Positions 1 through 64,000 of a stretch of DNA of 64,000 nucleotides are shown here, piece after piece. The translations under genes were made by a program, and so were the position numbers. Origin of the DNA: a virus; UHGV virus genome UHGV-1378817, one strand, 5' to 3'. The notes beneath the pieces were generated by a model. It had not been told where the DNA came from. It saw only the letters and a list, made by a program, of their open reading frames with translations, and searched no databases. Position 1 is the first letter of the stretch, and each line of letters begins with the position of its first letter.

Positions 1-321
1 TGCAATAGTCATTACGACATCGGTATCAGCTGCGGCAGCAATACCTTTAAAATCTACAGTGGTCTTTTCTTTGGCCTGTCTGCCGATCATAACGTATTGT
101 GGAGGGAATACACCACCAAAAGCTTTTGCTGCAAACTCATACGCTGCAGAGCCTTGTGCGAAACCATCTTCCACCATCTGATCCAGCTCTGCATATACGC
201 GAGCTCGCTCAGTAAAGTTGTTGTGGATAGCGATGAACAGGGGAGTTTCGAAACCTACAGTGTCTATAGGCTGGGTTCCGAGGTTAACTGTAACATCTAC
301 CACTTTATCTAAATATGGCAT
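1..321 (-). CDS. virion structural protein, N-terminal part only (gene continues past window start); likely tail component by position
   Basis: ATG at 319-321 on minus strand preceded by AAGAGGA SD; frame stays open to the window edge; lies downstream of head/connector genes. Confidence 0.4.
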   Translation of the reverse strand, partial: MPYLDKVVDVTVNLGTQPIDTVGFETPLFIAIHNNFTERARVYAELDQMVEDGFAQGSAAYEFAAKAFGGVFPPQYVMIGRQAKEKTTVDFKGIAAAADTDVVMTIA

Positions 322-393
322 TTGTTTCCTCTTAATATCTGTGCACGGATATCAAACACGCAGTGTAATCATTACACTACACAATTATAACGA

Positions 394-945
394 TTACTGA
401 CCACTGTCTGTAACCGCTTTACCAGAATTGGGTGAAGGGAAGTGTGTGGTTATTTCAGCCTTAATTCCCTGAAGATCCTCAAAAGCCCCAATGTCTGTTT
501 CAACAAACCTTACGTTAAATGTCAGCATCACAGTGGCTCTATTTTCATACATCTGCTTATTCAACGGCACTCTTTGAGGTGAGATTGTTGAATTGTTAGA
601 GTAGGCAAAGCACGATCCCAGAGGGAAATACTTGTCATAAAACATTGGAAGGTTTATTGCTTGCAATACTCTGCTAAGTGCAGCATATGCCCTGCCACGA
701 TAAGCTGTTAACAGATAAGTAACAGTATAGCTGTGGGTGACGTAAGCATTACCCTCCGCGTCTTGAAACTCATTATCTTCCCAAGTGGTTGGATTGATCG
801 CCAAGGTTTGTAAAAGTACAAACTCACCTTCCGGCTTAGGTATGGTAGAGCTTTCTGCCAGAACTACAGTTCTTCCTGTGGCAACCTTGACGAGCTTGGC
901 AATGGTTGTTTCAAGATCAGAAAAAACTTTTTCGAAAGCTTCCAT
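394..945 (-). CDS. hypothetical virion protein (head-tail connector region)
   Basis: 183 aa ORF, co-oriented and tightly packed in morphogenesis block; stop/start overlap with next gene. Confidence 0.35.
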   Translation of the reverse strand: MEAFEKVFSDLETTIAKLVKVATGRTVVLAESSTIPKPEGEFVLLQTLAINPTTWEDNEFQDAEGNAYVTHSYTVTYLLTAYRGRAYAALSRVLQAINLPMFYDKYFPLGSCFAYSNNSTISPQRVPLNKQMYENRATVMLTFNVRFVETDIGAFEDLQGIKAEITTHFPSPNSGKAVTDSGQ

Positions 946-1370
946 CAGTTTTCTCCTTCAGGCTCTTCTACCACAAAAAATCTATATCTCCCACCACCAG
1001 AGGTAACATATGCATCGCATTTTAAAACAGTAAACCATTTCAAGTCACCACGGATGTCGGGCAGCTGAATTTGGTCAGCCATTGCATATGTTCCTTCATC
1101 CGGACTGTACAACTTGGTTGAGGAGTAAACTGTAAAAGCCTCGTACTGTCTGTCACCTTCAGGGTTTATTTGAGAGGAGTAATCTTTGGCTGCCCTTCCT
1201 GTCAACGGCTGCACAACACACTCTAAGACATCAAACTCTTCATACTCAAGTTCTAACCCCTCGTTGGCAAAAGGGCCACCAACTGTTTTGTTATACACTC
1301 TGTGGCGACCTTTGAATGTTTTACGAGGTATTAGTCTGTTCTTTCCTATCAGCTTATAACCTGCTGCCAC
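945..1370 (-). CDS. hypothetical virion protein (head-tail connector region)
   Basis: 141 aa ORF, co-oriented, packed between structural ORFs. Confidence 0.35.
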   Translation of the reverse strand: MAAGYKLIGKNRLIPRKTFKGRHRVYNKTVGGPFANEGLELEYEEFDVLECVVQPLTGRAAKDYSSQINPEGDRQYEAFTVYSSTKLYSPDEGTYAMADQIQLPDIRGDLKWFTVLKCDAYVTSGGGRYRFFVVEEPEGEN

Positions 1371-1385
1371 TCAACCCCCTTATTT

Positions 1386-1856
1386 TCACTGTCCGATTTT
1401 AAAGGTTGCAGATTCAAGCAGCACATCGTAATGCCGCATAGCCTCGTTGAAGCCCTTTTCTTGTGCCCACTGCTCACTAACAGTAGGATTACTAAACTGC
1501 CCAGCCTCAATAACAAACTGAATAGCTTTGGCCCCTGTGTCCCCCATCTGCTTAAGAATATCCTCTGCACTTGATCCTCTAGCCATAGCTCTCAACAATT
1601 TTTCTGTCAAGGTCTGTAGTTGAGTACTATGAAATGCAAAGGCTGTCTCCATGAAATTGCGAACAGGCAGCCCGTTCCAACCGAAGTTGTGAATGGCTGC
1701 CAATGTTGCCATATTTAAGCCTGACGGGTGAGGTTCGTCATAAAAGCCGTAGGTTATTGTTTTACTTTCAAGTCTCACAAGGTCTTTGTAGAAGCGATCT
1801 AAACGCTTTAGGTTGAACCTTGTTTGACATTTAACCTTTAGCATTATATCCCTCAC
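1386..1856 (-). CDS. hypothetical virion protein (head completion/neck region)
   Basis: 156 aa ORF in structural block. Confidence 0.35.
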   Translation of the reverse strand: MRDIMLKVKCQTRFNLKRLDRFYKDLVRLESKTITYGFYDEPHPSGLNMATLAAIHNFGWNGLPVRNFMETAFAFHSTQLQTLTEKLLRAMARGSSAEDILKQMGDTGAKAIQFVIEAGQFSNPTVSEQWAQEKGFNEAMRHYDVLLESATFKIGQ

Positions 1857-1897
1857 TAATGTATTTTACCACAAAGATACATCAAAAGCAACAATTT

Positions 1898-2518
1898 TTA
1901 AAAACTGCGTTTGCGTCTTGGGTGGCGAGGAGGTTGGTTATTTAGACCACTGATAGGTGTAATCCCCTGGACATCAAACGGTCCGTTGCTGTTTTCATTA
2001 AATTTAACCCGAATTCCTTCGTCTACACGAACACCACCAATGATAATCATTCTGCTGTAAGCATCCAGTTCAGAATCTACATAGTCAGGGTGTGCCAGCA
2101 GCCAATCAAGGAAATCTTTCCATTGGGCGTAGGAAGATCCACCACGAATCTCTATGGTCTCATCACCTATTTTTTCCAGACGGGAAGTTATACTTGCATT
2201 ACCGCTGGACACTTCCTGCATCATCAGCCACCTCACAAGCTGCACAAGCACATTGTACTTAAGCAGAGGTAGCTTATCAGGATCTGCCGGATAATTTAGT
2301 TTCAGCTTCTCCATGTCAAGGAATGTTTTAATTACCTCGTCAGGGAGGGTTTCCTCATCAACATTGCCAAGCAACAACCTCATAATATTAATAAGAGGTT
2401 GATCTGGATCAGGTTCCGGAGGTACAGGATCTTCTTTTGGTGGTTCTTCTGGGGTATCAACTACACCATCATGGTTAGGCGGGGACGGGATAATCTCTTC
2501 ATCTTCATACCATGCCAT
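1898..2518 (-). CDS. hypothetical virion protein
   Basis: ORF track 1898-2575 trimmed to internal ATG (MAWYEDEE...) that has a GAGGT SD and no longer overlaps the upstream gene. Confidence 0.35.
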   Translation of the reverse strand: MAWYEDEEIIPSPPNHDGVVDTPEEPPKEDPVPPEPDPDQPLINIMRLLLGNVDEETLPDEVIKTFLDMEKLKLNYPADPDKLPLLKYNVLVQLVRWLMMQEVSSGNASITSRLEKIGDETIEIRGGSSYAQWKDFLDWLLAHPDYVDSELDAYSRMIIIGGVRVDEGIRVKFNENSNGPFDVQGITPISGLNNQPPRHPRRKRSF

Positions 2519-2577
2519 TTGAAAATACCTCGTAAAAATAAAGCCCCATTCCTGATTTGGAAGGGGCCTTAACAAAA

Positions 2578-3426
2578 TTATGCCAGTGCAGCCTCAAAAT
2601 CTTTCATCATATTTTGGAAAGTTTTTGCCTTACTTAAGGTAACACCGTACTCTTTGGCGAAGGCTTGAAGTGCATCTTTTGAACCACTTTTGTCATCTTC
2701 GTTGTTAAGAGCTGCTGCCTGCTGTAGCAGGGCATCAACATCACTGCGAGAAGATCTTGATTCTTGTGCCTGTTCAGGATCCTGCTCAGTGCCTTCCTCC
2801 GGTACAGTCGGGCCTTGGGATTCTTCACCACCACCACCAGGTTCAGTAGGACCTACAGGCGGCTCCGGCTCTGGTTCAGGCGGTGGAGCTATCGTAGAGA
2901 CCAGTCCAAGATTTACAACCTGAGAACGTTTCTTAGGCCACTCAATGGTGAAAGTTTGGGTATCTTCTTCATAAACAATGCTGCATTGCTCATCGTTTAT
3001 GGTCACTTTTTTAGGCATCCCTACAGGGTCCCATAGATGGCCCTCTGCCACGGAAACTTGGAAAGCCGCATCTACCTCTTTAAACACTGACGGGGTGAGT
3101 GTGATATTGACATCCCCGCTTTGCAGTGTTAAAGTGCTTTCATCAAGGTTCTCTGTGAAGAACAGAAGAATAACACCCATACGGATAGTTGAAATACCAG
3201 TATCAATTGGCAGTCCTGTATGTTTTGCAATCTTCTCGAAGAAGTCTACAATCGTTCTGCACGGATAGTGAACACTGCCGATAACGAATTCTGTTGGTGG
3301 CAGCAGGGCTGATAAACCAACATTGATTTCTGGATTATATTGTGCTAAAAATTGATAAAAACTTAACTGATTGTTGAAAACTCTTAATAGAGGATCATAC
3401 TCAACTGGGTAGACGGTTCGCTTCAC
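2578..3426 (-). CDS. virion-associated protein with Pro/Glu-rich linker
   Basis: 282 aa; two domains separated by PPPEPEPEPPVGPTEPGGGGEE low-complexity linker; immediately downstream of capsid gene terminator. Confidence 0.35.
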   Translation of the reverse strand: MKRTVYPVEYDPLLRVFNNQLSFYQFLAQYNPEINVGLSALLPPTEFVIGSVHYPCRTIVDFFEKIAKHTGLPIDTGISTIRMGVILLFFTENLDESTLTLQSGDVNITLTPSVFKEVDAAFQVSVAEGHLWDPVGMPKKVTINDEQCSIVYEEDTQTFTIEWPKKRSQVVNLGLVSTIAPPPEPEPEPPVGPTEPGGGGEESQGPTVPEEGTEQDPEQAQESRSSRSDVDALLQQAAALNNEDDKSGSKDALQAFAKEYGVTLSKAKTFQNMMKDFEAALA

Positions 3427-3446
3427 GGGACACTCCTGTTAAACCC

Positions 3447-3484
3447 TAATAAATAAAAAGGGGAGGGGGAGAACCCCCTCCCCA
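3447..3484 (-). terminator. intrinsic terminator after major capsid gene
   Basis: GGGGAGGGGG-AGAA-CCCCCTCCCC hairpin followed on minus strand by TTTTTATTTATT. Confidence 0.7.
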
Positions 3485-3507
3485 TATGGGATGAATCACA
3501 TCAGTGA

Positions 3508-4518
3508 TTATTCACCACCTTTCAGAGTTGCTTTAACAACCAGCTCTGGACGGGTGTTAACTGCCAGCATGGAAGTTTCAGATTCAATCTTCTCTTCACG
3601 CAGGTATGCAGAGTGTTTATACCACATGTACAGTTCCTGTGCTGGAGTGTTTGCTTCGTTAACATCGTCTGCCGGAGCAAAGTGCAGCTGGAACATCTGA
3701 TCAATACCCATCGGCAGAATGCGAGCTTCTTTCTTAGGAATATTGCCAGAGATATCTTCAATAAAGGTGATACCTTTATGCTCAAACACACGGTATACGC
3801 TGTCTTGACCGCCAGCACCCAGACGGCGACGCAGAGGTTCCTGAGCAGAGCCGTAATAGGTGTATGCCAGTTCTACCAGCGGGTGATGAGTAACAGCACT
3901 GAAGAACTCCGGTGAGCACAGAGCTACAATGCGATAGCCAGCTGCGTTATCACCAGCTTGCAGTGCGATGTGCAGACGAGCTTCTTCCAGAACCTCCATA
4001 GGATCCTGATCTGCTTTTGCAGGGTCGATCTCAACAGACTTCTGAGACACACCCCACAGAGTGTAGTAATCATACTGGCAGGTAGCGTCACCAGGTGCAT
4101 AGGATTTACCAAGAATAGCCTGGAACAGCGCTTTCTCACGCAGTGCTTCATGGGAAACACGGATACGGCGAACAACGCGGGTTACTACGTCCTGAACAGT
4201 TTTCGGAGCATCAGGAGTGAAGTAACGACGGAAGTTCTGGACATCTGCAGCAGTGATACCTTTATCCAGAGGGAAGAACGGGATGTTCAGGTTTTTAACC
4301 TGAGCACGTTCATTACCAACGTAGTTACGCTCACCACCACGACGGCGTGCCGGAATGTCGGTTACAACTTCATCAACACGCTCAATCTGAGCAATTGTTG
4401 AGGTGCCAAGACGAGTTTCGAACAGATCCATGCCGGTAATCAGGCGAAATTGACGCGGAACAAGGTCCAGAGTAGCACCTAAATCGACAATGCCAAATTC
4501 ATCTTTACGAGTAATCAT
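3508..4518 (-). CDS. major capsid protein (putative)
   Basis: 336 aa ORF downstream of scaffold-like and decoration-like ORFs, followed by the strongest terminator in the block; position and size based. Confidence 0.5.
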   Translation of the reverse strand: MITRKDEFGIVDLGATLDLVPRQFRLITGMDLFETRLGTSTIAQIERVDEVVTDIPARRRGGERNYVGNERAQVKNLNIPFFPLDKGITAADVQNFRRYFTPDAPKTVQDVVTRVVRRIRVSHEALREKALFQAILGKSYAPGDATCQYDYYTLWGVSQKSVEIDPAKADQDPMEVLEEARLHIALQAGDNAAGYRIVALCSPEFFSAVTHHPLVELAYTYYGSAQEPLRRRLGAGGQDSVYRVFEHKGITFIEDISGNIPKKEARILPMGIDQMFQLHFAPADDVNEANTPAQELYMWYKHSAYLREEKIESETSMLAVNTRPELVVKATLKGGE

Positions 4519-4569
4519 TTATTTCTCCAAAGTAAAACTTAAATATTTTCCCGAACAATTTAGGGCTTA

Positions 4570-4956
4570 TTATTCACCAAGAGTCTGGACGTGAACTTTG
4601 TTACCTAAAGCTTCCAACTTATCCAGAATTCTTTGGTCTGCTTTAGCTCCATCTGCACCTAACAGCATGTCTTTTGCAAAGGTAACACCATGGACGGCAA
4701 CAACCAGGTTATAGGATTGGCCTACTTCTAACGGTTTTGCAAGATGGACCGTACCAGCATCTTTGACAAGAGCACGGTCAACAAGAACGCCGTACACATC
4801 AGAACCGTCTGCGTTAGCGATGGTACCAGTTTTTGTTACAACAGTGCCAGCGTGGTGATGCTCTGTCAGTGTTACCTTAATCTCTTTAAAATTGTAGCCA
4901 GCATCGCTAGAATCAACTTTGCCGAGCACGATATCAGAATATTGAGCGGTAATCAT
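4570..4956 (-). CDS. putative head decoration/auxiliary capsid protein
   Basis: 128 aa Gly/Val/Thr-rich ORF between scaffold-like and capsid genes. Confidence 0.3.
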   Translation of the reverse strand: MITAQYSDIVLGKVDSSDAGYNFKEIKVTLTEHHHAGTVVTKTGTIANADGSDVYGVLVDRALVKDAGTVHLAKPLEVGQSYNLVVAVHGVTFAKDMLLGADGAKADQRILDKLEALGNKVHVQTLGE

Positions 4957-4976
4957 TTATTTCCCCCGTTAATGTC

Positions 4977-5954
4977 TTATTTGGTAGATTCTGCACGTGC
5001 ACGAGCAAGTGCTTTTGCAACGTTTTCAGCAAGAATTTCTTCTGCGGATTTCGCAATATCATCCACAACAGGTTCGCCATCATTACCATGTTCAGTGGTG
5101 GCAAACTCTTCTTTGGTTTTATGCACCTCTGCTTCCAGCTCTTCAATTTTTGCTTGAGCTTTCTCCAGCATAGCTACGATAGGTTCGTTAGCTTTTTCCA
5201 GCATGAAGTCAACCAGGGTTGCATGATCTTCTTCACCAACAAAGCTTAAAGCTTGAGCCTTAGTCAGCATTTTAGCTTTTTCAACTTCAACCTGGGCCTT
5301 GATGATTTCTTCAGCTTTACTCTGGGTTGCTTTCAGCTCTTCTACTTGCTTCAGCAGATCCAGATACTCTTTAGTTTTGGTTACGTCCACCGGATTCTCC
5401 TCGGTATTTGCGGATTTTGCAACATCATCCACCTCGGCAGTTTTATCCACCTCAGCAGGTTCCTGTACCGCCTTGATCAGGTTCCCTTCTTTATCGAAGA
5501 GATCAGCGGTTACTTGTTCAAAAATCTGTTGTGTTTTTAACAGGCTGTACTGATCTACCACGCTAAGCTGCTTACCTTCTTTTGCAGCTTTATGAATGGT
5601 CACGTTATCACAACGCTCTTCCAGCCATGCAATACAAGACTCTGCGTCAGCTTGCGCCCATTCCCAATCAGGATGCTCTTTAGCCCAAGCCTCCTCTTCA
5701 ATCTCAAAACCAAGCATGTGTGCAAGTGCTTTAGCATCATCATACCACATATCAAAGAAACGACGCAGGTATTCTTCAAAACTAAGCTCCACAGTAACTT
5801 GGCGAAGTGCCTTAACAATATCGTCTGTTAACTGCTCAGGCTTAAGATCACTCTTCATCAAAAGAGATACAGGTCTGTTGTTAGCGCTATAGCCTTGCGC
5901 CTTATGGCACAGGGCAATCCCCTTCTCTTTAATAGTAATCGTTTTTTCAGACAT
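4977..5954 (-). CDS. putative head scaffolding protein
   Basis: 325 aa, highly charged with long predicted coiled-coil stretches (EELKATQSKAEEIIKAQVEVEKAK...); sits between portal-side genes and capsid. Confidence 0.45.
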   Translation of the reverse strand: MSEKTITIKEKGIALCHKAQGYSANNRPVSLLMKSDLKPEQLTDDIVKALRQVTVELSFEEYLRRFFDMWYDDAKALAHMLGFEIEEEAWAKEHPDWEWAQADAESCIAWLEERCDNVTIHKAAKEGKQLSVVDQYSLLKTQQIFEQVTADLFDKEGNLIKAVQEPAEVDKTAEVDDVAKSANTEENPVDVTKTKEYLDLLKQVEELKATQSKAEEIIKAQVEVEKAKMLTKAQALSFVGEEDHATLVDFMLEKANEPIVAMLEKAQAKIEELEAEVHKTKEEFATTEHGNDGEPVVDDIAKSAEEILAENVAKALARARAESTK

Positions 5955-6373
5955 TATTCATTGCCCTCTTCTACAACACTGATCCCGAAGTTTACGTTGG
6001 TAATTTCACCAGTTTCTTCATCAACATTACCTGTTGCCTGAATGCTTAGGCCACCAACAATGCCAGCCTTCTTAGCTTCCCATAATTCAGGATTATTGTA
6101 TTTAACTTTAGCAACCCAAGAGCCAGCCTTGATGACCTGCTCAGTGCCAATTACTACAACATCAAACTCTTCTTGAATCCACGTCTTTTCAATAGTGAAA
6201 GAATCTGTAGAGGTCAAGTGAAAAAGGTTTTCAGAAACTAGGCCTGCGGCGTATGCTGCGTCCCAGTTATCTTTAGCCTTTTTGATGGTGTCTTTACTCA
6301 TCCACTCACCGTGAGCATCTTTAGTGTCAGGTTCGTAGATGATTTCGTAGGAAATCATTTCTTCCTGTGGCAT
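5954..6373 (-). CDS. hypothetical head morphogenesis protein
   Basis: ORF track 5954-6529 overlaps portal; trimmed to ATG at 6373 (MPQEEM...); acidic 139 aa. Confidence 0.3.
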   Translation of the reverse strand: MPQEEMISYEIIYEPDTKDAHGEWMSKDTIKKAKDNWDAAYAAGLVSENLFHLTSTDSFTIEKTWIQEEFDVVVIGTEQVIKAGSWVAKVKYNNPELWEAKKAGIVGGLSIQATGNVDEETGEITNVNFGISVVEEGNE

Positions 6374-6440
6374 CTTATTCCCCATGTGGATTATTTTATC
6401 ACGCCAAAGGAGGTTTTGCAACCCCCTGTGTTGATAATTT

Positions 6441-7997
6441 TTAATTTTCCATGTTGGATATGGAATTATCTCTGGTTGATGACATCTTAGAAGTGCCGTT
6501 GCCAGTGGATCCTGCAGCCATTCCATCACCAGCCCTACTAATGTCCTGGCCCAAGAGCTTCATCAGCTCTTCCTGATCCATGTCCTCGTCAAATCTTTCA
6601 TCAAACCCGCCTACTTCAAGAATCTTATTAATTACTGCAGGAGTTTTTGGCAAGTAACCTACAGCACCGATCCTCTGGACAAACTTGGAGAAGCTCTCCA
6701 TATCCACTTCTTCAATCAGACCAGGTTTCAGTTTAGGCATATCATCATCTTCAAGGATGATACCATTCAATGCCAGAAGCTGTGGAATAAGATCTTTATT
6801 GAAGGCCTCAGTGATAATATCTATATCACGCTGAACAAAATGACCATGGATAGACTGTTTTGACTCAGACAGAGAGAAGGACCCAACGTTATCGTTACCG
6901 AGGTTAATAAAGCCAGCACCGAAACGGTCAAGAATCGCCTTCTTACGGGCATCAATCAAATCTTTAGTGGAATACTGCTTACCCATACCGTCAACCCCCT
7001 TCAGGGTCATGGAGTAAAGCTCTTTACCAGACTTATCTCTATCAGACGGAAGTATAAAGAAACTTTGCTCACCACTATGGGCGTTTGCTGCGTCAAGCAT
7101 AAGGTCTGCAACCATTCTCCCTTCCATTGAATTCGGGTCAATGCTGGCCTTGTTCAAAATATTGGAAGGAATTTTCAGCTCAAGCACACCACCAAGGTCT
7201 TTGGAACAGCCAACAACCTCAAGGTTTTCAATCAGAACTTTCTCACGGAAAGATCTGTAGCAACCTATCATCGGTGACACACCTGCAGGGTTAGATTCTG
7301 TTCCTGACAGGGTCATGAGCATAAGCTTTTTAGCAGGGATGAAAATTTCAGGCTCATTAAAGCCTTTTGAAGGCATTGCAGCAAGAGGTCCAGCCCAGCG
7401 TGCATTCTGAGTGTTTAGAAATGCATTAGGTGATTGATAAATACCTGTCAGTGTTCTACTATTCTTGTCAAAGACAAACGGCTCTGATCTGGACAAACTG
7501 GCCTGAGGTCGGAATGCAATTTTATCAATAAGAAGCATCCCGGTATATTTACCTTCTTTCTCTCTGCGGTATACTTTCTCAAACAGTGAAAAACCATACT
7601 CGTTAAAGGTAGCTGCGCTTCTTGCAATATCTCGAAGAGTTTGTTGGTTTGCCAAATTACGCAAAGAATACTCTATAAGCTCTGCAGCTTTCTTAGAGTC
7701 TTCACTTTTAACATTATAAAGGATCTTAAAATCATTGAATGCTTTCGTGATGAAAACATATTTTGTATCTAAGGCAGTAGCAACTGTGGAATCACATTTC
7801 ATAGTCTCCACTGTGGCAATCAGCTGAGGCCAACGCAATTCCTCAACCATCATAGATTGCGATTCTGCCATAATTTGGGAAAGTGCGCCAGAACCGATCT
7901 CACTCATACGAACATTATGAGTTGGTGCGCCTGCGTTCCCAGATTTATTCACAGTTTTGGCTGTGGCGTTGTGTTTCCTGCGGTTCTTTTTGGACAC
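6441..7997 (-). CDS. portal protein (putative)
   Basis: 518 aa ORF directly downstream of large terminase; size and position typical of portal. Confidence 0.55.
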   Translation of the reverse strand: MSKKNRRKHNATAKTVNKSGNAGAPTHNVRMSEIGSGALSQIMAESQSMMVEELRWPQLIATVETMKCDSTVATALDTKYVFITKAFNDFKILYNVKSEDSKKAAELIEYSLRNLANQQTLRDIARSAATFNEYGFSLFEKVYRREKEGKYTGMLLIDKIAFRPQASLSRSEPFVFDKNSRTLTGIYQSPNAFLNTQNARWAGPLAAMPSKGFNEPEIFIPAKKLMLMTLSGTESNPAGVSPMIGCYRSFREKVLIENLEVVGCSKDLGGVLELKIPSNILNKASIDPNSMEGRMVADLMLDAANAHSGEQSFFILPSDRDKSGKELYSMTLKGVDGMGKQYSTKDLIDARKKAILDRFGAGFINLGNDNVGSFSLSESKQSIHGHFVQRDIDIITEAFNKDLIPQLLALNGIILEDDDMPKLKPGLIEEVDMESFSKFVQRIGAVGYLPKTPAVINKILEVGGFDERFDEDMDQEELMKLLGQDISRAGDGMAAGSTGNGTSKMSSTRDNSISNMEN

Positions 7998-8099
7998 AAG
8001 CTTTACCCCTCAAAACAGTATAACAAAATAGCCCTCGTGTTAGAGGGCTAGTATCTCCGATTACTCTATTCTACCACATCTAATTAAGATTGGCAACAC

Positions 8100-9647
8100 T
8101 TAGATAAAACGCTTGAACATAGAAGGTGATGAGATTGATGGAATCACACAAGGAAGTGCTACCTCCTCTTTCTCCAGGAAATTAATCGCAGAAGCTACAC
8201 AGTCGGCCCAGTCGTCTTTTCTATTAAATGTTGATCTTTCCCCGTTGAATTTTTCAAGTTCAGTCAGAAATGCTTCCAGAGTATCAGGATGGAAACTGGA
8301 TTTTACAATCCTCACCATTCCTTGTTGGGCAAGATTGGCAAAAGGTGAGAACCTTGTCAGTTTAGATTTGTTGGAAGGCATTGGGTCTTCTTCAACCCTA
8401 AACCCTTCGGCGAGCAAGGATCTAGAGGAGGTTAAGAACTCACTCTTACCTGCCTGACCTGGGTCCACAGAGAAGACGATTATGCAATCATCACCATCAA
8501 ACTGCGCCTGTTTCCTGATGATCACATCTCGTTCACCAGCCTTTTTACAGAACTTGCCTTCCAGACCTGTGGAATACCTCCCGTCATCCACGTTCTCAGG
8601 ACAATAATCACCGGACAGGTAATAAAAGCCGTCGCTATCTTTACTTACCTTAACACTGGCGGTAAAGTCAGGAAACTTATTACCAGAAGTTCTCTCGGTT
8701 CCTGCCTTATCCCATGCCCTACAAGATACTGATCCAAGGGGCACTCTGTCGGCATCACGAAGGAAAGATCTTTGAAAATAGTTTGCACCCTCAGGCTTTG
8801 CAAACCAGTTACCATGGAGAAGCTGAGCTTTTTCAAGCTCGGGCAGACCTTCAAGGAAAGCAAGGTATTCTGGGTTGTCTCTTAAGCAGACAGGATTATC
8901 GAATATTGTTGCGCCTATAAACGAGAATGACAACGGTCTTGGCTTGATCTCCACACCCAGTCCGTTAACCGTGGTGTATTTCTCTATCAACTCTTCTTTA
9001 GAGTCTCCCCAGATAAATTCACCGTCGCGTCGGATAAAATATCTTTTCTTACCACATTTCTCCGGATCTGGATACCCTTCATCGTCCAACCACCATCTAA
9101 CCAGTTTGGCAAGCATGTGTTCTGAATCGGGGTTACAGCTGATAACCATTCTTGATGGATACTTTGACTGAGATCGCAGACGAGACATCAGATAGTCTAT
9201 CTGCTCCCATTCGAACTGCGTGCCCTCATCGAAGCAAACCATGGTATACTCAAGCCCTTGATGGTTAAGCTTATCTTGTACATACTCCATGTGGCAGTAT
9301 TTTACAACAGCTCCCTTTTTGCTTCTATCCCACTTGCCAGTGTTCGGATCAAACCGTGGAAAAATGAACTTATGATCCTTCTCTCTGAACTTTGGCTTAA
9401 TGTTTTCAGGCAGATCACTATAAATAGCTACTGCTTTAGGCCATAGTCCACCCTCACCTTCCAACTGTGGGGTTGTTCTTCGGAACATAACCACAGAGCT
9501 GTGGGGGTCATCAATAATTTTAAGTGGCATCAATTGCAAGAGGAACGACTTGCCAGACCCTGCGGCACCGCCGATTACCAAAATATCTGCATCGTTTTCG
9601 AGGATCATCTTCTGCTTTTCAGAACACGGTCCGTAAATCTTAGACAT
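8100..9647 (-). CDS. terL: terminase large subunit
   Basis: 515 aa; N-terminal Walker A VIGGAAGSGKS, central acidic motifs, C-terminal nuclease-like half; first gene of morphogenesis block. Confidence 0.8.
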   Translation of the reverse strand: MSKIYGPCSEKQKMILENDADILVIGGAAGSGKSFLLQLMPLKIIDDPHSSVVMFRRTTPQLEGEGGLWPKAVAIYSDLPENIKPKFREKDHKFIFPRFDPNTGKWDRSKKGAVVKYCHMEYVQDKLNHQGLEYTMVCFDEGTQFEWEQIDYLMSRLRSQSKYPSRMVISCNPDSEHMLAKLVRWWLDDEGYPDPEKCGKKRYFIRRDGEFIWGDSKEELIEKYTTVNGLGVEIKPRPLSFSFIGATIFDNPVCLRDNPEYLAFLEGLPELEKAQLLHGNWFAKPEGANYFQRSFLRDADRVPLGSVSCRAWDKAGTERTSGNKFPDFTASVKVSKDSDGFYYLSGDYCPENVDDGRYSTGLEGKFCKKAGERDVIIRKQAQFDGDDCIIVFSVDPGQAGKSEFLTSSRSLLAEGFRVEEDPMPSNKSKLTRFSPFANLAQQGMVRIVKSSFHPDTLEAFLTELEKFNGERSTFNRKDDWADCVASAINFLEKEEVALPCVIPSISSPSMFKRFI

Positions 9648-9934
9648 TAACCTCTCTCCTTTGGAAACAGTGTTCTAATATAGTCTTGCAAAATGATCAA
9701 TTTAGCTCTATCATTGCTACAAGACAGATTATTATCCCTCATAATGCCAGAATTCACTGCATCTGGAGCACCTTTCTTCAAAGGCATAGCTTTAGCAGGT
9801 GGTTTCATGGCACCTTCCGGGGGTTTAACAATCAACCTTCCTACATCCGGAGGGTCAATCTTGTATTCTCTCTCAACGCTGGTTGCACACCCACATAATA
9901 ACAAGCACACAATAAACAGTGTAGCAACTCTCAT
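9647..9934 (-). CDS. putative o-spanin (Rz1-like outer-membrane lipoprotein)
   Basis: 95 aa; signal peptide with Cys-containing lipobox-like LLLCGCATS, Pro-rich mature part; overlaps preceding gene by 4 nt. Confidence 0.5.
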   Translation of the reverse strand: MRVATLFIVCLLLCGCATSVEREYKIDPPDVGRLIVKPPEGAMKPPAKAMPLKKGAPDAVNSGIMRDNNLSCSNDRAKLIILQDYIRTLFPKERG

Positions 9935-10329
9935 CGATCCTCCTGATTGATACTCTCATTATAAATATCTATAAGCTGATCAGGGAGTGTTGACTTCTTG
10001 CCTTCAGGTGATTGGAGGTAGATAATCTGCTTTTCTTTACCTGCCCTCTCAGCCATATTTAATTTATCCTGCAGATCAGAAAGAGATTTTTCAAGGTTTT
10101 TAACCTCCTCTGCGTGGCCCATTTTAATTTTGTCGGCCTGCTTTTGTTGCTGATCAAGGATCCGTTCCCACTTTAACTCTGTTGCTGACACACCCTCTTG
10201 GTAGGCATCATTAAGCTTGGAGTTAAACCAATACACGGCCCCAAGATAAGCTGTACCTATCGCAGCTGCAAAAACTAAACCTTTTATGATCCCTCTATAC
10301 CTACTCAGCCATGTTAAAACTGAAATCAT
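9931..10329 (-). CDS. putative i-spanin (Rz-like)
   Basis: 132 aa; N-terminal TM helix (GLVFAAAIGTAYLGAVYWF) then charged coiled-coil; immediately upstream of o-spanin candidate. Confidence 0.5.
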   Translation of the reverse strand: MISVLTWLSRYRGIIKGLVFAAAIGTAYLGAVYWFNSKLNDAYQEGVSATELKWERILDQQQKQADKIKMGHAEEVKNLEKSLSDLQDKLNMAERAGKEKQIIYLQSPEGKKSTLPDQLIDIYNESINQEDR

Positions 10330-10434
10330 TTTAAGGCTCCAGAAACGAAAAAACCCCGCAGCTATACAGCTAACGGGGCGGGTTAAAATTGAGTAACCTA
10401 AATAGATCGAAACTAACTAAAAGGAGACTAATAC

Positions 10435-10704
10435 TTATCGAGGCACTCGGTGGATGATTCTAACAGTAACTGCATTTTCATTCATCAAGTATGCATCTAC
10501 ATCTCTGTAAATATAAAACTTCTGCTCACTATCAACAACACAAGCTACCGCCCCTTCAGAGTTGTCTTCAAAAAAGACCACCACTGCATCGCAGCTGAGT
10601 TCATGATATGACTCTCGAAGATTTACAGCCAGAGGATTGAAATCGTCACGAAAATCTACGGTATGGGTTGGATTTACACGCTCTACAATTTTAAGTGTAT
10701 ACAT
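10435..10704 (-). CDS. hypothetical protein
   Basis: ORF track 10435-10794 runs into tRNA-Pro; trimmed to ATG at 10704 (MYTLKIV...) with AAGGA SD. Confidence 0.4.
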   Translation of the reverse strand: MYTLKIVERVNPTHTVDFRDDFNPLAVNLRESYHELSCDAVVVFFEDNSEGAVACVVDSEQKFYIYRDVDAYLMNENAVTVRIIHRVPR

Positions 10705-10750
10705 TTTAAAGGTTCCTTTTGTTTGTATATGTTTAAAGTATAACTGAAAG

Positions 10751-10827
10751 TGGTCTCCACGGAGTGATTCGAACACTCGACCTCCTGATCCCAAATCAGG
10801 CGCTCTACCAAGCTGAGCTACGCGGAG
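10751..10827 (-). tRNA. tRNA-Pro (anticodon UGG)
   Basis: Cloverleaf read by hand: 7-bp acceptor, D arm GCTC/GAGC, anticodon arm CCTGA-TTTGGGA-TCAGG, T loop TTCGAAT, encoded CCA. Confidence 0.8.
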
Positions 10828-10838
10828 TATTTATTATT

Positions 10839-10913
10839 TGGTGGCCCTGGGTGGAATTGAACCACCGTCTGGCGATTATGAGTCGCTTGCTTGAACCTTC
10901 CAGCTACAGGGCC
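10839..10913 (-). tRNA. tRNA-Met or Ile2 (anticodon CAU)
   Basis: Acceptor GGCCCTG/CAGGGCC, anticodon arm GCGA-CTCATAA-TCGC, T loop TTCAATT, encoded CCA. Confidence 0.7.
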
Positions 10914-10914
10914 A

Positions 10915-10990
10915 TGGTGCTGATAGCAGGACTCGAACCTGCAACCTATTGATTACAAATCAATTGCACTACCAATTGTGCTACATCAGC
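10915..10990 (-). tRNA. tRNA-Thr (anticodon UGU)
   Basis: Acceptor GCTGATG, D arm GCAC/GTGC, anticodon arm ATTGA-TTTGTAA-TCAAT, T loop TTCGAGT, CCA. Confidence 0.75.
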
Positions 10991-10995
10991 AAAAA

Positions 10996-11094
10996 GGTGC
11001 TAGGTGATGGAATCGAACCACCTATGTATTCAACGACTACCTCGTCTATTTTCAGGATTAAAAATCCTCGCCCTTGCCAAAGGGCTTACCTAGC
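10996..11094 (-). tRNA. atypical long tRNA-like element (~99 nt; anticodon loop reads UUU with 4-bp stem; long extra arm)
   Basis: Acceptor GCTAGGT/ACCTAGC and canonical T arm GGTGG-TTCGATT-CCATC are clear; anticodon arm and a 30-nt variable region are non-canonical; 3' end ACC not CCA. Confidence 0.35.
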
Positions 11095-11192
11095 TCAGTA
11101 TGTTGACCATGTTGCTAGTCGGCGATGACGACTGTAACATTTGATAATCCGGTTCTGCTTCCGGCTTTCGCTTAATTACAAGGTCAACAATA

Positions 11193-11283
11193 TGGCTGAG
11201 GGTAATGGAATCGAACCATCATCGAGTCATCCTCAACGGGACGGTTTTCAAGACCGCTTGAGCACCATTGCTCCCTACCCTCA
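11193..11283 (-). tRNA. tRNA-Ser (anticodon UGA), type II
   Basis: Acceptor TGAGGGT/ACCCTCA, 3-bp D stem, anticodon arm GCGGT-CTTGAAA-ACCGT, long variable arm, T loop TTCGATT, CCA. Confidence 0.75.
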
Positions 11284-11397
11284 TTTATAAACAATACTGA
11301 TAATGACACTGATTTTCGAGCAGTTAGTGACTAGTATAAACGACGATAAATATCAATGCCATTATCTGTATGATTTATGCATTTAAAACTATAAATT

Positions 11398-11484
11398 TGG
11401 TGGGGAGTGGTGGAGTCGAACCACCCGAGTCGCAATGACAATAGATTTACAGTCTACACCGCTACCTCTACGGGATAACTCCCC
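11398..11484 (-). tRNA. tRNA-Tyr (anticodon GUA), type II
   Basis: Acceptor GGGGAGT/ACTCCCC, anticodon arm GTAGA-CTGTAAA-TCTAT, variable arm, T loop TTCGACT, CCA. Confidence 0.75.
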
Positions 11485-11488
11485 AATT

Positions 11489-11563
11489 TGGCACCCCGTA
11501 CTGGACTCGAACCAGTGTCAACGGCTTAGAAGGCCGCTGCTTTATCCACTAAGCTAACAGGGC
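11489..11563 (-). tRNA. tRNA-Arg (anticodon UCU)
   Basis: Acceptor GCCCTGT/ACGGGGT (two G-U pairs), D arm GCTT/AAGC, anticodon arm GCGGC-CTTCTAA-GCCGT, T arm ACTGG-TTCGAGT-CCAGT, CCA. Confidence 0.7.
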
Positions 11564-11659
11564 ACTGGGTGGCTTTCTTTTACACCTTAGCCGCCAGAAA
11601 AGGTGGGAGACCATGTTTACAATATTACACTGTTAAGCAAAGTTTGTCAAGAAAATATT

Positions 11660-11998
11660 TTAGCTATTGCCAACAGGTTGTATTTCTGTGGTAAATGGCA
11701 TAAAAGGTGCTGGTTTTTCAGCCTCTTCTACTACCACCTCTTCCTCTTCACCAAACATCTCATCATATTCTTCCTGCATTCGGTCTGCCTTATCAAGAAC
11801 ATACTCTGCAATGCTTTGACGAATATTTTGTTTGGTTTTCGGGTCCAACATCAGCTCTCTTAAAACTTTGTGAGCTTCTGGAACCATCGCTATAAAAGAT
11901 TCCTTCATATCAAGGATGTTCTTCTCTAGCTGAATGGCGTTGGACTCCTCTTTCAGAGGTCTGCCTCTACGGCGACGCTTTTTAGTTGTATCCGCCAT
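11660..11998 (-). CDS. small basic/acidic DNA-binding-like protein (AT-hook-like KKRRRRGRP motif)
   Basis: ORF track 11660-12151 trimmed to ATG at 11998 (MADTTKKRRRRGRPLKEES...) with GGAGG SD; acidic C-terminal tail. Confidence 0.45.
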   Translation of the reverse strand: MADTTKKRRRRGRPLKEESNAIQLEKNILDMKESFIAMVPEAHKVLRELMLDPKTKQNIRQSIAEYVLDKADRMQEEYDEMFGEEEEVVVEEAEKPAPFMPFTTEIQPVGNS

Positions 11999-12009
11999 GT
12001 TTCCTCCAT

Positions 12010-12021
12010 TATCACGTGATA
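12010..12021. promoter_or_regulatory. 12-bp perfect palindrome TATCACGTGATA just upstream of AT-hook-like gene
   Basis: Perfect dyad 12 nt upstream of the SD of the 11660-11998 gene. Confidence 0.35.
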
Positions 12022-12039
12022 GGTGGATTTTATCATAGC

Positions 12040-12260
12040 AAATACTGATTGTCAAGTTCGCCGCAGGGTGGTATTCCCTGCGACTTGCCCAGCGTCCTGG
12101 ACCAGCAAGACCCAACAAGTGGGTTTTCCAGCTATACCCATTACCGCACACAGGCTCGACCTTATTACAGGTTGGCTGGGGTCACATCGTCATGTGCTGG
12201 CTGCCCCTACCATTTTAAGTGTGGTGCACTATCAAGCCCTCTAAGGGGAACTCAGCCTTC
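12040..12260. other. GC-rich ORF-poor structured segment (candidate ncRNA)
   Basis: Local GC visibly well above flanks; several perfect hairpins (CGCAGGG-tggtatt-CCCTGCG; ACCCA-acaag-TGGGT; CACA-tcgtca-TGTG); only short multi-frame ORFs without SD. Confidence 0.3.
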
Positions 12261-12346
12261 TCCGAACCCTGTTTCAAAGCATCCGGAGATAAAGCCATCA
12301 AATTCATCTTTAAATTGGATATTCATCATAATACACGAAAACAACC

Positions 12347-12589
12347 TCATTGTAAAGCACAAATAAATAAAACATACTTAATTTGTTTGTTATCAGGCTC
12401 AGGGTAGAAGTAGAAGATCTTGCTATCACCGATCTGAACACCACCATCCCAACAGCATAGCCCATAACCCGTATTCATACAAGCTAAGTCGTTGGCAAAA
12501 TCTATTGCATCATCCAGTGCACGAAATTCACCTTCATCTTCTAAATAATCCTCATTCATGGAACGAAAAACGAGCTTAACCTTAAACAT
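12347..12589 (-). CDS. hypothetical protein
   Basis: 80 aa ORF, co-oriented with neighbours. Confidence 0.4.
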   Translation of the reverse strand: MFKVKLVFRSMNEDYLEDEGEFRALDDAIDFANDLACMNTGYGLCCWDGGVQIGDSKIFYFYPEPDNKQIKYVLFICALQ

Positions 12590-12665
12590 AGCATTACCTG
12601 TAGACCTCGTAAGTTAAAATTGTATCACATCATATTGCAGATCTTATCAGGTAACATTATTTTTG

Positions 12666-12875
12666 TCAACAGATTCCGGCCTTATCTCGCCTGTCTGCGT
12701 ATTCTTTAATCGCAACCTCCTCGGCATGGGTGACTAAATCTTCAAAGTAACTCTCAAGCTCCTCGTCAATGTCAGGAAACCAACTCTTTTTCCTGTCAGT
12801 GTGAATCGCAGACTTGTTGAATTTATTACAGTTCTTTGCTACCGGATTGTTCATTAATCGCCCCTCAGCGTTCAT
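12666..12875 (-). CDS. hypothetical protein
   Basis: 69 aa ORF; overlaps upstream gene by 11 nt. Confidence 0.35.
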   Translation of the reverse strand: MNAEGRLMNNPVAKNCNKFNKSAIHTDRKKSWFPDIDEELESYFEDLVTHAEEVAIKEYADRRDKAGIC

Positions 12876-13443
12876 AGTAAATCTTATTTAACATTACCTC
12901 ATCCTTTGCAGAGAGAATACCGAGATATGCATCACCGAACCTACCTGCAACAACCTCTACATGATACATAACTTCGTTAATATCGTCAAGAGTGATAACT
13001 GGATGACCGTATCTCTCTGAGTATTGTCTCAGAGTGCGATGTAGGGAATCATCATCGTAGGCAGACTTTTTAATATCACAAACACGACGAATAGCCTTGA
13101 TGTCGAAAAACCCTGTGCGATACCAACCAAGAAAAAGGTTTCGTACAGTGTCAACACCTACATCAACACCGTCAAGAACCTTATCTACAAGATAGCTGTC
13201 ATCCTTTGGACCTGCTTCCTTAGTTCGAATGTAGTTGCCATCTTTTCCAGGTGACAGCTCCTTCTCATCACCAACCTGAATGCCATCATTTGGCGGTGTT
13301 AACCACTTATCCGGATGCTTACGATCACGAGCGTTAGAATGATTACGCTGGAAACCTGGCTTCCACTTGAAAGTTTTCTCCATCTGTTCTTCATTCTGAT
13401 AACGTTTTGCAATCTTTTCACGGTCATCTTTGCGTGGACTCAT
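12865..13443 (-). CDS. hypothetical protein
   Basis: 192 aa ORF with complex composition; first gene downstream of GC-rich segment. Confidence 0.45.
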   Translation of the reverse strand: MSPRKDDREKIAKRYQNEEQMEKTFKWKPGFQRNHSNARDRKHPDKWLTPPNDGIQVGDEKELSPGKDGNYIRTKEAGPKDDSYLVDKVLDGVDVGVDTVRNLFLGWYRTGFFDIKAIRRVCDIKKSAYDDDSLHRTLRQYSERYGHPVITLDDINEVMYHVEVVAGRFGDAYLGILSAKDEVMLNKIYYER

Positions 13444-13559
13444 AACTACCTCCTCTTCAAGTTATAGAAAAACTCACTGTATCGCTTTGTAACGAGCTTT
13501 TCTATCAAACTGGTGCGATTGCCTTACCTGGTATAGTTTATATAGCTGTGGAGCGATTT

Positions 13560-13810
13560 AGGTGCCTTCTTGTCCGTTTCCACACATAAACTTCATCCAA
13601 GCTCGCGCGGGAGACTCTCAACCGACTCCTTACGGCGCTGGCAAGCTTTCGTCGGTGGTCCACATCAGTGCTCGGCCTTTGGCCTGCGCTATCGCTTCGC
13701 TCCCACACATGTTAACAGACCTGCATGTATGCACTTCTGTTATTGTGTGCACCAGGGAGGCCCGGCATCTCGCCCCTCGTAGGCGAGTGCCAATGAAGGG
13801 CCGACACTAC
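13560..13810. other. GC-rich ORF-poor structured segment (candidate ncRNA)
   Basis: About 250 bp of high GC in an AT-rich genome; hairpins such as GGCC-ttt-GGCC and CGCC-cctcgtag-GCG; the two ORFs called here overlap in different frames and lack SD. Confidence 0.3.
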
Positions 13811-13947
13811 CCATAGTAAGTAATAAATTTAAAACATGGTACTTAGGATCTAGTATATTCTACATAAGTTAAGTATATGTACTTAGTACCATAAGTACTA
13901 GATCTTTTATTTTTTATTATTTAGTTATTTTAGTTATATTCTTTATG

Positions 13948-14028
13948 TGTCCGTATCACGGACAGTTAGTGTCCGTATTACGGGCAGATGTGTCCGCGTG
14001 ACGGACAGTAGTGTCCGTATCACGGACA
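13948..14028. promoter_or_regulatory. array of four 17-bp palindromic operator-like sites (TGTCCGT-N3-ACGGACA)
   Basis: Sites at 13948-13964, 13970-13986, 13991-14007, 14012-14028; 21-22 bp centre-to-centre; sites 1 and 4 identical. Confidence 0.5.
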
Positions 14029-14103
14029 GTTACTAACCTCTGTTCCATAGCGAACATAAAACATACGAATCCTTATAGTACAGATATTTAAGTTTTTACT
14101 GGT

Positions 14104-14454
14104 CTAACCAGTTGTTGACATTCGAATAACCTCTTCTGGTGGCAAAACTTTGGAAAATGTGCATCTTTTACCTCTCCCTTGTGTGGATATTTCAACCACT
14201 CCTGCACATTCTAAAGTTTTAACGCACGCTGCTGCTTTTGTTTTCTTTATCCCAACATCTGCTGCAATTTTCCTTGTGCTGGGTGTGAAGCGTGAACTTC
14301 CTCCAAGCTTATACCAGTTGTGCAGGTAGCAGTATACGATCTTGTCATACAAGTCAAGAACAACAACCTCCCCAGTTGTGTCATTCAAAACTTTTGACAT
14401 AGACAGTATTTCAAGGGGGACTTTAAGATATAGCAGCTTATCCCCATCTTTCAT
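14104..14454 (-). CDS. hypothetical protein (possible DNA-binding protein)
   Basis: 116 aa basic ORF immediately upstream (on minus strand) of the palindrome array. Confidence 0.4.
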   Translation of the reverse strand: MKDGDKLLYLKVPLEILSMSKVLNDTTGEVVVLDLYDKIVYCYLHNWYKLGGSSRFTPSTRKIAADVGIKKTKAAACVKTLECAGVVEISTQGRGKRCTFSKVLPPEEVIRMSTTG

Positions 14455-14501
14455 ATCTCCTGATTCTCCTTGTGTGGCAATTTTCTTTAAAATAGCAGGG
14501 A

Positions 14502-15056
14502 TTACTCCCCGCTGTCAATAGCAAGACTCATTGCAATACTGTATGCCTCTTCTAATGGTAAGAGTCTACCCCACACATCCCAACCGACATCAAACTGCCT
14601 GCCAAACAACTGTTGTGTGGTTCCGTGAGCATGACCGAACAGTTGTACTGATCCGTGAGGCTTTCTGTTCCACTTTGCAAACTGGTAATGGCTCATACAG
14701 ATCAAATTCTTGTTGTGGCGAAGCTCGTAATAATCTACAACCTCATGATAGAACTCTTTCATAATTCTGACAGTCGTCCTTGTGTCATGGTTGCCACGAA
14801 CAAGAATAATATGTCCGTTCAACATATTTAGAATATCTGGAAGTAAGTTGTTGATATTTTTATCAGTAGTGCACGCAATATCTCCCAAGTGGAACACAGT
14901 GTCTGCAGGTGACACAACAGAGTTCCACTCGGCGATGATTCCCGCATTCATACTGTCAAGATTGTGATCATACTGAGATCTGTGTTTTTGACATGAATCA
15001 AACTCCATGACCCGCTGGTGGAGAAAGTGTGTGTCGCTTGTTACAAAGTATTTCAT
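14502..15056 (-). CDS. calcineurin-like metallophosphoesterase (candidate 2',3'-phosphatase/phosphoesterase)
   Basis: ORF track trimmed to ATG 15056 (MKYFVTSDTHF...) with GAGGA SD; motifs SDTHF (D-x-H), LGDIA (GD), GNHD, GHAHG. Confidence 0.7.
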   Translation of the reverse strand: MKYFVTSDTHFLHQRVMEFDSCQKHRSQYDHNLDSMNAGIIAEWNSVVSPADTVFHLGDIACTTDKNINNLLPDILNMLNGHIILVRGNHDTRTTVRIMKEFYHEVVDYYELRHNKNLICMSHYQFAKWNRKPHGSVQLFGHAHGTTQQLFGRQFDVGWDVWGRLLPLEEAYSIAMSLAIDSGE

Positions 15057-15063
15057 ACATTCC

Positions 15064-15474
15064 TCATTTAAGTTTAATGCAGTTTTTAAGCTGGCGTTCC
15101 ATACGATCCACAACCCTGTCTGGAACATCATGAATGCTTTTATTACCGTGTCGGTTTTCAACCACGATTACGGTATAATTATACCCATGGCTGATTGCCA
15201 TGTCAACATATTCTTGCACATGTTTTTCTTTTGTAAACGTATTACTTACCACGATACGGTCGTATCCCATACGCATCATATCTTCTACGTTATCTTTGCA
15301 CCATTTTGCTGCAAGTGTTACTTTACTTGCATCCCAGTTGTAATTGCCGTCATCGTCGTACCAGAACATGTCGTTCTCAAAATGTGGATACAGACCTTCT
15401 AAAGATAGCGCATTTGCCAGTGTTGATTTGCCAGACCCTGGTAGACCACGCACGATATATAGCATTTTAGACAT
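15064..15474 (-). CDS. polynucleotide kinase-like P-loop kinase
   Basis: Trimmed to ATG 15474 (MSKMLYIV...) with GGAGG SD; Walker A GLPGSGKST; layout resembles T4 Pnk kinase domain (IVVSNTF..., VPDRVVDRM). Confidence 0.6.
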   Translation of the reverse strand: MSKMLYIVRGLPGSGKSTLANALSLEGLYPHFENDMFWYDDDGNYNWDASKVTLAAKWCKDNVEDMMRMGYDRIVVSNTFTKEKHVQEYVDMAISHGYNYTVIVVENRHGNKSIHDVPDRVVDRMERQLKNCIKLK

Positions 15475-15592
15475 AGTAATCCTCCGTTTTAATTTCAAAG
15501 ATAGTATACCTAACTGTTTTGTTAATTTCAAGTGTTGACACTAGGTTATTTGTGTGGCAGGATAGACTGACAAAATGACAAATGAGGAACGT

Positions 15593-16510
15593 ATGATGAA
15601 GTATTTTAATGCAGACGACCTAGTTGACAAAGGTCTTGTAACCAGTAGATATTACCCAGATCTTGGGTTAAAGATCTATAAATACGCCAGAAAAGTATTT
15701 TACAACAATTTATGGCATTTGTCCCCTCGTTTACTGGAGTGCCGAGGCATTGTTGTCGGTAATGAAGGAAATGTTGTGGCATGGCCCTTCACAAAAGTGT
15801 TTAACTTGGGAGAAAACTCCACCAACCTGCCTGACAATAAGCTTGTGACGGCGGTAGAGAAAAAGAACGGATTCCTTGGTGTGGTATCATCTCATAAAGG
15901 TGAACTATTGTTCTCAACAACCGGATCTCTTGATTCTCCATATTGTAACCTTGCAAAGGAAACCATCCAGGAGCAATGCGGTAATTTAGATCTTATCAAG
16001 AAGGTTATGGGCAATGAAAACATGACATTCATGTTTGAAATTTGTCACCCTTCAGATCCGCATATTGTTCAGGAAGATCATGGCGCATATTTGATAGGTT
16101 GCAGGTATAATGATTCTGGAATAATGCTACCAGAGGCAGCTTTAGATGGGATTGCCAAATACCTTGGTGCAAAACGTCCTCACACTGTGCGTGAAATTCC
16201 GTTCAGCTATGCAAAAGAATTGGCTGCAGAAACAAGAGGTGAAGGGTATATGATTCGTAAGCCTTACTATCCTTATGATCTGCAGCTGAAGATCAAGTCT
16301 CCATACTATCTGGCACGGAAGGCCGTAATGAGGGGTAAAGCTTGGAAGATTTGGGATGATGATATCTTTAAACGTGTTGACGAAGAGTTTTACGGCATGG
16401 TAAACTTCATTCGCAACAACTACACAGAGGATGTATGGAACTGCCTCCTGGAGCAGGAACGCCGTGAGATACTTGACTACTATTTCCACAACGAGGACTA
16501 TATGCAATGA
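15593..16510 (+). CDS. RNA ligase-like nucleotidyltransferase
   Basis: Motif I K-x-N-G (EKKNGFLG), motif IV EGYMIRK, motif V LKIKSP; start moved to ATG 15593 with GAGGA SD; divergent from kinase/phosphatase pair. Confidence 0.55.
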   Translation: MMKYFNADDLVDKGLVTSRYYPDLGLKIYKYARKVFYNNLWHLSPRLLECRGIVVGNEGNVVAWPFTKVFNLGENSTNLPDNKLVTAVEKKNGFLGVVSSHKGELLFSTTGSLDSPYCNLAKETIQEQCGNLDLIKKVMGNENMTFMFEICHPSDPHIVQEDHGAYLIGCRYNDSGIMLPEAALDGIAKYLGAKRPHTVREIPFSYAKELAAETRGEGYMIRKPYYPYDLQLKIKSPYYLARKAVMRGKAWKIWDDDIFKRVDEEFYGMVNFIRNNYTEDVWNCLLEQERREILDYYFHNEDYMQ

Positions 16511-16857
16511 AGAAGTTGATTGTGTGGCTGGATGACTTGAGAGACCCGTCAAATTATGGGCTCCCAGACGCTATTTGGCTAAAGAATTCCTCCGAGTTTA
16601 TGGATTTTATTAACGATAATAGAAAGCTCTACAGACGCGTTTCTGAGTGGCATATGGACAACGACCTTGGAGAGGTATTAGAAGGGTACGATTGTCTATC
16701 TATGTTGGAGGAAAAATTTGTATTTGGTAAGCCTCCTGTAGTTGACAACGTGAAGATTTTCGTGCATACTTCTAACCCATCAGCTGCTCGTAAATTCATG
16801 CTTGCAGCTGACTCGTTTAAAAAGTTTGGAATAGAGATTAAACAAAACATCTACTGA
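16507..16857 (+). CDS. hypothetical protein
   Basis: 116 aa; ATGA start/stop overlap with RNA ligase gene; N-terminus MKKLIVWLDDLRDP. Confidence 0.45.
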   Translation: MKKLIVWLDDLRDPSNYGLPDAIWLKNSSEFMDFINDNRKLYRRVSEWHMDNDLGEVLEGYDCLSMLEEKFVFGKPPVVDNVKIFVHTSNPSAARKFMLAADSFKKFGIEIKQNIY

Positions 16858-16865
16858 GGACACTT

Positions 16866-17627
16866 ATGCGACGACTTATTATTATCTCCGGTGCTGGTTT
16901 GAGCGCTGAATCTGGTATTCCCACTTTCCGATCTGGTAGCACTGCAATGTGGGAGAATTTCAGCATCGATGAGGTGTGCAACATCCACACCTTTGCCAAG
17001 AACTACTATAAGGTGCATGACTTTTACAATGCACGTCGTGTAGCTCTAGGCAGTGTTGAGCCTAACCTTGCACATCTTCGGATCGCTGAGTGGTATTCCC
17101 GCTGGTCTGGTCGTGTGATCAACCTTACCACCAATGTAGATGATTTGCTGGAGCGTGCTGGTGTAAAACATGAAGATATTTTACATGTCCACGGGTATTT
17201 GCCAGAAATAGTCTATGAGGACGATGAAGGAAGTGACGTCATTAAGGACATTGGATACTCTGAGGTAGACGCAGGAAAGTATACCTGGGTTAAGCCTAAT
17301 GTGGTGTTCTTCGGAGAAGTAGCTCCGAAGTATACAGACATGTATGACCTGTTGACTTCTCTTACGAGCAATGATATGGTTATCCTTGTAGGGTGCTCCA
17401 ACACAGTTATCAATTTTAACTGGGAGCTATTCCCTGCCTGCAATAAGGGAACAAAACTGCTGATCGTTAACAAATACGACTCACAGCAGCTAGGGGAGAA
17501 TGGCATTTCACGTAGTGATATTTACCAATATGAGGATCGCGGCATCCCAGTTTGGTTTAACGGGGCGGTTGATGCTTTCTCTGATAAAACATTCATTGAG
17601 ACCGTAGAAAACTTTATGGAACTTTAA
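16866..17627 (+). CDS. Sir2-family NAD-dependent deacylase/ADP-ribosyltransferase
   Basis: Sirtuin motifs GAGLSAESGIPTFR, TTNVDDLLERAG, catalytic HG (LHVHGY), VILVGCSNTV; no CxxC zinc module seen. Confidence 0.75.
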   Translation: MRRLIIISGAGLSAESGIPTFRSGSTAMWENFSIDEVCNIHTFAKNYYKVHDFYNARRVALGSVEPNLAHLRIAEWYSRWSGRVINLTTNVDDLLERAGVKHEDILHVHGYLPEIVYEDDEGSDVIKDIGYSEVDAGKYTWVKPNVVFFGEVAPKYTDMYDLLTSLTSNDMVILVGCSNTVINFNWELFPACNKGTKLLIVNKYDSQQLGENGISRSDIYQYEDRGIPVWFNGAVDAFSDKTFIETVENFMEL

Positions 17628-17640
17628 AAGGAGACCTTTA

Positions 17641-18354
17641 ATGCTGAATACCAAATTAATTGACAACCTGGAAAAACTGTCCCAACCTGAAAACTACCTT
17701 TGGTCTGCCAACTGGGTGGAAAACTGGAACCGTGTGGCAGCTAAAGTGAAAAAATCATACACACCATTCGAATTACAGCTTAGCTTCATTGAGGAAGAGT
17801 TCAATGAAGTTTTGGAAGAGCTGGAGAAAGGTGATGGCGGAGATCACCTGCTAAAAGAGGCCTGCGATCTTCACGTTGTCACAAGTTATGCCGCTTATCT
17901 TGTTAATGATAATCACGAAAAGTGGTCAAACCTGTTTGATAATCCACAGGGTCTTAAGTTCAAGATCGGTGAGTTCTATGATACACTGATCGCTGCGAAA
18001 AACACCTCTAAGCAAAAAGCGTCCGCTTACCGCTTAGCAGAGTTGTCAACAGCTTTGCTGTTCCAGCTTCGCGGCGATGTGTGCGGGATGATGCGTAAGG
18101 TTCTCAAATCGAATGACAGCAAGTTTGCACGGGTCAACCATCTACGGTATTCACACGGTGCCAGTGCAGATATGCCTGCTGAACAACTCATCGAGTTGGA
18201 GATTAAAGATCTTGAGCGACGCTTTGATGGTCGATATGAAGGTTTTGTTGCTAAGGAAGAATTCTACAACGGTAATAAAGTTATCATATTCCTTGACAGC
18301 AAAGGTAAGATCATGAAGCCTTCGAGCTTCAAGGATGTAACAGAGTATATTTAA
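17641..18354 (+). CDS. MazG-like nucleotide pyrophosphohydrolase domain protein
   Basis: N-terminal EEEFNEVLEELEKGD...EACDL acidic motifs resembling MazG/HisE fold; 237 aa with an extra C-terminal domain. Confidence 0.4.
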   Translation: MLNTKLIDNLEKLSQPENYLWSANWVENWNRVAAKVKKSYTPFELQLSFIEEEFNEVLEELEKGDGGDHLLKEACDLHVVTSYAAYLVNDNHEKWSNLFDNPQGLKFKIGEFYDTLIAAKNTSKQKASAYRLAELSTALLFQLRGDVCGMMRKVLKSNDSKFARVNHLRYSHGASADMPAEQLIELEIKDLERRFDGRYEGFVAKEEFYNGNKVIIFLDSKGKIMKPSSFKDVTEYI

Positions 18355-18360
18355 CAACAT

Positions 18361-18387
18361 AGCCGGGATTACCCGGCTTTACTTGTT
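18361..18387 (+). terminator. intrinsic terminator-like hairpin
   Basis: AGCCGGG-att-ACCCGGCT followed by TTTACTTGTT, 7 nt after stop of 17641-18354. Confidence 0.45.
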
Positions 18388-18726
18388 GTGGAAAGTATGC
18401 AAGTGAGGAAGATAGTTATGTACAAGCACTCTAGAGATCTTGAAAACGATGCTGTGTTTGGGGATCAGATGAAAGAGTTGGTTAAACTCATAGGCAGGAT
18501 AGAGGATAAGTTTGACACTAAGATCTACATCGACAGCAAAGTATTCAACCACAAAATATGGACAAATCTGTGTGTTGGACTACATGGAGATAAAGATGTG
18601 GTAAATTTAGTTGTAATTAAGTTCATAGTGTGGCAGAATAAAACTATAAATTATTACGATCCACACCTGCTTGTTTACCCGATAAAAGACCTATTAGATA
18701 AGGAGGACTGCAGTGCCGTTATTTAA
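18388..18726 (+). CDS. hypothetical protein
   Basis: 112 aa ORF. Confidence 0.35.
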   Translation: MESMQVRKIVMYKHSRDLENDAVFGDQMKELVKLIGRIEDKFDTKIYIDSKVFNHKIWTNLCVGLHGDKDVVNLVVIKFIVWQNKTINYYDPHLLVYPIKDLLDKEDCSAVI

Positions 18727-18982
18727 TCTTGCTAAACCTGTAGAAGCACACCAGTTTGACGGAAGCTCTTCATCAGTATCTGATCTGCAACGGTGGATTG
18801 ATACAGGTGTGTTTACATCGTCACCTGTTCGTACCAGAGATCTTCGTCGCATGTGTGAGCTTGTCGAGCCGTTTGGTAACCTGGTCTTGTACCAGGGAGA
18901 TTGGTTAGTTGACTTTATGGGAGACTGGTTGGTAATGAGTAAAGAAGAGATGTTTAACATTTTTAAGGAAGAGGCCGAGTAA
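18713..18982 (+). CDS. hypothetical protein
   Basis: GTG start with AAGGAGG SD 6 nt upstream; 89 aa. Confidence 0.4.
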   Translation: MPLFNLAKPVEAHQFDGSSSSVSDLQRWIDTGVFTSSPVRTRDLRRMCELVEPFGNLVLYQGDWLVDFMGDWLVMSKEEMFNIFKEEAE

Positions 18983-20265
18983 TGCATCAGATCAAAACAA
19001 CACTGTACGCACTGAACAAAGATGGCAGCTACCAACAGTGGAAAGTATTCACGGATGGTGATAAGGTTATCGTAGAGTTTGGCAAGCTTGATGGTAAACT
19101 GCAATACAAAGAGACGGTATGCACGCCTAAGAACGTAGGTCGTGCCAACGAGACTACCGCTGAGCAACAGGCCGAGCTTGAGGCTATTAGCAAGTGGGAA
19201 AAACAAGTCCGTCTTGGGTATGTTGAGAATATGGAAGATTGCGAGCAGGGTGTTGACCTTTTACCCATGCTGGTGCATGACTACCTGAAGCGTGGCAAGG
19301 CTCTTAAATTACCTTGCTGGATCTTGCGTAAGTTAGATGGCCTTCGTCTACTTGTTGTTTTCCAGAATGGTGAGCCCAAATTTATTTCCCGTGGTAATAA
19401 GTCCTACCCTATTCAAGGAAAGCTTCTGGAGCAACTTCGCTCTTTCCACCTCACCACTGGGATTAAACAGCTCGACGGAGAGCTCTATATTCATGGTCTG
19501 CCTCTGCAGAAAATAGTTTCTCTTGCTAAACGATGGCGCACACAGGAAGAAATTCAGGCCGAGATCGATAAAGACTACAAGGCAGATAAAAAACGCCGTC
19601 AGGCTGCTATTAAGGCAGGTTTAGCAACATACAAAAACTTCAATAAGATGGACATTCCTGTTGATGTTGAGCCTGTTCGTGATGATTTGCGTTACGGAGG
19701 GTATTGCAGCTACGACTTAGAGTATCATATTTTCGATATCCCTAGCGATAAGGTGTGGTGGGATCCTGAAACAGAGTCTGGGCGCTGTAAGGATCTTATG
19801 GAGGCAAATGGTGCCATTTCTTCTTTGATGCTTGATCATATTAAGGTTGTTGATGCAGAGCTTGCATATACAGTTGATCGGTGCGAAGAGTCTGTTGGTA
19901 TATTTATGTCTGAGGGATATGAAGGTACCATTATGCGTAACTTCTGTGGTAAGTATGAGTATGGTCAGCGAACATCTGAAGCATTGAAATGGAAAAAGTT
20001 CAACGACGCAGAGGTGAAAGTTATTGACGTTGAGAAAGATAAGAATGATGAAGGTGTTCTTATCTGTGTTGACAAGGAGGGTGTTGTTGTTAAAATGAAG
20101 ATGAAAGGCACGCACGAGGAGCGTAGCTATGACAGGATGCAGGAAATGATCGGCAAGTTTGTCACCTTCAAATATCAAGCAAGGACAGAAGACAACAATT
20201 ACCAATTCCCTGTCGGTATCTGCGTCCGAAATGTTAACCCGGACACTTGGGAGGTGCTGGAATGA
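18982..20265 (+). CDS. ATP-dependent DNA ligase
   Basis: Motif I KLDGLR (K-x-D-G), EGTIMR motif IV-like, LKWKK motif V-like; 427 aa. Confidence 0.65.
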   Translation: MHQIKTTLYALNKDGSYQQWKVFTDGDKVIVEFGKLDGKLQYKETVCTPKNVGRANETTAEQQAELEAISKWEKQVRLGYVENMEDCEQGVDLLPMLVHDYLKRGKALKLPCWILRKLDGLRLLVVFQNGEPKFISRGNKSYPIQGKLLEQLRSFHLTTGIKQLDGELYIHGLPLQKIVSLAKRWRTQEEIQAEIDKDYKADKKRRQAAIKAGLATYKNFNKMDIPVDVEPVRDDLRYGGYCSYDLEYHIFDIPSDKVWWDPETESGRCKDLMEANGAISSLMLDHIKVVDAELAYTVDRCEESVGIFMSEGYEGTIMRNFCGKYEYGQRTSEALKWKKFNDAEVKVIDVEKDKNDEGVLICVDKEGVVVKMKMKGTHEERSYDRMQEMIGKFVTFKYQARTEDNNYQFPVGICVRNVNPDTWEVLE

Positions 20266-20389
20266 TGTAGTGAGGTTCAGTAGGTAACGGTAGCCAATTG
20301 AATGATGGTTTTTCAATTGGCACCTACATAACCACACTATGTAGTGTTGTTGATCGGGTTAGTTATGAGTAAACTGGAGAGTATGAAAG

Positions 20390-20860
20390 ATGAAACTTGA
20401 TAAAAATGTTCAACGAAAAGCTTTCTTGGATATGATCGCATATTCGGAAGGCACAGATAATGGTAGACAACCTACCAAGGATCGGGGGTACGATGTCATA
20501 GTCGGAGGCAAGCTGTTCAGCGATTACAGCAAGCATCCCGGTGTTTACGTTAAGCTAAATGCTAAGCTTACCTCCTCCGCTGCTGGGCGTTACCAGGTTT
20601 TGGAGAAGTTTGCTAAACACTACATGAAACAGTTAGGATTACCAGATTTTGGCCCTGCCAGTCAGGACAAGATTGCGTTGCAACTGATCCGTGAGTGCAA
20701 GGCTCTCGCCGACATTGACGAAGGGCGTATCCACGAAGCTATCCGCAAATGCCGTTCCCGCTGGGCTTCGTTACCCGGTGCCGGATATGGTCAGCATGAA
20801 CAGAAGATCGAGAAGTTGATCGAGGTGTTTAAAAAGGCAGGCGGCATTGTTCTGGATTGA
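20390..20860 (+). CDS. endolysin, lambda R-like lysozyme/lytic transglycosylase
   Basis: Near-colinear with lambda R as recalled (QRKAFLDM.A.SEGTDNGRQ...GYDVIVGG...AGRYQ...WASLPGAGYGQ). Confidence 0.8.
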   Translation: MKLDKNVQRKAFLDMIAYSEGTDNGRQPTKDRGYDVIVGGKLFSDYSKHPGVYVKLNAKLTSSAAGRYQVLEKFAKHYMKQLGLPDFGPASQDKIALQLIRECKALADIDEGRIHEAIRKCRSRWASLPGAGYGQHEQKIEKLIEVFKKAGGIVLD

Positions 20861-20923
20861 TCATTGACATAACCACACGGACGTGGTATTGTTACCTCAT
20901 AAGATGTTCAGGAGGGTTTAACC

Positions 20924-21130
20924 ATGAAAGATTTTCTGTTGGCAATTTTGTTCATGGCAGCATGTCTGTCCTGTGGTGTCGTGTTTGCAGGTGAAACAGC
21001 GTATCTTGTCGATGTGTATCGGGACAATGGTAAACGTATTTGCCTTTATGAGACAAGCCAAGGTGAGCTCTACGAGCTTGTGAAACAAGGCGAGGCAGGT
21101 TCCTGCCCTCGCACCCATTTCTTTGAATAA
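20924..21130 (+). CDS. small secreted protein
   Basis: 68 aa with N-terminal signal-peptide-like hydrophobic segment (LLAILFMAACLSCGVVFA). Confidence 0.4.
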   Translation: MKDFLLAILFMAACLSCGVVFAGETAYLVDVYRDNGKRICLYETSQGELYELVKQGEAGSCPRTHFFE

Positions 21131-21139
21131 GGGGGATAC

Positions 21140-21604
21140 GTGGAAGACGGACGTTTAATGAAGTCTGAACGCAGGCTTATTGTGCAACTGATCCCAGAAA
21201 CAGCTTGGTATAATAACCTCCGAAACGCTGTGAAGAAGAGTGAGTGGGATAAGATCCGTAAGAAGTGCTACAGAGAAGCCAACTACACTTGTGAGGTGTG
21301 CGGCGGTAAAGGCAGCAAACATCCAGTGGAATGTCATGAACTTTACACTTTCGAAGAGGGAGTGATCCGGCTTGTCGGACTGATAGCGTTGTGCCCAGAT
21401 TGTCACACATCTGTGCATCCTGGGTTAGCAAATATCCGTGGAAAGTATGCTCAGGCAGTTAGTCAGTTGGCTAAGGTGAATAAGATCACTAAGGGTATGG
21501 CAGAGGCGTATTACCGAGACTGCTTTGCAGAGTGGCGTGAGCTTAGTAAAGTTCCGGAATGGAAGACTGACTTTTCTTGGATACATCAGTATTTGGAGAG
21601 TTAA
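21140..21604 (+). CDS. HNH endonuclease
   Basis: CEVCG...HELY...CPDCH zinc-finger HNH pattern. Confidence 0.55.
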   Translation: MEDGRLMKSERRLIVQLIPETAWYNNLRNAVKKSEWDKIRKKCYREANYTCEVCGGKGSKHPVECHELYTFEEGVIRLVGLIALCPDCHTSVHPGLANIRGKYAQAVSQLAKVNKITKGMAEAYYRDCFAEWRELSKVPEWKTDFSWIHQYLES

Positions 21605-22461
21605 GTGTGGTATACTACAATGACAATGATAAAGATGCAGTTGCTTGGTTGAAGAATCTAATATCTTTAGGACTACTTCCTCAAGGCGAGGTGGATGATC
21701 GTTCTATTACAGAGGTTACTGTAGAAGATCTTAGAGGTTTCACTCAGTGGCACTTCTTCGCTGGCATAGGTGGATGGCCTTTGGCCTTGAAACTTGCTGG
21801 CATTCCAGAAACTTGGTCGGTATGCACAGGATCTCCGTGCTGCCAACCTTTCTCTCAGGCAGGTAAGCAACGTGGAAAATTTGACCCAAGACATCTTGCA
21901 CCAACATACCTCCGGCTCGTTAAACAGCTTAAACCTGAGTTCATGTTTGGAGAGCAGGTTGCAAAAGCGGTTGAATCTGGATGGCTCGACGATATGCAGA
22001 ATGAAATGGAAAACTCTGGTTACAGCTTCGGGGCTTCCATACTTAATGCTGCAATCCTCAACGCCCCGCACCGCCGCGAACGACTTTACTTCGGGGCAGT
22101 TAGCAACGTGGTTAACCCCTACGGTAACTCAGGTAGGGTGCAGATCTCAGGAAGCGATGGAAAGGCGCAAGCAACAACGCTTAGCAACTGGCAGGAAGTC
22201 ATTAAGTCCTGGGAATCTGTGGGAGCAGGTGAGGATGTATTACGGGTGTGGGAGCATACAAGACAGTATCTATGCCGAGACGGAAAATGGCGTAAACTTC
22301 CTGAACCCGGCATTCCCTTGTTGGTTGATGGGCTATCCACCCCAATGGGATTGTCTCGCCACAAAGGCTTCGGTAACGCTATAGTTCCGCAAATAGGGGC
22401 ACTTTGGGTGCAAGAGTTTATGAAGTCAGTGGATGATTGTGTAAGAGGTGAGTATGGCTAA
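21577..22461 (+). CDS. DNA (cytosine-5)-methyltransferase
   Basis: Motif I FFAGIGG, motif IV PCCQPFSQAG, ENV-like FGEQV, motif X GNAIVP; start uncertain (overlaps HNH gene by 28 nt). Confidence 0.75.
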   Translation: MDTSVFGELSVVYYNDNDKDAVAWLKNLISLGLLPQGEVDDRSITEVTVEDLRGFTQWHFFAGIGGWPLALKLAGIPETWSVCTGSPCCQPFSQAGKQRGKFDPRHLAPTYLRLVKQLKPEFMFGEQVAKAVESGWLDDMQNEMENSGYSFGASILNAAILNAPHRRERLYFGAVSNVVNPYGNSGRVQISGSDGKAQATTLSNWQEVIKSWESVGAGEDVLRVWEHTRQYLCRDGKWRKLPEPGIPLLVDGLSTPMGLSRHKGFGNAIVPQIGALWVQEFMKSVDDCVRGEYG

Positions 22462-22744
22462 GAAACCTGTAAAAGAGAAATTTGATAAGACAGCTTTTGT
22501 ATTCGATACACCTCTGGACGACATCATCAGAGGTATGCAATCCTTGTATCGGAAGGCTGAATCTGAGCAGTTGTCTGAATCAGAACTTTACTGGCTTGGT
22601 TGGTGGGAGTTAAACCTGCCTAAAGCTGAAAGTTCTTGTCTGAGAACTGTTAAAACGTGCGCCCAAGAAAACGCTGCACTTGGAATCTACCACAAAAGGA
22701 AAAGATCAACAAAAAGCTCTCCAAGAAAGACCAAAAAGTCTTGA
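22448..22744 (+). CDS. hypothetical protein
   Basis: 98 aa ORF with basic C-terminus. Confidence 0.4.
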   Translation: MSMAKKPVKEKFDKTAFVFDTPLDDIIRGMQSLYRKAESEQLSESELYWLGWWELNLPKAESSCLRTVKTCAQENAALGIYHKRKRSTKSSPRKTKKS

Positions 22745-22770
22745 CAAAAGTGTTATTAATCTGATATTAT
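22741..22770 (+). promoter_or_regulatory. sigma70-like promoter
   Basis: TTGACA, 17-18 nt spacer, ATATTA/TATTAT; upstream of 22804 gene. Confidence 0.55.
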
Positions 22771-22803
22771 CGGTCAGATATCTATAAACTAGGAGAACTA
22801 GAT

Positions 22804-23112
22804 ATGCTTAAAATTTTTATTGTTGAAGATAAAGATATTGTCCAGTTGTATGCAAACGAGAATCATAAAGGTATGATTCTGAAGAAGGCAAGCAACCTTC
22901 ATGAAAACACAATTCAACCTGGCGATGTAATTAAGATCTGTGGTTATATGATATCAGACTCCTTGATGAAAATAACCCACCACTGGGGGTCTAATCCGTT
23001 CCTTTTTGAAAAGTATTGGGATGTTGAGTCACTTATTGCAGAGAGTGATGATGCATTCCATTACAGCATCCAACCATCTTGCAGAATAACTAACAGGAGG
23101 GTCTTTGAGTAG
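22804..23112 (+). CDS. hypothetical protein
   Basis: 102 aa ORF after promoter and AGGAG SD. Confidence 0.4.
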   Translation: MLKIFIVEDKDIVQLYANENHKGMILKKASNLHENTIQPGDVIKICGYMISDSLMKITHHWGSNPFLFEKYWDVESLIAESDDAFHYSIQPSCRITNRRVFE

Positions 23113-24244
23113 AGAATATCCACTTATTGAGTCCATAGATTGTCTGGCTGATCTTCTTGAACCTGACGCTATAGTTTATTATGACTTCGATCAAGTTGCA
23201 TATCAAGCTGCAGCAAGTTGTGAAAAAAGGACAATTGAGGTAACACACAAAGCCTCCGGACGTAAGAAGATGTTTAAAACACGAACAGAGTTCTGGGGGC
23301 GGCAGAAGAACACCGTTGGTGGTTGGTTAAAAGCTGAGAATACCAACCGTGAAGCTGCATGTAAAAAGGCTGGCAAGGAGTTTATTCCGTGGACACGAGA
23401 AGATTTCGATGTCTTGGATATCCAAACCCCTGATCCTGTAGAGAACTGCTTGCACACAATTAAGTGTAAAGCTAATGCAGTCCTTAATTATCTCGGTATT
23501 CCGGAAGATCGGTGCGTGGGGGTACTTGGAGGCACAGGTAATTTCAGACTAGATCTTCCCATGCCGGAAAGATATAAAGCCAACCGTAACAATACTCTTC
23601 GACCACTGCTGCTTGGAGATGCAAGACAGTATCTCCAAAAGCAGTATAATGCTCAAGTGATCAACGGTATCGAGGCTGACGACTGGTTAGCTATCCAGCA
23701 ATTTGAAGGTTGGAACCACTACCAAAAAACAGGTAAGTTCAACAAGTTTATTATCTCTATTGATAAGGACCAAAGAACACTACCGGGGCTTGTGTTCGAT
23801 CCCATGCGAAACGATAAGGGAGATTTTGTAAGAGAAACCCCTATGCTGATCGATAACGGTATGGGAAACATCTTCATGAAGCCTAATGGAGAGGTTGGTG
23901 GTTACGGAATGCTGTTCTTCGGATACCAAATGCTGTGTGGTGATTCTGCTGACAACATCAAGCCGTATCAGGGACTTATCGGTAAGGGTAAGTTCGGAGA
24001 TGCCTCAGCATTCTACCTACTGTCTCAGTGCAGCACTCCAAAGGAGATGTGGATGGCTATTATTGATCAGTACAAGAAGTGGTTCCCGAAAGGTGTTGTT
24101 AAGTATACTGACTTCAATGGTATTGATCGTAGAATTTCCGTAGGTCAATGGATGAGTATAATTTTTGACTGTTTGTATATGAAGCGAACATTCAATGATC
24201 AAACAAAACTTGTTAACGTTCTTAGAAATGTTGGAGCAATTTGA
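23105..24244 (+). CDS. 5'-3' exonuclease / flap endonuclease (RNase H-like)
   Basis: Acidic metal-binding clusters (GIEADDW, IDKDQ) and H3TH-like GDSADNIKP. Confidence 0.6.
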   Translation: MSREYPLIESIDCLADLLEPDAIVYYDFDQVAYQAAASCEKRTIEVTHKASGRKKMFKTRTEFWGRQKNTVGGWLKAENTNREAACKKAGKEFIPWTREDFDVLDIQTPDPVENCLHTIKCKANAVLNYLGIPEDRCVGVLGGTGNFRLDLPMPERYKANRNNTLRPLLLGDARQYLQKQYNAQVINGIEADDWLAIQQFEGWNHYQKTGKFNKFIISIDKDQRTLPGLVFDPMRNDKGDFVRETPMLIDNGMGNIFMKPNGEVGGYGMLFFGYQMLCGDSADNIKPYQGLIGKGKFGDASAFYLLSQCSTPKEMWMAIIDQYKKWFPKGVVKYTDFNGIDRRISVGQWMSIIFDCLYMKRTFNDQTKLVNVLRNVGAI

Positions 24245-24576
24245 TGACTAAAAATTCTGTAGATAACGCAATTATGGAAGCTGTTTTTGAGGATGATCAC
24301 ACAACAGGGACACTTAAAACAAAAAATACATTCGTTGTTGCCACAGGTATGTGGCGGTTGTATGAAGATGACACCATTTCATACATCCTGTACACGGATG
24401 ATTACGCAGATGACCGTGTATGGTCTGCTGTTTTAAAAGAGGATTGTGAGCTGATTGAGGGCGAGCGGTTATGCATGTTCACCAGTGTGGAAACAGATGT
24501 TAAGCTTTGCTCTCTCGTATTGTTCAAAGATAAGGCTTATGCTCCTGATGAAGGAGAGGAGGATGAGGAAGCATGA
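24241..24576 (+). CDS. hypothetical protein
   Basis: 111 aa acidic ORF. Confidence 0.4.
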   Translation: MMTKNSVDNAIMEAVFEDDHTTGTLKTKNTFVVATGMWRLYEDDTISYILYTDDYADDRVWSAVLKEDCELIEGERLCMFTSVETDVKLCSLVLFKDKAYAPDEGEEDEEA

Positions 24577-25202
24577 GAGAGCGTCTATTATCCATAGACC
24601 AGTCGTTGACACACACAGCTTGCGTTGTATGGGACGATGGAAAGCCTGTTCATAAGGTTGTGTTACGAACTCAAAGCTCATCTGCAAAAGAGAAGAAACC
24701 AGGGACGGTTTCTTTTGCAACAGCTGCTGAGCGTATTGACTGGATCTGCAAACAGGTCAGATATTATATCCACACGCACGGCGTTGACACCGTAGTTATG
24801 GAAGGGCTTTCCTTTGGATCACGCGGGGATGCCACACGTGAACTGGCTGGGTTGTTTTACGGTCTTGAAGTTATGCTTTGGGATGCCTTAGCTGATTGTG
24901 AAAATGACGGCCTGTTTAAGGTCCACACAGTGACACCAACAACTGCCAAAAAGTTTGCTCGTAGTCATCTTCCTGAGGAACTGGCTTTCGAGGAGAAGAA
25001 AAAGCTTGACAAAAAGACAGGTAAAGAGCATACTGTGAAGAAACCTGTTACAATGGATAAAAAGTTGATGGTTAAGGCCTGCGAAGTATCTGAACCTGGG
25101 TTCCTAGATGGGATCAATTTGGTACAAGGTAAGGCCGATCTCGCAGATGCTTATTGGATAGGCAGGGCGCATCTGGAGGGATTATCGCAAAGCGTAAAAT
25201 AA
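24573..25202 (+). CDS. RuvC-like Holliday junction resolvase
   Basis: LSIDQSLTHTA (catalytic Asp), VVMEG (Glu), DLADAYWIG acidic motif. Confidence 0.55.
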   Translation: MRERLLSIDQSLTHTACVVWDDGKPVHKVVLRTQSSSAKEKKPGTVSFATAAERIDWICKQVRYYIHTHGVDTVVMEGLSFGSRGDATRELAGLFYGLEVMLWDALADCENDGLFKVHTVTPTTAKKFARSHLPEELAFEEKKKLDKKTGKEHTVKKPVTMDKKLMVKACEVSEPGFLDGINLVQGKADLADAYWIGRAHLEGLSQSVK

Positions 25203-25759
25203 GAAAGAAAGCTGTCAAAGCCCCCGTTCATAACGGGTGGTTAAAAGATTCTAAGGACATAGCCAACTTTCGAAAAGAATTGTCAGAGGAGCAGGATGGT
25301 CTTGATCCGATCTTGTGCGAGCCACTTCGTAAGCCTTGTTTGGATCATGACCATCTGACTGGTCGTTGCAGGGGTGTTTTGTCACAATGCACTAATACCT
25401 TTGAGGGGTATGTGCTTAAATACTGGATGAAATACTGTAACGAGTATACAGATTGCAGTTTATCAGAGGCGTTGCGCCGGATGGCTGACTATTTGGAGAA
25501 AGACTACAGCGACTTCCCGCTCCACAAAAACTACAGAGATGATATGACAAAGTTCTTGAGGAGATGCTCTAAAGCTACGATCATTGCACGAGCAGAATCA
25601 GATCTCAATCTTGTCATTAATCCAGAGTGCACCAAGCATGAGGCTATTGAGTTCTACATGCAGGAGTTTATAAAGAAAACTGAGGAGAGAGATTTCTATG
25701 GGGATGAAAAAGGTATTCAATCCTTGCGACTCAGTCCTGATCAGGATGAAATACCGTAA
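25154..25759 (+). CDS. endonuclease VII-like (HNH-type) nuclease
   Basis: C...CLDHDHLTGRCRGVL.QCTNTFEG matches T4 endo VII zinc/active-site pattern; start unresolved (track start is TTG overlapping upstream gene). Confidence 0.55.
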   Translation: MDRQGASGGIIAKRKIRKKAVKAPVHNGWLKDSKDIANFRKELSEEQDGLDPILCEPLRKPCLDHDHLTGRCRGVLSQCTNTFEGYVLKYWMKYCNEYTDCSLSEALRRMADYLEKDYSDFPLHKNYRDDMTKFLRRCSKATIIARAESDLNLVINPECTKHEAIEFYMQEFIKKTEERDFYGDEKGIQSLRLSPDQDEIP

Positions 25760-25919
25760 CTGGAAAGGTGTTGTTGCAGATCGCTGCGTTACTGAGCCTA
25801 ATTTATGGTTTGGCTCTACAGAGTATCATAAAGAAGAGCAGTGGTTGATGCGTGCCTTCGATGTAGACAAGGGCGAATATCGTGACTTCGCTTTAAAAGA
25901 CATTCTTCAGTTTTACTAA
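25698..25919 (+). CDS. hypothetical protein
   Basis: 73 aa ORF overlapping end of previous gene in another frame. Confidence 0.3.
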   Translation: MGMKKVFNPCDSVLIRMKYRNWKGVVADRCVTEPNLWFGSTEYHKEEQWLMRAFDVDKGEYRDFALKDILQFY

Positions 25920-25931
25920 GGAATCTTAACG

Positions 25932-26915
25932 ATGATGACAAAGTTAACTCTTGAGCAAATTTTAACACTAAAGCAACAGGGATACACTAATAGACAAATT
26001 GCTCGTGAATTTTTAGGCCGTGAGTCACGTGAGAGCTGGATCCGACTACAGCTTAAACGTGCACAAGAGAATATGTCAGAGATTGTAGGAGAAGCAACGG
26101 AGCGCTTCCTTGAAGAGCACAAAGGTGCTAAAGTTTGGGTGTATGATACAGAGACATCTCCAACAAACGGCTGGTTCTTTGGGCACTATAAGACCAACAT
26201 TCAAACCTGCGGTATTGAAATTATGCCCTACATGCTAACTTTCGCAGGTAAGTGGTTAGACAGTCCTAGTGTGGTTGACTGCGCTCTTCCTGATTACAAA
26301 ATGTGGGATGAGGATATTCACAATGATCTCGAATTGATTCAGGATTTGTGGTATTATCTGGATACATGTGATGTCGCAGTAGCCCACAATTCAGGTTTTG
26401 ACTGTGGGTGGGCCAACCAACGATTTGCATTTCACGGATTGCCTCCAACAAGCCCCTACAAAGAGGTTGACACCCTTAAAATGATCAAGAAGGCATTCCG
26501 TTTGAATGCAAACACTTTGGAGTATGCATGCAAATACTTCCAACTTGCCCGACAGAAACTGATTGACCACACATTTGAAATGTGGATCAAGTGTGTTCAC
26601 GGTGATCTTGAGGCGTTTAAACAGATGCGGGAGTACAATGTTGGCGATATCCTATCTCTGGAAGGCCTGTATTTGCTGGCTCGCCCGTTTGCTAAGCAGC
26701 ACCCCAACATGTCATTGTACTACCAGGATGAGGAGCCAAAAGTTCGTTGCCCACGCTGTGGTGGAGAACACCTTCACGAGGAAGAAGCTTTGGCGTATAC
26801 TCAACTGAGTGCATTTAAAACATACCGCTGCGAAGGTTGTGGATCTGTTGTTCGTGACCGTAACAACATCCGCACCAGAGAAGAAATGAAAAATACCCTG
26901 ATTCAGATAATCTAA
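25932..26915 (+). CDS. DnaQ-like 3'-5' exonuclease with C-terminal zinc ribbon
   Basis: Exo I VWVYDTETS, Exo II VAHNSGFDCGW, Exo III YNVGDILSLEGLY; C-terminal CPRCGG...CEGCG. Confidence 0.7.
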   Translation: MMTKLTLEQILTLKQQGYTNRQIAREFLGRESRESWIRLQLKRAQENMSEIVGEATERFLEEHKGAKVWVYDTETSPTNGWFFGHYKTNIQTCGIEIMPYMLTFAGKWLDSPSVVDCALPDYKMWDEDIHNDLELIQDLWYYLDTCDVAVAHNSGFDCGWANQRFAFHGLPPTSPYKEVDTLKMIKKAFRLNANTLEYACKYFQLARQKLIDHTFEMWIKCVHGDLEAFKQMREYNVGDILSLEGLYLLARPFAKQHPNMSLYYQDEEPKVRCPRCGGEHLHEEEALAYTQLSAFKTYRCEGCGSVVRDRNNIRTREEMKNTLIQII

Positions 26916-26923
26916 CAATTATA

Positions 26924-26951
26924 GGGAGGCTTGCGCCTCCCTTTTCCTTTT
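26924..26951 (+). terminator. intrinsic terminator
   Basis: GGGAGGC-ttgc-GCCTCCC followed by TTTTCCTTTT, 9 nt after exonuclease stop. Confidence 0.65.
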
Positions 26952-26960
26952 GGAGGCACT

Positions 26961-27779
26961 TTGAGCAAGAAAGAGTCCAACGACAAATACTACACAAACC
27001 CTGAGTATGCAGAATATCTTGTTGGTAAAGTAAAAGATAAGTATGGGAATTGTGCATACGTTGAGCCTTCTGCTGGAAGGGGTTCTTTTTCAAAACTATT
27101 TTCAGAGATACTGTCGTACGATTTAGTACCAGATCCTGAATTTGAAGGACCAACACCGTGCATTCAGGCAAACTTCTTGGAGGTGCATCCCAAGGCAGAT
27201 GTCTTCATAGGTAACCCACCATTTGGCAAGAATTCATCCTTAGCTTGCAAATTCTTTAACCATTGTGCATCATTGCTAGAGCTTGGAGGGGCTATAGCCT
27301 TCATCTTGCCACGGACATTTGAAAAAATATTTTTTGCAAACAAACTGGACATGTCGATGCACCTTGTCTACAGCGAAAGGTGCCCTAAGAATTCGTTTTT
27401 ACTTAATGGCAAACCTTATGACGTGCCATGTGTTTTCCAAATTTGGGAGAAAAAGGCGTGCAATAGGGATCCTGTAGAGATTGGAGAGAATAAGTTATTT
27501 TCTTTTAGCACACCAGATGACTACGACTTCTGTGTAAGACGTGTTGGGTATAATGCTGGAAAAGTATTGGGGGATGATGACCCAAAATCTGAAGAATCAA
27601 CATATTTCATAAAATCTTTAGTTAACGGTGTTGACAGAGTGTTTGCTGAATGCTATTCTTCTTTTCAAGAAGAAGCAGGTAAGACTGCTGGAATGAAGAG
27701 TATAGGTAAGAAAGAACTACAATACATTTTGGAGACCAGGTATGATCAAAAGCATAGACTTGACCAAAGAACTTACTGA
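26961..27779 (+). CDS. DNA N6-adenine (or N4-cytosine) methyltransferase
   Basis: SAM motif VEPSAGRGSF and catalytic NPPF; track start (TTG 26931) lies inside the terminator, moved to TTG 26961 with GGAGG SD. Confidence 0.65.
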   Translation: MSKKESNDKYYTNPEYAEYLVGKVKDKYGNCAYVEPSAGRGSFSKLFSEILSYDLVPDPEFEGPTPCIQANFLEVHPKADVFIGNPPFGKNSSLACKFFNHCASLLELGGAIAFILPRTFEKIFFANKLDMSMHLVYSERCPKNSFLLNGKPYDVPCVFQIWEKKACNRDPVEIGENKLFSFSTPDDYDFCVRRVGYNAGKVLGDDDPKSEESTYFIKSLVNGVDRVFAECYSSFQEEAGKTAGMKSIGKKELQYILETRYDQKHRLDQRTY

Positions 27780-28200
27780 TGCAAAAGCTTTTGGTGAGAC
27801 AGCGGTACAAAGAGGACAGGCGATGGGACTGGCACTACCTTTCGTCTTAAAAGAGCACTTTACAGATTTTCAACTTATCAAAGGTGATAAGGGAATGCTT
27901 ATCCTGGAGCATAAGTTGAGTAAGAAACGCTATAAAGTCGTTTTTAATTCTAAAGCTCCAACAAAACTGGGATTCAGAACTTACAATCTTAACCCTTCCT
28001 ACACTAAGGGTGTTGGAAGGGTAGAACAACAGCATTTCAGTGCCAGAGCTTCTTTAGCCCCTTTGATGCTAAATTTCTCAGGGGTGGCTTTAGGATACCT
28101 TGATAAGAAAAGGGTTCTTCATGTTCGTTTCACAGACTTTGTAACGCTTTTAGCTAACAACGAGGTTGATGAGAAGGGACGTGTAAAAACAAACTTCTAA
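27742..28200 (+). CDS. hypothetical protein
   Basis: 152 aa ORF. Confidence 0.4.
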   Translation: MIKSIDLTKELTDAKAFGETAVQRGQAMGLALPFVLKEHFTDFQLIKGDKGMLILEHKLSKKRYKVVFNSKAPTKLGFRTYNLNPSYTKGVGRVEQQHFSARASLAPLMLNFSGVALGYLDKKRVLHVRFTDFVTLLANNEVDEKGRVKTNF

Positions 28201-28215
28201 TAACGCATAGTATGA

Positions 28216-28419
28216 TTGGAGACCGAAATGACACTAGAGTTAACAATTCCAGACAGCTTTTCAGAAAACTTTATCCCAGAAATGATGAGTAAGATGCGAT
28301 CATTGCTTGATCAGATTGAGGAGGCTGTTTGGGAAGACGATGCTGTAGTGGCTAACGAGCTGGTAGATAAGTGTAAAAGTATTATTGATGCAGTTGAAGA
28401 ATACCACGGAGGTTTTTAA
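28216..28419 (+). CDS. hypothetical acidic protein
   Basis: 67 aa ORF. Confidence 0.4.
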   Translation: METEMTLELTIPDSFSENFIPEMMSKMRSLLDQIEEAVWEDDAVVANELVDKCKSIIDAVEEYHGGF

Positions 28420-29033
28420 TGGATATTATTGTTCTTAACGCCCCACCCAGCAGTGGTAAGGATCACATTGCAGATCTCTTGTTGGAAGCTATTCCTAACT
28501 CACACCACCGTGAGGTTAAGGAAATGCTCTTCAGTGTGGCAATTAAGGCAGCTGGTGTAACTCCTCAACTCTGGAATGCACTTTATGACCGCCACTACAA
28601 AGAAGAGCCTTGCCCTTTCTTAATGATAGACGGCAAGCATGTTTCTCCGCGAGAATGGATGATCCATTGTAGTGAAAATCTGATTAAACCTATCTTTGGT
28701 GAAGATGCTTTCGGTAAAGCCGCAGTCGCATCTTTGAAGAAAGATTTCCCTGAAGGTAAAGGGGTTATTGTTTACTCCGATGGGGGATTCAAAGAGGAGC
28801 TGGCATGCCTTAGCGAGTACGCATACAGCACAGGTGGAGATCTGTTGTTGTTCCGTATTCACCGTGTAGGATATGACTGGGGAAATGATTCCAGAACCTA
28901 TCTAAGTCTGGAAAAGAACGGAATAAAAGGGGTTGAGTTTGATGTTGTAAACCCTGAAGGTGCACCTTGGGAGTGTGCATCGGAGATTGTGTGCAAGTAT
29001 ATTGATGCTAAAGAGGCCCAAGAAGAATGTTAA
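28419..29033 (+). CDS. P-loop kinase, dNMP kinase-like
   Basis: Walker A-like NAPPSSGKDHIAD at N-terminus, as in phage deoxynucleotide monophosphate kinases. Confidence 0.45.
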   Translation: MDIIVLNAPPSSGKDHIADLLLEAIPNSHHREVKEMLFSVAIKAAGVTPQLWNALYDRHYKEEPCPFLMIDGKHVSPREWMIHCSENLIKPIFGEDAFGKAAVASLKKDFPEGKGVIVYSDGGFKEELACLSEYAYSTGGDLLLFRIHRVGYDWGNDSRTYLSLEKNGIKGVEFDVVNPEGAPWECASEIVCKYIDAKEAQEEC

Positions 29034-29620
29034 TCGGAATTGATGTAGATCTGACACTGGTAGATTCAGGAACAGCATGGTGGGAGTGGTTGGAGCGTTT
29101 GTATGGTCCAGCCAGTAAGACAGTAGCTAAACCTTCTAATGGGCTAATGTATTACGATTTGTCAAAGTATTGGCCTGATCGTCCCAAAGAAAACATCATA
29201 GGACCTTTTGATTTCTGGAGTGATCCGTTCCTCTACGACTTCCTTAAGCCTGAAGAGGGGGCTATTGAGGTTATGAAAGATTTGGTGGCTCGTGGTCACA
29301 AGCTTGCATTTATCTCGGTATGCAAGAAAGGTCACCTTGCATCTAAATCAAGGTTCTTAAAGCGTTGGACCAGTGATTTTATGGACCTGGACGATCACAC
29401 CCAGGGCCACGGCTTCTACGCCACACATTTCAAAGGGAATGTGGCTGTAGATGTTATAATTGACGACAGGCATGAATACCTGAACCAATTCGCTTCACGA
29501 CCTGAAGTTATTAAAATCCTAAAAGATACGCCTTATGAGCAATTCGAGGAGTTAAAGGTCAGTGTTGACTATACCGCTAATAGCTGGTATAAAATAGGAA
29601 AATTTTTAGAAGGTATTTGA
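29027..29620 (+). CDS. HAD-superfamily 5'(3')-deoxyribonucleotidase-like hydrolase
   Basis: Motif I GIDVDLTLVD (DxD), later IIDD. Confidence 0.55.
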   Translation: MLIGIDVDLTLVDSGTAWWEWLERLYGPASKTVAKPSNGLMYYDLSKYWPDRPKENIIGPFDFWSDPFLYDFLKPEEGAIEVMKDLVARGHKLAFISVCKKGHLASKSRFLKRWTSDFMDLDDHTQGHGFYATHFKGNVAVDVIIDDRHEYLNQFASRPEVIKILKDTPYEQFEELKVSVDYTANSWYKIGKFLEGI

Positions 29621-29621
29621 A

Positions 29622-29822
29622 ATGGGCAGATGTTCTAAAGGTGGCGATCCTGTAGTCAGATACGGTGACTGGCTAGAGGTGTATGATCTAGGAGGTAAGC
29701 TAGTGTATGCCTCTAGGATCACCCAAGATATGTGCTCTGACATGTTCAACAGATACCTTGCATTTAAGGCCAACATAAACCCAGACGAAATTTCCAAAAT
29801 TAAAACAAGGAGAGCTAAATAA
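29622..29822 (+). CDS. hypothetical protein
   Basis: 66 aa ORF. Confidence 0.4.
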   Translation: MGRCSKGGDPVVRYGDWLEVYDLGGKLVYASRITQDMCSDMFNRYLAFKANINPDEISKIKTRRAK

Positions 29823-30805
29823 TGCTAAAACTGTGCACTGCAAAGATTATTGCTGACAGCATTTCCGAGAAAGGTAAGCGTATCACCACTTTTGAACTAG
29901 AGTATCCTCGAATTATTCACTCAGAGCTTATGACGCACCGAGTGTTCAGCCGAAACGCCATGTCTTCCCGTGCAGTACCTGTCGGCAAGATGCTGCAACA
30001 GATTGTGGAGAATCCGGCAATGCCAGTTCGCTTCGGTGTAAATAAGCGAGGAATGGAAGATGGTGGGGAACACGATCAAAAGATCCGTGTAGAGTACACT
30101 GACATGGAGCTAACTCCTGAAGAGTTTTGGAAAGAAGCTGCAAAAAACGCCGCTTGGCATGCAGAGAAGTTCGCCCTTGCTGGTTACCATAAGCAAGTAT
30201 GTAACCGCTTAGTGGAGCCGTTCCAGCGCATGAAAACAGTTGTAACAAGCACCGAGTGGAATAATTTTTTCCACCTCCGTTGCTGGCACGATGCGGATCC
30301 TACGATTCAGATGTTAGCTAATTGTATGTGGGAGGCTCTTGAGAATAGCACTCCTGAAATCCTTAAACCGGGTCAATGGCACACCCCATATGTAGAGCAC
30401 GTTTATTTGGACGGAGAGTTTAACTACGCTGTACGTGACACAGAAGGAAAGCTCTGCATTCTCGATACTAAAGAAGCTCTGTCTATCAGTGCTAGTTGCT
30501 GTGCACAAGTATCTTATCGAAATATTGACAGCACGTTTGAAAAGGCAGATAGTGTGGCTAAAAAATTGATTGGTGGGGATCGTATTCATGCAAGCCCTTA
30601 CGAGCACCAGGCAACACCTATGGATCACGATAACGCAATGGAACGTTTAAACTACTACCTGTCTTCATGTGAAATCACACAAGACATCAGTACTTGGCAG
30701 GAAGGTGTAACCCATCAAGACCGTGATGGTAAATTCTGGTCTGCCAACTTTTGTGGGTGGGTTCAGCACAGACAACTGCTTAATAACCACTTCGTGAAAG
30801 GTTAA
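29822..30805 (+). CDS. thyX: flavin-dependent thymidylate synthase
   Basis: ThyX signature RHR-x7-S present as THRVFSRNAMSSR. Confidence 0.8.
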   Translation: MLKLCTAKIIADSISEKGKRITTFELEYPRIIHSELMTHRVFSRNAMSSRAVPVGKMLQQIVENPAMPVRFGVNKRGMEDGGEHDQKIRVEYTDMELTPEEFWKEAAKNAAWHAEKFALAGYHKQVCNRLVEPFQRMKTVVTSTEWNNFFHLRCWHDADPTIQMLANCMWEALENSTPEILKPGQWHTPYVEHVYLDGEFNYAVRDTEGKLCILDTKEALSISASCCAQVSYRNIDSTFEKADSVAKKLIGGDRIHASPYEHQATPMDHDNAMERLNYYLSSCEITQDISTWQEGVTHQDRDGKFWSANFCGWVQHRQLLNNHFVKG

Positions 30806-30834
30806 TCCTATCACAGTGATAGGTAACTTTTGTG

Positions 30835-30863
30835 TTGACTAATAGTATTAGATAATCTATAAT
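30835..30863 (+). promoter_or_regulatory. sigma70-like promoter (consensus)
   Basis: TTGACT, 17-nt spacer, TATAAT. Confidence 0.65.
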
Positions 30864-30891
30864 AATGGCTCACTTTGTTGGTGAGCCAGAA

Positions 30892-31365
30892 ATGGAGACA
30901 GATATGAGTAATGTTATGATTCCTAAAAAGACATTTATTTCAGTTACTTTAGATTTTCTATCTACCGTCCCCGGGTTTAACGTTCGCACACGAAACGGTC
31001 TCCGAGCTGCACTCTTTGCCGTAGGGTTTGATTTAAAAAGTATTGATGTTCTTCGTGGAAAAAACGTTCGATGCAAAAATAAGCCAACACATTATCGAAA
31101 GGCAGATGTATTTGCTGGTGTCATGCGTGCAGACTTTAGATACCCACAAATGTATAACGGTGTAGATATTTTAGATGTAGATAAAGCACCTGGTGAGGCA
31201 ATGCTTGTTCAAGATCTCCCGTATGATATCCCCGTAGAGGATCGTGTTAATGTAAGAAAGTATACAAAACAATCTGAAAAGGCTGAAGATATTCATATTG
31301 TTGATGAACCTTTCAATTTTGAAGATCTGCATCGCCTGGAAAAATTATTCGGTATTGAAAGCTAA
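30892..31365 (+). CDS. hypothetical protein
   Basis: Track start 30865 lies at or upstream of predicted TSS; start moved to ATG 30892 (alternative 30904). Confidence 0.4.
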   Translation: METDMSNVMIPKKTFISVTLDFLSTVPGFNVRTRNGLRAALFAVGFDLKSIDVLRGKNVRCKNKPTHYRKADVFAGVMRADFRYPQMYNGVDILDVDKAPGEAMLVQDLPYDIPVEDRVNVRKYTKQSEKAEDIHIVDEPFNFEDLHRLEKLFGIES

Positions 31366-31375
31366 GGTGGTGAAG

Positions 31376-31606
31376 ATGAATCATAACTCCAAGTGGAAGG
31401 ATCTTGGTTTTGCAAGTCGGGCAGAATATGTTGGTTGGCTTTGGTTCAACGGCCTGACAAACGATATTAAAATGTATGATGATGTTTATTATGACGAGTA
31501 TACAGGTAAAATTATAAATATCTCTGTAGAAGAGGATACCTTTATCCAGCAAGATACTGATACCTGCCTTGATAAATACGTTAATGAAGTGGAGGAAGCA
31601 AATTGA
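31376..31606 (+). CDS. hypothetical protein
   Basis: ATG 31376 with AAGGTGG SD; track 5' extension overlaps previous gene. Confidence 0.4.
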   Translation: MNHNSKWKDLGFASRAEYVGWLWFNGLTNDIKMYDDVYYDEYTGKIINISVEEDTFIQQDTDTCLDKYVNEVEEAN

Positions 31607-33918
31607 TCACCAAGGTAATTAAAAGCAACGGATGTGAAGTGGCATTCGATCCAGAACGTTTAAATAAGGCAGCTATTTTCGGTGACGACGGTAACGGCAA
31701 TTGGTCACACATTGCACTGGATGCATACAAACGACTGTATGATGGATGTACAACCAAAGAAGTTAACCAAGCTATCATAGACTCCTGTGTTAGCCGTAAA
31801 GACGAAGCACATTCCCGTATGGCTGGTCGTGTTCTTATTGGTCAGATTTATAAAGAGGCTTTTGGAGGGTTTACAAAGATCCCTTCCTTACCATCATTTT
31901 ACAATGACATGGTTGAGAAAGGTTATTGGGAGGATATGGGTTATAGCTTTACCGAGCTAAACACTTTAGACGCTGTTATTGACCACAGTAAAGATCTCGG
32001 TTATGGCTATGCAGTCCTTAAACAGTTTCGCGACAAATACGGGATCAAGGATACTCTTAAAGACACCTTGTTTGAATCTCCCCAGATGATGTTTATGGGG
32101 ATAGCAATGGCTGTCATGAAGAATATGCCGAAAGAACGTCGTATCAACGATGTTGTAAAATTATACACTTATCTGTCCGACTTAAAGATCAATGCCCCGA
32201 CACCGTACTTAAACGGGCTACGCACAGGTAAGACAGGGTATGCATCTTGTTGTGTAATAAAAGCTGACGATACAGCAAAATCTATCGGTGTGGCACGTGA
32301 AGTTGCGTACACAATGACGGTTAACCAAGCAGGTATCGGCTACTATTTATCATCAAGATCTGCAGGCGATGGTGTTCGTGGTAACACTATTAAACATATG
32401 GGTAAGATTCCATATTATCGAGGTATTGATGCTGGGGTTAAGGAGAACAGACAACAATCACGTGGCGGTTCTGCAACAGTATCATTCCTTGCACTGGACC
32501 CGCAGATTGATGAGCTAATCCGTTTGAGAAACCCTATGACTGTTGCTTCAAAAAGAATCAACACCATGGACTACTCCATCGGTATTAATAGGTCGTTTAT
32601 CAACCGTGTGGCTAAGAATTTAGATTGGATGCTTGTTTCTTATAAGCACGCGCCTCAACTGCATGAGGGTATCTTCACCATGTCTATGGAGGAGTTTGAT
32701 GCAGAGGTTGATCGTATTGCTAAAGATGACAGTATTCCTAAAACATGGATCCGAGCTAGAGATCTTGCTGTTGAACTGATCACGCAGCGCACTGAGGTGG
32801 GAAGGCTGTACGTATACTGGACAGATGAGATGAATAGACATACACCTTTTAAAGATGTGATCTATTCAAGCAACCTGTGTGCAGAAATAGCCCTCCCGAC
32901 AAAAGGCTATTCAGATATGCGTAATATCTTCAAGTACGATGCTGATGATGGAGAGGTTGCATTGTGCTTCCTGTCATCTCTTGTAGCTGGGAGGGTTACT
33001 CCAGAGGAGTATGAGGATGTTGCATACTATACGGTGCTTATGATTGACAATGTTATGGAAATCATGACATATCCGTATGAAAATATGGAAAGCACAGTTA
33101 AAAAACGCAGATCCATCGGGGTTGGCCTTACCAATGTTGCACATTTTATTGCCAGCCACAAGGTTACTTACGGGTCTCCTGAAAGTAAACAGCTCGTTCA
33201 CGATCTTGCAGAACTTCACAGCTATAGCTTGCATAAGGCAAGTTTACGGTTGGCAAAAGAGCGTGGTGTCTGCGAGTGGATGCATAAAACAAAATATCCA
33301 GAAGGTTGGTTACCAATCGACACCTATAACAAAGAGGTCGATAGCGTGGTGAAAGATCCTTCTCTTAAACAGAATTGGGAAGGGTTACGTAAAGAAATCA
33401 TTGAGAATGGTGGGCTACGTAATAGCGTTCTTGAAGCATATATGCCTAATGAAAGCTCTTCGCTGGCAACAAACACCACTAACGGGGTTTATCCTGTCCG
33501 TGAGCACATTATCTTTAAAAAGTCGCCACAAGGGCAGGTGCTGTTTATCGTTCCTGACTATGATGAGTTGAAAGAGTATTACACCTCGGCTTGGGACGTT
33601 GATACTAACGACATGATCGATATGTATGCCGTGATTCAAAAATTCACAGGTCAGGCAATCAGCGCGGATTTATACATAGACTACACCAAGTTGAAAGATG
33701 GTAAAATTTCAATGAAGGAGCAGTTAGGGTACCTTATCCGTGCCACTAAATTCGGGATGAAGACATGGTATTATTTAAACTCTAGGGTTGGTGCTGGTGA
33801 CTCCTTGGCAGAGGAACTTCATGCCAAGAAACAGGCTGAAGATGAAACCAGAAAGAACTATCCTTTGATTGCAGATAGTTCAGTTGAAGATCCGTATTGC
33901 GAAAGCTGTGCACTATAA
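31603..33918 (+). CDS. nrdA: ribonucleotide reductase class Ia alpha subunit
   Basis: 771 aa; active-site NLCAEIALPT, C-terminal Cys pair CESCAL. Confidence 0.9.
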   Translation: MITKVIKSNGCEVAFDPERLNKAAIFGDDGNGNWSHIALDAYKRLYDGCTTKEVNQAIIDSCVSRKDEAHSRMAGRVLIGQIYKEAFGGFTKIPSLPSFYNDMVEKGYWEDMGYSFTELNTLDAVIDHSKDLGYGYAVLKQFRDKYGIKDTLKDTLFESPQMMFMGIAMAVMKNMPKERRINDVVKLYTYLSDLKINAPTPYLNGLRTGKTGYASCCVIKADDTAKSIGVAREVAYTMTVNQAGIGYYLSSRSAGDGVRGNTIKHMGKIPYYRGIDAGVKENRQQSRGGSATVSFLALDPQIDELIRLRNPMTVASKRINTMDYSIGINRSFINRVAKNLDWMLVSYKHAPQLHEGIFTMSMEEFDAEVDRIAKDDSIPKTWIRARDLAVELITQRTEVGRLYVYWTDEMNRHTPFKDVIYSSNLCAEIALPTKGYSDMRNIFKYDADDGEVALCFLSSLVAGRVTPEEYEDVAYYTVLMIDNVMEIMTYPYENMESTVKKRRSIGVGLTNVAHFIASHKVTYGSPESKQLVHDLAELHSYSLHKASLRLAKERGVCEWMHKTKYPEGWLPIDTYNKEVDSVVKDPSLKQNWEGLRKEIIENGGLRNSVLEAYMPNESSSLATNTTNGVYPVREHIIFKKSPQGQVLFIVPDYDELKEYYTSAWDVDTNDMIDMYAVIQKFTGQAISADLYIDYTKLKDGKISMKEQLGYLIRATKFGMKTWYYLNSRVGAGDSLAEELHAKKQAEDETRKNYPLIADSSVEDPYCESCAL

Positions 33919-33925
33919 TTTTAAA

Positions 33926-33946
33926 GGGGCTTCGGCCCCATTTTAG
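33926..33946 (+). terminator. hairpin between nrdA and nrdB (possible attenuator/partial terminator)
   Basis: GGGGC-ttcg-GCCCC followed by ATTTTAG. Confidence 0.35.
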
Positions 33947-33956
33947 AGGTAGAATA

Positions 33957-35045
33957 ATGGCTGTATTTAATGCTGAGAACACCGCTCATAAAACTGGTGA
34001 CTATCCGCTGTTTCTGGGACAGCAAATGGGTATGTACGATTCTATCAACAAAAAATATCCACAACTGTTTGAACTATACAAAAAACAAAAAGAGCAAGAT
34101 TGGGCAGAGGATGAAGTGGATTTGTCGCAATCTATTTCAGATTTTGTAACATGCTCAAAGTCAACTTATGACGTGATGGTGCAGACCTTGATGTGGCAAT
34201 GGGAGGCTGATAGCGTTGCGGCAAGATCGATCATCTGCCTCTTTTCACCATTCATCACTAATAGTGAGCTTTTCACTCTATTGATGAAACAGTCGGAGAT
34301 TGAAGTTCTTCACGCACTAACTTACTCAGAGATTGTTAGACAATGCCTCCCCAATGCCCGTGAGATTATAGAAGAGATTCAGGAAAACCAAAACGTTCTG
34401 AGCAGATCCGGCGTTATTGTCAAATACATGCAAGAGCTTGAGGTTATTGGTGCAAAATACCGACTGGATCCTTCTAGTGTTGAAGAAGATGTTGTGCGGA
34501 AATGCATTCTTAGAGCGCTTTTTGCACTTTTAGCTCTGGAAAGTATTGAGTTTATTGCAAGTTTTGCATGCACTTTTGCAGTAGCTGAACAGGGTATCTT
34601 TGTTCAGGTGGCGCAGCTTGTTCAAAAAATCATGCTTGACGAAATGCTACATTCGAAAGGGGATTTTGCCATCATTGATATCCTGCTTAATGATCCCGCA
34701 TGGGAGAAAAGCTTCCTTGAGATAAAGGGGGAGTTAAAAGAGATTCTTGATGAAGTACGAACCAAAGAGTACGGTTGGAGTGACTATATTTTCAGCGAAG
34801 GAAGAGCGATTATAGGTCTTAACTCCCCGTTGCTTAAAGAGTGGGTTGACTATAACTGCTCACCGATTTATGATTACTACGACATCGACAAAGACTTTGT
34901 GCCGCCAACAAAGGACCCGCTACCGTTTATGCAGGTGTGGATGAAACCTTCATTGCAACAGACGGCGAACCAAGAAATGTCGAACACTGACTACCGCGTC
35001 AACACAACTGTTAACGACGCTGAAGAAGAAATTTGGGAGTTTTAA
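33957..35045 (+). CDS. nrdB: ribonucleotide reductase class Ia beta subunit
   Basis: Di-iron ligand motifs (EVLHALTYSEIV, EFIASFACTFAV...E, MLDEMLH); start set to ATG 33957 with GAGGT SD. Confidence 0.85.
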   Translation: MAVFNAENTAHKTGDYPLFLGQQMGMYDSINKKYPQLFELYKKQKEQDWAEDEVDLSQSISDFVTCSKSTYDVMVQTLMWQWEADSVAARSIICLFSPFITNSELFTLLMKQSEIEVLHALTYSEIVRQCLPNAREIIEEIQENQNVLSRSGVIVKYMQELEVIGAKYRLDPSSVEEDVVRKCILRALFALLALESIEFIASFACTFAVAEQGIFVQVAQLVQKIMLDEMLHSKGDFAIIDILLNDPAWEKSFLEIKGELKEILDEVRTKEYGWSDYIFSEGRAIIGLNSPLLKEWVDYNCSPIYDYYDIDKDFVPPTKDPLPFMQVWMKPSLQQTANQEMSNTDYRVNTTVNDAEEEIWEF

Positions 35046-35048
35046 TAT

Positions 35049-35327
35049 ATGAGCTGCGAAAAATCTTTTTTCATCATCATTTACGGTAAGGATAACTGCC
35101 CACATTGTGTCAGAGCAAAAGAATTTGCAATCAGCAAAGGTCTGCCTTTTGTATATAAGACACTTGGCGAGGGCTACACAAAAGAAGAGCTTATTGAGAA
35201 GTGCAGTCCAATTGTCCCTAGAACGTTGCCGCAGATCTTCTTAGAAAGCGATCTTGACAGTGTCCATATAGGCGGTGCCGACGATTTCATCTCTTTTGTT
35301 AAGAATGGTTTTGGAGAGAAAAAGTGA
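35049..35327 (+). CDS. glutaredoxin-like protein (NrdH/NrdC-type redoxin)
   Basis: CPHC active site in KDNCPHCVRAKEF; 92 aa; between nrdB and nrdD. Confidence 0.7.
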   Translation: MSCEKSFFIIIYGKDNCPHCVRAKEFAISKGLPFVYKTLGEGYTKEELIEKCSPIVPRTLPQIFLESDLDSVHIGGADDFISFVKNGFGEKK

Positions 35328-37447
35328 AAGTTGTAAAACGGGACGGTAGAGAAGAGTTCTATAACGGAATTAAGGTGATCAAGGCGGCAGAGTCCGCCTT
35401 ACTTGAGTCTGGGCATACTGAAGAAGAAGCTTACCGGATCGCCTGCGCGGTTAATGAAGTTGTTGCTAACAATCTACCAACCGACCAGTGCACGATCTCT
35501 GTAAAAAATATCCATATCCTTGTTGAAGATGCTCTTATGGATATGGGTTTAAAATGTGCAGCCAGAGAATACATCCAGTATAGACAGACAAGAGATAATA
35601 ACAGAGAGGCAGGTGGAAAACTGCTTGCAGATATTAGTGGCTTCTTGGATCGAACTTGTGATGAATTTACAAAAGAAAACGCAAATAAGCCTACTAATCA
35701 TGTACACACTCATCGCGACCTGCTTGCGGGTATTCTTAGCAAACACCTTGCATCAACACAGATCCTGCCAGACCGTGTCTCCGAAGAGCACAATAAGGGC
35801 TTCATCCATGTGCATGATCTTGACTACTTGATCAGTCCGTTAACAAACTGTTGTTTGGTAAACTATCCAGATATGTTGGAAAACGGATTCAACATTGGTA
35901 ACGCCCATGTCAGTAAGCCGAAGTCAATAGGGGTTGCAACAACAATCCTTAGCCAAATCTCTAGTGCGGTAGCTAGTGCTCAATATGGTGGTCAGACTAT
36001 GAGCCATATTGATCATTATCTGGCACAGTATGCTGAAGCAACCTATGAGAAGAACCTTAAATTTTGCCAGGAACATTGGTTGCCAGATGCTGAGAGTGTT
36101 GCAATGCAAATGACAGATAAAGACGTATTTGACAGCATGCAGACTTTGCTCTATCAAATCAATACGTTAACTTCTGTCAACGGGCAAACTCCATTCATCA
36201 CATTGAGTTTAGGACTGGATACCTCGGTCTTTGGTAGAATGATTACCAAAAACTACCTGAAAGTCCACAAAATGGGTCTTGGTGAAGAACGTATTACACC
36301 TGTGTTTCCTAAAGTGCTGTTCTTCCTAGAAGAGGGTGTCAACATGAACCCTGGGGATCCTAACTATGATTTGAAACGATTAGCTCTGGAATGCTGTGCA
36401 GAACGTATCTACCCTGACTTCGTGTCTGTACCACTAAATAGAAAAGTGACAGGCTCGACAGATGGCAAAGTAACGAGCATGGGTTGCCGGAGTTTTCTTA
36501 GCAAATACAATGACTTGGAAACAGGCGAGGAGAAATATCTTGGCAGATTTAACTTAGGCGTTGTTAGCCTTAACCTGCCAATGATTGCGGCAAAAGCTAA
36601 GACGGAAGGTGTTGATTTCTTTGCAGTTCTTGACGAATACTTGGATCTTGCATACGAGGCTCACCTTGTAAGGGTTAATCGTCTAAAAGGAACAAAGGCA
36701 GGGCAGAACCCCATCATGTGGTGTGAAGGCGCTCTTGCTCGCCTGGATCCTGAAGAGAGTATTGATAAACTCTTCTATGACGGGTACGCTTCCATCAGTA
36801 TTGGGTATATCGGTGTGTATGAAACCTGTCAGATTTTGGGTAGAGAGGGTGACAAGGCTTTAGCTCTTGGAATCCTTCAGCACATGAGAGATGCTTGTGA
36901 GCGATACAAGAAGGAAAGTAGACTAGCATTTAGCTTGTACGGCACTCCTTCTGAGAGTCTATGCTATAAAGCTGCAACCTGTCTGGATCGTGAATATCCG
37001 GAAGTGTTAAAGCACGATCATGAATATCTCACCAACAGTTTCCATCAGCCAGTATGGATAAATAGCTCTCCTTTTGATAAGTGGGAGTATGAGGAAGGTT
37101 TTGCTATGATCTCCTCTGGTGGCAACATCGGATACGTAGAGACACCTAACCTGAAAAACAACCTGGATGCTTTAGAGGCTCTTGTTGACTTCGGGTATAA
37201 ACACATTATGTATTTTGGTATTAACCAACCTGTGGATAAATGTCTCAAGTGCGGTTTCTCTGGTGAGTTCAGTGCAACAGCTAAAGGCTTTGTATGCCCA
37301 GAGTGTGGAAACCATGAAGAGGGAACGATCAGTGTAATTCGACGTGTGTCTGGATACCTTTCCAGTCCTAACTCCCGTCCTTACAATAAAGGTAAGCAAG
37401 CGGAAGTTATCGAGCGAGTTAAGCACTACGGAAGTTGTGGTTGCTGA
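35324..37447 (+). CDS. nrdD: anaerobic ribonucleoside-triphosphate reductase
   Basis: 707 aa; C-terminal zinc ribbon CLKCG...CPECG and glycyl-radical motif RVSGYL. Confidence 0.9.
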   Translation: MKVVKRDGREEFYNGIKVIKAAESALLESGHTEEEAYRIACAVNEVVANNLPTDQCTISVKNIHILVEDALMDMGLKCAAREYIQYRQTRDNNREAGGKLLADISGFLDRTCDEFTKENANKPTNHVHTHRDLLAGILSKHLASTQILPDRVSEEHNKGFIHVHDLDYLISPLTNCCLVNYPDMLENGFNIGNAHVSKPKSIGVATTILSQISSAVASAQYGGQTMSHIDHYLAQYAEATYEKNLKFCQEHWLPDAESVAMQMTDKDVFDSMQTLLYQINTLTSVNGQTPFITLSLGLDTSVFGRMITKNYLKVHKMGLGEERITPVFPKVLFFLEEGVNMNPGDPNYDLKRLALECCAERIYPDFVSVPLNRKVTGSTDGKVTSMGCRSFLSKYNDLETGEEKYLGRFNLGVVSLNLPMIAAKAKTEGVDFFAVLDEYLDLAYEAHLVRVNRLKGTKAGQNPIMWCEGALARLDPEESIDKLFYDGYASISIGYIGVYETCQILGREGDKALALGILQHMRDACERYKKESRLAFSLYGTPSESLCYKAATCLDREYPEVLKHDHEYLTNSFHQPVWINSSPFDKWEYEEGFAMISSGGNIGYVETPNLKNNLDALEALVDFGYKHIMYFGINQPVDKCLKCGFSGEFSATAKGFVCPECGNHEEGTISVIRRVSGYLSSPNSRPYNKGKQAEVIERVKHYGSCGC

Positions 37448-37510
37448 TTCTTGACAAAAGCCACAAGGATGTGGCATATTATTGACACACAGTGAGCTAG
37501 GAGGTGCAGT

Positions 37511-37627
37511 ATGTCATCAGGTATTTATAAAATTTGCAAGTGCGGCTGTAGTTGCAATCTTCGTTGGTGCAAGGCACTAGACGATTTTATTTGGCATTGC
37601 CCTAAATGTGATGCGGAGTATCTATGA
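37511..37627 (+). CDS. small Cys-rich zinc-ribbon-like protein (38 aa)
   Basis: MSSGIYKICKCGCSCNLRWCKALDDFIWHCPKCDAEYL; GGAGGTG SD 6 nt upstream; ATGA overlap with nrdG; below ORF-track size cutoff. Confidence 0.4.
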   Translation: MSSGIYKICKCGCSCNLRWCKALDDFIWHCPKCDAEYL

Positions 37628-38097
37628 ACATTGTCGGATACACAGAAATATCTTACACCGAAGGGCCAGGTATTAGAACTGCCTTGTGGGTATCTGGGTG
37701 CCCACACGCTTGCCCTGGTTGCTTTAATCAGGCATTTTGGTCAAAAGATAAGGGGAGGGAGTTCACTGAAGAAGACTTGCAAAAAATCTTGTCAGATTTA
37801 GATAACCCGTCTGTGTGCGGTATCTCTCTACTGGGTGGAGAACCCTTAGCATACTATAATGAGCCAGATATTATTAGCCTGATGGAGAAAATTAAGGAAA
37901 AATTTGGTGACAAGAAAACTATTCTTGTATATACTGGGTTCACATTTGACCATATCTCTAGTGATGTTCTTAAACTGGCTGATATCATCATTGACGGTAA
38001 GTATGTAAAAGATTTACCAACCAAGAAACCGTTCAGAGGCAGTGATAACCAAAGAATGTTTAAAAAAGTATCAGGCGGTTGGGTTCAGGTAGACTAG
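37624..38097 (+). CDS. nrdG: anaerobic ribonucleotide reductase activating protein (radical SAM)
   Basis: Cys cluster GCPHACPGCFN near N-terminus. Confidence 0.85.
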   Translation: MNIVGYTEISYTEGPGIRTALWVSGCPHACPGCFNQAFWSKDKGREFTEEDLQKILSDLDNPSVCGISLLGGEPLAYYNEPDIISLMEKIKEKFGDKKTILVYTGFTFDHISSDVLKLADIIIDGKYVKDLPTKKPFRGSDNQRMFKKVSGGWVQVD

Positions 38098-38100
38098 TTG

Positions 38101-38130
38101 TTGACAAAGCTTTGTTGAGTTGGTTATAAT
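38101..38130 (+). promoter_or_regulatory. sigma70-like promoter
   Basis: TTGACA, 18-nt spacer, TATAAT. Confidence 0.6.
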
Positions 38131-38159
38131 TGCCGTAATGAAAGCAGAGGAGGTGCAAA

Positions 38160-38273
38160 ATGGCTAAAAAAGCCTTGAAGAAGGCGTACAAGAAAGAGAT
38201 TGCGCTTGAGCTTAAGAAAAAACACAAGCGTGAAAAGAAACATCATGAAGATGAAGAGGGGGTGCAACAGTGA
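38160..38273 (+). CDS. small highly basic protein (37 aa)
   Basis: MAKKALKKAYKKEIALELKKKHKREKKHHEDEEGVQQ; AGAGGAGGTG SD; below ORF-track cutoff. Confidence 0.35.
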   Translation: MAKKALKKAYKKEIALELKKKHKREKKHHEDEEGVQQ

Positions 38274-38620
38274 CACAAGAACGTATCGATTTGGCTAATA
38301 AGTTTGTAGACCTCATTTTGCCACGGTTAGTTACTCAACATGCAGATGCTATTTCTACTAATCTTGATGGCTTACGCCTAATGCTGAATCGCACAGATGA
38401 CCCTCGTATTCGGGCTGATTTAGAAGCCTCTGCCAACAAACTGGAAAAGTTCTTGCAAGTAGACACGCAAGAAGCCTTGCACAAGATTATGGTGGAAGGT
38501 TTCTCTAAAGAATTTACCATTAAAGAGCTTAAGGAGCTGATCCACCAAGAAGAGATGAATATCCGAGTTCAGGCTGTTGCAAGCAGCATGGAAGCGGCTA
38601 TTGAAAAACTGTTGCAGTAA
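38270..38620 (+). CDS. hypothetical protein
   Basis: GTG start overlapping stop of previous small ORF; 116 aa helical. Confidence 0.4.
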   Translation: MTQERIDLANKFVDLILPRLVTQHADAISTNLDGLRLMLNRTDDPRIRADLEASANKLEKFLQVDTQEALHKIMVEGFSKEFTIKELKELIHQEEMNIRVQAVASSMEAAIEKLLQ

Positions 38621-38658
38621 AAGTACTTGGCACATCTCAATCTGAAAGGAGTCCCAAC

Positions 38659-39447
38659 ATGGGTCGAGCTAAAGAAACAAAACGCATGCGTGATGAAGCT
38701 AGAGAGGCTCGCAAATCTGATCGCCTGCGTAAGGCTGCTGAGAAATTTGCTGACGAACGAGAGCACACTGCTCCAGCTCTCCGACCAATGAATAAGAAGC
38801 AGCAAAAGTATCTTGATTATCTAGGGTCACGTAAGATTATTATTGTAAACGGTGTGTTTGGATCCGGTAAGACATTCATGGCATCTGCATATGCAGGTGA
38901 TCTTCTGCGTAAGAACGAGATTGATAAGATCATTGTTGCACGTCCTTACGTTCAGACAGGAAAGACTTCAGGATTTAAACCTGGAAATGCAATGCAGAAA
39001 TTGTGGCCCTATCTTCGAAGCATGATGGACACGATTTGTCGTCGTGTTGGCAAAGGTGCTTTTGCCGCAATGCTGGGAGACGGTCAGAACAGCCGTATCG
39101 AGATTTGTGAAGTTGAAAGCATTCGTGGTCGTAGTTTCGATGAGCGATGCTTTGTCCTGATTGACGAGGCACAGCAAACTAACCCTGAAGAAATGTTGTC
39201 AATTATCACAAGGATCTCTGATCAAGCCACCCTTGTAATTATGGGTGATAATAGCCAACGTGACATCCCTGGTAAATCTGGCCTTGCATGGGTGACGGAT
39301 TTCTTTACTCGTCATCCAGATCCTGAGGTTGGAATGATCAGCTTTGATAGTCCAGACGATGTCGTTCGTTCCGGGTTGGGTCGTCAGATCGCACTCAATC
39401 TTATTGAGGATCGTGCAAATCATATTTGGACCCCTGTTTCCGAGTAA
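38659..39447 (+). CDS. phoH: PhoH-like ATPase
   Basis: Walker A GVFGSGKTF, Walker B VLIDEAQ, PhoH-type C-terminal region. Confidence 0.8.
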   Translation: MGRAKETKRMRDEAREARKSDRLRKAAEKFADEREHTAPALRPMNKKQQKYLDYLGSRKIIIVNGVFGSGKTFMASAYAGDLLRKNEIDKIIVARPYVQTGKTSGFKPGNAMQKLWPYLRSMMDTICRRVGKGAFAAMLGDGQNSRIEICEVESIRGRSFDERCFVLIDEAQQTNPEEMLSIITRISDQATLVIMGDNSQRDIPGKSGLAWVTDFFTRHPDPEVGMISFDSPDDVVRSGLGRQIALNLIEDRANHIWTPVSE

Positions 39448-39492
39448 TACAGAAGGGTGGTTATTCCACCCTTAAAATGTCTAAAACGGTTG

Positions 39493-39521
39493 TTGACAAA
39501 TAGGTAAGCTTTAGATATTAT
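39493..39521 (+). promoter_or_regulatory. sigma70-like promoter
   Basis: TTGACA, 17-nt spacer, TATTAT. Confidence 0.6.
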
Positions 39522-39549
39522 TATCGGACAAAACAGAGAGAAGGACAGT

Positions 39550-39861
39550 ATGGCTACAATACAAGAGAAACTGAATAAAATATACTGCCTGTTTGTCTAT
39601 AACGGCGAGACAATTTTGGCAAATAAAGGATCCAAGAATGTGTGGATCAAGGACAGCGGTGGTAACATAATTAACTTAGCGTTGCTACGTGAGCGCCGAC
39701 ACAGATTCTTTATCGAGTCTCGAATTATTGAAAGCAGCACTTGCTACAGAACAGGCGATAAAGTAATTGTTGACAATGATACGTGGTATGTGGTAGACTG
39801 GCAATCATTGAGTTGTGATGCTTCTGACAATCGTAAGTATTCCATAGTGATTGCTAAATAA
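39550..39861 (+). CDS. hypothetical protein
   Basis: 103 aa ORF after promoter. Confidence 0.4.
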   Translation: MATIQEKLNKIYCLFVYNGETILANKGSKNVWIKDSGGNIINLALLRERRHRFFIESRIIESSTCYRTGDKVIVDNDTWYVVDWQSLSCDASDNRKYSIVIAK

Positions 39862-39921
39862 AGGTAAATGTGAATCAGGTTTAAATAAATAGCTTTCAAC
39901 TTCCAATATTAAGGATTTCTC

Positions 39922-40971
39922 ATGAATTTAACACCTCGCAGCACCATGGTACACGGCATGAAAGAAAAACAGAACGGTTTCGAACCTATGAGTAATAAAA
40001 TGTTTGGTATGCCGGGCGGTATTATGGAAACATACAGCTACCCAACACCTGTTGTTGACCACGTTCTTTATATCGACGATTTGGAGGACCTGCAGGATCA
40101 TATGTCTCGTCTGCAGACGATTCGTATGGCTCAGCCGGAAGAAAGCATTCGCGTGATCATCAATAGCCCCGGGGGTTGCGTGCACATTGCAATGGCTTAT
40201 CTGCAGGCATTCCGCGAGTCTCAGGCAAGCGTTGTTGCACATGCTGAAGGGATGTGCTGCTCTGCTGGAACAATCTTATGGCTTGGTTGCAAAGAACGTA
40301 CTGTGGCTCCGGACACAGAATTTATGTTCCACTACTATCAAGGTGGCACTTATGGTAACGGTGTTAACATGAATATTCAGGTCAGCTACTGGAAAAAACG
40401 TTTTGAACACCTGATCGAAAAATACTACGGTGGGGTGCTGACAGAAGATGAGATCGCATCCATCACAGCTGGTGGCGAAGTGTGGTTGGACGGAGAAGAG
40501 TTGGCAGCACGTACTGGAGCTATTATTCTGGATGAAGGTAACATACAACGCATCCAGAATGGACAAAAACCGAAAAAGCTTCTGGCAAAAGGGGATGAAG
40601 AAGGCGTGTTAGGTGAAGCAGGTCTTCCGGAGATTCACCAGTGCACCTCTTTAGATGAGTTAGTTCATGCTGTTGAATCTGCAAAAGCGGGTGGTTCGAA
40701 AGGTGATGTTCACACTGTGTTCCTGAACCTGCAGATGGAAAGTGGTGAGACCGTTAAGATTGCCTTAGGTGAGATCACCTCAGAAGATTTGCAGCGATTC
40801 TCTGTTGTTGAACTTCAAGACATTCTGTCCCAATTGAAGACAACCCTGAACGGCGGTGAAGAGGTTAAGGTAAAAGATAAGACTCGTAAGCGTCTGGTGG
40901 ACAATATTATTAAAACAGCAAAAGAGCTTAATGAAAAAATCCTGGGTGCAGGAATTGTCGAAGAAGCTTAA
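39922..40971 (+). CDS. ClpP-like serine peptidase with C-terminal extension
   Basis: INSPGG and catalytic-Ser context GMCCSAGT resemble ClpP/S14; about 150 aa extra C-terminal region. Confidence 0.6.
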   Translation: MNLTPRSTMVHGMKEKQNGFEPMSNKMFGMPGGIMETYSYPTPVVDHVLYIDDLEDLQDHMSRLQTIRMAQPEESIRVIINSPGGCVHIAMAYLQAFRESQASVVAHAEGMCCSAGTILWLGCKERTVAPDTEFMFHYYQGGTYGNGVNMNIQVSYWKKRFEHLIEKYYGGVLTEDEIASITAGGEVWLDGEELAARTGAIILDEGNIQRIQNGQKPKKLLAKGDEEGVLGEAGLPEIHQCTSLDELVHAVESAKAGGSKGDVHTVFLNLQMESGETVKIALGEITSEDLQRFSVVELQDILSQLKTTLNGGEEVKVKDKTRKRLVDNIIKTAKELNEKILGAGIVEEA

Positions 40972-40983
40972 ACATTAATTCTA

Positions 40984-41006
40984 AAGCCCTCTTCGGAGGG
41001 CTTTTA
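40984..41006 (+). terminator. intrinsic terminator
   Basis: AGCCCTC-ttcg-GAGGGCT followed by TTTATGAT, 13 nt after ClpP-like stop. Confidence 0.55.
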
Positions 41007-41022
41007 TGATCTGGAGATTTGC

Positions 41023-41556
41023 ATGACTTGTGCTAGAAAACCTGATGAACAACGTAACGCCTACGACGAGTATGTGACACCGGAGTGGTGTGCAGAAGGG
41101 CTGTATGACCTTATTCCGTTCCCAGAAGACTGGACCTACTTAGAGCCTTGCAGGAATAGTGCCTCAGGTGTGTTTTACTCCCGTATGCCGTTAGGATCTG
41201 CATGGGGAGAAATCCAAGAAGGTGTTGACTATCTGAATACAGAATACAACCATGTTGACTGTATTATCACCAACCCACCATACAGCCTAGCTCGTGAGTT
41301 TGTAGACAAGGCGTTGAAAGATGCTGACGTAGTTATTATGCTTTTGCGTCTTAATTTTCTGGAAAGCAAAGCCAGATTTGAATGGTGGCTTGATAATGCA
41401 CCCACTACTGTGATCACAATATCTAAGCGTCCATCATTTCAATCAAATGGTAGAACTGACGGGCAAGCATATGCGTATTTTGTGTGGGATAAGAAAAACC
41501 GTTTAGGCTTGCCGCCATTTATGTGGTTGGCACCACCAGAGGTGGACCTGAAATGA
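41023..41556 (+). CDS. small N6-adenine methyltransferase-like protein
   Basis: Catalytic-type motif IITNPPY; 177 aa. Confidence 0.5.
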   Translation: MTCARKPDEQRNAYDEYVTPEWCAEGLYDLIPFPEDWTYLEPCRNSASGVFYSRMPLGSAWGEIQEGVDYLNTEYNHVDCIITNPPYSLAREFVDKALKDADVVIMLLRLNFLESKARFEWWLDNAPTTVITISKRPSFQSNGRTDGQAYAYFVWDKKNRLGLPPFMWLAPPEVDLK

Positions 41557-41837
41557 AAATGAGTGCTAAGGACAAATTACACCAGTTAGCGCTAAAACGT
41601 CCTGTAACGCTCCCTGACGAGCTTAACTCCATTTATGATGCGATTGTAGGGGAGATACAAAATAAAGCGTTAGCAGGCTTTCTGGGATGCGGATTTTCGA
41701 TAAATCTACCCTCGCATCTCTCAGACTACTTCCCGCACATTGTTGGAGATTTAAGGGCAGGAGGTCTGCAGGTAGATGTTGTTGGCATCTCCCCAGAGAA
41801 AAATAATACGGTTGCCTACTTGACAGTAACCTGGTAG
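41553..41837 (+). CDS. hypothetical protein
   Basis: Start set to ATG 41553 (ATGA overlap; GAGGTGG SD). Confidence 0.4.
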   Translation: MKMSAKDKLHQLALKRPVTLPDELNSIYDAIVGEIQNKALAGFLGCGFSINLPSHLSDYFPHIVGDLRAGGLQVDVVGISPEKNNTVAYLTVTW

Positions 41838-41873
41838 TTGTGTATTGTTGTTTTCAACAAGAGGGGGTCATTT

Positions 41874-42113
41874 ATGTACAAGTCATTTTCAATCTACTCA
41901 AGACAGGCGAAACACTACACAGAGATCCTGATCACTCAGAAAAAATCTGTGGAAGGTGAGTGGGAATATCACCATAAAATGTTGCGTCCAGACTGGGTTT
42001 TTGATAGACTTATTGCTATGATCCCTCTCGGAGAAGTATACCCTCTGACAGCCCATCGCGATGCTTGGGATTTAATTGATTACATAGATTCATTTAAGGA
42101 GCCTAGATTATGA
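41874..42113 (+). CDS. hypothetical protein
   Basis: Start set to ATG 41874 with AGAGGGGG SD. Confidence 0.4.
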   Translation: MYKSFSIYSRQAKHYTEILITQKKSVEGEWEYHHKMLRPDWVFDRLIAMIPLGEVYPLTAHRDAWDLIDYIDSFKEPRL

Positions 42114-42508
42114 AGATTGAGATTACTAAAGAAGGTAATAAAGTGTCCGGCAACTATGCAACAGTAATTCGGGATTTAATGTTTGAAGCCACCAAGATCG
42201 GTACATCTAAAGTTGGTCAAACTGTTAGTGTGAAAAGTAATATCGCCACAGGAGAGAAGGTATTCATTGTGGTCAAAGGGCAGGATCCCGTGGAAGGAAC
42301 AGTGGGCCGAGGTGGCTACCTGTGCATTTCTGAAGAGCCGCGTATGTTAGTGGCTGACGCTACTATGGGTGGGAAACGTGTGTGCGAGGCGGATGAGGTA
42401 ATGATTATCCAACCTGTTGATCCAGATGACCCAGCAACTTGGGTGGTAGGAAATGAAATCTTCTCTTTAGAAGAGTTATCCTTCCCAGCACCGCGCTCTG
42501 TTCAGTAA
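42110..42508 (+). CDS. hypothetical protein
   Basis: 132 aa; ATGA overlap with previous gene. Confidence 0.4.
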   Translation: MKIEITKEGNKVSGNYATVIRDLMFEATKIGTSKVGQTVSVKSNIATGEKVFIVVKGQDPVEGTVGRGGYLCISEEPRMLVADATMGGKRVCEADEVMIIQPVDPDDPATWVVGNEIFSLEELSFPAPRSVQ

Positions 42509-42545
42509 TAATTTATCTTACCAGGGACGGTAGGTAGGAGGTAGC

Positions 42546-42779
42546 ATGAAAGTTAAATTTCTTACAGATTTAGGGTACCCTTCCTTGGTTGACTGTGTTG
42601 GTAAAATTGTGGAAGCAAAACGGCTATCTGCAAACGAGAATGTTGTCCTGGTTAAAGGGAAGGATTTACTAGCTGCAGGTGCAGAGTCTGGCAGGATCTC
42701 TCCTGATTATATGTATTACCTATCTTTAAGTAATCTGCCAGAGCGAGGCGGTAAAGGCCTTGAAGTTGTGGAGGAGTGA
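42546..42779 (+). CDS. small protein, paralog family A (MKVK...G.DL[IL]AAGA...VEE)
   Basis: Shares N-terminal MKVKFL, central KGKDLLAAGAESG and C-terminal EVVEE with 46201 and 46418 ORFs. Confidence 0.45.
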   Translation: MKVKFLTDLGYPSLVDCVGKIVEAKRLSANENVVLVKGKDLLAAGAESGRISPDYMYYLSLSNLPERGGKGLEVVEE

Positions 42780-42784
42780 CAGGT

Positions 42785-43309
42785 ATGCTTCTGATTAACT
42801 GGGAAGACCTCTATGGGGACAAAGACCCTGTTGCGTTTGTTGATCGTAGGTGGAGATACACTGAAGAACAACTGGCGGCAAAAAATTTAACTGCAAAACG
42901 CAGAAAGATCATCCAGTGCAAGTACAAATACGCACAGTTTGCTGCAAAAGTGTCTCCACAAATCGAGAGCTTTGTGCTTAAATTGTATGACGAGTACCTC
43001 AAATTCCAATTGGATTTTGTGCAGGTGTACCGTGCACAGGTACGACCAGATACCAACATATGTAGATGGAAGGTTGTTTGTGAAGGTAAAGATTTGCCGC
43101 TCAGCTTGACAATTGAGTGGCGTTATGGGTATCATGAGTGTGGTCTGTATGATATTTGGGATGTCATTGTAGATCCTGCTAAGCATCTGAACACAGAGGA
43201 GCTGGAATATATCAATAAGGTTATTCTCGATATGTTTTTCAGCTACACACATGAAAACTCTGAGAAAGAACGGGATAATTTTCTTGACACCCTCAGCGAC
43301 CATTTGTAG
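42785..43309 (+). CDS. hypothetical protein
   Basis: Start at ATG 42785 with GGAGGAG SD; 174 aa. Confidence 0.45.
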   Translation: MLLINWEDLYGDKDPVAFVDRRWRYTEEQLAAKNLTAKRRKIIQCKYKYAQFAAKVSPQIESFVLKLYDEYLKFQLDFVQVYRAQVRPDTNICRWKVVCEGKDLPLSLTIEWRYGYHECGLYDIWDVIVDPAKHLNTEELEYINKVILDMFFSYTHENSEKERDNFLDTLSDHL

Positions 43310-43339
43310 TATACAATTTAACCTACAAAGGGAGGACCA

Positions 43340-43567
43340 ATGAGTATAAATGTTGTGCTAATAGGTTACCTGGTAATGTCCGTTATAACAGCGGTATTCT
43401 TGACAGGTGTATGCATCGTGTCCAGACGAAGGGTGAAGTTTGATGATTTTATCACCATCATCACTGCTGCACCTTTTTGGCCTGTTGTTATCTTCATCGT
43501 AATAATGTGCCTAGTTGATTACTACAAGAATATCAGGAAGGAGAGTAGGGATGGAGGCCGCACCTAA
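43340..43567 (+). CDS. small membrane protein (two predicted TM helices)
   Basis: 75 aa; hydrophobic segments VVLIGYLVMSVITAVFLTGVCIV and ITAAPFWPVVIFIVIMCLV. Confidence 0.45.
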   Translation: MSINVVLIGYLVMSVITAVFLTGVCIVSRRRVKFDDFITIITAAPFWPVVIFIVIMCLVDYYKNIRKESRDGGRT

Positions 43568-43786
43568 AACTATCTATACTGTTCTTAAAGAGATTGCGTT
43601 CTACGCAGATCTTAGCCAGGCACCTTTATGGGAAAAGAGCATGTATTTAAAATGGTGCGTTAATTTAGGGAGACCTTCCAGTGTTTCAAGCCATGTTTAT
43701 TGAGATGCTATCTGGGATATTGTTACTGGTAGCCATCTTAGGTGGTGCAGTTCTGATGTATAACTATCTTGAAAAAGGAGACAGCA

Positions 43787-43972
43787 ATGGTAAAAAATAA
43801 ATCTTTAGAGCAGGCTGAAAACCTTCTCCACGAGCTGGTAAAGGAGTGGAAAGTTGAATACTCAGATTTTAATGCACGAGAGGGTGAAGATTATTGGCCT
43901 ACGGAGCGCTCAGAGGGCGAATGGTATCAAGATTTTATAGAGTGGTTATATCAGACGTGCGATGAGGGGTGA
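43787..43972 (+). CDS. hypothetical protein
   Basis: ATG 43787 with AAGGAG SD (track start is upstream TTG). Confidence 0.35.
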   Translation: MVKNKSLEQAENLLHELVKEWKVEYSDFNAREGEDYWPTERSEGEWYQDFIEWLYQTCDEG

Positions 43973-43974
43973 CG

Positions 43975-44439
43975 ATGTTTGTTAAATATGTAAAAACGTG
44001 CCTCAACAGTCTTGGCAGAGAGCATTGGTACACCTTGCTTGAAAAAGGGGAAATTTTAACAAAATCTGGAAAGATAACTTTGATACCTCTTGATAGTAAA
44101 GGTAAAGACCCGTCACGACTTGTTATAGATGATTACGTTACAGGTGTGACGTTCGAGGTCTCTGTGGAGAGGTTAATACGCAGAGCTGGCGGCCCTTATG
44201 ACCGAAGAGAGTATGTTTTCGATTCCGTTACAGAGATGGGGGAGCATCCGTCTTTAATGTTCAGGATGGTAATCAGAGATATGAGGTCATCTATAGATAG
44301 GATCGTAAAGGACATTAAGGAACCTTTTAGAGTAAAAGTTAAGAAGTTTTTCGATTCTAAGATTAACATACTCGCCGTTGCACTAGGTGTAGTTCAACTT
44401 CTGTTAATTTTGCACTATTTTGAACTACTATTTAAGTAG
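43975..44439 (+). CDS. hypothetical protein
   Basis: ATG 43975 with GAGGGG SD; C-terminal hydrophobic segment. Confidence 0.4.
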   Translation: MFVKYVKTCLNSLGREHWYTLLEKGEILTKSGKITLIPLDSKGKDPSRLVIDDYVTGVTFEVSVERLIRRAGGPYDRREYVFDSVTEMGEHPSLMFRMVIRDMRSSIDRIVKDIKEPFRVKVKKFFDSKINILAVALGVVQLLLILHYFELLFK

Positions 44440-44501
44440 TAGTTGAGATATGGCACAAAGGATGTGCCATAGTGAAATAAACTAAGAAAGAGGTAGAGAG
44501 A

Positions 44502-44849
44502 ATGCCAAAGATTAAAACGTTATTACTGTGGGTAGCTGTTTTAGCTTTTATAGGGTACTGGACTTGGGAAACTGAATTAAAAGATATCGGATATACCAGT
44601 CTTGAGAGCAAGGCGTGCATTGGCATAACCGATGCGTTCAGGCAAAATGCTATGGATCACGAATGTGTTGATGCAGATATAGATGAGAAACTGTCTAAGG
44701 ACAAAGATTTTTACCATGGGCATGCTTTACTTGATAGTGGTGACACTGTAGAGTTCTGGTCGTGGTTTCGTGAAGATGGAACAATAAAAACAGCAGTAAA
44801 GATCTCTAACAAAGAGTTAATGCTGTTGCAGCAAAAGGAGGCTCAATGA
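44502..44849 (+). CDS. membrane-anchored hypothetical protein
   Basis: N-terminal TM (LLLWVAVLAFIGYW); 115 aa. Confidence 0.4.
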   Translation: MPKIKTLLLWVAVLAFIGYWTWETELKDIGYTSLESKACIGITDAFRQNAMDHECVDADIDEKLSKDKDFYHGHALLDSGDTVEFWSWFREDGTIKTAVKISNKELMLLQQKEAQ

Positions 44850-45133
44850 TCTGGATATCCTATGCTGATGGCACCATGCTGTATACTGCAGGTACCAGAT
44901 ATGAAGTTCAGGAGAACGATAAAAAATTTATCGTAAAAACATTTGACAAGGACGACAACCTTTTGCTAGAATTGACTTACAAGGTTGGAGAGGTATCCAA
45001 TATCCAATTGGATTGTGGTCATAAAGATAATCCACTCAAAAAACCTGGAATAGGCAAGGCTTCAGAAGAACGTTTGTCTCGTATTGCAGAAAGCGTTTCT
45101 ACACAAAAATCTAAGAAGGGGACTAGAAAATGA
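44846..45133 (+). CDS. hypothetical protein
   Basis: 95 aa; ATGA overlap. Confidence 0.4.
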   Translation: MIWISYADGTMLYTAGTRYEVQENDKKFIVKTFDKDDNLLLELTYKVGEVSNIQLDCGHKDNPLKKPGIGKASEERLSRIAESVSTQKSKKGTRK

Positions 45134-45324
45134 AAAACTTACGTTTTAACACTTATTACTACAACACATTAAATGATTTGTACTATATTGTTCGAAGTAA
45201 AAGTCCTGAAACAGTCCTATTCTGCCGTGAACCCTTCAAAGGGGAGGAAGTAGAGTCTGAGATGAATGTTAGCCAAATCACCTCTTTGTTGCTCTCAGGC
45301 GCAATGGAAGAAGTAATATTCTAA
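45130..45324 (+). CDS. hypothetical protein
   Basis: 64 aa; ATGA overlap. Confidence 0.35.
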   Translation: MKNLRFNTYYYNTLNDLYYIVRSKSPETVLFCREPFKGEEVESEMNVSQITSLLLSGAMEEVIF

Positions 45325-45342
45325 ACCAGGCGGGAGGGTTTT

Positions 45343-45528
45343 ATGAAGCACTATTGCCTGTCTGGTAGAATGGGTGCAGATTGTGATTGGGTTTTCTTAA
45401 AACTTGTCAGCATTCGAGAGTTCATCCCAGAGGAAGAGCAAGAAAGTGAGCTGATGTCATGGATCAACCATTACGGTAACACTTTTCGACATGTTAAGGT
45501 AGAAGAGTTGCCAAGCGAGGCTGATTGA
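45343..45528 (+). CDS. hypothetical protein
   Basis: 61 aa ORF. Confidence 0.35.
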   Translation: MKHYCLSGRMGADCDWVFLKLVSIREFIPEEEQESELMSWINHYGNTFRHVKVEELPSEAD

Positions 45529-45530
45529 CT

Positions 45531-45620
45531 ATGATTGCATCAATATTAACGTTTATGGGTGGCGTGGCATTCGGATTCATTGTTTGCCTGTTTATAGTGA
45601 TTATGTCTATGCGAGGCTGA
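45531..45620 (+). CDS. small hydrophobic peptide (29 aa, single TM)
   Basis: MIASILTFMGGVAFGFIVCLFIVIMSMRG; starts 3 nt after previous stop; below ORF-track cutoff. Confidence 0.3.
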   Translation: MIASILTFMGGVAFGFIVCLFIVIMSMRG

Positions 45621-45623
45621 ATT

Positions 45624-45920
45624 ATGAAACTTTTTGAGTGGTTTAAAAAGTTTAAATATAAAGCTGTAGCCATCGTGCCGTGGTCAATTCAGTGGGTTGA
45701 TGAAGGTGGTCTACCAATACCTGGTGACAAAGATACTGGGTACTGGATTATGATGGAGAACGGGTTTGGAAAGCGAAAGTATACGTGCACAAACTCTACT
45801 CGATCTGCACTTAATAGAGTGCCTGGTTACAAACTTATGGTTGTGTGGAAAATGTCAGGCGTCCCTCCAGCCAATGCTCAATTTCTTACTGACAATCCTA
45901 CCACGGTAGAGGGAGATTGA
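45624..45920 (+). CDS. hypothetical protein
   Basis: 98 aa ORF. Confidence 0.4.
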   Translation: MKLFEWFKKFKYKAVAIVPWSIQWVDEGGLPIPGDKDTGYWIMMENGFGKRKYTCTNSTRSALNRVPGYKLMVVWKMSGVPPANAQFLTDNPTTVEGD

Positions 45921-46204
45921 TAATGAAAAAGATTAACAGTAGTGAAGTCGAGTTTAAACTTGTCGGAAAAGGCACTTACTGGGAAGTTCGTCAAAAGGTA
46001 TATTTGTTCGGTCTTATTCCTTACTGGTCTAAATTCTACTGGGGAGCTAACGAGTGGGGAAGATACGCCACCAAATCAATGGCACTTATTGGTATAGCAG
46101 AGTACATTGCAGCCAGAGATAGGGTTGGAGACACTTATTACTATACTGCGGACGATATTCGTAACAGTGTTTACGTCCCACAACCACCTGATGGAGACCG
46201 TTGA
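45917..46204 (+). CDS. hypothetical protein
   Basis: 95 aa; ATGA overlap. Confidence 0.4.
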   Translation: MIMKKINSSEVEFKLVGKGTYWEVRQKVYLFGLIPYWSKFYWGANEWGRYATKSMALIGIAEYIAARDRVGDTYYYTADDIRNSVYVPQPPDGDR

Positions 46205-46428
46205 TGAAAGTTAAAGTTTTAGATTCAAGCTTCTATATTGGTCAGGAGCCCTTAGTGGGGAAAGTGTTTACTGCTGTCCCTAACGAAGATTACCCCGACC
46301 TTTTAAAAATAAAAGGGGCAGATCTTATTGCCGCTGGTGCATCTCAGGAATGCTTTGACAGTCAGTGGACCTACAACTTTGCCCTAGGTGAGGATGTAGA
46401 GATAGTGGAGGACAATCATGAAGGTTAA
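46201..46428 (+). CDS. small protein, paralog family A
   Basis: MMKVKVL...KGADLIAAGASQE...VEIVED; paralog of 42546 and 46418. Confidence 0.45.
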   Translation: MMKVKVLDSSFYIGQEPLVGKVFTAVPNEDYPDLLKIKGADLIAAGASQECFDSQWTYNFALGEDVEIVEDNHEG

Positions 46429-46672
46429 AATTCTTGATTCTAACGTCTACTTGGGACAATCCTTCCTGAAGGGAAAAGTCGTTCCTGCGGTATACTTTGA
46501 AGGGTTGCCGTGGGATGATCCTGTTCGGCAACATCACAGTTATGTAGGCCACAACGTAGTGTTTATCTTAGGAGCAGACCTGATCACCGCTGGTGCACCT
46601 GAATATTATTTCGGGGAAGAGTCCTATTATGCCTTTGGGGTAGGGTCAGATGCAGATATTGTAGAGCTGTGA
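46418..46672 (+). CDS. small protein, paralog family A
   Basis: MKVKIL...LGADLITAGAPEY...DIVEL. Confidence 0.45.
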   Translation: MKVKILDSNVYLGQSFLKGKVVPAVYFEGLPWDDPVRQHHSYVGHNVVFILGADLITAGAPEYYFGEESYYAFGVGSDADIVEL

Positions 46673-46684
46673 TGGGTAACCGTT

Positions 46685-47083
46685 GTGAAAAATAAACTGT
46701 TCAAAGTTACAATGAAAATTCGCGGAGCTTGGAGCGTAAAGCAAGGGCGTATTCCAGAATTTGAGAAAGACTTCTACGTAGTCTCCACCTCGGAGGAGGC
46801 TGCATGCTGGCAAGCTGGCTATGCCTATGCAAGAACCTGGTACGAAGGATACCAGACTGGGGGCTATGACGGAGAAATTATCAGCAAGAGTGTAGAAGAA
46901 ATTAATGTGTTGACAAGTGAAAAAGTTTTTGTTATAGTGCATCCAGATTCCAGAGTGAAGCATTACTGGAATGCCAGAACAAAAACTTGGACACCGTTTG
47001 CAGATTCTGCTACGCCACTTTTAAACCAGAAAGCTCTTGACTCTGCCCCAAGTTATGGGGTTGTTGAAGAAAAGCTAAACTGA
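46685..47083 (+). CDS. hypothetical protein, paralog family B
   Basis: Paralogous to 48894-49289 (FVIVHPDSRVKHYWNARTKTWTP vs FVMRHPHSNIAYYWDVLNNEWTP); GTG start. Confidence 0.45.
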   Translation: MKNKLFKVTMKIRGAWSVKQGRIPEFEKDFYVVSTSEEAACWQAGYAYARTWYEGYQTGGYDGEIISKSVEEINVLTSEKVFVIVHPDSRVKHYWNARTKTWTPFADSATPLLNQKALDSAPSYGVVEEKLN

Positions 47084-47100
47084 AACAGTGAGGTGCCACT

Positions 47101-47391
47101 ATGATGGATTTAGTTCTGAATATTGATAACGCAGGAGAGCTTAAAGACGATGGTGTAACAAGTATGGACAAACCCTGCTCTGCCGAGGTTGACTCAAAAT
47201 GGACCTACAAGTTTGACGGAGAGATCTTCGCAAATGATGAGAAGGTTGTAGATGCTGCAGCCATTTTGAACGCTTTAGGGTACGACCCTGTGAATTCTTT
47301 GATCAAGGATCCTGTTGAGTTTGCAGAGTATGTTCGAAAAATGGCAGATCTTGCTGTAGATATTTTAAGAACTATCGACAACAAGCTATAA
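47101..47391 (+). CDS. hypothetical protein
   Basis: 96 aa acidic ORF. Confidence 0.4.
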   Translation: MMDLVLNIDNAGELKDDGVTSMDKPCSAEVDSKWTYKFDGEIFANDEKVVDAAAILNALGYDPVNSLIKDPVEFAEYVRKMADLAVDILRTIDNKL

Positions 47392-47396
47392 AACTG

Positions 47397-47425
47397 TTGA
47401 CACAACGCTTCGGCTATAGTATTAT
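47397..47425 (+). promoter_or_regulatory. sigma70-like promoter upstream of hpf-like gene
   Basis: TTGACA, 17-nt spacer, TATTAT. Confidence 0.6.
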
Positions 47426-47474
47426 TGTTTTCAAAGAGAGATAGTTATTCCCTCTTCCTTAAAAGGAACACGTT

Positions 47475-47795
47475 ATGCAAATTGAAATCACTGGCAACAA
47501 TGTAGAAATCACAGAAGGTATGGTATCTTTTATTTCCCGCAAAATGTCCAAGCTGGAGCGTTTACATCCCTCTGTTAACTATGCACGTGTGAGTGTAAAA
47601 GTTGAAAATGATCACCAGGAAGTTATGGCGTTCATTTTTGACAATTCTGGAAAAGAAGTTATTGCCAAGGCTAAAGGCAGTGATGCTTACGAGGCAACTG
47701 ACCGTATGGTAGATGTTGCAGCACGTCAGCTGGCTAAATGCGGTGGAAAGAAAGGTAAGGGGAAAGGCAAAGTAAAGATTGACTTTGGAGAATGA
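47475..47795 (+). CDS. hpf: ribosome hibernation promoting factor / RaiA-like protein
   Basis: N-terminus MQIEITGNNVEITEGM...KLERL...VKVE close to E. coli HPF/RaiA as recalled; Lys/Gly-rich C-terminal tail. Confidence 0.7.
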   Translation: MQIEITGNNVEITEGMVSFISRKMSKLERLHPSVNYARVSVKVENDHQEVMAFIFDNSGKEVIAKAKGSDAYEATDRMVDVAARQLAKCGGKKGKGKGKVKIDFGE

Positions 47796-47804
47796 GGTGC
47801 TACA

Positions 47805-47906
47805 ATGGGTGTGATTAAGAAATTAGTCCCAAATGTAGAGATTGCATGCTTTGAAATTATGTTTGCAATCGCAGTTGTAGTTAATGTGTTAGGTTACGGC
47901 TATTAA
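47805..47906 (+). CDS. small hydrophobic peptide (33 aa)
   Basis: MGVIKKLVPNVEIACFEIMFAIAVVVNVLGYGY; GAGGTG SD; below ORF-track cutoff. Confidence 0.3.
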   Translation: MGVIKKLVPNVEIACFEIMFAIAVVVNVLGYGY

Positions 47907-47932
47907 TATCAAATAATTGAGGAGACCTCTAA

Positions 47933-48202
47933 ATGAAAATTAAATTATTCAAAACTGAGCTGGCAGACAAAAACTGTGGACTGGTTGAAGGCATGATTGT
48001 TGAAGCACAACCAGTGGACTATATGAAGGTGGTTCGTGATGCCCTGGGTGAAGGTTTTGATCTGATGGAGCCAGCTCTGCGAGAAGATGTTATCGAGATG
48101 GCTAAAAAGCACACACCTGAAGGTTTGGTGGTGTTTGTTGCACCGGGTAACGGAGAAGAGTTGATTGTAACTCCTGATGTGTATGAGATTGTAGAGGAAT
48201 AA
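47933..48202 (+). CDS. small protein, paralog family A-like (C-terminal EIVEE)
   Basis: MKIKLFK... N-terminus and ...YEIVEE C-terminus. Confidence 0.4.
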   Translation: MKIKLFKTELADKNCGLVEGMIVEAQPVDYMKVVRDALGEGFDLMEPALREDVIEMAKKHTPEGLVVFVAPGNGEELIVTPDVYEIVEE

Positions 48203-48293
48203 TCCTACTTGGATTAGCATACTTCCTCGATAAGGAAGATCTGTAATTATTTGTGGGAAAGGAATCCCAATCTCTTACCAGAGGTGATACTAT

Positions 48294-48557
48294 ATGATTG
48301 TTTATTTTAAAACTTCAGGTGGATACCCTGATTCTCAAAGTTTGATCGGAAAAACGTGCACAGCATACTCACCTCTTGATGAGGAGGTAAGCGATATTCT
48401 ACGAAATATGTATCGGATTGACCCACAAGAAGCCTTTGATCAAAACCTTGTATTTGTCAAGGGCTCAGACATGAAGTCTTTGGGAGCATTCCCTGAAGCA
48501 GATGATGATGCCGTTTATTCGTTCATGACCCCTTTTGAAGCTATGGTTGTTGGGTGA
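48294..48557 (+). CDS. small protein, family A-like
   Basis: 87 aa; VFVKGSDMKSLGAFPE resembles the family A central motif. Confidence 0.4.
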   Translation: MIVYFKTSGGYPDSQSLIGKTCTAYSPLDEEVSDILRNMYRIDPQEAFDQNLVFVKGSDMKSLGAFPEADDDAVYSFMTPFEAMVVG

Positions 48558-48561
48558 TAAT

Positions 48562-48894
48562 ATGAAAGTACGCTTTATTGGTGAAACAATTCCTGTGCAT
48601 CTCCGGTCTCCTGAGGATTCTGCAGATCTTGCATCTCAAAAGGCGAGAGGTTATGATAAGAAAGTAACCTCAACCGATGTAGTGCTTGAGGCTACCAGTC
48701 TACCTGACCCTGCTGCATTCTTTAATCATTATGGGTACTATTTCAGCAATCTGATGAATATCGGTGAGCTTGTGTTTATCAGTGGTGGAGAGATTGTTAG
48801 CAAGCTTGGCGGCGATCCGGATGTCTTTCATGAAACCTGTCCTTTTGCATTTGTGGTAGGTTCAGATGTGGAAGTTATTGAGGAGGTGCGGTAA
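48562..48894 (+). CDS. hypothetical protein (C-terminal VEVIEE)
   Basis: Start at ATG 48562 (MKVRFIGE...); track 5' extension overlaps upstream gene. Confidence 0.4.
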   Translation: MKVRFIGETIPVHLRSPEDSADLASQKARGYDKKVTSTDVVLEATSLPDPAAFFNHYGYYFSNLMNIGELVFISGGEIVSKLGGDPDVFHETCPFAFVVGSDVEVIEEVR

Positions 48895-49289
48895 TGGTAA
48901 GCCTATACCGTGTTGAGTATAGCTCAGATACTGTATACAACGTAAGAAGCAAAGATCGCAGCGACAGAGTGCAAGAAATGTATGTTCTTGCCGACAGTCC
49001 GTTATCTGCAGCGTTCAAGGCAGGGGCTCTTGCATCTCGTTGGAAATTCGAAGGTGGATCTTTCTATGAAGAAACCCTTGAAGATTCTGTTGTTATTTCT
49101 TCTGTAGAGGTTTCAGATGACTACGAAGGGAAAAAGTTCGTAATGCGGCACCCACACAGCAACATTGCGTACTACTGGGATGTTCTGAACAACGAGTGGA
49201 CCCCAGATCTTCAGAAGGCTACTGTGCTAACACCGTTTTTGGCAGATAAGTTCCCACCAGAAGGTAATTTATCCGCACTGTTTCAGTAA
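48894..49289 (+). CDS. hypothetical protein, paralog family B
   Basis: Paralog of 46685-47083; GAGGAGGTG SD. Confidence 0.45.
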   Translation: MVSLYRVEYSSDTVYNVRSKDRSDRVQEMYVLADSPLSAAFKAGALASRWKFEGGSFYEETLEDSVVISSVEVSDDYEGKKFVMRHPHSNIAYYWDVLNNEWTPDLQKATVLTPFLADKFPPEGNLSALFQ

Positions 49290-49308
49290 TTTTCTTGCAC
49301 ACAGGTGT

Positions 49309-49337
49309 TGACAACGCCAACCCTGTGTGAAATAATA
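49309..49337 (+). promoter_or_regulatory. sigma70-like promoter
   Basis: TTGACA, 17-nt spacer, AATAAT; embedded in inverted repeat CACAGG...CCTGTG. Confidence 0.45.
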
Positions 49338-49365
49338 CCTTCATCTTAACAAGACAGGAGACCGA

Positions 49366-49626
49366 TTGATGAAGATTAAATTGAAAAACCTTGAAACGGC
49401 AGAGATTCAGGACGGTGTTGATTTCCGTTCTAAAGATGGTGACATCTTAGAGGTAAATATTCCAACCTACGAGCTGATTAAAGGTTTTGGCAACGTCCCA
49501 GAGGAAGGTATCGCAGACGTTCTTCTAATGTTAATCGTTAGTGGGACAGTGTTCTTGGGTGAAGGTGAGAACGCTATTGCAATCCCAAGCCATTTTTATG
49601 AAGTAGTTGACGAAGAGGTGCTGTAA
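49366..49626 (+). CDS. small protein, family A-like
   Basis: MMKIKLKNL... N-terminus and ...YEVVDEEVL C-terminus. Confidence 0.4.
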   Translation: MMKIKLKNLETAEIQDGVDFRSKDGDILEVNIPTYELIKGFGNVPEEGIADVLLMLIVSGTVFLGEGENAIAIPSHFYEVVDEEVL

Positions 49627-49977
49627 ATGAAAGTAGAAATTACCGGTTTTGATATTAATATGGTTCCGGAAGATATTTTAGCTAAATTGCCGGAAGGTTT
49701 TGGTAACGGTGTTGTGGTGGATGCTGTTCCTCCTACCAAAGACATTCTGCTGCAGTATGGTGTAGCAGAGGAAGATGTCGATAAAGTTCTTACAATGATG
49801 GCAATCGATCGTGTTGTCGTTGTTAAAGGTCTCGATAATTTTGAGAGTGATCCCCTGATTATTCGTGGAGATGACTACAAAATCATCGATAATGAAGGCC
49901 AAGAGTTCTATGAGCCTTGTGCAGAAGATATTCTTAACTTATTACTGGAAGCAGGTACCGAAGAGGAGGACGAATAA
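49627..49977 (+). CDS. hypothetical acidic protein
   Basis: 116 aa, MKVEITG N-terminus, acidic tail. Confidence 0.4.
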   Translation: MKVEITGFDINMVPEDILAKLPEGFGNGVVVDAVPPTKDILLQYGVAEEDVDKVLTMMAIDRVVVVKGLDNFESDPLIIRGDDYKIIDNEGQEFYEPCAEDILNLLLEAGTEEEDE

Positions 49978-50306
49978 TGAAGATTGACCCGTTACTGAAG
50001 GCTCGTGCAGAAAAAGCGTACACCATTAAGCTGACCAACCTGGTTCCTACTTGTCATCCAGATGTAGGTTGGCCTGAAGGTCTGGTAGAGGGGACTGTAA
50101 CAGCTGCATACCTCCCTAACATCAAATACCTCATGGAGATCTTAGAGATGGATGAGGAAACTGCAGAACAGTTCCAGTTGGACATGAAACAAAGTGGGAC
50201 TCTGGTTATTCACGGGTGGTACAATACTAAAGATGCAGAAGACCCTCTTGTAACTTCTAATCTGGCATATGAAATCTTAGGACCTTTGAACCTGGGGGAA
50301 GACTAA
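49977..50306 (+). CDS. hypothetical protein
   Basis: 109 aa; ATGA overlap. Confidence 0.4.
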   Translation: MKIDPLLKARAEKAYTIKLTNLVPTCHPDVGWPEGLVEGTVTAAYLPNIKYLMEILEMDEETAEQFQLDMKQSGTLVIHGWYNTKDAEDPLVTSNLAYEILGPLNLGED

Positions 50307-50593
50307 TGAAAGATCTGGTTAAGATTAAGATTAAAGATACCAACGGCGAACTCAGCCATTTTGGAATTAATGATGGTGACGAGCTGATCGCACACCTACC
50401 TACCAAGGAAGTTGTAAGCAAAGCAGTTGCCGGAGAAGAAGATGCAATGCAGGCTGCAGGTGTGGATGAAAACTATGTAGCCATGTGTATGTGCCGAGAT
50501 CAGGTTGTTCTGTATAAAGCGTATCGACCAAACGGAGCCACGGAGTGGCTTGTATTCCGACCTGAAGGATATGAAATCCTAGAGGCACTATGA
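50306..50593 (+). CDS. hypothetical protein
   Basis: 95 aa; ATGA overlap. Confidence 0.4.
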   Translation: MKDLVKIKIKDTNGELSHFGINDGDELIAHLPTKEVVSKAVAGEEDAMQAAGVDENYVAMCMCRDQVVLYKAYRPNGATEWLVFRPEGYEILEAL

Positions 50594-50682
50594 TAAATCT
50601 TGCCAAGGTTGCAATGGTCCTGCTAATTATTTGCTGGTCAGTAACCTTAACACTGTGTCTTGTATTTCAGTAAGGTGCTTAT

Positions 50683-50946
50683 ATGAACATCCTGATGTGG
50701 GTTGTAGCAGTGGCGTTTGTTGCATGTTTTTGCTGCTGGGTTGCGGTGAGGATTTCTGTAGCTACCCTTCGGAAGTTGGGGTTCTCAGAGTGGGATATTA
50801 ATATTCTTTCTTTTCGCAATGAAACAATCTCAGCCGCCCTGCTCTGTAAGAAATTCAAGTGGGAACCTTGTGAGGTCATGAGCTATCTAAGAACAGGTGA
50901 TATCCCTGAAAGATTTAAAAAAGTTCTTGACGGCGATGATAAATGA
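50683..50946 (+). CDS. membrane protein (N-terminal TM)
   Basis: 87 aa; MNILMWVVAVAFVACFCCWVAV hydrophobic N-terminus. Confidence 0.4.
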   Translation: MNILMWVVAVAFVACFCCWVAVRISVATLRKLGFSEWDINILSFRNETISAALLCKKFKWEPCEVMSYLRTGDIPERFKKVLDGDDK

Positions 50947-51101
50947 CAGTATAGTGACTAACAAGAGGTGGTGAGTGATTGATTTTACTGAAGCTTTAAT
51001 GATGGCCTTGTCTGTTTTAGCGCTATCGGTGTGTTTTGGGGCGTTATTCACATCTCTGGTTAAAGTTTTACATACAGTATTATTACCCAAGGAGCGCAGT
51101 A

Positions 51102-51353
51102 ATGACGAAGATTGACTTGAATGCTGGCGACCATGTTGTTGTCAAATGCATTGGAGATTATCTTGGATTCACAATCGGCAATACTTACGAAGCGGTAGTG
51201 GCGAAGGTTTATCATGATAAAGTCCTCAGTCTTGTATTTGACTGCGATGATGATGGGGATGACCGATACGTCTGTGAGGTGCTGGCACGAGACGATAGTG
51301 AAGACCAGAAATTCCTGGTTATTGAACTGAACGGTATTTTTGTAGAACGTTAA
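51102..51353 (+). CDS. hypothetical protein
   Basis: ATG 51102 with AAGGAG SD (track start is further upstream). Confidence 0.4.
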   Translation: MTKIDLNAGDHVVVKCIGDYLGFTIGNTYEAVVAKVYHDKVLSLVFDCDDDGDDRYVCEVLARDDSEDQKFLVIELNGIFVER

Positions 51354-51381
51354 TTTAAAACAACATAAGGAGACTCTTACT

Positions 51382-51687
51382 ATGGCTAAATCTAAAGTTG
51401 AACTGTTCACCTCTCTTCCTTCTGACACTGCAGAACGTGATCGCCTTCGCAAAACAATCGAAGAGCTGGTGGAACTCCAGCTTCAGATTAAAGATCTGAA
51501 AGATGCCATCAAGGATATCATTCTCGTTGAGAAGCAGGATCATCTGTATTCTCCTAAATTCATCAAATCTCTGGTGGCTACAGAGTTCGATATTCGCTAT
51601 GAGGCTGAAAAACGTCGCGCTAAAATCGAAGAAGAGGTTGAGCACATGTCTGAGGCAGACATTCTGTTCAAACGCTCTGTAGAATAA
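51382..51687 (+). CDS. hypothetical protein
   Basis: 101 aa helical ORF. Confidence 0.4.
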   Translation: MAKSKVELFTSLPSDTAERDRLRKTIEELVELQLQIKDLKDAIKDIILVEKQDHLYSPKFIKSLVATEFDIRYEAEKRRAKIEEEVEHMSEADILFKRSVE

Positions 51688-51692
51688 TGACA

Positions 51693-51725
51693 AAGAGAGG
51701 GGCCTGGGCCCCTCTTTCACTATTT
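51693..51725 (+). terminator. intrinsic terminator-like hairpin
   Basis: AGAGGGGCC-tgg-GCCCCTCT followed by TTCACTATTT, directly after 51687 stop. Confidence 0.5.
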
Positions 51726-51741
51726 GCAAAAGGAACCAGCT

Positions 51742-52068
51742 ATGAGAATGCCAATCACTGTGAAAGAGCTAAATGAACGTGATGCAGGTGGTCTATGGCC
51801 TGCACGAAAAATCCGCTGCGTCTATATGAAAGAGAATCTTGAACATCTTGATCAACAGATCAAGGTCGGTGATATTTTTGAGGTCTTCTATTCCAATCGT
51901 CGTAACTGGGAAACCATTCAGCCTTCTGGTTTTGTTCTTGCCAAACTTGACACTGGAGAAGTGATTATCCCTGGGTTGGATATTGTCTTCGAAATTATCC
52001 AGGAGTGGGATCCGGATAAGATTAGATACGAAGAATTATTCGGTAAAGGTATTATCAAACCTGTGTGA
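51742..52068 (+). CDS. hypothetical protein
   Basis: ATG 51742 with AAGGA SD. Confidence 0.4.
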   Translation: MRMPITVKELNERDAGGLWPARKIRCVYMKENLEHLDQQIKVGDIFEVFYSNRRNWETIQPSGFVLAKLDTGEVIIPGLDIVFEIIQEWDPDKIRYEELFGKGIIKPV

Positions 52069-52076
52069 GGTGGATT

Positions 52077-52376
52077 ATGTCTACAAAGGCGGCTAAATAC
52101 TCCTACATGCCATCAACCTCTGCAGAGGTAGACTTTAGTTTCGATGTGTTTCCACTGTTTGAGGCGGTTCTGGCATACCCAACAATACTATCTACTCCTG
52201 AATCACTTGTGCCTGTTAAGTTGCAGAACGCTATGCATTCTATGCACTACAACAATAAATGTAGGCACAGATGGTGTCAGGACGAGGAAAAAGATTTGGA
52301 CAGTTTGAGAGATTTTGACAGTCACCTTTTGACACCTTTCAGCTACTCCAACCTTGATAAGCCCTCATGGGTATAG
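52077..52376 (+). CDS. hypothetical protein
   Basis: ATG 52077 with GAGGTGG SD. Confidence 0.4.
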   Translation: MSTKAAKYSYMPSTSAEVDFSFDVFPLFEAVLAYPTILSTPESLVPVKLQNAMHSMHYNNKCRHRWCQDEEKDLDSLRDFDSHLLTPFSYSNLDKPSWV

Positions 52377-52531
52377 CAAAATATCAAATTTAAGACACCT
52401 AGGACGCTCTGTGGCGTCCTTTTCTTTATCTGGTGCACGATTGCATACCTTGGACAGGTAATCTCATTATAGAGCGCTTTAGAAAGAATTTGACTGTTTT
52501 CCTAAACCACCAACATCTTGAGGTATCATTT

Positions 52532-52753
52532 ATGAAAATTGTTCTATACGACGATAACGATATTGCTCTCAGTACTGTATATTTTGAAGATGATGATCTG
52601 CCAGATTTTCTACGTGTCTCCACATTTGCTGCAGAATACGGTGTGAGCCGTCAGGCAATGCATAAGTACCGAGAGTATCAGAATTGCTCATGGGCTGAGA
52701 CCTTTATGCACTTTATCCAACGTAAGCAGGCTCTGGACCGCAAAAAGCTTTAA
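52532..52753 (+). CDS. hypothetical protein
   Basis: ATG 52532 with GAGGT SD (track start is far upstream). Confidence 0.4.
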   Translation: MKIVLYDDNDIALSTVYFEDDDLPDFLRVSTFAAEYGVSRQAMHKYREYQNCSWAETFMHFIQRKQALDRKKL

Positions 52754-52853
52754 GTGTATATACTTTTTATTTCGAGCGTAGCGAGAACGCACGTCCGTTT
52801 TGACCCAAATCACCATACGCTCGGATTTTAACCAAACCCTCGCGGCGTTTCTG

Positions 52854-52882
52854 TTGACACATTACCGCTCTCGTGATAGTAT
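52854..52882 (+). promoter_or_regulatory. sigma70-like promoter
   Basis: TTGACA, 17-nt spacer, TAGTAT. Confidence 0.5.
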
Positions 52883-52902
52883 CCACACATCGTTTGGAGA
52901 AT

Positions 52903-53004
52903 ATGGGATACACAATGAGAACATTGTCCGAAGTTTTAGTGGTGATCCTGATGATCATTACGTCCATAGCGGCTGTTGCCGGAATACTCACGGGTGGAAC
53001 ATGA
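52903..53004 (+). CDS. small membrane peptide (33 aa)
   Basis: MGYTMRTLSEVLVVILMIITSIAAVAGILTGGT; GGAGA SD; ATGA overlap with next ORF; below ORF-track cutoff. Confidence 0.35.
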   Translation: MGYTMRTLSEVLVVILMIITSIAAVAGILTGGT

Positions 53005-53213
53005 TCAACACGCATGCATCTGAAGAGACATCTGAAGGAGTGACCATATGTCCATTGGCTGATCCAGTGAAAGGGGAAAACTTCGATTCTGAAGATTCTC
53101 CATCTTCGCTCCAGATAGATCCTGAGGCTGATGACTTGACGTGGGGAGACATCGTAGATATCTGGTTCTCTATTATGCCTGAGCACGAAGAGTTCAGAGG
53201 TGGTAGACTATGA
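53001..53213 (+). CDS. hypothetical acidic protein
   Basis: ATG 53001 overlapping stop of the small TM ORF; the track ORF 52800-53213 begins upstream of the promoter so was trimmed. Confidence 0.35.
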   Translation: MINTHASEETSEGVTICPLADPVKGENFDSEDSPSSLQIDPEADDLTWGDIVDIWFSIMPEHEEFRGGRL

Positions 53214-53334
53214 AGCACCGAGCCCACACAGGTTCCTCATGCTAAAGCATGGCCTGAAGAGGCAAACGTGCATAATTCCCGTGCATTGGAACGTATAAAA
53301 CCCTGTTCACACTCTCATTTCCAGAGGAGATTTC

Positions 53335-53550
53335 ATGAAGATAGAAATATTTGGTGGGGCTGACAACACTCGTGGCCTGATTTACCTTGAATTTGATGAA
53401 TCATACCTGCCAGAGGTGTTAAATATAGACTCTGTTGCTGAGGCTTTGGGAGTAAACCCTAAAGAACTCCACTCTTGTGCTGAGATCGATGGTTGGGAAG
53501 AGACCATGAACATTGATTTCAGTGAAGTAGAGGACGAACCGCTGGACTGA
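53335..53550 (+). CDS. hypothetical acidic protein
   Basis: 71 aa; MKIEIFGG N-terminus; last plus-strand gene before non-coding region. Confidence 0.4.
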   Translation: MKIEIFGGADNTRGLIYLEFDESYLPEVLNIDSVAEALGVNPKELHSCAEIDGWEETMNIDFSEVEDEPLD

Positions 53551-53679
53551 CACACAATTAGCTGCCCGGCTAAAGTGCTGGAAGCGCACCTATAACACAT
53601 CTTTCAACTAAATTTCCTACCACCACAATCACTTACCTCCAACACATGACTGTTTGCTTGTTTAGTGAGCAGTCATGCC

Positions 53680-53707
53680 TTGACATTCTTGCCTATCCTG
53701 ATAAAAT
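53680..53707 (+). promoter_or_regulatory. sigma70-like promoter firing into ORF-poor region
   Basis: TTGACA, 16-nt spacer, TAAAAT; no convincing ORF downstream. Confidence 0.4.
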
Positions 53708-55021
53708 TAAGTTCTTCTCTTTTCTTTTACCGAGTAATTCGGGTTTTCTGTTCTCTTCGGTTTGAAGGGGTATGGAGATACACCTGAGTGAACAGGGTGA
53801 ACAACCGAACCATTGGCTATGGCATTAGCATGGCGAAGCGGACGGGTGACGAAAGAGGGGCCGGAGGACACCAGTCACTGCCATATGATATATGGGTGAT
53901 AACCTGAAGAGTCTGAATAAGTGTTTAAGTACCAGTCAGAGGAAAAGGTGAATGGTAGCCGAAGGGGGAGGGGGGTTTCTTGTATCTTTAATTTGTATAT
54001 TATGTATACACTTGTAAACCAATATCATCTAGATCTGTTTACCACACAAAGTGGATAGAGACAAATATTACCTATTAAACTTGAATTATTTATAGAAAAT
54101 ACCACAACACCACTTAAGTCTTTGATTTTACACACAAATCTTACAGATATTCAACCTCCATATTTAACATACCTGTAACATATTCCATACTCTACCTGCC
54201 TGATCAATTTCCCCAACTACATCCCTCATATTTCCCCTGTCTGTACTACCCTGCCCCACCGGGAGTCCCGTCATATCTGGCTTTCCAGCAAATATCACAC
54301 CCACAAATATCATGCCTGAAGAGGGTTTCATCCCATAATACCTGCCTTGCCTGAAGAGCGCTTCATACACCACGTAAATTTTTTAATTGACCTCCCCTGC
54401 CCCGCCGGAGAGGTTGGCTTTTCCCACACAGACCTGAAGAGTCAGCCAGAAATATCTGAATAGGCCCAGTTCTACCACGATTTTGACCTGACCTACAGGA
54501 GCGCTGCCAGGCGGACGAAATGGGAATACTTCTCATTCTTATAACAATTCTCAAATATCGAGGCAGTGAGGCAAATTAATAGGCCAGGCCGTTCACACAG
54601 TGGCACAACATTTGCAACCTATCTTGTGGGGGTGAATGAGAATACCTATCATTGTGAGAACCATTATCATTACGGGCAATTTAACATAATACCCATTATG
54701 CGCACCACTGGTGATACATACAGGGATTGATAACACGAGTTACAGTTTACGCATATAACAATCATATTTCTTACTATTTGTGTGGGATATAGTTAGCAGC
54801 CGATAGATTAGATATTGACCTGTGGACTTCCAACCGTCTAGACGTCTAAGCGCCCACACAACAAGGCTTATACATACATTACTGAATGTAAACAGGGCCG
54901 CAAAAATGCTACCATACCAGTTTGTAAATTTTCATGCAGCACTTGACAAAGAGGAGGAAAACTTGTCTGACACAATGTCACACAATATGACACAATAACG
55001 GCTGTTACCATTCCATATCTC

Positions 55022-55077
55022 ACTGTTTACGCATAGACTGTTTACGCCTGGATAGTTTACACCTTGACAGTTTACAC
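55022..55077. repeat. four direct iteron-like repeats with exact 15-bp periodicity (ACTGTTTACGC x2, ATAGTTTACAC, ACAGTTTACAC)
   Basis: Repeat starts at 55022, 55037, 55052, 55067; further copies of the core at 54742-54752 and 55493-55502. Confidence 0.7.
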
Positions 55078-55150
55078 AGATATGATAAGCCATGACATTC
55101 GTTTGCATGAAAACAATTAGCAAGTTAACAATTAACAAGTTAATAATATA

Positions 55151-55303
55151 TGACATAATATAAAAGCAGGGCAACTATTAGAAGATCTATAGTTGCCTTG
55201 CTTGTTATGTCATGATTAACTAAATACAAGGCAACTATGATCTGATTAATAGTTTGCAGACAAACTATCACGGGGGTGATGGTTACTGCTTTTATATTAT
55301 GTC
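55151..55303. repeat. ~150-bp element bounded by perfect 18-bp inverted repeats, containing internal GGCAACTAT palindromes
   Basis: Left arm GACATAATATAAAAGCAG (55152-55169), right arm CTGCTTTTATATTATGTC (55286-55303); inside, GGCAACTAT-N10-ATAGTTGCC. Confidence 0.6.
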
Positions 55304-55946
55304 GCGACTCCGTCGCGCCATGCCATTCGTTTGCATAGTTGCCTTATTGTTACAGATAAAATAATTGTATTGTTAATTATTTCTTATCTTTCTATTAGTC
55401 ATCTAATGATTCCGGTTAGTATAGTAACGTACAGTAAACATTAGACGACTAAATATTTCTATGTTTATGATAACCTATCGTGACAATTCCGGACTGTTTA
55501 CGAAAAATGTTGACACCTGAGCTGATTTATGTTATGCAATTTAAACGAATAATTATTTTATGCAGGTATTGACTATTCCGTTATTCTATGGTTGGAATAA
55601 ATACTTAGCAAGCTATAGAATGGTGAGCGTACGTAAATTCTGAGATTTGTCGGCTATAGTTATACTCGATTTTTCACGTAGAACACGCTTTTTGGTTTGT
55701 GTAAGTGTATGACTTATAAAGATTTTTAGTTGTTGACAAGATATTGAAGATGTGCATCAGGTTAAATTTTGTGCAATAGCTGCATTACGTGCAATTTTGG
55801 AAGGAAAACTGGTAAAAATAGCACCGATACCACACAATGAAAGGTTATGCAATAGCTATTTTATATGTATATTTGTACAGTGTGCAGGATTGATGGCTCG
55901 TCAATTATTCCACTTGCCAGGTAGGGCCGTTTATGGTAGGGGAAGA

Positions 55947-55977
55947 GCAGACAAAAAGAAAGGGGCCTAAGCCCCTT
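55947..55977 (-). terminator. intrinsic terminator closing the minus-strand gene block
   Basis: AGGGGC-ctaa-GCCCCT hairpin followed on minus strand by TCTTTTTGT, about 20 nt after stop of 55996-56415. Confidence 0.6.
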
Positions 55978-55995
55978 GATAATTCAGTTAAAAAA

Positions 55996-56415
55996 TTATA
56001 ATGATTCGTATATTTCAAAAATCCGATTTGCCAGGTCGTTACGGTAGCGGAATTTTTCCTCACGTTTGATCATCAGATCTTTAAAGCCGTATTCTTTAAG
56101 CACTTCATTAACTTTATGGCGGCATACCTTCATATTATCTTGAGCGTCACCAATAAACTTGTTGCTGTGGTGCATTGCTTTAATTTCTTCTTCCAGGACC
56201 AGGGCAACTACCCGTACCGGATCAAGCTGGTAGGCGGTAACATCGATGCGGCATTGTAGACGGCTTTTAACGTCTGCCACCGGATATACTGCAACCTCTT
56301 CCCCGTCAACATTGACAATAATTAGTTTACCATCGATTTCGAATCCTTTCGCCGCCGGACCGTGACAAAAAGCGTTATCAAAGCTATATGCCGGATTATT
56401 AGATTTAATGTTCAT
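55996..56415 (-). CDS. hypothetical protein
   Basis: 139 aa ORF with own promoter and terminator. Confidence 0.45.
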   Translation of the reverse strand: MNIKSNNPAYSFDNAFCHGPAAKGFEIDGKLIIVNVDGEEVAVYPVADVKSRLQCRIDVTAYQLDPVRVVALVLEEEIKAMHHSNKFIGDAQDNMKVCRHKVNEVLKEYGFKDLMIKREEKFRYRNDLANRIFEIYESL

Positions 56416-56464
56416 GGTGTTTTTACCTCTTAGTTAATTTTCTTACAACTTCCCTTCAAAAAAG

Positions 56465-56493
56465 AATATAGCAAAACTGCCGATCCCTGTCAA
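56465..56493 (-). promoter_or_regulatory. sigma70-like promoter (minus strand)
   Basis: On minus strand TTGACA, 17-nt spacer, TATATT; upstream of 55996-56415. Confidence 0.55.
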
Positions 56494-56559
56494 CCAAGGA
56501 TGGCATAATTTTTATGTGATCAAGGGGCTTTATTGCCCCTGACCATGTAACTTGTTGTA

Positions 56560-56823
56560 TTATTTGTTATTCATCCAGTTTTCCCAAGCTGCCTGATAAT
56601 CTGCCTCACTGCGGCGGATCTCTTCTTGCTCTTCAAGCCGGATCTCTTCTTCTAGGTACCCCAAGATATCGGCTTTTTTGGTCTGGCGTAACATCCAATC
56701 ATCTTTTTTACGGGTAAAGATCTTATATGCTTTCTCGCAAACCTCTTTTTTGCTACCTTTTTGGACTTCAAGAACTTTGTAGGCCATGTACTGAACTAGT
56801 TTGAGCTGATCAAGACGTTTCAT
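56560..56823 (-). CDS. hypothetical protein
   Basis: 87 aa charged ORF. Confidence 0.4.
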   Translation of the reverse strand: MKRLDQLKLVQYMAYKVLEVQKGSKKEVCEKAYKIFTRKKDDWMLRQTKKADILGYLEEEIRLEEQEEIRRSEADYQAAWENWMNNK

Positions 56824-56886
56824 GATGTTTACCTCTTTATGGGGTTCTGGTTTGGTGTGGGCCTTTTGGCCCGTGTCATTATCTTA

Positions 56887-57159
56887 TTACTTACGGCGGC
56901 AAAATTCAAGTGTTTTTAATTGATAATCTTCCTCAGCTTGGAGTACAACCGCCTCGATCATTTCGTTGGCATTGGTGAAGCCATACCCTTGAGCGAACTC
57001 ATCCGCGCCACCTTCGTGATCATGTTCTGCGTTCATCGCTTCCACAAAATGGAATTCAAGATTATTGAGGTAAGGGCTTGATGTTCCGTCCTCTTTTTCG
57101 ATGAGATCCCAGATAGCATTAAAACGTGATTCGACTTCTTGATTAATCCAGCTTGACAT
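56887..57159 (-). CDS. hypothetical acidic protein
   Basis: 90 aa ORF. Confidence 0.4.
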   Translation of the reverse strand: MSSWINQEVESRFNAIWDLIEKEDGTSSPYLNNLEFHFVEAMNAEHDHEGGADEFAQGYGFTNANEMIEAVVLQAEEDYQLKTLEFCRRK

Positions 57160-57321
57160 AATGTTTTCCTCTCTTCTGGTTGTTGTGTGGGCACTTTTGC
57201 CCCTTCAAGATAAATGATACCCCCACCACCTGGCAGATGTCAACGGTTTTTATAGTTTTTTATATAACAGGCACCCCCGGTGATTGTCTCCCCCCGTCGC
57301 CAGGTGCCTGCCGTGAAACAA

Positions 57322-57356
57322 GTATAACAAAAAACAGGACCATTGCAAGCCCTGTT
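57322..57356 (-). terminator. intrinsic terminator
   Basis: AACAGGGC-ttgcaatgg-TCCTGTT hairpin followed on minus strand by TTTTTGTTAT, after stop of 57373-57564. Confidence 0.55.
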
Positions 57357-57372
57357 TTGTAGTTTATAAATA

Positions 57373-57564
57373 TTATATTTTTTCGCCTATGTAGTCCGGT
57401 CGGTTTTTCTCTGTCATGCGCTTTAGCAATTCTTGCATGTTGCTTATGGCTTGTAGTGTATCCCCTTCCAGGCTTGAATCGACATAATCAGGATCGTCTA
57501 TGACCTTTCTATGATTATGATAACGCAGTACCGCCAATACCTTTCTAACTTGTTCGATATTCAT
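57373..57564 (-). CDS. hypothetical protein
   Basis: 63 aa ORF. Confidence 0.4.
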   Translation of the reverse strand: MNIEQVRKVLAVLRYHNHRKVIDDPDYVDSSLEGDTLQAISNMQELLKRMTEKNRPDYIGEKI

Positions 57565-57713
57565 TTTTACCGCTCTTTAAAACAAGGTGCCAACCGTTTC
57601 CAATAGATCACTAACTATCAGGACAATACTGATCAGCACATATCTAACCATAAGGGGAAAGAGCGCCAGCGATCCCGCCACAATCCCCAAGGTGATGATT
57701 ATCTTTCTCATGG

Positions 57714-57998
57714 TTAACGGTTTACGTAAGTTTTCCCGTTCACGGTTATGGGCAGATCCTCCAGGTCTGGATCTTCCTTAAGGTCGCGAGCAAGCTCACC
57801 GCACCGGATACCCTCGAATCCGTAGTACTCTGTCGTGCCGTCCTTAAAAGTTTTAGCGGCAAGGCATAAGCGATAAGTAACCCCGATTCGATTGACGGCA
57901 TGAATATCCGTTAGATTAACCTCTTTTGCCAGCTCTTTAGCCATTACAGGCGCATTAAGTCCAACAACCAGGGCAACCACTGCGATCATCTTTTTCAT
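57714..57998 (-). CDS. secreted/periplasmic small protein
   Basis: 94 aa; signal-peptide-like N-terminus MKKMIAVVALVVGLNAPVMA. Confidence 0.45.
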   Translation of the reverse strand: MKKMIAVVALVVGLNAPVMAKELAKEVNLTDIHAVNRIGVTYRLCLAAKTFKDGTTEYYGFEGIRCGELARDLKEDPDLEDLPITVNGKTYVNR

Positions 57999-58089
57999 TG
58001 TGTCTATCCTCTTTCTGCTACGTTTAAGGCGGAGGTAACCGCCTGTTTATGCTTTGTTGGTTAATTTTCGGGTATCGGTATAAATTAAA

Positions 58090-58305
58090 CTATGCTGTAC
58101 GTTCAACTATAACAACGGTTTGGGGGATCTCACCTTCCACCACTAATAAGGCCTTTTTCTGCGTGATGGATATCTTTACCCGTTGCAGCGTGGCGGTGAA
58201 GTCTTTCATTTCGTCACGTGGTGTTTTAGTGCAATACCAGATCTCAGGCTTGCCGATCTGTAAGTTGCGTAAAAATTCCGTTTTGCCTGTTTTGTTAGTG
58301 ATCAT
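58090..58305 (-). CDS. hypothetical protein
   Basis: 71 aa ORF. Confidence 0.4.
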   Translation of the reverse strand: MITNKTGKTEFLRNLQIGKPEIWYCTKTPRDEMKDFTATLQRVKISITQKKALLVVEGEIPQTVVIVERTA

Positions 58306-58314
58306 TTGCCAACC

Positions 58315-58419
58315 TCACCCGATACCGTTGGAAGACAAGATCACATTAGCCATGGTTGCAATCAGGCCAATACCCAGGGCAATAACCAGGATCACCGCAT
58401 CAATTAATTTCTGTTTCAT
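58315..58419 (-). CDS. small membrane peptide (34 aa)
   Basis: MKQKLIDAVILVIALGIGLIATMANVILSSNGIG; below ORF-track cutoff. Confidence 0.3.
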   Translation of the reverse strand: MKQKLIDAVILVIALGIGLIATMANVILSSNGIG

Positions 58420-58496
58420 GGTGTTTATTCTCTTCTGTTAGTAACCTTATTCATGGGGCCGCTACTACAGCCCCAGGGTAAGGCGGCTATGTGCTT

Positions 58497-58742
58497 TTAG
58501 TGTTTCATTCCAACCATCGCGGCACGGATCGCCGTAGTGCTGTACTTGAAGCCGTCCGGGGTCTTATCTTGTCCGGTTAGCTCCAGAAAAAGCATCATAT
58601 CCCGCGCCGCATCATTACGATTAGCATTAGCGTTAATAAAGCCTTGGGCCAACCGGTACAATGACTCATCGTTATTAATCCAAAGGCTTACATTCCAATG
58701 AGTTTTGTTTTTGTAACCGTTATAACCTTTATTGCTTTTCAT
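58497..58742 (-). CDS. hypothetical protein
   Basis: Start set to ATG 58742 (MKSNKGYNGYKNKTHW...) with AGAGGT SD. Confidence 0.4.
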   Translation of the reverse strand: MKSNKGYNGYKNKTHWNVSLWINNDESLYRLAQGFINANANRNDAARDMMLFLELTGQDKTPDGFKYSTTAIRAAMVGMKH

Positions 58743-58833
58743 GGTGTTTACCTCTTCTTTGTTCCAGGTGGCGGACCATTCCACCGCCTTATGTATTATG
58801 CTTTGTTAGATGGTTGTTTGTTGTCAAACTATT

Positions 58834-59013
58834 TTAACGATAATCATCGTACGCTTTATTAACCTGGCGAATATAACATTCAAAAGCCAGATCAATAGAT
58901 TTATATTCACGGATATATTCACCATAGGAAACCACATACATTTCTATAGCTTCCTCATATGCGAGGAGAATAGAATCTAAGCCTACGATCTCAGTCTTTG
59001 CAATAATAGCCAT
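58834..59013 (-). CDS. hypothetical small protein (59 aa)
   Basis: MAIIAKTEIVGLDSILLAYEEAIEMYVVSYGEYIREYKSIDLAFECYIRQVNKAYDDYR; GAGGATAAAAATC-ATG; below ORF-track cutoff. Confidence 0.35.
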   Translation of the reverse strand: MAIIAKTEIVGLDSILLAYEEAIEMYVVSYGEYIREYKSIDLAFECYIRQVNKAYDDYR

Positions 59014-59088
59014 GATTTTTATCCTCTTTGTGGTTGGTGGGGCTTGTTGCCCCCTTTGATTTATATACTACAGTCTTATATGGTCATG

Positions 59089-59322
59089 TCAACTATTTTC
59101 AAAAAATTTTTCTGCTGTAATATTTTTCCCGGTAGGGTTCGCTACTTTCAAAATTTTATCATGCACTGGACGCCCAAAAGAATAAGCGCCGTACACAGTG
59201 CACCAATAATCGCCGTCAGGCTGTACTATTACCGCCGCATAGGGTACGCCTTTTTCGTTTTTGCTGACAAAATAGATCACGTTGCCATTAATAGCCTCGG
59301 CGCGTTTAATTTGTTCCATCAT
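59089..59322 (-). CDS. hypothetical protein
   Basis: 77 aa ORF. Confidence 0.4.
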   Translation of the reverse strand: MMEQIKRAEAINGNVIYFVSKNEKGVPYAAVIVQPDGDYWCTVYGAYSFGRPVHDKILKVANPTGKNITAEKFFENS

Positions 59323-59378
59323 GATGATTTGCCTCTCTTTATTTTCATAATTGGGGGGCCTTTTCGGCCCAGCCAGGT

Positions 59379-59663
59379 TTATTTATTGATAGCGTGCAGC
59401 GGGAAAGGTACGCCAGGTTGATAGATAACTTTTACAACCTCATCAGGACAAAAGAAGTTGCAGAACTCACCGCAATAGGCCTCATCCTCTTTCAACTCTT
59501 CATCAATATACTCAAAAAAGTAGTCGATGCTTGGATAATCTTGCCCTGGGTTATAGTCAACCATTGTCAGGACCAGTTCAAGATCGTTGCGTAGGATATG
59601 CATACCCGCTTTTAAGTATTTTGCTTCCATTTCTACTACATCGCCAGCGGTAACAATAGCCAT
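59379..59663 (-). CDS. hypothetical protein
   Basis: 94 aa ORF; promoter-like TTGCAT/GATAAT plus G-rich hairpin upstream. Confidence 0.4.
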   Translation of the reverse strand: MAIVTAGDVVEMEAKYLKAGMHILRNDLELVLTMVDYNPGQDYPSIDYFFEYIDEELKEDEAYCGEFCNFFCPDEVVKVIYQPGVPFPLHAINK

Positions 59664-59890
59664 GGTTTTAACTCCTATCTATCCGGTTAATGATTGGGGG
59701 CCGCCCCCCTGATGAGTCCTATTATCCATATTGTAGGGCTTGATGCAAGTACTTATTTAAAAAATTTTTTAAGCGCTCCGTATGCCGTTGTAACGCCAAA
59801 ATAATAAAGGCCATGCAACCGCATAGCCTTTATGTGATTATATCGCTGCAGGCCCTGCCAGGGGCCTTATTTTGCATCATTTTACCGGAA

Positions 59891-60199
59891 CTATACAGAG
59901 AAAACATCGTTCACAATAGCGATCACAATGCCGCCCACCTTGTCACGGTCAACAATGCACAAATCACCATAAATCATGTGGTAGTCTGGATGATCTTTCA
60001 CGGAATAGTCAATGAGTGTTTTCTTGTCGTCCAGCTTTGTAACTTCCATTCTCATAACGATATGAGAATCATCAAAGGCATTATTCCGAAAAGTCATAGC
60101 CTGACCACCAGGGCACCCAGTGATCTCAACTTCCACACCGTCTACGATCTGACCATCAAAGAAATAAAGATTATTAGCCGGGATAAACATGTTTATCAC
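59891..60199 (-). CDS. hypothetical protein
   Basis: 102 aa ORF with AAGGAG SD; preceded by conserved 40-bp intergenic element. Confidence 0.4.
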   Translation of the reverse strand: MINMFIPANNLYFFDGQIVDGVEVEITGCPGGQAMTFRNNAFDDSHIVMRMEVTKLDDKKTLIDYSVKDHPDYHMIYGDLCIVDRDKVGGIVIAIVNDVFSV

Positions 60200-60240
60200 T
60201 CCTTGTTAACTGCGTGTTATTTTACCACGATTAAAATTTA

Positions 60241-60280
60241 CTTTACCGATGGCCCTGAAGTCAAGGCCATCTAAAAATAA
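60241..60280. repeat. conserved intergenic element, copy 1 (hairpin GATGGCC...GGCCATC with TTGACT in loop)
   Basis: 37/40 identical to 63961-64000; perfect 7-bp stem GATGGCC/GGCCATC enclosing TTGACTTCAG on minus strand. Confidence 0.6.
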
Positions 60281-60282
60281 AT

Positions 60283-60483
60283 TTACAGGCCTACAATCTC
60301 TTTGATTCGTTTTACTGCTGCCTCAGCGCCTTGGGGGTAGAAATTATGGTAACCGATCACGCGAGTGATACTAATCGCCGTTTGATGATCTTCATAATCG
60401 CCCTTGAAGATTTCTTGACCGTCAATCAGCACGGCAATTTTTTCTTCTTTTTTGAAGTTAATAACGCGGATATTGTTGCTCAT
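60283..60483 (-). CDS. hypothetical protein
   Basis: 66 aa ORF. Confidence 0.4.
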   Translation of the reverse strand: MSNNIRVINFKKEEKIAVLIDGQEIFKGDYEDHQTAISITRVIGYHNFYPQGAEAAVKRIKEIVGL

Positions 60484-60621
60484 TTTGTTTCTCCTTTCTG
60501 GTTTTTGTGTTGGTGGGGATTAGCTCCCCGTTGATTGTCATTATCCACATTCTGGACCGGATTGCAACACCCCGGAAGAAAAATTTTTTAAAAAGATAGG
60601 CCCCATGATCGGGGGCTGTTC

Positions 60622-60741
60622 TTAGTTACTTACTGCGATAAAGTACATCCCTACGCCTAGCAATATTTCAAGGGCGATGATCTCAAGCCATACCATAACC
60701 CGGCGCGCCTTATCGGTGCGGGGCTTATCCTTGGTTGTCAT
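60622..60741 (-). CDS. small membrane peptide (39 aa)
   Basis: MTTKDKPRTDKARRVMVWLEIIALEILLGVGMYFIAVSN; strong SD AGGAGGAAAGGGGGAG; below ORF-track cutoff. Confidence 0.35.
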   Translation of the reverse strand: MTTKDKPRTDKARRVMVWLEIIALEILLGVGMYFIAVSN

Positions 60742-60910
60742 CGTCTCCCCCTTTCCTCCTGGTAGTAGTGACGCGATCTACAATGACCCCCAGGAGTCCT
60801 ATCACGACACACATCACGAGAAAAATTATCTCCGCTGTTGTTCGGTCCATTATTATAAAAGTCCTCAAGATCAGGCCTGAAAATAAAGCTTTCGTTATTG
60901 AATCCATCAC
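60725..60910 (-). CDS. small membrane protein
   Basis: 61 aa with hydrophobic core (IIFLVMCVVIGLLGVIV). Confidence 0.3.
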   Translation of the reverse strand: MMDSITKALFSGLILRTFIIMDRTTAEIIFLVMCVVIGLLGVIVDRVTTTRRKGGDDDNQG

Positions 60911-60960
60911 GCCAGGCGGCTGGCTTCAAATCTTCATTAAAGGGATTAATTAACGTGGTA

Positions 60961-61332
60961 TTATTTAAACGGCTGGCCCACATATTTTCTATTCCTCTCA
61001 AATAGGCGATCCGCCTCAGTTAAACATATCTCATGGGCTTGATCTCTGGTTTTAGCTTCATCAAAAACCTGTTGCGCCAGGCTGCAACGTAGGGAGACTG
61101 GAAGATCACTATAATAGGCGTTGACAAACGTTTGAGCGTCGTACAGGTCTGAAAATACTTTACCCTTTCTATTATCGCCTTTGTCAACAATTGCAAGGAT
61201 AACAAGTACAATAGTTGCAACCACCCCCAGGAAAATAGATATAATAAACCATAAAAAGGCGGATCTACCTATCTTGCCAGCGATCCAGGCGTTGAACAAG
61301 GCAACTACTACAGCCAAAATAATAAATTCCAT
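60961..61332 (-). CDS. membrane protein
   Basis: Start set to ATG 61332 (MEFIILAVVVALF...) with AAAGAGG SD; two hydrophobic segments. Confidence 0.4.
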   Translation of the reverse strand: MEFIILAVVVALFNAWIAGKIGRSAFLWFIISIFLGVVATIVLVILAIVDKGDNRKGKVFSDLYDAQTFVNAYYSDLPVSLRCSLAQQVFDEAKTRDQAHEICLTEADRLFERNRKYVGQPFK

Positions 61333-61396
61333 TCTATGTACCTCTTTTGTAGTTCTGTTTAACAATAAGGCGGCAAATATGCCGCCTGTTACCTGA

Positions 61397-61777
61397 TTAA
61401 AAATTATCGCCGTAAATCTTTCCGCTTTCTACCCATACCACCACGCGAGGCATACTATCCCACACGTCTTGTTTTAGATTGAGCGCGTGCAATTCTTCGG
61501 TGGTGCTCATACCGGGCACGGGCTGATTGTATACTGCAAAACGACCGCCTGCATAATCATAGGCCAGGGTTAAATCACACTGGATCATCTTTTTGATCAT
61601 GGCATTAAGCATGGCGTTAGCCGCATATTGATCACGTTTTAAAGGCAACTCTTTGATTAGTTTGCGATAGTTTTCGATATGGTCGCACACTGTTTCACGA
61701 GGAAGATCTTTCATATCTTCACGGAATGTAACCAGGTTAAACATAACGGTGTCAATAGCCTTGGTAGTGTTTTTCAT
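61397..61777 (-). CDS. hypothetical protein
   Basis: 126 aa ORF; promoter TTGCAA/TATATT and 5' hairpin upstream. Confidence 0.4.
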   Translation of the reverse strand: MKNTTKAIDTVMFNLVTFREDMKDLPRETVCDHIENYRKLIKELPLKRDQYAANAMLNAMIKKMIQCDLTLAYDYAGGRFAVYNQPVPGMSTTEELHALNLKQDVWDSMPRVVVWVESGKIYGDNF

Positions 61778-61867
61778 GATGTTATCCTCTTTGTTTTGTG
61801 TTGGGGCAAACGTCTTGCCCCCTTGAGTTTTAATATAGCAGGTTTTTAGGTTATTGCAACACTTTAT

Positions 61868-62491
61868 TTATGAAAAAGTCATCTCACCATATTCATCGAC
61901 ATCAAACCGCCAATCATTGGCCTCGATAAGGCCGATCAGGTTTTCTGCGGTGAACTGTTCTAGATAGGCCTCCTTCAGGTCTACGTAAACCTTGCGGGAT
62001 AGCTCCCGTACCGTCTCGGTGATCAGTTCTTCCAGGTCTTCCACTTTGTTTTCTTGTTTGGCGGTCAGATCTAGCCAAGTGGTATCAATGTACCCGCTTA
62101 CAGTGTTTTCATGGCTGTAATGGCTGTACTTGTCGCGTTCAACACTGGCTGATAACTCGCCATCGTGCATTGTGCCGAACAAGTGACGAATTGATCGGAA
62201 CTTGGTCAGGGCCTTTACTTTACGCAAAAATTTTTCTAAATCCACGTTTTCAGCACTGATTGACGCGCCGTCACCCTGGCACCAAAAGCCGGACCAATGT
62301 ACTTCGGTATCTTCAAGGCCGTACTCTGGAAAGATATATTCTTTGTAGTGTTCAATTACACTTTCTGCAAAAAAGTTATCCCCGCTGTGTTCTTCTCTTT
62401 CGCGGACCATTTCAATAGCTTTTTCTTTTTGTTCGTCGGTCAGCACGTCGAAAGATAAATTGTAACCTGTGGTAATGTTAACGGTGGTCAT
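61868..62491 (-). CDS. hypothetical protein (207 aa)
   Basis: Largest gene of the block; conserved-looking HWSGFWCQGDGASI motif; own promoter. Confidence 0.45.
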   Translation of the reverse strand: MTTVNITTGYNLSFDVLTDEQKEKAIEMVREREEHSGDNFFAESVIEHYKEYIFPEYGLEDTEVHWSGFWCQGDGASISAENVDLEKFLRKVKALTKFRSIRHLFGTMHDGELSASVERDKYSHYSHENTVSGYIDTTWLDLTAKQENKVEDLEELITETVRELSRKVYVDLKEAYLEQFTAENLIGLIEANDWRFDVDEYGEMTFS

Positions 62492-62548
62492 GATATTTTC
62501 TCCTATTTTCTTTGTTAGTGGCGGGAAAACTTCCCGCCTGTGTGCTTA

Positions 62549-62576
62549 AGTATACTTATTGAGATTTACTTGTCAA
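62549..62576 (-). promoter_or_regulatory. sigma70-like promoter (minus strand) with 5' leader hairpin
   Basis: On minus strand TTGACA, 16-nt spacer, TATACT, then GGCGGGAA-gttt-TCCCGCC hairpin before SD. Confidence 0.55.
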
Positions 62577-62826
62577 CACTATTTTTTAAATTATTGTGGC
62601 GTAAAATATTCAAGATCTCTTCAACGTCATCAACACGGCGGCAATTTTTAAACGCTACCAATTGCCCCAGGATTTTAATCACTGGACGGCCTTGCCAGTG
62701 CCCTTGGAGAAAGCGCGCTTTAACTTTATCGGTGGAACTATCACGCCACCAAATAGCCTTGTTGTTGCAGTAGTAAAAATTATTCAGGATAACATCAACT
62801 TTATCAAAATTTTTTAATTTACGCAT
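62566..62826 (-). CDS. hypothetical protein
   Basis: 86 aa basic ORF. Confidence 0.4.
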   Translation of the reverse strand: MRKLKNFDKVDVILNNFYYCNNKAIWWRDSSTDKVKARFLQGHWQGRPVIKILGQLVAFKNCRRVDDVEEILNILRHNNLKNSVDK

Positions 62827-62858
62827 GGCGTTTACTCCTTTCTCTCTTTGATGTGGTT

Positions 62859-62886
62859 AGTATAGCTAACCTGTTGACGATGTCAA
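62859..62886 (-). promoter_or_regulatory. sigma70-like promoter (minus strand)
   Basis: On minus strand TTGACA, 16-nt spacer, TATACT; upstream of 62566-62826. Confidence 0.55.
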
Positions 62887-63002
62887 TGATATTTTTAACG
62901 CCATGAAACGGCCCTGGGCGATGTTTTCAGGTTAAAGGGGGCGATTGCATAGGTGGGGCCTTTTTGGCGCTTACAGGGCCAACCAGGGGCGCTATTCGTA
63001 GG

Positions 63003-63036
63003 ATAGAAATAAAAAGCCCCGCACAATGGCGGGGCG
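63003..63036 (-). terminator. intrinsic terminator
   Basis: GCCCCGC-acaatg-GCGGGGC hairpin followed on minus strand by TTTTTATTTC, just after stop of 63044-63265. Confidence 0.65.
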
Positions 63037-63043
63037 TTGGTTG

Positions 63044-63265
63044 TTATTTGCCTTTGTGGCGGTATCGTTCCGCCTGTCGTTCACGTTCCAAAAGCAGGCC
63101 CGGTAATTTGCGATCATAATGATTCCGCCAGATCTTCCCAAATCTTTTTGGCTTATTCAGTTTATTGTTGCGCTGGCGGCGTTCCGGCAGCTCTTCGGAA
63201 GCATGAGATCGCTTTACAATCTTCTCAAAATTAATCTTCATATATTCCCCCCTTGCTAACTTCAA
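63044..63265 (-). CDS. hypothetical basic protein
   Basis: 73 aa, Arg/Lys-rich. Confidence 0.35.
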   Translation of the reverse strand: MKLARGEYMKINFEKIVKRSHASEELPERRQRNNKLNKPKRFGKIWRNHYDRKLPGLLLERERQAERYRHKGK

Positions 63266-63584
63266 TATTGGCCTGAATAGCCCGGATACGGCGCTTTATA
63301 ACTTCCTGATCTGTGTGATCGTATCCCCAAAAGTCTACGATTTTTGCGCCTCCAGCCTTTAGGCGGTATAGTGTTTCTTGCATCTTGTAAGCCGGGATCG
63401 GTCGCGGTGTTACCTGGTCGCCCTTCTCATTCTTGTACTTGATAATGTAGTCTTCATTGTCGTTGAATACCCAAAATGGGTATTCTGTGAGCGCGTTGCT
63501 CTCTTTTTCGTTTTTAGATTGGATCTTGTTTACAATTAAAGCCGTAGCAATAGCGCCAATAATAAAACTTGCCCCGCTGATCAT
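63231..63584 (-). CDS. membrane-anchored hypothetical protein
   Basis: Start set to ATG 63584 (MISGASFIIGAIATALIV...) with AAGGAG SD. Confidence 0.4.
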   Translation of the reverse strand: MISGASFIIGAIATALIVNKIQSKNEKESNALTEYPFWVFNDNEDYIIKYKNEKGDQVTPRPIPAYKMQETLYRLKAGGAKIVDFWGYDHTDQEVIKRRIRAIQANIEVSKGGIYED

Positions 63585-63659
63585 GTACTTTCTCCTTTCA
63601 TTGTGTTGATAAACTGTCTTTATAGATGGCCCTGCTACCAGGACCACCGAAAAAACAGC

Positions 63660-63905
63660 TTATTTGACGATACCGACAAAACAGATCCCGCCTTCCCCTA
63701 TATAGGCAATATCGGTAATTTTATAATTTGTCAAGATCCGCGTGTTCAGATCATTAATAAAATCGGTCATCGCGTTGGTGTAGTTGTCTTCCGTGTCTAA
63801 GGCATAATCCCAGGTGTAAACCTTTTTACGTCCGAAGCCTTTTACCATGATACGGGCGCTTTTGGTGTTGGTAGGGGCATAATATTTAGTGATTAGTGCT
63901 GCCAT
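63660..63905 (-). CDS. hypothetical protein
   Basis: 81 aa ORF preceded by copy 2 of the conserved intergenic element. Confidence 0.4.
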   Translation of the reverse strand: MAALITKYYAPTNTKSARIMVKGFGRKKVYTWDYALDTEDNYTNAMTDFINDLNTRILTNYKITDIAYIGEGGICFVGIVK

Positions 63906-63960
63906 GGTTTTAACTCCTATGCATTAGTTCAGTGTTAACAGTATAAAGTTTACTTTATTG

Positions 63961-64000
63961 ATGGCCCTAAAGTCAAGGCCATCTAAAAATAATCTTACTC
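63961..64000. repeat. conserved intergenic element, copy 2
   Basis: 37/40 identical to 60241-60280, including GATGGCC/GGCCATC hairpin and TTGACT. Confidence 0.6.

What the first reader, a model, noticed from the sequence alone, without database searches (positions are those of the whole stretch)
37511..37627. Unannotated 38-aa Cys-rich ORF between nrdD and nrdG
Below the ORF-track size cutoff but with a strong GGAGGTG SD, a CxC...C...C and C..C zinc-ribbon-like pattern, and an ATGA overlap with nrdG. Its position suggests a small accessory factor of the anaerobic reductase system.
Basis: seen in the sequence. Interest (0 to 1): 0.45.

Follow-up and report, generated by a model that had tools for sequence, protein, structure and literature searches.

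The report
Conserved Cys-rich mini-gene after phage nrdD
The 38-codon ORF is a real, strongly conserved gene for a tiny zinc-ribbon-like protein found in rV5-like E. coli phages, already listed in databases as hypothetical, and more likely a portable add-on gene than a required part of the anaerobic ribonucleotide reductase.

Summary
The ORF at 37511..37627 (+) is as described: GGAGGTG Shine-Dalgarno, seven Cys, ATGA overlap with nrdG. The window is an rV5-like Vequintavirus.

The ORF is a real gene. Ten DNA alleles give pN/pS of about 0.10, with synonymous sites near saturation. All seven Cys are invariant. Its core has the lowest pN of the four neighbourhood genes compared.

It is not new. 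Many GenBank/RefSeq records annotate it, as 'hypothetical protein' or, after its neighbour, 'ribonucleotide reductase'. It matches PHROG 20137 at E 5e-30.

The RNR-accessory reading is not supported:
- Seunavirus, Certrevirus, Justusliebigvirus and a T4-like phage have nrdD and nrdG overlapping directly, with no such ORF.
- rV5 itself has about 385 bp and extra ORFs between the small ORF and nrdG.
- A 77%-identical copy sits between nucleotide kinase and DNA ligase in podophage ACG-C91, which has no nrd genes.

No homologue of known function turned up in Pfam, NCBIfam, PADLOC, PDB or a 1.84-billion-protein profile search. AlphaFold gives a low-confidence three-stranded, zinc-ribbon-like model.

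Best reading: an autonomous, metal-binding mini-protein cassette inserted at a gene junction, target unknown. A lineage-specific link to NrdD/NrdG is not excluded.

The parts
35324..37447 (+). nrdD (class III RNR catalytic subunit, 707 aa, uninterrupted here). It carries its own C-terminal Zn-ribbon (CLKC...CPEC) and glycyl-radical motif (RRVSGY).
   Evidence: ORF list. Annotated homologues.
37451..37480 (+). Sigma-70 promoter-like site TTGACA-18-CATATT with a TG extension, in the 63-nt nrdD/small-ORF spacer. Consensus match only.
   Evidence: 10 of 12 matches. Conserved in rV5, Alma and Aya but not in L005/L006.
37460..37475 (+). 6-bp hairpin GCCACA-AGGA-TGTGGC followed by ATATTATT (weak terminator-like element), lying within the promoter-like spacer.
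   Evidence: L005/L006 carry a different hairpin (GGCCAG...CTGGCC) at the same place.
37500..37506 (+). Shine-Dalgarno GGAGGTG of the small ORF.
   Evidence: The core TAGGAGGT is conserved across the Vequintavirus alleles window, rV5, Alma and Aya.
37511..37627 (+). Small ORF, 38 aa, seven invariant Cys, zinc-ribbon-like. Member of PHROG 20137.
37615..37618 (+). GGAG inside the small ORF (codons Ala35-Glu36), 5 nt upstream of the nrdG ATG. It is the likely SD for the downstream gene, and the same arrangement precedes the ligase ATG in ACG-C91.
37624..38097 (+). nrdG (radical-SAM activase, 157 aa). Its start overlaps the small ORF stop (ATGA).

Best explanation
The ORF encodes a genuine 38-aa cysteine-rich mini-protein. 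It most likely folds as a small zinc-ribbon around metal: knuckle C9-x-C11 (CxxC in longer variants) plus knuckle C30-P-x-C33. Three further invariant Cys (13, 15, 20) are available for a second metal site or a partner.

It is a lineage-specific, self-contained gene cassette inserted into the ancestrally overlapping nrdD|nrdG junction of Vequintavirus-like phages. Its 5' side carries a promoter-like site and a strong SD. Its last codons supply an SD and the ATG for whatever gene follows. This makes the insert translationally neutral and portable, and the same cassette sits ATG-to-ATG in front of DNA ligase in podophage ACG-C91.

I infer that it acts as an autonomous small metal-stabilised binding protein, made together with the nucleotide-metabolism and replication genes. 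Its target is a conserved but unidentified host or phage macromolecule. It is not an obligatory subunit of the class III reductase.

Shown: coding status, constraint, distribution, cassette architecture and absence from sister taxa. Inferred: metal binding, fold, and mode of action by binding.
For: Real gene under strong constraint:
- pN/pS is 0.04-0.23 pairwise and 0.097 pooled.
- pS against distant lineages is 0.6-0.8, the same as the neighbouring genes, so the similarity is old rather than a recent transfer.
- pN for the core is 0.056-0.084, against 0.12-0.14 for the NrdD C-terminus and 0.33-0.39 for NrdG and PhoH.
- All seven Cys and the NLRWC...LDD.IW.CP.C..EYL motif are invariant.

Fold: AlphaFold gives three strands (16-20, 25-30, 35-37) at mean pLDDT 65. 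The best, non-significant fold hits are zinc ribbons (Rpb9, ribosomal Zn-ribbon proteins, ZifS, a NUDIX N-terminal domain).

Insertion, not a core part of the system: nrdD and nrdG overlap directly in Seunavirus, Certrevirus, Justusliebigvirus and a T4-like phage.

Independence from nrdG: rV5, Alma, L020, L029 and L030 have a TAA stop and about 190-390 bp with extra ORFs before nrdG.

Portability:
- ACG-C91 carries a copy between kinase and ligase with the same ...GGAGTATTTATGAATAT junction, and has no nrd genes.
- In other Vectrevirus phages that slot is empty or holds other mini-ORFs.
- The junction is a hotspot for mobile DNA: HNH inserts in nrdD and a T5orf172 gene in L021.
Against: No experimental data exist, and no homologue of known function was found, so the mode of action is inference.

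In about 120 Vequintavirus records the ORF is present one-for-one with nrdD. 119 records carry the nrdD 3' end at 80% identity or more, and about 120 carry the ORF.

It has been kept through at least three deeply diverged nrdG modules. This is also what a reductase-linked function would predict.

The only copy outside that context, in ACG-C91, infects E. coli. E. coli has its own NrdDG (established knowledge), so that exception is not decisive.

The AlphaFold model has low confidence, and metal binding is untested.
Confidence: 0.5

Rival explanations
1. A lineage-specific accessory of the class III reductase. The mini-protein would bind phage (or host) NrdD or NrdG. It might act as a stand-alone Zn-ribbon that assists or gates glycyl-radical activation, or stabilises NrdG, and it is co-translated with nrdG.
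For: It always lies immediately 3' of nrdD in Vequintavirus and in divergent relatives.

It is retained with three deeply diverged nrdG alleles.

It has an ATGA overlap with nrdG in the window type and the L005/L006/L027 type.

The degree of constraint on it is similar to that on the NrdD C-terminus.
Against: It is absent from every other phage group examined that carries nrdD-nrdG.

It is present in ACG-C91, which lacks nrd genes.

It is uncoupled from nrdG in rV5-type genomes.

Its sequence stays about 90% constant while NrdG varies to about 50%, so there is no sign of co-variation.

One metagenomic contig has the ORF truncated and fused while nrdG remains intact.
Confidence: 0.25
2. A mini rubredoxin-like Fe(Cys)4 or Fe-S redox protein that donates electrons to the NrdG [4Fe-4S] cluster, replacing host flavodoxin, or to NrdD.
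For: The knuckles are of the rubredoxin/Zn-ribbon kind: CxxCG in the 53-54 aa variants and W-x-C-P-x-C.

Seven invariant Cys is more than a single Zn site needs.

The ORF sits in a redox-gene neighbourhood: glutaredoxin-like 35049..35327, then nrdD and nrdG.
Against: There is no Pfam or NCBIfam rubredoxin match.

The knuckles are 17-18 residues apart rather than the roughly 29 of rubredoxin (rubredoxin spacing from my own knowledge).

The distribution arguments against the accessory rival apply here too, including ACG-C91.
Confidence: 0.06
3. The peptide itself has no function. The ORF would be only a translated leader whose strong SD and ATGA overlap deliver ribosomes to the downstream gene.
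For: There is a strong SD, an ATGA overlap and an embedded GGAG for the next gene, both here and in ACG-C91.
Against: The amino-acid sequence is under strong purifying selection, with invariant Cys.

The ORF is kept intact in rV5-type genomes, where it ends in TAA and nothing is coupled to it.
Confidence: 0.04
4. The conservation belongs to the antisense ORF (37525..37707, -) or to an RNA or terminator element, such as the terminator annotated inside the ORF in phage Murica.
For: The antisense frame is open in all ten alleles.

Murica annotates a terminator at the equivalent of 37561-37584, and the scan finds a weak hairpin plus T-run there.
Against: The antisense frame shares third positions with the sense frame and has a higher pN/pS (0.22 against 0.10).

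Its start lies in a different downstream gene in each lineage (nrdG, ligase, or spacer).

All neighbouring genes are on the + strand.

The hairpin and T-run are not kept in ACG-C91 or L006.
Confidence: 0.02

Closest known systems
PHROG 20137 / GenBank 'hypothetical protein' of rV5-like phages (e.g. FFH2 YP_009031017, JohannBauhin QXV81303; rV5 annotates ORF 114 ABI79179 over the same stretch, but its coordinates put it in a different reading frame)
   Same: It is the same protein family. The match is full-length at E 4.7e-30, and tblastn finds 100% identical copies in many records.
   Different: Nothing differs; the window ORF is a member of this family. The family has no characterised member. 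Its 'ribonucleotide reductase' label is not backed by any detectable similarity to an RNR protein and looks copied from the neighbouring gene. The analogous K1E mini-ORF hits a PHROG labelled 'DNA ligase'.
Zinc-ribbon mini-domains and mini-proteins (ribosomal eL43/L37ae, Rpb9/TFIIS-type ribbons, small archaeal and bacterial zinc-finger proteins such as ZifS and HVO_0758)
   Same: It has two Cys knuckles flanking a predicted three-stranded sheet. Its IWHCPKC knuckle is identical to one in an eL43 chain. The top fold hits are zinc ribbons.
   Different: All matches are non-significant (E above 0.1). The first knuckle is CxC in most alleles. Three extra invariant Cys have no counterpart in these proteins. 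There is no evidence of common ancestry.
C-terminal Zn(Cys)4 ribbon of NrdD itself (here CLKCG-x13-CPECG, just before the glycyl-radical loop)
   Same: It has a similar knuckle style (KCG ... CPxC) and is encoded 100 nt downstream of that domain. The role of the NrdD Zn site in radical generation is from my own knowledge, not tested here.
   Different: The spacing differs (17 residues against 13), there are extra Cys, and no similarity beyond the knuckles is apparent by eye (no alignment was run). I treat this as a lead only.
Other junction mini-ORFs of T7/SP6-like phages, e.g. the K1E 38-aa CxxC...CxxC protein in the same kinase|ligase slot (weak Lar / ECs_2282-family similarity)
   Same: They share size, Zn-ribbon-type Cys pairs, the ATG-to-ATG cassette position and an overlap with the downstream start.
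   Different: The sequences are unrelated. The Lar-like hits are below the curated cut-offs and concern the K1E protein, not this one.
Rubredoxin
   Same: The CxxCG and W-x-CPxC knuckles and the small size are shared.
   Different: There is no profile match. The inter-knuckle segment is much shorter, and the metal is unknown.

Membership tests
PHROG 20137 (phage mini-protein family) | Full-length profile match | tested here: met
   E 4.7e-30, residues 1-38 on profile positions 1-38 of 38.
Zinc-ribbon fold | Two Cys-pair knuckles (CxxC/CxC ... CxxC), invariant across homologues | tested here: met
   C9/C11 (CxxC in the 41-54 aa variants) and C30/C33 are invariant in all alleles.
Zinc-ribbon fold | Three-stranded antiparallel sheet carrying the knuckles, with structural similarity to known ribbons | tested here: inconclusive
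   AlphaFold predicts three strands, but mean pLDDT is 65 and pTM 0.35. The Foldseek top hits are zinc ribbons, but all have E above 1.
Zinc-ribbon fold | Binds one Zn through four Cys | not testable with these tools
   This needs metal analysis of purified protein. Seven invariant Cys leave the stoichiometry open.
Class III RNR system (NrdD/NrdG accessory component) | Co-occurs with nrdD-nrdG across taxa that carry the system | tested here: not met
   Absent in SSE121, EspYZU14, CB7, W22 and PECP20, where nrdD and nrdG overlap by 4 nt. The profile search of 1.84 billion proteins finds the family only in Vequintavirus-like phages.
Class III RNR system (NrdD/NrdG accessory component) | Found only in genomes that encode the system | tested here: not met
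   ACG-C91 carries the ORF but has no NrdA/B/D/G homologue.
Class III RNR system (NrdD/NrdG accessory component) | Physical or functional interaction with NrdD or NrdG | not testable with these tools
   Only single-chain prediction was available, and no experimental data were found.
Rubredoxin | Match to rubredoxin profiles and about 29-residue knuckle spacing | tested here: not met
   No Pfam hit at E up to 10 and no NCBIfam rubredoxin hit. The spacing here is 17-18 residues.
Glutaredoxin/NrdH-type redoxin | Thioredoxin fold of about 75-90 aa with a CxxC active site | tested here: not met
   The protein is 38 aa with no profile match. The real glutaredoxin-like gene is the separate ORF 35049..35327.
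Anti-phage defence or known defence-associated proteins (PADLOC) | Profile match | tested here: not met
   no families matched.

The most novel reading that the evidence does not exclude
The mini-protein is a dedicated metallo-partner of the phage class III ribonucleotide reductase, acquired only by the rV5 lineage. It could be a free-standing Zn/Fe-Cys module that docks on NrdD or NrdG and tunes glycyl-radical activation, or one that supplies electrons to NrdG. In ACG-C91 it would act on the host's NrdDG. That would be a third, previously unrecognised component of an enzyme system thought to need only NrdD and NrdG.
Probability: 0.15. Interest if true: 0.6.

Novelty: new member of a known kind. 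Interest (0 to 1): 0.25.

Why it matters
The practical gains are modest.

The work corrects a propagated mis-annotation. The 'ribonucleotide reductase' and 'anaerobic ribonucleoside-triphosphate reductase' labels on a 38-aa protein have no sequence-similarity support and appear to come from its neighbour.

It also documents a clean example of a plug-in mini-gene cassette. The cassette carries translation signals for itself and for the gene it displaces, and it has moved between a myovirus and a podovirus.

The protein's core has the lowest pN of the four genes compared (NrdD C-terminus, NrdG, PhoH and the ORF itself). It is therefore a reasonable candidate for a small host- or enzyme-targeting factor, and worth a knockout and a pull-down.

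If it did turn out to act on NrdD/NrdG, it would add a component to class III RNR biology.

Tried and rejected
Homology searches that found nothing of known function:
- Pfam, NCBIfam, PADLOC and a PDB sequence profile gave nothing significant.
- The word-indexed search of 5.8 billion proteins found 9 clusters, all the same family.
- The exhaustive HMM search of 1.84 billion representatives gave only two further informative hits, P0010 and the fusion P0012. The other hit above threshold, P0011, appears to be a spurious match to a repeat-rich protein.
- IMG/VR and metagenome scans found 3 and 4 loci, all Vequintavirus-like or ACG-C91 itself.

Structure: the Foldseek PDB search on the AlphaFold model gave no significant hit.

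Literature: two full-text searches found no paper on this ORF.

Rejected readings:
- Read-through or extension of NrdD. The ORF is in the same frame as nrdD, but two in-frame stops (37445 and 37490) intervene.
- Paralogues in the window. There are none.
- A recent horizontal sweep as the cause of the high similarity. pS is as saturated as in the neighbouring genes.
- An antisense gene or an internal terminator.

Not attempted: co-folding with NrdD or NrdG. The structure tool takes single chains drawn from the window or from search hits only, and the alignments available would be too shallow.

Not tested: a resemblance to the I-TevI zinc finger (CxCG...CxxC). I recalled this from memory, so it is a lead only.

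Full report
**What is in the sequence**

The window carries an ATG ORF at 37511..37627 on the + strand, encoding MSSGIYKICKCGCSCNLRWCKALDDFIWHCPKCDAEYL.
- GGAGGTG lies at 37500-37506, four bases before the ATG.
- The stop TGA overlaps the ATG of the 157-aa radical-SAM activase gene nrdG (37624..38097) as ATGA.
- The 707-aa nrdD ends 63 nt upstream, at 37447.
- There are seven cysteines, at 9, 11, 13, 15, 20, 30 and 33.

The 63-nt spacer holds a promoter-like site, TTGACA-18-CATATT with a TG extension, and a 6-bp hairpin followed by a weak T-run.

**Where the window comes from, and whether the ORF is 'unannotated'**

The region is 95-99% identical to rV5-like E. coli myophages of the genus Vequintavirus. 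The same 38-aa protein is found by tblastn in 122 phage records.

Annotation is inconsistent:
- Many records annotate it as 'hypothetical protein', for example JohannBauhin bas53_0180.
- rV5 itself annotates a longer ORF 114 over the same stretch.
- RefSeq calls it 'ribonucleotide reductase', as in FFH2 YP_009031017.
- Other records skip it. Murica annotates a terminator inside it instead.

The protein matches PHROG 20137 over its full length at E 4.7e-30, and that family is labelled 'ribonucleotide reductase'. No RNR similarity backs that label. Pfam finds nothing even at E up to 10, so the name appears to be copied from the neighbouring gene. The analogous mini-ORF next to the ligase of phage K1E hits a PHROG labelled 'DNA ligase'.

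**Is it a real gene?**

I collected ten distinct DNA alleles of the 28-codon core. Pooled Nei-Gojobori pN/pS is 0.097 in the annotated frame, and 19 of the 32 variable sites are at codon position 3. Four other frames have stops or ratios of about 1 or more. The antisense frame that shares third positions is open, but its ratio is higher at 0.22, and it starts in a different downstream gene in each lineage.

Against the divergent lineages L006 and L020, synonymous sites are as saturated as in the neighbouring genes:
- small ORF: pS 0.61-0.63
- nrdD, nrdG, phoH: pS 0.68-0.82

The similarity is therefore old rather than a recent sweep. The non-synonymous distances are:
- small ORF core: pN 0.056-0.084
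- NrdD C-terminus: pN 0.12-0.14
- NrdG and PhoH: pN 0.33-0.39

The core of this mini-protein has the lowest pN of the four genes compared. All seven Cys are invariant, as is the motif N-L-R-W-C-x2-L-D-D-x-I-W-x-C-P-x-C-x2-E-Y-L. His29 alternates with Tyr, so it is not a metal ligand.

**Distribution and context**

Inside Vequintavirus the ORF tracks nrdD one-for-one. 119 records carry the nrdD 3' end at 80% identity or more, and about 120 carry the ORF.

More divergent ~133-140 kb relatives found in metagenomes (PhoH about 50% identical) carry 41-, 53- or 54-aa versions. The 53- and 54-aa versions have a Lys/Glu-rich N-terminal extension, and these variants have a CxxC first knuckle. They also sit right after nrdD.

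Downstream there are two ancient module types:
- In the window type, and in the L005/L006/L027 type, the ORF overlaps nrdG by ATGA.
- In rV5, Alma, L020, L029 and L030 the ORF ends in TAA. It is followed by about 190-390 bp with one or two extra small ORFs, then a deeply diverged nrdG allele that is 53% identical to the window's. In rV5 this sits beside an nrdD that is 99.7% identical and a phoH that is 100% identical to the window's.

The ORF does not therefore need to be coupled to nrdG.

One Alma allele has a 1-nt insertion that changes the last residues. One metagenomic contig has the ORF truncated after Cys20 and fused to the 78-aa ORF. A T5orf172 (GIY-YIG-like) gene lies upstream and nrdG is intact.

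**Sister taxa**

nrdD and nrdG overlap directly by 4 nt, with nothing between them, in:
- Seunavirus (SSE121, EspYZU14)
- Certrevirus (CB7)
- Justusliebigvirus (W22)
- a T4-like phage (PECP20)

The ancestral state is thus a directly coupled nrdD-nrdG pair, and the small ORF is an insertion specific to the rV5 lineage. Class III reductases in all these phages work without it.

**A copy outside any nrd context**

The SP6-like podophage vB_EcoP_ACG-C91 (Vectrevirus, 43.7 kb) carries an unannotated 36-aa copy, MSVFKICKCGCRCNLRWCKALDDVIWYCPKCNTEYL. It is 77% identical at the protein level, and all seven Cys are kept. It lies between the nucleotide-kinase gene and the ATP-dependent DNA ligase gene.

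That genome has no homologue of NrdA, B, D or G.

The junctions are precise. In LL11 the slot is empty (...TGATATGAATATC...). In ACG-C91 the cassette sits ATG-to-ATG and ends ...ACGGAGTATTTATGAATATC. Compare ...GCGGAGTATCTATGAACATT in the window. The cassette uses the old SD for itself and provides a GGAG and the start codon for the displaced gene.

In other Vectrevirus phages the same slot holds unrelated mini-ORFs. One is another 38-aa CxxC...CxxC protein in K1E. This behaviour is that of a portable junction cassette. The likely direction of transfer was Vequintavirus to ACG-C91, since many genomes carry the ORF on one side and one on the other, and the closest allele is the Aya type.

**What the protein looks like**

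AlphaFold on the shallow family alignment gives three beta-strands (16-20, 25-30, 35-37). Mean pLDDT is 65 and pTM is 0.35.

Foldseek against the PDB finds nothing significant. The top-ranked hits are nearly all zinc ribbons: ribosomal Zn-ribbon proteins, Rpb9, a NUDIX N-terminal ribbon and ZifS.

Profile searches of the PDB and NCBIfam give only knuckle-level matches, for example IWHCPKC in an eL43 chain. PADLOC gives nothing.

The exhaustive HMM search of 1.84 billion representative proteins returns only the family itself. IMG/VR and metagenome scans add only more Vequintavirus-like loci. There is no paralogue in the window. Two literature searches found nothing on this ORF.

**Interpretation**

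Shown:
- it is a translated-looking, strongly constrained, Cys7 mini-protein gene;
- it is a lineage-specific insertion at the nrdD|nrdG junction;
- it has a cassette architecture with its own translation signals at the 5' end and signals for the next gene at the 3' end;
- it has moved to an unrelated junction in a podophage;
- it lies in a region with much mobile-element traffic, namely HNH inserts in nrdD of FFH2, L006 and L020, and the T5orf172 gene in L021.

Inferred:
- it folds as a metal-stabilised zinc ribbon, with C9/C11 and C30/C33 as the knuckles;
- the three further invariant Cys serve a second site or a partner;
- it acts by binding a conserved macromolecule.

My best estimate (0.5) is an autonomous accessory protein, co-expressed with the nucleotide-metabolism and replication genes, whose target is unknown.

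The main rival (0.25) is a lineage-specific partner of NrdD/NrdG. It draws support from the unbroken linkage to nrdD, from retention through three deep nrdG modules, and from the fact that ACG-C91's host has its own NrdDG (established knowledge). A rubredoxin-like electron donor is a small subset of that rival (0.06). A mere translational leader (0.04) and an antisense or RNA element (0.02) are disfavoured by the selection pattern.

**Verdict**

The ORF is real but already catalogued as a hypothetical protein family.

Novelty: a new (uncharacterised) member of the known kind 'small phage zinc-ribbon mini-proteins'. Interest is about 0.25.

Noticed in passing
window 37200-37900 versus GenBank MG0656xx records: Eighteen records named 'Campylobacter phage' (host C. 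jejuni) are 96-99% identical to this rV5-like E. coli phage region. They are probably mislabelled or contaminant phages.
   Followed up: no
window 37447-38097 versus L012 (rV5) 2939-3975: The mosaic boundary falls right after the nrdD stop. nrdD (99.7% aa, pS 0.19) and phoH (100% aa) are nearly identical between the window and rV5, yet the small ORF (pS 0.53) and nrdG (53% aa, pS 0.69) are deeply diverged alleles. The rV5 type adds a 34-aa ORF and a 78-aa ORF (phrog_3249, annotated 'minor capsid protein').
   Followed up: partly
window 35324..37447; L001 1327-4248; L006 2274-5936; L020 1862-4948; L025, L029, L030: nrdD is uninterrupted in the window. In FFH2 and several metagenomic relatives it is split by one or two inserts, some of which encode HNH endonucleases and may be introns or inteins.
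   Followed up: no
L021 3-840 (ENA k127_6245737): A T5orf172 (GIY-YIG-like) gene with a treble-clef zinc-finger domain sits upstream of a natural fusion: the first 20 codons of the small ORF joined to the C-terminal part of the 78-aa ORF, with nrdG intact downstream. It is either a real rearrangement or an assembly chimera.
   Followed up: partly
window 38101..38130: A perfect sigma-70 consensus, TTGACA-18-TATAAT, lies just after nrdG. It corresponds to the promoter annotated as P118 in rV5.
   Followed up: no
L017 499-615 (K1E), L018 499-672 (vB_EcoP_B), L019 (LL11): The Vectrevirus nucleotide-kinase|ligase junction is a swap slot. It is empty in LL11. K1E holds a different 38-aa CxxC...CxxC protein with weak, sub-threshold Lar / ECs_2282-family similarity. 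vB_EcoP_B holds a 57-aa non-Cys protein.
   Followed up: partly
window 37433-37447: NrdD ends in ...HYGSCGC, a Cys-x-Cys tail absent from the L020 relative (...HVGNVDYCPLSK). It is reminiscent of the redox-shuttle C-terminal Cys pairs of class I RNRs. I did not examine this.
   Followed up: no
window 37525..37707 (-): An antisense 60-aa 'shadow' ORF is open in all ten alleles because its third codon positions coincide with those of the sense ORF. It could mislead gene callers.
   Followed up: yes
window 35049..35327: A glutaredoxin/thioredoxin-like gene (92 aa, CPHC, phrog_22) overlaps the GTG start of nrdD by 4 nt. The operon thus reads nrdA-nrdB-grx-nrdD-miniORF-nrdG.
   Followed up: no

Follow-up and report, generated by a model that had tools for sequence, protein, structure and literature searches.

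What does a ClpP-like peptidase with a long C-terminal extension do in a phage genome when its gene lies far from the head genes? The question is raised by one locus in a stretch of virus DNA (UHGV virus genome UHGV-1378817; 64,000 nucleotides, hereafter the window). Such a protein could mature the prohead from a distance, join the host Clp machinery, serve as a structural protein with little or no catalysis, or act as a peptidase of its own in the infected cell. Sequence comparison and structure prediction favor the last of these, and we assign a probability of roughly 0.6 to the gene encoding a ClpP-fold serine peptidase outside head assembly, which would be pre-late, cytoplasmic, and probably independent of a host unfoldase.

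The gene, its transcription unit and its neighbors

The source phage of the window is an rV5-like Vequintavirus, an E. coli myovirus of ~136 kb, and more than 100 phage records are 97-98% identical to the 3-kb region around the ClpP-like gene. The gene is already known, and rV5-type genomes have carried its label since 2013, when rV5 gp122 was entered as 'ClpP (ATP-dependent) protease subunit' with 349 aa and a pI of 5.0 (PMC3606486 Table S3). The window protein is 96-99% identical to proteins labelled 'ATP-dependent protease subunit' or 'ClpP-like protease', and it matches phrog_5410 (E=8.8e-154) over residues 24-345 and profile positions 4-322 of 323, the C-terminal part included. Together with rV5 gp122, phrog_5410 ('ATP-dependent protease', or 'ClpP-like protease' in BASEL phages) represents the same family at full length. 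The two loci share the same neighbors, the promoter P121, and the terminator t122, with 97-99% identity to many Vequintavirus records, and the window gene is another isolate's copy of rV5 gp122 with no material difference. Functional studies of phage-encoded ClpP, ICP1 ClpP, or Vequintavirinae ClpP were not found in the searchable literature.

The first-pass annotation recognized a ClpP-like peptidase from an INSPGG motif and a GxxxSAG serine context, and this identification is borne out. The motifs occupy residues 80-85 (INSPGG) and 110-116 (GMCCSAG, containing Ser114), Pfam CLP_protease (PF00574) matches residues 59-168 (E=1e-12; 48.8 bits, cutoff 20.2), and the best sequence matches in the PDB are all genuine ClpPs. 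An AAGGA ribosome-binding site lies 7 nt 5' of the open reading frame.

Genes 121 and 122 form a predicted promoter-to-terminator unit (Table 1), and the 103-aa ORF upstream is probably co-transcribed with the ClpP-like gene. This ORF has no match in Pfam or NCBIfam; GAP31 and Mydo each have a homologue with 30% identity, placed two genes 5' of their ClpP-like gene. The terminator that had been proposed directly after the gene is real and identical to rV5 t122, for which a stability of -14.9 kcal/mol has been given (rV5 Table S4), and it was missed by a simple terminator pattern scan. Predicted rV5 late promoters (TGGTAAAATA type) have been described in front of structural genes alone, among them the portal-capsid block (rV5 Table S4). 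From the predicted promoter class, host RNA polymerase would transcribe genes 121-122 before the late genes.

The placement of the gene in a metabolism block away from the head genes was also confirmed: nrdAB, nrdDG, thyA, and a PhoH-like gene lie upstream, and the major capsid gene is ~35 kb away. A similar setting is common to relatives. Twelve lineages were sampled, namely Vequintavirus, Seunavirus, Mydovirus, Certrevirus, ICP1, Otagovirus, Barbavirus, Pakpunavirus, two T5-like Demerecviridae, and two T4-like phages, and in none of the 12 does the ClpP-like gene belong to a head module; its neighbors are genes for replication, nucleotide metabolism, or lysis in every case. Non-head ClpP homologues are carried by large virulent phages of several families. 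In 8 of the 12 lineages, a PhoH gene is found no more than four genes upstream. It directly adjoins the ClpP-like gene in Otagovirus, with an overlap of the two, and in Barbavirus, which also has a DNA adenine methylase downstream as in Vequintavirinae; such a methyltransferase gene is often the next one downstream of the ClpP-like gene. The linkage of PhoH and the ClpP-like gene could be inherited synteny among distantly related myoviruses. The phage of the window has at least two putative N6-adenine DNA methyltransferase genes: one (41023-41556, + strand; weak Pfam Dam/EcoRI_methylase match, E ~1e-3) directly follows the terminator, and another is placed at ~26,960-27,770 by offset from L001 7960-8766.

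Table 1. Features of the ClpP-like locus and of the head module, in window coordinates
Feature	Position	Strand	Basis or remark
Major capsid protein (Phage_cap_E)	3508-4518	-	~35 kb from ClpP-like gene
Decoration protein	4570-4956	-	head module
Scaffold-like / 'capsid protein' gene	4977-5954	-	head module
Likely prohead protease, Peptidase_S78_2/XkdF type (rV5 gp63, phrog_1530)	5954-6385	-	between portal and scaffold-like gene
Portal	6441-7997	-	head module
Large terminase	8100-9647	-	one uninterrupted 515-aa ORF
PhoH-like ATPase gene	38659-39447	+	Pfam PhoH E=3.6e-47
Predicted sigma70-type promoter, TTGACA-17-TATTAT	39493-39521	+	scan, 11/12 match; equals rV5 P121 (rV5 Table S4)
103-aa ORF (rV5 gp121, phrog_5456)	39550-39861	+	phrog_5456 E=1.5e-39
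ClpP-like peptidase CDS	39922-40971	+	349 aa including C-terminal domain; ATG start; rV5 gp122 orthologue; phrog_5410
ClpP-fold core, residues ~37-215	40030-40566	+	AlphaFold2 pLDDT >94; Foldseek; column analysis
Flexible linker, residues ~216-240	40567-40641	+	pLDDT <50 at 226-239; length and sequence vary among homologues
Folded C-terminal alpha/beta domain, residues ~241-343	40642-40950	+	family-private; weak SAP/Rho_N-like helix-loop-helix at ~288-332
Intrinsic terminator, GCCCTC-TTCG-GAGGGC-TTTTAT	40986-41007	+	direct reading and folding; equals rV5 t122

Fold, active site and docking pocket

An AlphaFold2 model of the protein was built on 56 sequences (mean pLDDT 85) and has three parts: a ClpP core (residues ~37-215), a disordered linker (~222-240), and a separate folded domain (~241-343). 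In a Foldseek search of the PDB, the top 50 matches of the model were all ClpP, with a target-normalised TM of ~0.7. The window protein shares with cellular ClpP (MEROPS S14; TIGR00493) the fold, the Ser and His positions, the oxyanion Gly, the INSPGG motif, and a Gly-rich handle segment, whereas its identity to cellular ClpP is only ~20-27% and the linker and C-terminal domain are additions.

E. coli ClpP was added to the 56-sequence alignment, in which every queried residue matched its expected identity and number. Ser97, His122, and the oxyanion Gly68 of the E. coli enzyme correspond to Ser114, His137, and Gly85; the first two are invariant in the 56 sequences, and Gly85 is nearly so (gapped in one sequence). 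The column of the catalytic Asp171 is occupied by Glu186 in the window protein and its closest kin, by Gln in 29 of the 35 full-length relatives, and by Asp in short phage ClpP-like proteins and most cellular ClpPs, some cellular ClpPs in the alignment having Asn. Absence of a Ser-His-Asp triad had been named beforehand as an argument against a protease; Ser114 and His137 are in place and the third residue is Glu or Gln, so this argument holds in part. Arg170 of ClpP, the 'oligomerisation sensor' between the rings, is replaced by Gly184, which is invariant in the family.

The pocket of ClpP that receives the IGF/IGL loops of ClpX/ClpA is formed by L23, L48, F49, A52, Y60, Y62, F82, I90, M92, F112, L114, and L189 together with the C-terminal strand (bioRxiv 10.1101/820209). 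Eight of these positions are robustly aligned with the window protein (Y60 to R77, Y62 to I79, F82 to E99, I90 to H107, M92 to E109, F112 to T127, L114 to A129, and L189 to I208), while the counterparts of L23, L48, and F49 are alignment-dependent, helix B having a 5-residue deletion. All 35 family members have R77, E99, H107, and E109, and Ser or Ala fills the L114 column. Five of the eight residues are thus polar, charged, or small, four of these being invariant, and the hydrophobic apical pocket for IGF/IGL binding is lacking. With invariant polar or charged side chains in place of this pocket and an invariant Gly in place of the Arg170 sensor, docking of ClpX or ClpA in the canonical manner is unlikely, and the label 'ATP-dependent ClpP subunit' on gp122 is doubtful and probably misleading.

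A conventional ATP-dependent ClpP subunit would form tetradecamers fed by host ClpX/ClpA, alone or mixed with host ClpP, and would boost or redirect host Clp proteolysis. Such a role is in keeping with the Pfam CLP_protease domain and the ClpP fold, with the retention of the handle-region motif Q-GG-x-x-G as well as of the Ser, His, and oxyanion residues, and with the cellular ClpPs that have Asn at the Asp position. We nevertheless consider it unlikely, given the altered pocket and the Gly at the Arg170 position. In the model, moreover, a beta-strand takes the place of helix A of ClpP, and nothing corresponds to the N-terminal loop sequence of ClpP. Since the C-terminal strand of ClpP belongs to the pocket, the linker and C-terminal domain would leave the core at the docking site itself, where an unfoldase would sit. 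The score of the protein at the ClpP equivalog, 36 bits against a cut-off of 308.6, also argues against this role.

Relaxed catalysis offers another explanation, in which a weak or inactive ClpP-fold protein is put to structural use, for example as a decoy or cap that interferes with the ClpP complexes of the host or as a platform for assembling the C-terminal domain. The Gln at the catalytic Asp position in most relatives, which means that peptidase activity could be weak or absent, and the loss of the adjacent Arg sensor both point this way, and the polar patch conserved on the apical face suggests an interface for protein-protein contacts. However, relatives of ~40% identity all keep Ser114, His137, and the oxyanion Gly, which argues for selection on catalysis, and Gln or Glu could still orient the His. 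A purely structural role is, on balance, quite improbable.

The curated families give a similar picture of a protein that stands apart. The best NCBIfam match is 'head maturation protease, ClpP-related' (NF045542) with 58.9 bits against a cut-off of 120, and the true ClpP models reach 36-42 bits against cut-offs of 228-309 (TIGR00493, 36 versus 308.6; PRK00277, 40.3 versus 249). As both scores are below their cut-offs, the protein is placed in neither family. Among the PHROGs, the non-head phrog_1827 scores 1e-39, compared with 2.5e-21 or weaker for the head-maturation PHROGs. The closest outgroup is phrog_1827, comprising the ICP1 gp213 core, phiPsa381_045, and 'ATP-dependent protease' proteins of T5-like and T4-like phages, whose genes are not in head modules and often come shortly after PhoH. 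Unlike the window protein, members of phrog_1827 have ~200 aa, keep Asp at the triad position, and are without the C-terminal domain. ICP1 has an unrelated one, and its tail was rejected as a homologue (hhalign probability 0.3%).

The C-terminal part was described in the first-pass annotation as ~150 unrelated and acidic residues. The former property stands, as a stretch of ~135-145 residues at the end shows no relation to ClpP and folds separately, and the latter is overstated, since the net charge is -5 over residues 206-349 compared with -13 for the ClpP core. An acidic C-terminus as a scaffold-like feature was accordingly rejected, the C-terminal part being less acidic than the core. In the model, the domain consists of a helix, a beta-hairpin, and three helices, and it is found almost only in fusion with the ClpP core. 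No structural relative was found apart from the weak SAP/Rho_N-like motif, and the Pfam SAP, Rho_N, and HeH models gave no match to the domain even at E<=10. The domain differs from SAP/Rho_N/HeH motifs by a loop that is ~9 residues longer and by basic residues that are not conserved across the family, in a test that is partly circular as the SAP-like comparison set was chosen from matches to the same profile. A nested internal start in the style of lambda C/Nu3 has no sequence support when Met codons are considered: the sole Met of the C-terminal part, M273, is inside the beta-hairpin.

For the Asp to Glu/Gln exchange, the lost docking pocket, and the orphan C-terminal domain, no earlier description was found in the literature. 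These three features, which are computational observations, appear to be undescribed as far as could be found.

The head module and its own protease

The head module of the window contains a likely prohead protease of another type. The protein encoded at its canonical position matches PF14550 (E=1.5e-17; 64.2 bits, cutoff 24) as well as head-maturation-protease PHROGs, and gave no match in NCBIfam, as was also the case for the scaffold-like protein, and no meaningful match in a PDB sequence search. In 14 homologues of 59-74% identity, H25, H56, and S114 are invariant, the Ser being located in a GG[LV]SI motif. This pattern is presumably that expected of a His/Ser active site in an HK97/assemblin-type fold. 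The orthologue CB7_5, named 'prohead core protein protease', has been detected by mass spectrometry in virions of Pectobacterium phage CB7 (PMC7344957), and an orthologue has also been detected by mass spectrometry in W70 virions. The true head protease of rV5-type phages is thus likely to be the S78_2 protein and not the ClpP-like gp122.

Several annotation details of this module deserve mention. The S78_2 protease is labelled 'DNA methyltransferase' in RefSeq (e.g. APECc02 gp212) and in phrog_1530, and 'CHP' in rV5 (gp63); the methyltransferase label looks like a propagated misannotation. A mechanical ORF for the protease runs from a GTG at 6529 and overlaps the portal gene, and comparison with homologues favors a start at the ATG of position 6385. 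In other Vequintavirinae genera, the protease has an N-terminal extension of ~65 aa (MKY.SIADLPAS...), which is absent from the Vequintavirus version. The large terminase gene is split by introns or a homing endonuclease in rV5 and APECc02, in the latter into two pieces with an endonuclease VII gene between them, and is intact in the window.

C-terminal extensions are a common capsid-targeting device in head maturation proteases. The first-pass annotation had considered that the ClpP-like protein might be a prohead protease encoded apart from the head genes, in which case its C-terminal domain would target the procapsid as in lambda gpC/Nu3 or ClpP-MCP fusions. Similarity does point in this direction, as the best NCBIfam model is a ClpP-related head maturation protease, several head-maturation PHROGs match at 1e-13 to 2.5e-21, and the proteases of NF045542 (lambda gpC-type, ClpP-MCP fusions) share with the window protein a ClpP fold with a C-terminal add-on; genomic location and promoter class, however, differ. 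T4-like and T5-like phages have prohead proteases of their own. A head role is very improbable, with an intact S78_2 protease in the portal-scaffold slot that is seen in CB7 and W70 virions, a host-type promoter on a gene ~35 kb from the capsid gene, members of the same clade outside head modules in T4-like and T5-like phages, and an NF045542 score below the cut-off. The ClpP-like protein is not listed in the virion proteomes of rV5, CB7, and W70, three Vequintavirinae, and rV5 gp122 has no virion MS flag (rV5 Table S3). Absence from virion proteomes is weak evidence against a head role, because prohead proteases often leave the capsid.

A possible role in the infected cell

A ClpP-fold peptidase outside head assembly would act in the cytoplasm of the infected cell as a Ser-His(-Glu/Gln) enzyme. 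The alternative offered at the outset, a phage protease directed at host proteins, is compatible with the evidence, as are other cytoplasmic substrates. Because the ClpP C-terminal strand forms part of the pocket, the C-terminal domains would be located on the apical face, the usual binding site of an unfoldase, and there they may function as a receptor for a substrate or partner, or as a gate. The role proposed for this domain is much less certain than the overall picture.

A bolder proposal combines these elements into a self-compartmentalised protease of new architecture. It would consist of a ClpP-fold ring without AAA+ docking and with tethered SAP-like receptors over the apical face, which recruit a partner or a nucleic-acid-bound substrate before the late phase, and it might act together with the 103-aa protein or the PhoH-like ATPase. 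Such an enzyme would also be a candidate trigger for the EcCdnG 'protease tripwire'. We regard the combined proposal as speculative and unlikely.

Cleavage by a phage protease activates the CBASS enzyme EcCdnG (2026 preprint, 10.64898/2026.03.04.709575). It also restricts Bas48-59 (Vequintavirinae) with a specificity that differs from that for T4 gp21, and the preprint leaves the trigger unidentified (10.64898/2026.03.04.709575). Vequintavirinae have two candidate proteases for this trigger, the S78_2 head protease and the ClpP-like protein. Since EcCdnG senses cleavage by a phage protease, it now matters for experiments to know which proteases these phages produce and at what stage.

Some further observations concern the window as a whole. 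Approximately 19 'Campylobacter phage' records (host C. jejuni; e.g. MG065635, MG065653) are ~97.8% identical to the window sequence, which suggests mislabelled or contaminating phages in these submissions. Seven tRNA genes (Pro, Met, Thr, Ser, Tyr, Arg) are located at 10751-11563 on the - strand and include one odd call of 99 nt with a 4-base anticodon (10996-11094), which may be a pseudogene or an interrupted tRNA; the pseudo-tRNA of APECc02 is elsewhere in the same cluster, where ARAGORN calls tRNA-Tyr. In the well-curated relative EduardKellenberger, a stretch of ~2.5 kb before a strand switch has no annotated CDS, and it corresponds to ~49450-52000 of the window by offset from L001 30453-33005. 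A replication origin, regulatory elements, or RNA features could reside in this stretch, and the GC skew of the window changes sign nearby, at ~53-54 kb.

What the first reader, a model, noticed from the sequence alone, without database searches (positions are those of the whole stretch)
42546..49626. Diversified array of small paralogous proteins (family A: MK[VI]K..., G.DL[IL]AAGA, C-terminal E[IV]VEE)
At least three ORFs (42546, 46201, 46418) share an N-terminal MKVK[FVI]L, a central K/LG.DL[IL]AAGA motif and an acidic VEE-type C-terminus. Several further ORFs (47933, 48294, 48562, 49366) share the N-terminal pattern or the acidic tail while differing in the middle. Tandem, rapidly diverging small-protein paralogs in a lytic phage are a hallmark of host-interaction or anti-defence loci where the target varies. 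No function is recognisable.
Basis: seen in the sequence. Interest (0 to 1): 0.7.

Follow-up and report, generated by a model that had tools for sequence, protein, structure and literature searches.

The report
Small barrel-protein paralogs in coliphage
A lytic E. coli phage of the rV5 group carries two sets of five small, acidic paralogous proteins, both predicted to fold as SH3-like barrels and neither with a known function; in a published transposon screen of a near-identical phage, two of them and the gene next to them were needed to infect one clinical E. coli strain but not the lab strain.

Summary
The window is a Vequintavirus (rV5-like E. coli myophage). ORFs 42546, 46204 and 46418 are significant paralogs, all in PHROG 5009. 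Leave-one-out profiles add 48294 and 48562, giving family A with five members.

ORFs 47933 and 49369 are not detectably family A by sequence. They form a second family (group 2) with 49627, 50306 and, weakly, 49977.

AlphaFold models of one member of each family both give an SH3-like five-stranded barrel. Each has a variable insertion in the same beta2-beta3 loop. A shared fold class is therefore supported, but common ancestry is not shown.

All ten proteins are acidic. They are not rapidly diverging: dN/dS between phages is about 0 to 0.24.

Family A has no Pfam, NCBIfam or PDB match. It also occurs in temperate phages and prophages of Enterobacterales, and it forms arrays in unrelated phages.

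A three-gene cassette (A, A, family B) occurs twice. In the supplementary transposon data of a preprint on phage Bas54 (96-100% identical orthologs), insertions in the cassette 48294-48562-48894 are tolerated on K-12. They are completely lost on the uropathogenic isolate CFE311.

The best reading is that these are host-specific counter-defence or host-takeover binding proteins. The target is unknown.

The parts
42546..42779 (+). Family A paralog 1 (77 aa, pI 5.4). It is the copy closest to the temperate-phage homologs, such as mEp021_40.
   Evidence: PHROG 5009 at E 8e-36; leave-one-out E 1.8e-8; tblastn hits of 41-49% identity in mEp021, mEp013 and mEp554. Ortholog bas54_0166 (100% identical) shows no phenotype on CFE311.
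46204..46428 (+). Family A paralog 2 (74 aa, pI 4.1). It is the shortest form, with no loop insertion, and is the first gene of cassette 1.
46418..46672 (+). Family A paralog 3 (84 aa, pI 4.7). It has a roughly 14-residue insertion between beta2 and beta3 and overlaps the end of 46204 by 11 nt.
   Evidence: BLASTP E 3e-15 to 46204; PHROG 5009 at E 4e-32. There is 81% DNA identity over 31 nt at the GADLI.AGA motif with 46204, and a natural 46204/46418 chimera exists (P0014).
46685..47083 (+). Family B paralog 1 (132 aa), the third gene of cassette 1.
   Evidence: BLASTP E 3e-10 to 48894; both match PHROG 7379. Ortholog bas54_0157 (99% identical) has log2FC -2.14 on CFE311, adjusted p printed as 0.00000.
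47933..48202 (+). Group 2 paralog (89 aa, pI 4.4). It is an SH3-like barrel with a three-helix insertion between beta2 and beta3.
48294..48557 (+). Family A paralog 4 (87 aa, pI 4.1), with a helical-looking loop insertion. It is the first gene of cassette 2.
   Evidence: Core-trio HMM E 1.1e-5; PHROG 13920 plus a weak PHROG 5009 match at 1.2e-4. Ortholog bas54_0152 (100% identical) has log2FC -7.16 on CFE311.
48562..48894 (+). Family A paralog 5 (110 aa, pI 4.7), with the longest insertion. It is the second gene of cassette 2.
   Evidence: Core-trio HMM E 1.2e-5; BLASTP E 5e-4 to 46418. Ortholog bas54_0151 (99% identical) has log2FC -6.17 on CFE311.
48894..49289 (+). Family B paralog 2 (131 aa), the third gene of cassette 2. 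Its start overlaps the stop of 48562.
   Evidence: PHROG 7379. At least 95% identical in 119 Vequintavirus records and found nowhere else. Ortholog bas54_0150 (99% identical) has log2FC -6.77 on CFE311.
49369..49626 (+). Group 2 paralog (85 aa, pI 4.2), the first of four back-to-back group 2 genes.
   Evidence: Leave-one-out E 6.7e-4; shuffle p of 1e-3 to 5e-3 to 50306, 49627 and 47933.
49627..49977 (+). Group 2 paralog (116 aa, pI 4.05, net charge -21), with an acidic C-terminal extension.
   Evidence: Leave-one-out E 3.6e-8. Found only in Vequintavirus, at 90% identity or more in 119 records.
49977..50306 (+). Probable group 2 paralog (109 aa, pI 4.5). This is the weakest member.
   Evidence: jackhmmer links it to 49627 and 50306, and shuffle p is 2.3e-3 and 7.7e-3. 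It is not recovered in the leave-one-out test, E 65.
50306..50593 (+). Group 2 paralog (95 aa, pI 4.7).
   Evidence: Leave-one-out E 6.4e-5; shuffle p 8.5e-5 to 49627.
47397..47425 (+). Sigma-70-like promoter (TTGACA, 17 nt, TATTAT) in the gap before the hibernation factor gene.
   Evidence: Consensus scan, 11 of 12 matches. The sequence downstream of it is repeated at 41842-41872. This is a consensus match only.
49308..49336 (+). Sigma-70-like promoter (TTGACA, 17 nt, AATAAT, with TG) in the 79-nt gap between cassette 2 and the group 2 run.
   Evidence: Consensus scan, 11 of 12 matches; gap sequence read. It fits the transposon data, in which the requirement on CFE311 stops at 48894.
47475..47795 (+). 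Context gene: a ribosome hibernation factor (S30AE/HPF) homolog lying between the two cassettes.
   Evidence: Pfam PF02482 at E 4e-15.
52077..52376 (+). Context gene: the ortholog (98% identical) of bas54_0140, reported as needed against defence system DS-28 of CFE311.
   Evidence: for identity; preprint 10.1101/2025.11.20.689424, section 7. It shows that this gene block holds at least one tested counter-defence gene.

Best explanation
The region holds two old paralog families of small, acidic, single-domain proteins. Family A is 42546, 46204, 46418, 48294 and 48562. Group 2 is 47933, 49369, 49627, 50306 and probably 49977. Both are predicted to fold as an SH3-like five-stranded beta-barrel.

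The paralogs differ mainly in an insertion of roughly 0 to 45 residues in the loop between strands 2 and 3, which is the n-Src loop position of an SH3 domain.

I propose they are cytoplasmic binding proteins made from the phage's accessory gene block. Each would use the conserved barrel as a scaffold and the variable loop, together with the neighbouring RT-like loop, to bind and neutralise a different host protein. That target could be a defence component or another host factor that varies between strains.

Family A also works in a three-gene unit with a family B protein (A, A, B). That unit was duplicated, giving 46204-46418-46685 and 48294-48562-48894. The second unit is needed for growth on the uropathogenic strain CFE311.

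Shown: paralogy; the predicted fold; acidity; purifying selection; the wide phage distribution of family A; and the host-specific requirement for the second unit in a near-identical phage.

Inferred: that the proteins act by binding; that the loop sets specificity; that the target is a defence system; that the three genes act together; and that transcription is early.
For: Paralogy and family limits.

Charge: pI 4.05-5.4 and net charge -1.5 to -21.5.

Selection: dN/dS of about 0 to 0.24 against four other vequintaviruses. The four genes searched are each present in 119 Vequintavirus records.

Family A is a free-standing accessory domain. There are 41 representative clusters at E <= 1e-3 among 1.84 billion proteins, including proteins with two or three copies of the domain. 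Single copies sit in varied places: between Q and the holin in mEp021, between RecT/YqaJ and NinX/integrase in Morganella prophages, and after a primase in a 42.5-kb phage. Arrays recur independently: three copies in L017 and two in L009.

Function: in the Bas54 transposon data, bas54_0152, 0151 and 0150 have mean counts of 142, 71 and 108 on K-12 and 0.0 on CFE311, and bas54_0157 has log2FC -2.14. Orthology is 99-100%. The authors state that the transposon has no terminator and argue against widespread polarity. Within the paralogous cassette, insertions in the two upstream A genes have no effect while the downstream B gene does, which also argues against strong polarity.

The same block holds bas54_0140, the ortholog of 52077, reported as a counter-defence gene against DS-28.

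Sigma-70-like promoters lie in the intergenic gaps.
Against: No target is known and no binding has been shown.

The host-specific phenotype comes from one strain in one preprint's supplementary table, is not mentioned in its text, and was not followed up with clean deletions. Both resampling sheets in the held file carry the same numbers under a header naming the 311 sample.

Polarity inside the 48294>48562>48894 unit is not excluded, so only one of the three genes may be needed.

The requirement on CFE311 could reflect something other than immunity.

Seven of the ten SH3-like paralogs show no significant phenotype on CFE311 (47933: log2FC -2.78, not significant).

Homology between family A and group 2 is not supported by sequence.

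Early transcription rests on consensus promoter matches only.
Confidence: 0.5

Rival explanations
1. The proteins are nucleic-acid- or ribosome-binding regulators of the KOW, Sm or L24 type. Together with the neighbouring hibernation factor, they would retune host translation or transcription during infection.
Confidence: 0.12
2. Family B is the active factor, and the two family A proteins in each cassette are its chaperones, adaptors or inhibitors. On this view family A has no host target of its own.
For: The A, A, B order occurs twice. In cassette 1 only the B gene matters on CFE311 (bas54_0157 at -2.14, against 0158 at -0.30 and 0159 at +0.98). The genes are tightly coupled, with starts overlapping stops.
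Against: Family A occurs widely without family B. Family B was found only in Vequintavirus and is absent from the temperate-phage and other loci that carry family A. 42546 has no family B neighbour. Insertions in both A genes of cassette 2 are as depleted as those in B.
Confidence: 0.15
3. The resemblance between family A and group 2 is convergent or trivial. They would be two unrelated small-protein families that look alike because MK starts are common, because the last GAG codons serve as the next gene's ribosome-binding site, and because small beta-barrels are a frequent solution for proteins of 70-110 residues.
For: There is no significant sequence link. 17 of 41 ORFs in the block start with MK. 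In 8 of 10 paralogs the next start lies within 15 nt of the stop or overlaps it, and the GAG/GAA tail was read as that gene's Shine-Dalgarno for 46418, 48894, 49627 and 49977. Foldseek finds the same fold in many unrelated small phage proteins.
Confidence: 0.35
4. The ORFs are decaying or functionless duplicates left over in a gene-dense accessory region.
For: All are dispensable or 'intermediate' on E. coli K-12, and most show no phenotype on CFE311.
Against: dN/dS is about 0 to 0.24 with intact reading frames in every genome compared. The four genes searched are each present in 119 Vequintavirus records, at 90% identity or more for the three queried directly. The structure predictions are confident. 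Three of the genes are required on CFE311.
Confidence: 0.03

Closest known systems
PHROG 5009 and its relatives in temperate coliphages and prophages (mEp021_40, Morganella, Proteus and Moellerella prophage genes), all annotated as hypothetical
   Same: The same sequence family as 42546, 46204 and 46418. They share length, the MKVKLL..GY start, the G.DLI.AGA helix, the Y.F strand and the E-V-V-E-E end.
   Different: These are single-copy genes in early or moron positions of phages of about 40-55 kb. Here the family has five copies, three of them with loop insertions, and is coupled to a genus-specific family B gene. Nothing is known about function in any of them.
SH3-like small beta-barrels (SH3 domains, Spt5/NusG KOW, PsaE, retroviral integrase C-terminal domain)
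   Different: Sequence identity to the hits is mostly below 20% (at most 25%) and no Pfam match exists. Family A has a conserved short helix (G.DLI.AGA) where SH3 domains have the distal hairpin. Group 2 has a 30-residue three-helix insertion. The proteins are acidic, stand-alone and phage-encoded. The resemblance is one of fold class, not family membership.
Small phage counter-defence and host-takeover proteins found by conditional essentiality, such as bas54_0140 against DS-28 and T4 nrdC.1 against Septu in the HIDEN-SEQ preprint
   Same: Small proteins of unknown fold family, dispensable on K-12 and required on a particular clinical isolate, encoded in the same accessory block.
   Different: For the cassette 48294-48562-48894 no host system has been matched and no deletion mutant has been made. 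There is no sequence relation to those proteins.
Paralog arrays of small early genes in large lytic phages
   Same: Several diverged copies of a small accessory gene clustered in a non-structural region; from general knowledge of T4-like and T5-like genomes. Foldseek hits of the family A model include small uncharacterised proteins of T4-like phages Merlin, Sf20 and RB49.
   Different: Homology to those arrays was not tested beyond the fold hits. Here the copies are strongly conserved between phages of the genus rather than variable.

Membership tests
Family A (PHROG 5009-type phage proteins) | A significant match to the family profile over the whole length | tested here: met
   42546, 46204 and 46418 match PHROG 5009 at E 8e-36, 3e-38 and 4e-32. 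48294 and 48562 match a profile built without them at E 1.1e-5 and 1.2e-5 in a 725-ORF search.
   Family A profiles score them at E 2.8-5.2. hhalign gives probabilities of 2-4%. The best shuffle p is 0.06.
Family A (PHROG 5009-type phage proteins) | Conserved positions Y11, G38, L41, G45 and Y57 (numbering of 46204) | tested here: met
   These positions are at least 90% conserved in the alignment of 29 diverse members, which includes 42546 and 46204. G38 and G45 are invariant across all five window paralogs.
SH3-like small beta-barrel fold | Five antiparallel strands forming a small barrel, superposable on solved SH3-like domains | tested here: met
SH3-like small beta-barrel fold | Family A and group 2 superpose directly on each other | not testable with these tools
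KOW / NusG-Spt5 family | The KOW sequence motif, detected as Pfam KOW | tested here: not met
   No Pfam match at E <= 1 for any of the ten proteins, or at E <= 0.1 for 29 family A members.
S30AE / ribosome hibernation factor (the label 'sigma 54 modulation factor' given to 47933 orthologs in some GenBank records) | A match to Pfam PF02482 | tested here: not met
   47933 has no Pfam hit. The true homolog is the neighbour at 47475-47795, at E 4e-15. The mislabel is seen in phage pangalan.
Phage counter-defence proteins | Dispensable on a host without defences and required on a host with a particular defence | tested here: inconclusive
   From published data only. Orthologs of 48294, 48562 and 48894 are tolerated on K-12 and lost on CFE311. 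The host determinant is unknown and there are no clean deletions.
Phage counter-defence proteins | Direct inhibition of, or escape from, an identified defence system | not testable with these tools
   This needs plating of deletion mutants on K-12 carrying cloned CFE311 systems, and binding assays.
Rapidly evolving arms-race genes | Raised dN/dS or presence/absence variation between close relatives | tested here: not met
   dN/dS is about 0 to 0.24 for all ten genes. The four genes searched are each present in 119 Vequintavirus records. Only 46418 looks like an exchanged allele: 81% identity to SYGMH1 with saturated dS.

The most novel reading that the evidence does not exclude
Family A would be a widespread, so far undescribed phage 'inhibitor scaffold': an SH3-like barrel whose beta2-beta3 loop is swapped or extended to retarget it. 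Phages would multiply it into arrays to cover several host defences. The A-A-B cassette 48294-48562-48894 would be a three-part inhibitor of a still unidentified immunity system of uropathogenic E. coli CFE311.
Probability: 0.3. Interest if true: 0.75.

Novelty: new member of a known kind. Interest (0 to 1): 0.58.

Why it matters
rV5-like phages are used in and proposed for therapy against pathogenic E. coli. About two thirds of their genes are dispensable on the lab strain, and most of those have no known function.

This work turns ten 'hypothetical proteins' into two defined families with a predicted fold. It shows that one of them is a broad phage family missing from Pfam and NCBIfam. It also links one three-gene unit to growth on a clinical isolate using data that are already public.

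If the unit counters a defence system, it gives both a new inhibitor family and a handle for finding the host system it targets. It would also help predict which strains such phages can infect.

Tried and rejected
1. One family of seven or ten. I tried to join family A and group 2 with profile-profile comparison, with a broad 129-sequence family A HMM and with shuffle statistics. None gave a significant link, so I keep them as two families with a shared predicted fold class.

2. Known domain. Pfam, NCBIfam and PDB sequence searches found nothing. The single PDB hit (8frf, a designed protein, E 0.007) is chance.

3. Long repeat proteins P0090, P0109 and P0113 appeared in the representative search. 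Pfam finds YDG and MBG domains in P0109 and four unrelated families, each with no stretch that passes on its own, in P0113. P0090 is too long to scan. I treat all three as spurious multi-stretch scores.

4. More distant vequintavirus-like arrays. P0097, a 54%-identical relative of 48562, could not be placed on any GenBank phage or IMG/VR contig. Scans of genome and viral collections with family A patterns gave only 1 and 2 loci, and the first attempt failed for lack of a conserved stretch.

5. A shared regulatory motif in the gaps before 48294 and 50683 (TAATTATTTG) did not recur elsewhere, so I dropped it.

6. Family B fold.

7. The AlphaFold database library (afdb50) was not available.

8. 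No transcriptome of a vequintavirus was found in the paper library, so timing of expression is inferred from promoter-like sites only.

9. Rfam found nothing between 41 and 57 kb.

Full report
**Identity of the window**

The stretch 42000-50600 is 98% identical over its full length to Escherichia phage rV5_ev168 and more than 100 other Vequintavirus genomes. Positions 41.5-53.6 kb form a + strand block of about 40 small genes. Nearly all are annotated 'hypothetical' or 'Phage protein' in GenBank. The block lies downstream of NrdG, PhoH-like, ClpP-like and Dam-like genes. It ends at an ORF-poor divergent region where GC skew changes sign.

**Check of the observation**

I fixed gene models from the ORF list and from the annotation of relatives, then compared all 41 products with each other.

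All three fall in PHROG 5009, a family of unknown function, at E 1e-32 to 1e-38.
- A profile built only from these three and their homologs from a 5.8-billion-protein search finds 48294 and 48562 at E 1e-5 among all 725 six-frame ORFs of the 64-kb window. Nothing else scores below E 2.
- Leave-one-out tests recover each of the five at E 4.7e-5 to 8e-20.
- Family A therefore has five members: 42546, 46204, 46418, 48294 and 48562.
- The shared pattern is MK[VI]K.., then G.x[VI]..A, then a variable insertion, then [VL]V.[IV].G.[DE][LI]...G[AG], then Y.F, then E[IV][IV]E.

**A second family**

47933 and 49369 do not match family A profiles (E above 2). They cluster instead with 49627, 50306 and 49977.

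- jackhmmer on the local gene set converges on this group.
- Leave-one-out profiles recover 49627 (3.6e-8), 50306 (6.4e-5), 49369 (6.7e-4) and 47933 (1.5e-3), but not 49977.
- Seven of the ten pairs within the group have Smith-Waterman shuffle p below 0.01. Only about 2% of 220 control pairs reach that level.
- Between family A and this 'group 2' there is no sequence signal: best p 0.06 and hhalign probability 2-4%.
17 of 41 genes in the block start with MK. In eight of the ten paralogs the next gene starts within 15 nt of the stop or overlaps it. Where the upstream sequence was read (before 46418, 48894, 49627 and 49977), the terminal GAG/GAA codons form that gene's ribosome-binding site.

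**Fold**

- AlphaFold2 on 46204 with a 17-sequence family alignment gave pLDDT 90.9 and pTM 0.78. The model has strands at 2-5, 21-23, 33-37, 56-61 and 65-69 and a short helix at 38-43, which is the conserved G.DLI.AGA motif.
- AlphaFold2 on 47933 with an 18-sequence group 2 alignment gave pLDDT 86.5 and pTM 0.63. The strand order is the same (2-5, 22-27, 66-69, 76-79, 84-88), with three helices (30-60) inserted between strands 2 and 3.
- The family A members with insertions (46418, 48294, 48562) carry them at the same place.
- Both families are therefore predicted SH3-like barrels with a variable second loop. This shows a shared fold class. It does not prove common descent, and I could not superpose the two models directly.
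- Foldseek against predicted viral structures finds the family A fold in many small uncharacterised phage proteins.

**Properties and evolution**

- All ten proteins are acidic, with pI 4.05-5.4 and net charge -1.5 to -21.5.
- Against four other vequintaviruses their orthologs are 81-100% identical, with dN/dS of about 0 to 0.24.
- 42546, 49627, 48894 and the 48562 type are each found in 119 Vequintavirus records.
- These are old duplicates kept by purifying selection, not fast-evolving alleles.
- Signs of recombination between neighbours exist. 46204 and 46418 share 81% DNA identity over 31 nt at the central motif, and a natural chimera of the two is in the databases (P0014).
- 46418 differs by 19% from its SYGMH1 counterpart with saturated synonymous sites, which suggests allele exchange.

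**Wider distribution of family A**

- An exhaustive HMMER search of 1.84 billion cluster representatives found 41 at E <= 1e-3. They are mostly proteins of 63-87 residues with the consensus MKVKLLNDGGY.G...GKVV.A...I.G.DLI.AGA...F...Y.F..G.E.EVVEE. One protein has two copies of the domain and one has three.
- A further word-indexed search gave 80 proteins, many on contigs of 40-53 kb and in Morganella and Proteus genomes.
- The contexts differ. In the temperate phage mEp021 the gene lies between Q and the holin. In Morganella prophages it lies between RecT/YqaJ and NinX, Dam and integrase. In a 42.5-kb phage it lies between a primase-polymerase and replication genes.
- Multiple copies recur in unrelated phages: three in tandem in a 48-kb IMG/VR contig and two in the 42.5-kb phage.
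- No Pfam, NCBIfam or PDB sequence match exists for any member tested.
- Group 2 and family B were found only in vequintavirus-sized contigs or records.

**Cassette structure**

Each of 46418 and 48562 is followed directly by a member of a third family, family B: 46685 and 48894, 132 and 131 residues, E 3e-10 to each other, both in PHROG 7379. The order A, A, B thus occurs twice, as 46204-46418-46685 and 48294-48562-48894, which points to a segmental duplication.

The second cassette is bounded by a 91-nt gap with a hairpin upstream and a 79-nt gap with a strong sigma-70-like promoter downstream.

**Functional evidence from the literature**

A preprint (Humolli et al., bioRxiv 10.1101/2025.11.20.689424) reports transposon-insertion sequencing of phage Bas54. 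I identified Bas54 as Escherichia phage MaxBurger, MZ501093, from its locus tags. Its products are 96-100% identical to nine of the ten paralogs and both family B proteins here; 49369 is 89% identical.

- On K-12 all of these genes are 'non-essential' or 'intermediate'.
- The resampling table whose header names the CFE311 sample compares K-12 with that uropathogenic isolate. Insertions in bas54_0152 (48294), 0151 (48562) and 0150 (48894) fall from mean counts of 142, 71 and 108 to 0.0. The log2 fold changes are -7.16, -6.17 and -6.77, with adjusted p printed as 0.00000.
- bas54_0157 (46685) falls by -2.14, also with adjusted p printed as 0.00000.
- 0153 (47933) falls by -2.78 but is not significant.
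- The other family A genes (0158, 0159, 0166) and the group 2 genes 0146-0149 are unchanged.
- These genes are not mentioned in the main text. Only bas54_0063 and bas54_0140 were deleted and tested; they are reported as needed against the predicted defence system DS-28. bas54_0140 is the ortholog of 52077-52376 in this same block.
- The authors state that their transposon has no terminator and argue against widespread polar effects. In cassette 1, insertions in the two upstream A genes are neutral while the downstream B gene is not, which fits that view.

Caveats on these data:
- There is one strain and no clean deletions.
- The host determinant is unknown.
- The two resampling sheets in the held copy are identical.

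**Interpretation**

The most likely reading (about 0.5) is that these are cytoplasmic binding proteins of the phage's accessory programme. They would use a conserved small barrel as scaffold and the variable second loop to recognise different host proteins, and the second A-A-B cassette would counter something specific to CFE311, most plausibly an immunity system.

The acidity and the lack of any KOW signature argue against nucleic-acid binding (rival, 0.12). The wide occurrence of family A without family B argues against family A being merely a helper of family B (rival, 0.15). That family A and group 2 are unrelated families sharing a common small fold remains quite possible (0.35) and does not change the functional reading. 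Functionless duplicates are excluded by selection and by the transposon data.

**Novelty**

The genes are present and labelled hypothetical in more than 100 public genomes, so the sequences are not new. Several points appear to be undescribed, as far as the libraries and papers available here show:
- the definition of the two families;
- their predicted SH3-like fold with a variable loop;
- the breadth of family A across phages and its recurrent arrays;
- the duplicated A-A-B cassette;
- its link to a host-specific requirement.

I class it as a new member of a known kind (small phage accessory or candidate counter-defence proteins), with moderate interest.

Noticed in passing
window 47475-47795 (+): A phage-encoded ribosome hibernation factor (S30AE/HPF) homolog, Pfam PF02482 at E 4e-15, lies between the two cassettes behind a near-consensus sigma-70 promoter. 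Its Bas54 ortholog is dispensable on both K-12 and CFE311.
   Followed up: partly
window 47933-48202 (+): Orthologs of this group 2 gene are labelled 'sigma 54 modulation factor' in several GenBank records, for example pangalan_77. The protein has no S30AE match, so the label looks like an error copied from the neighbouring gene.
   Followed up: yes
window 53551-55995: An ORF-poor stretch of about 2.4 kb between divergently oriented gene blocks, at the GC-skew turning point. The HIDEN-SEQ preprint reports that the matching ~2-kb region of Bas54 tolerates no transposon insertions. There is no Rfam match. It could be an origin or a control region.
   Followed up: partly
window 52077-52376 (+): This ORF is 98% identical to bas54_0140, which the preprint reports (together with a MoxR ATPase) as required against defence system DS-28 of E. 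coli CFE311. The protein has no known domain.
   Followed up: partly
window 52433-52753 and 53335-53550 (+): Another paralog pair: BLASTP E 1e-5, and residues 34-91 of the first resemble the whole of the second. 52433 has at most a partial counterpart (16-18% coverage) in the four other vequintaviruses compared, so this end of the block varies.
   Followed up: no
window 43975-45920 (+): Seven small ORFs here appear to be missing from Bas54 (MaxBurger). Its genes corresponding to 43787 and 45923 are only about 90 nt apart. This is a presence/absence difference inside the otherwise conserved block.
   Followed up: no
window 46204-46672 (+); protein P0014: A 70-residue database protein from a 133-kb contig is an exact-looking chimera of the N-terminal half of 46204 and the C-terminal half of 46418. 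The join is at the shared GADLI.AGA motif, which is evidence of recombination between the tandem paralogs.
   Followed up: partly
window 10751-11563 (-): A cluster of seven tRNA genes. One 99-nt call (10996-11094) is reported with a four-base anticodon and no assigned amino acid.
   Followed up: no
GenBank records matching window 42000-50600: Eighteen records named 'Campylobacter phage', with host given as Campylobacter (C. jejuni for 16), match this E. coli vequintavirus; the two that are listed are about 98% identical. The naming or the host assignment of those records looks doubtful.
   Followed up: no
preprint 10.1101/2025.11.20.689424, Extended Data Table 8: In the held copy, the sheets labelled K-12 versus CFE303 and K-12 versus CFE311 carry identical numbers, and both headers name the 311 sample. 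The CFE303 results for Bas54 could therefore not be read.
   Followed up: yes
window 51102-51353 (+): This 83-residue acidic ORF (MTKIDLNAGDHVVVK...) also looks by eye like a small beta-barrel protein.
   Followed up: no
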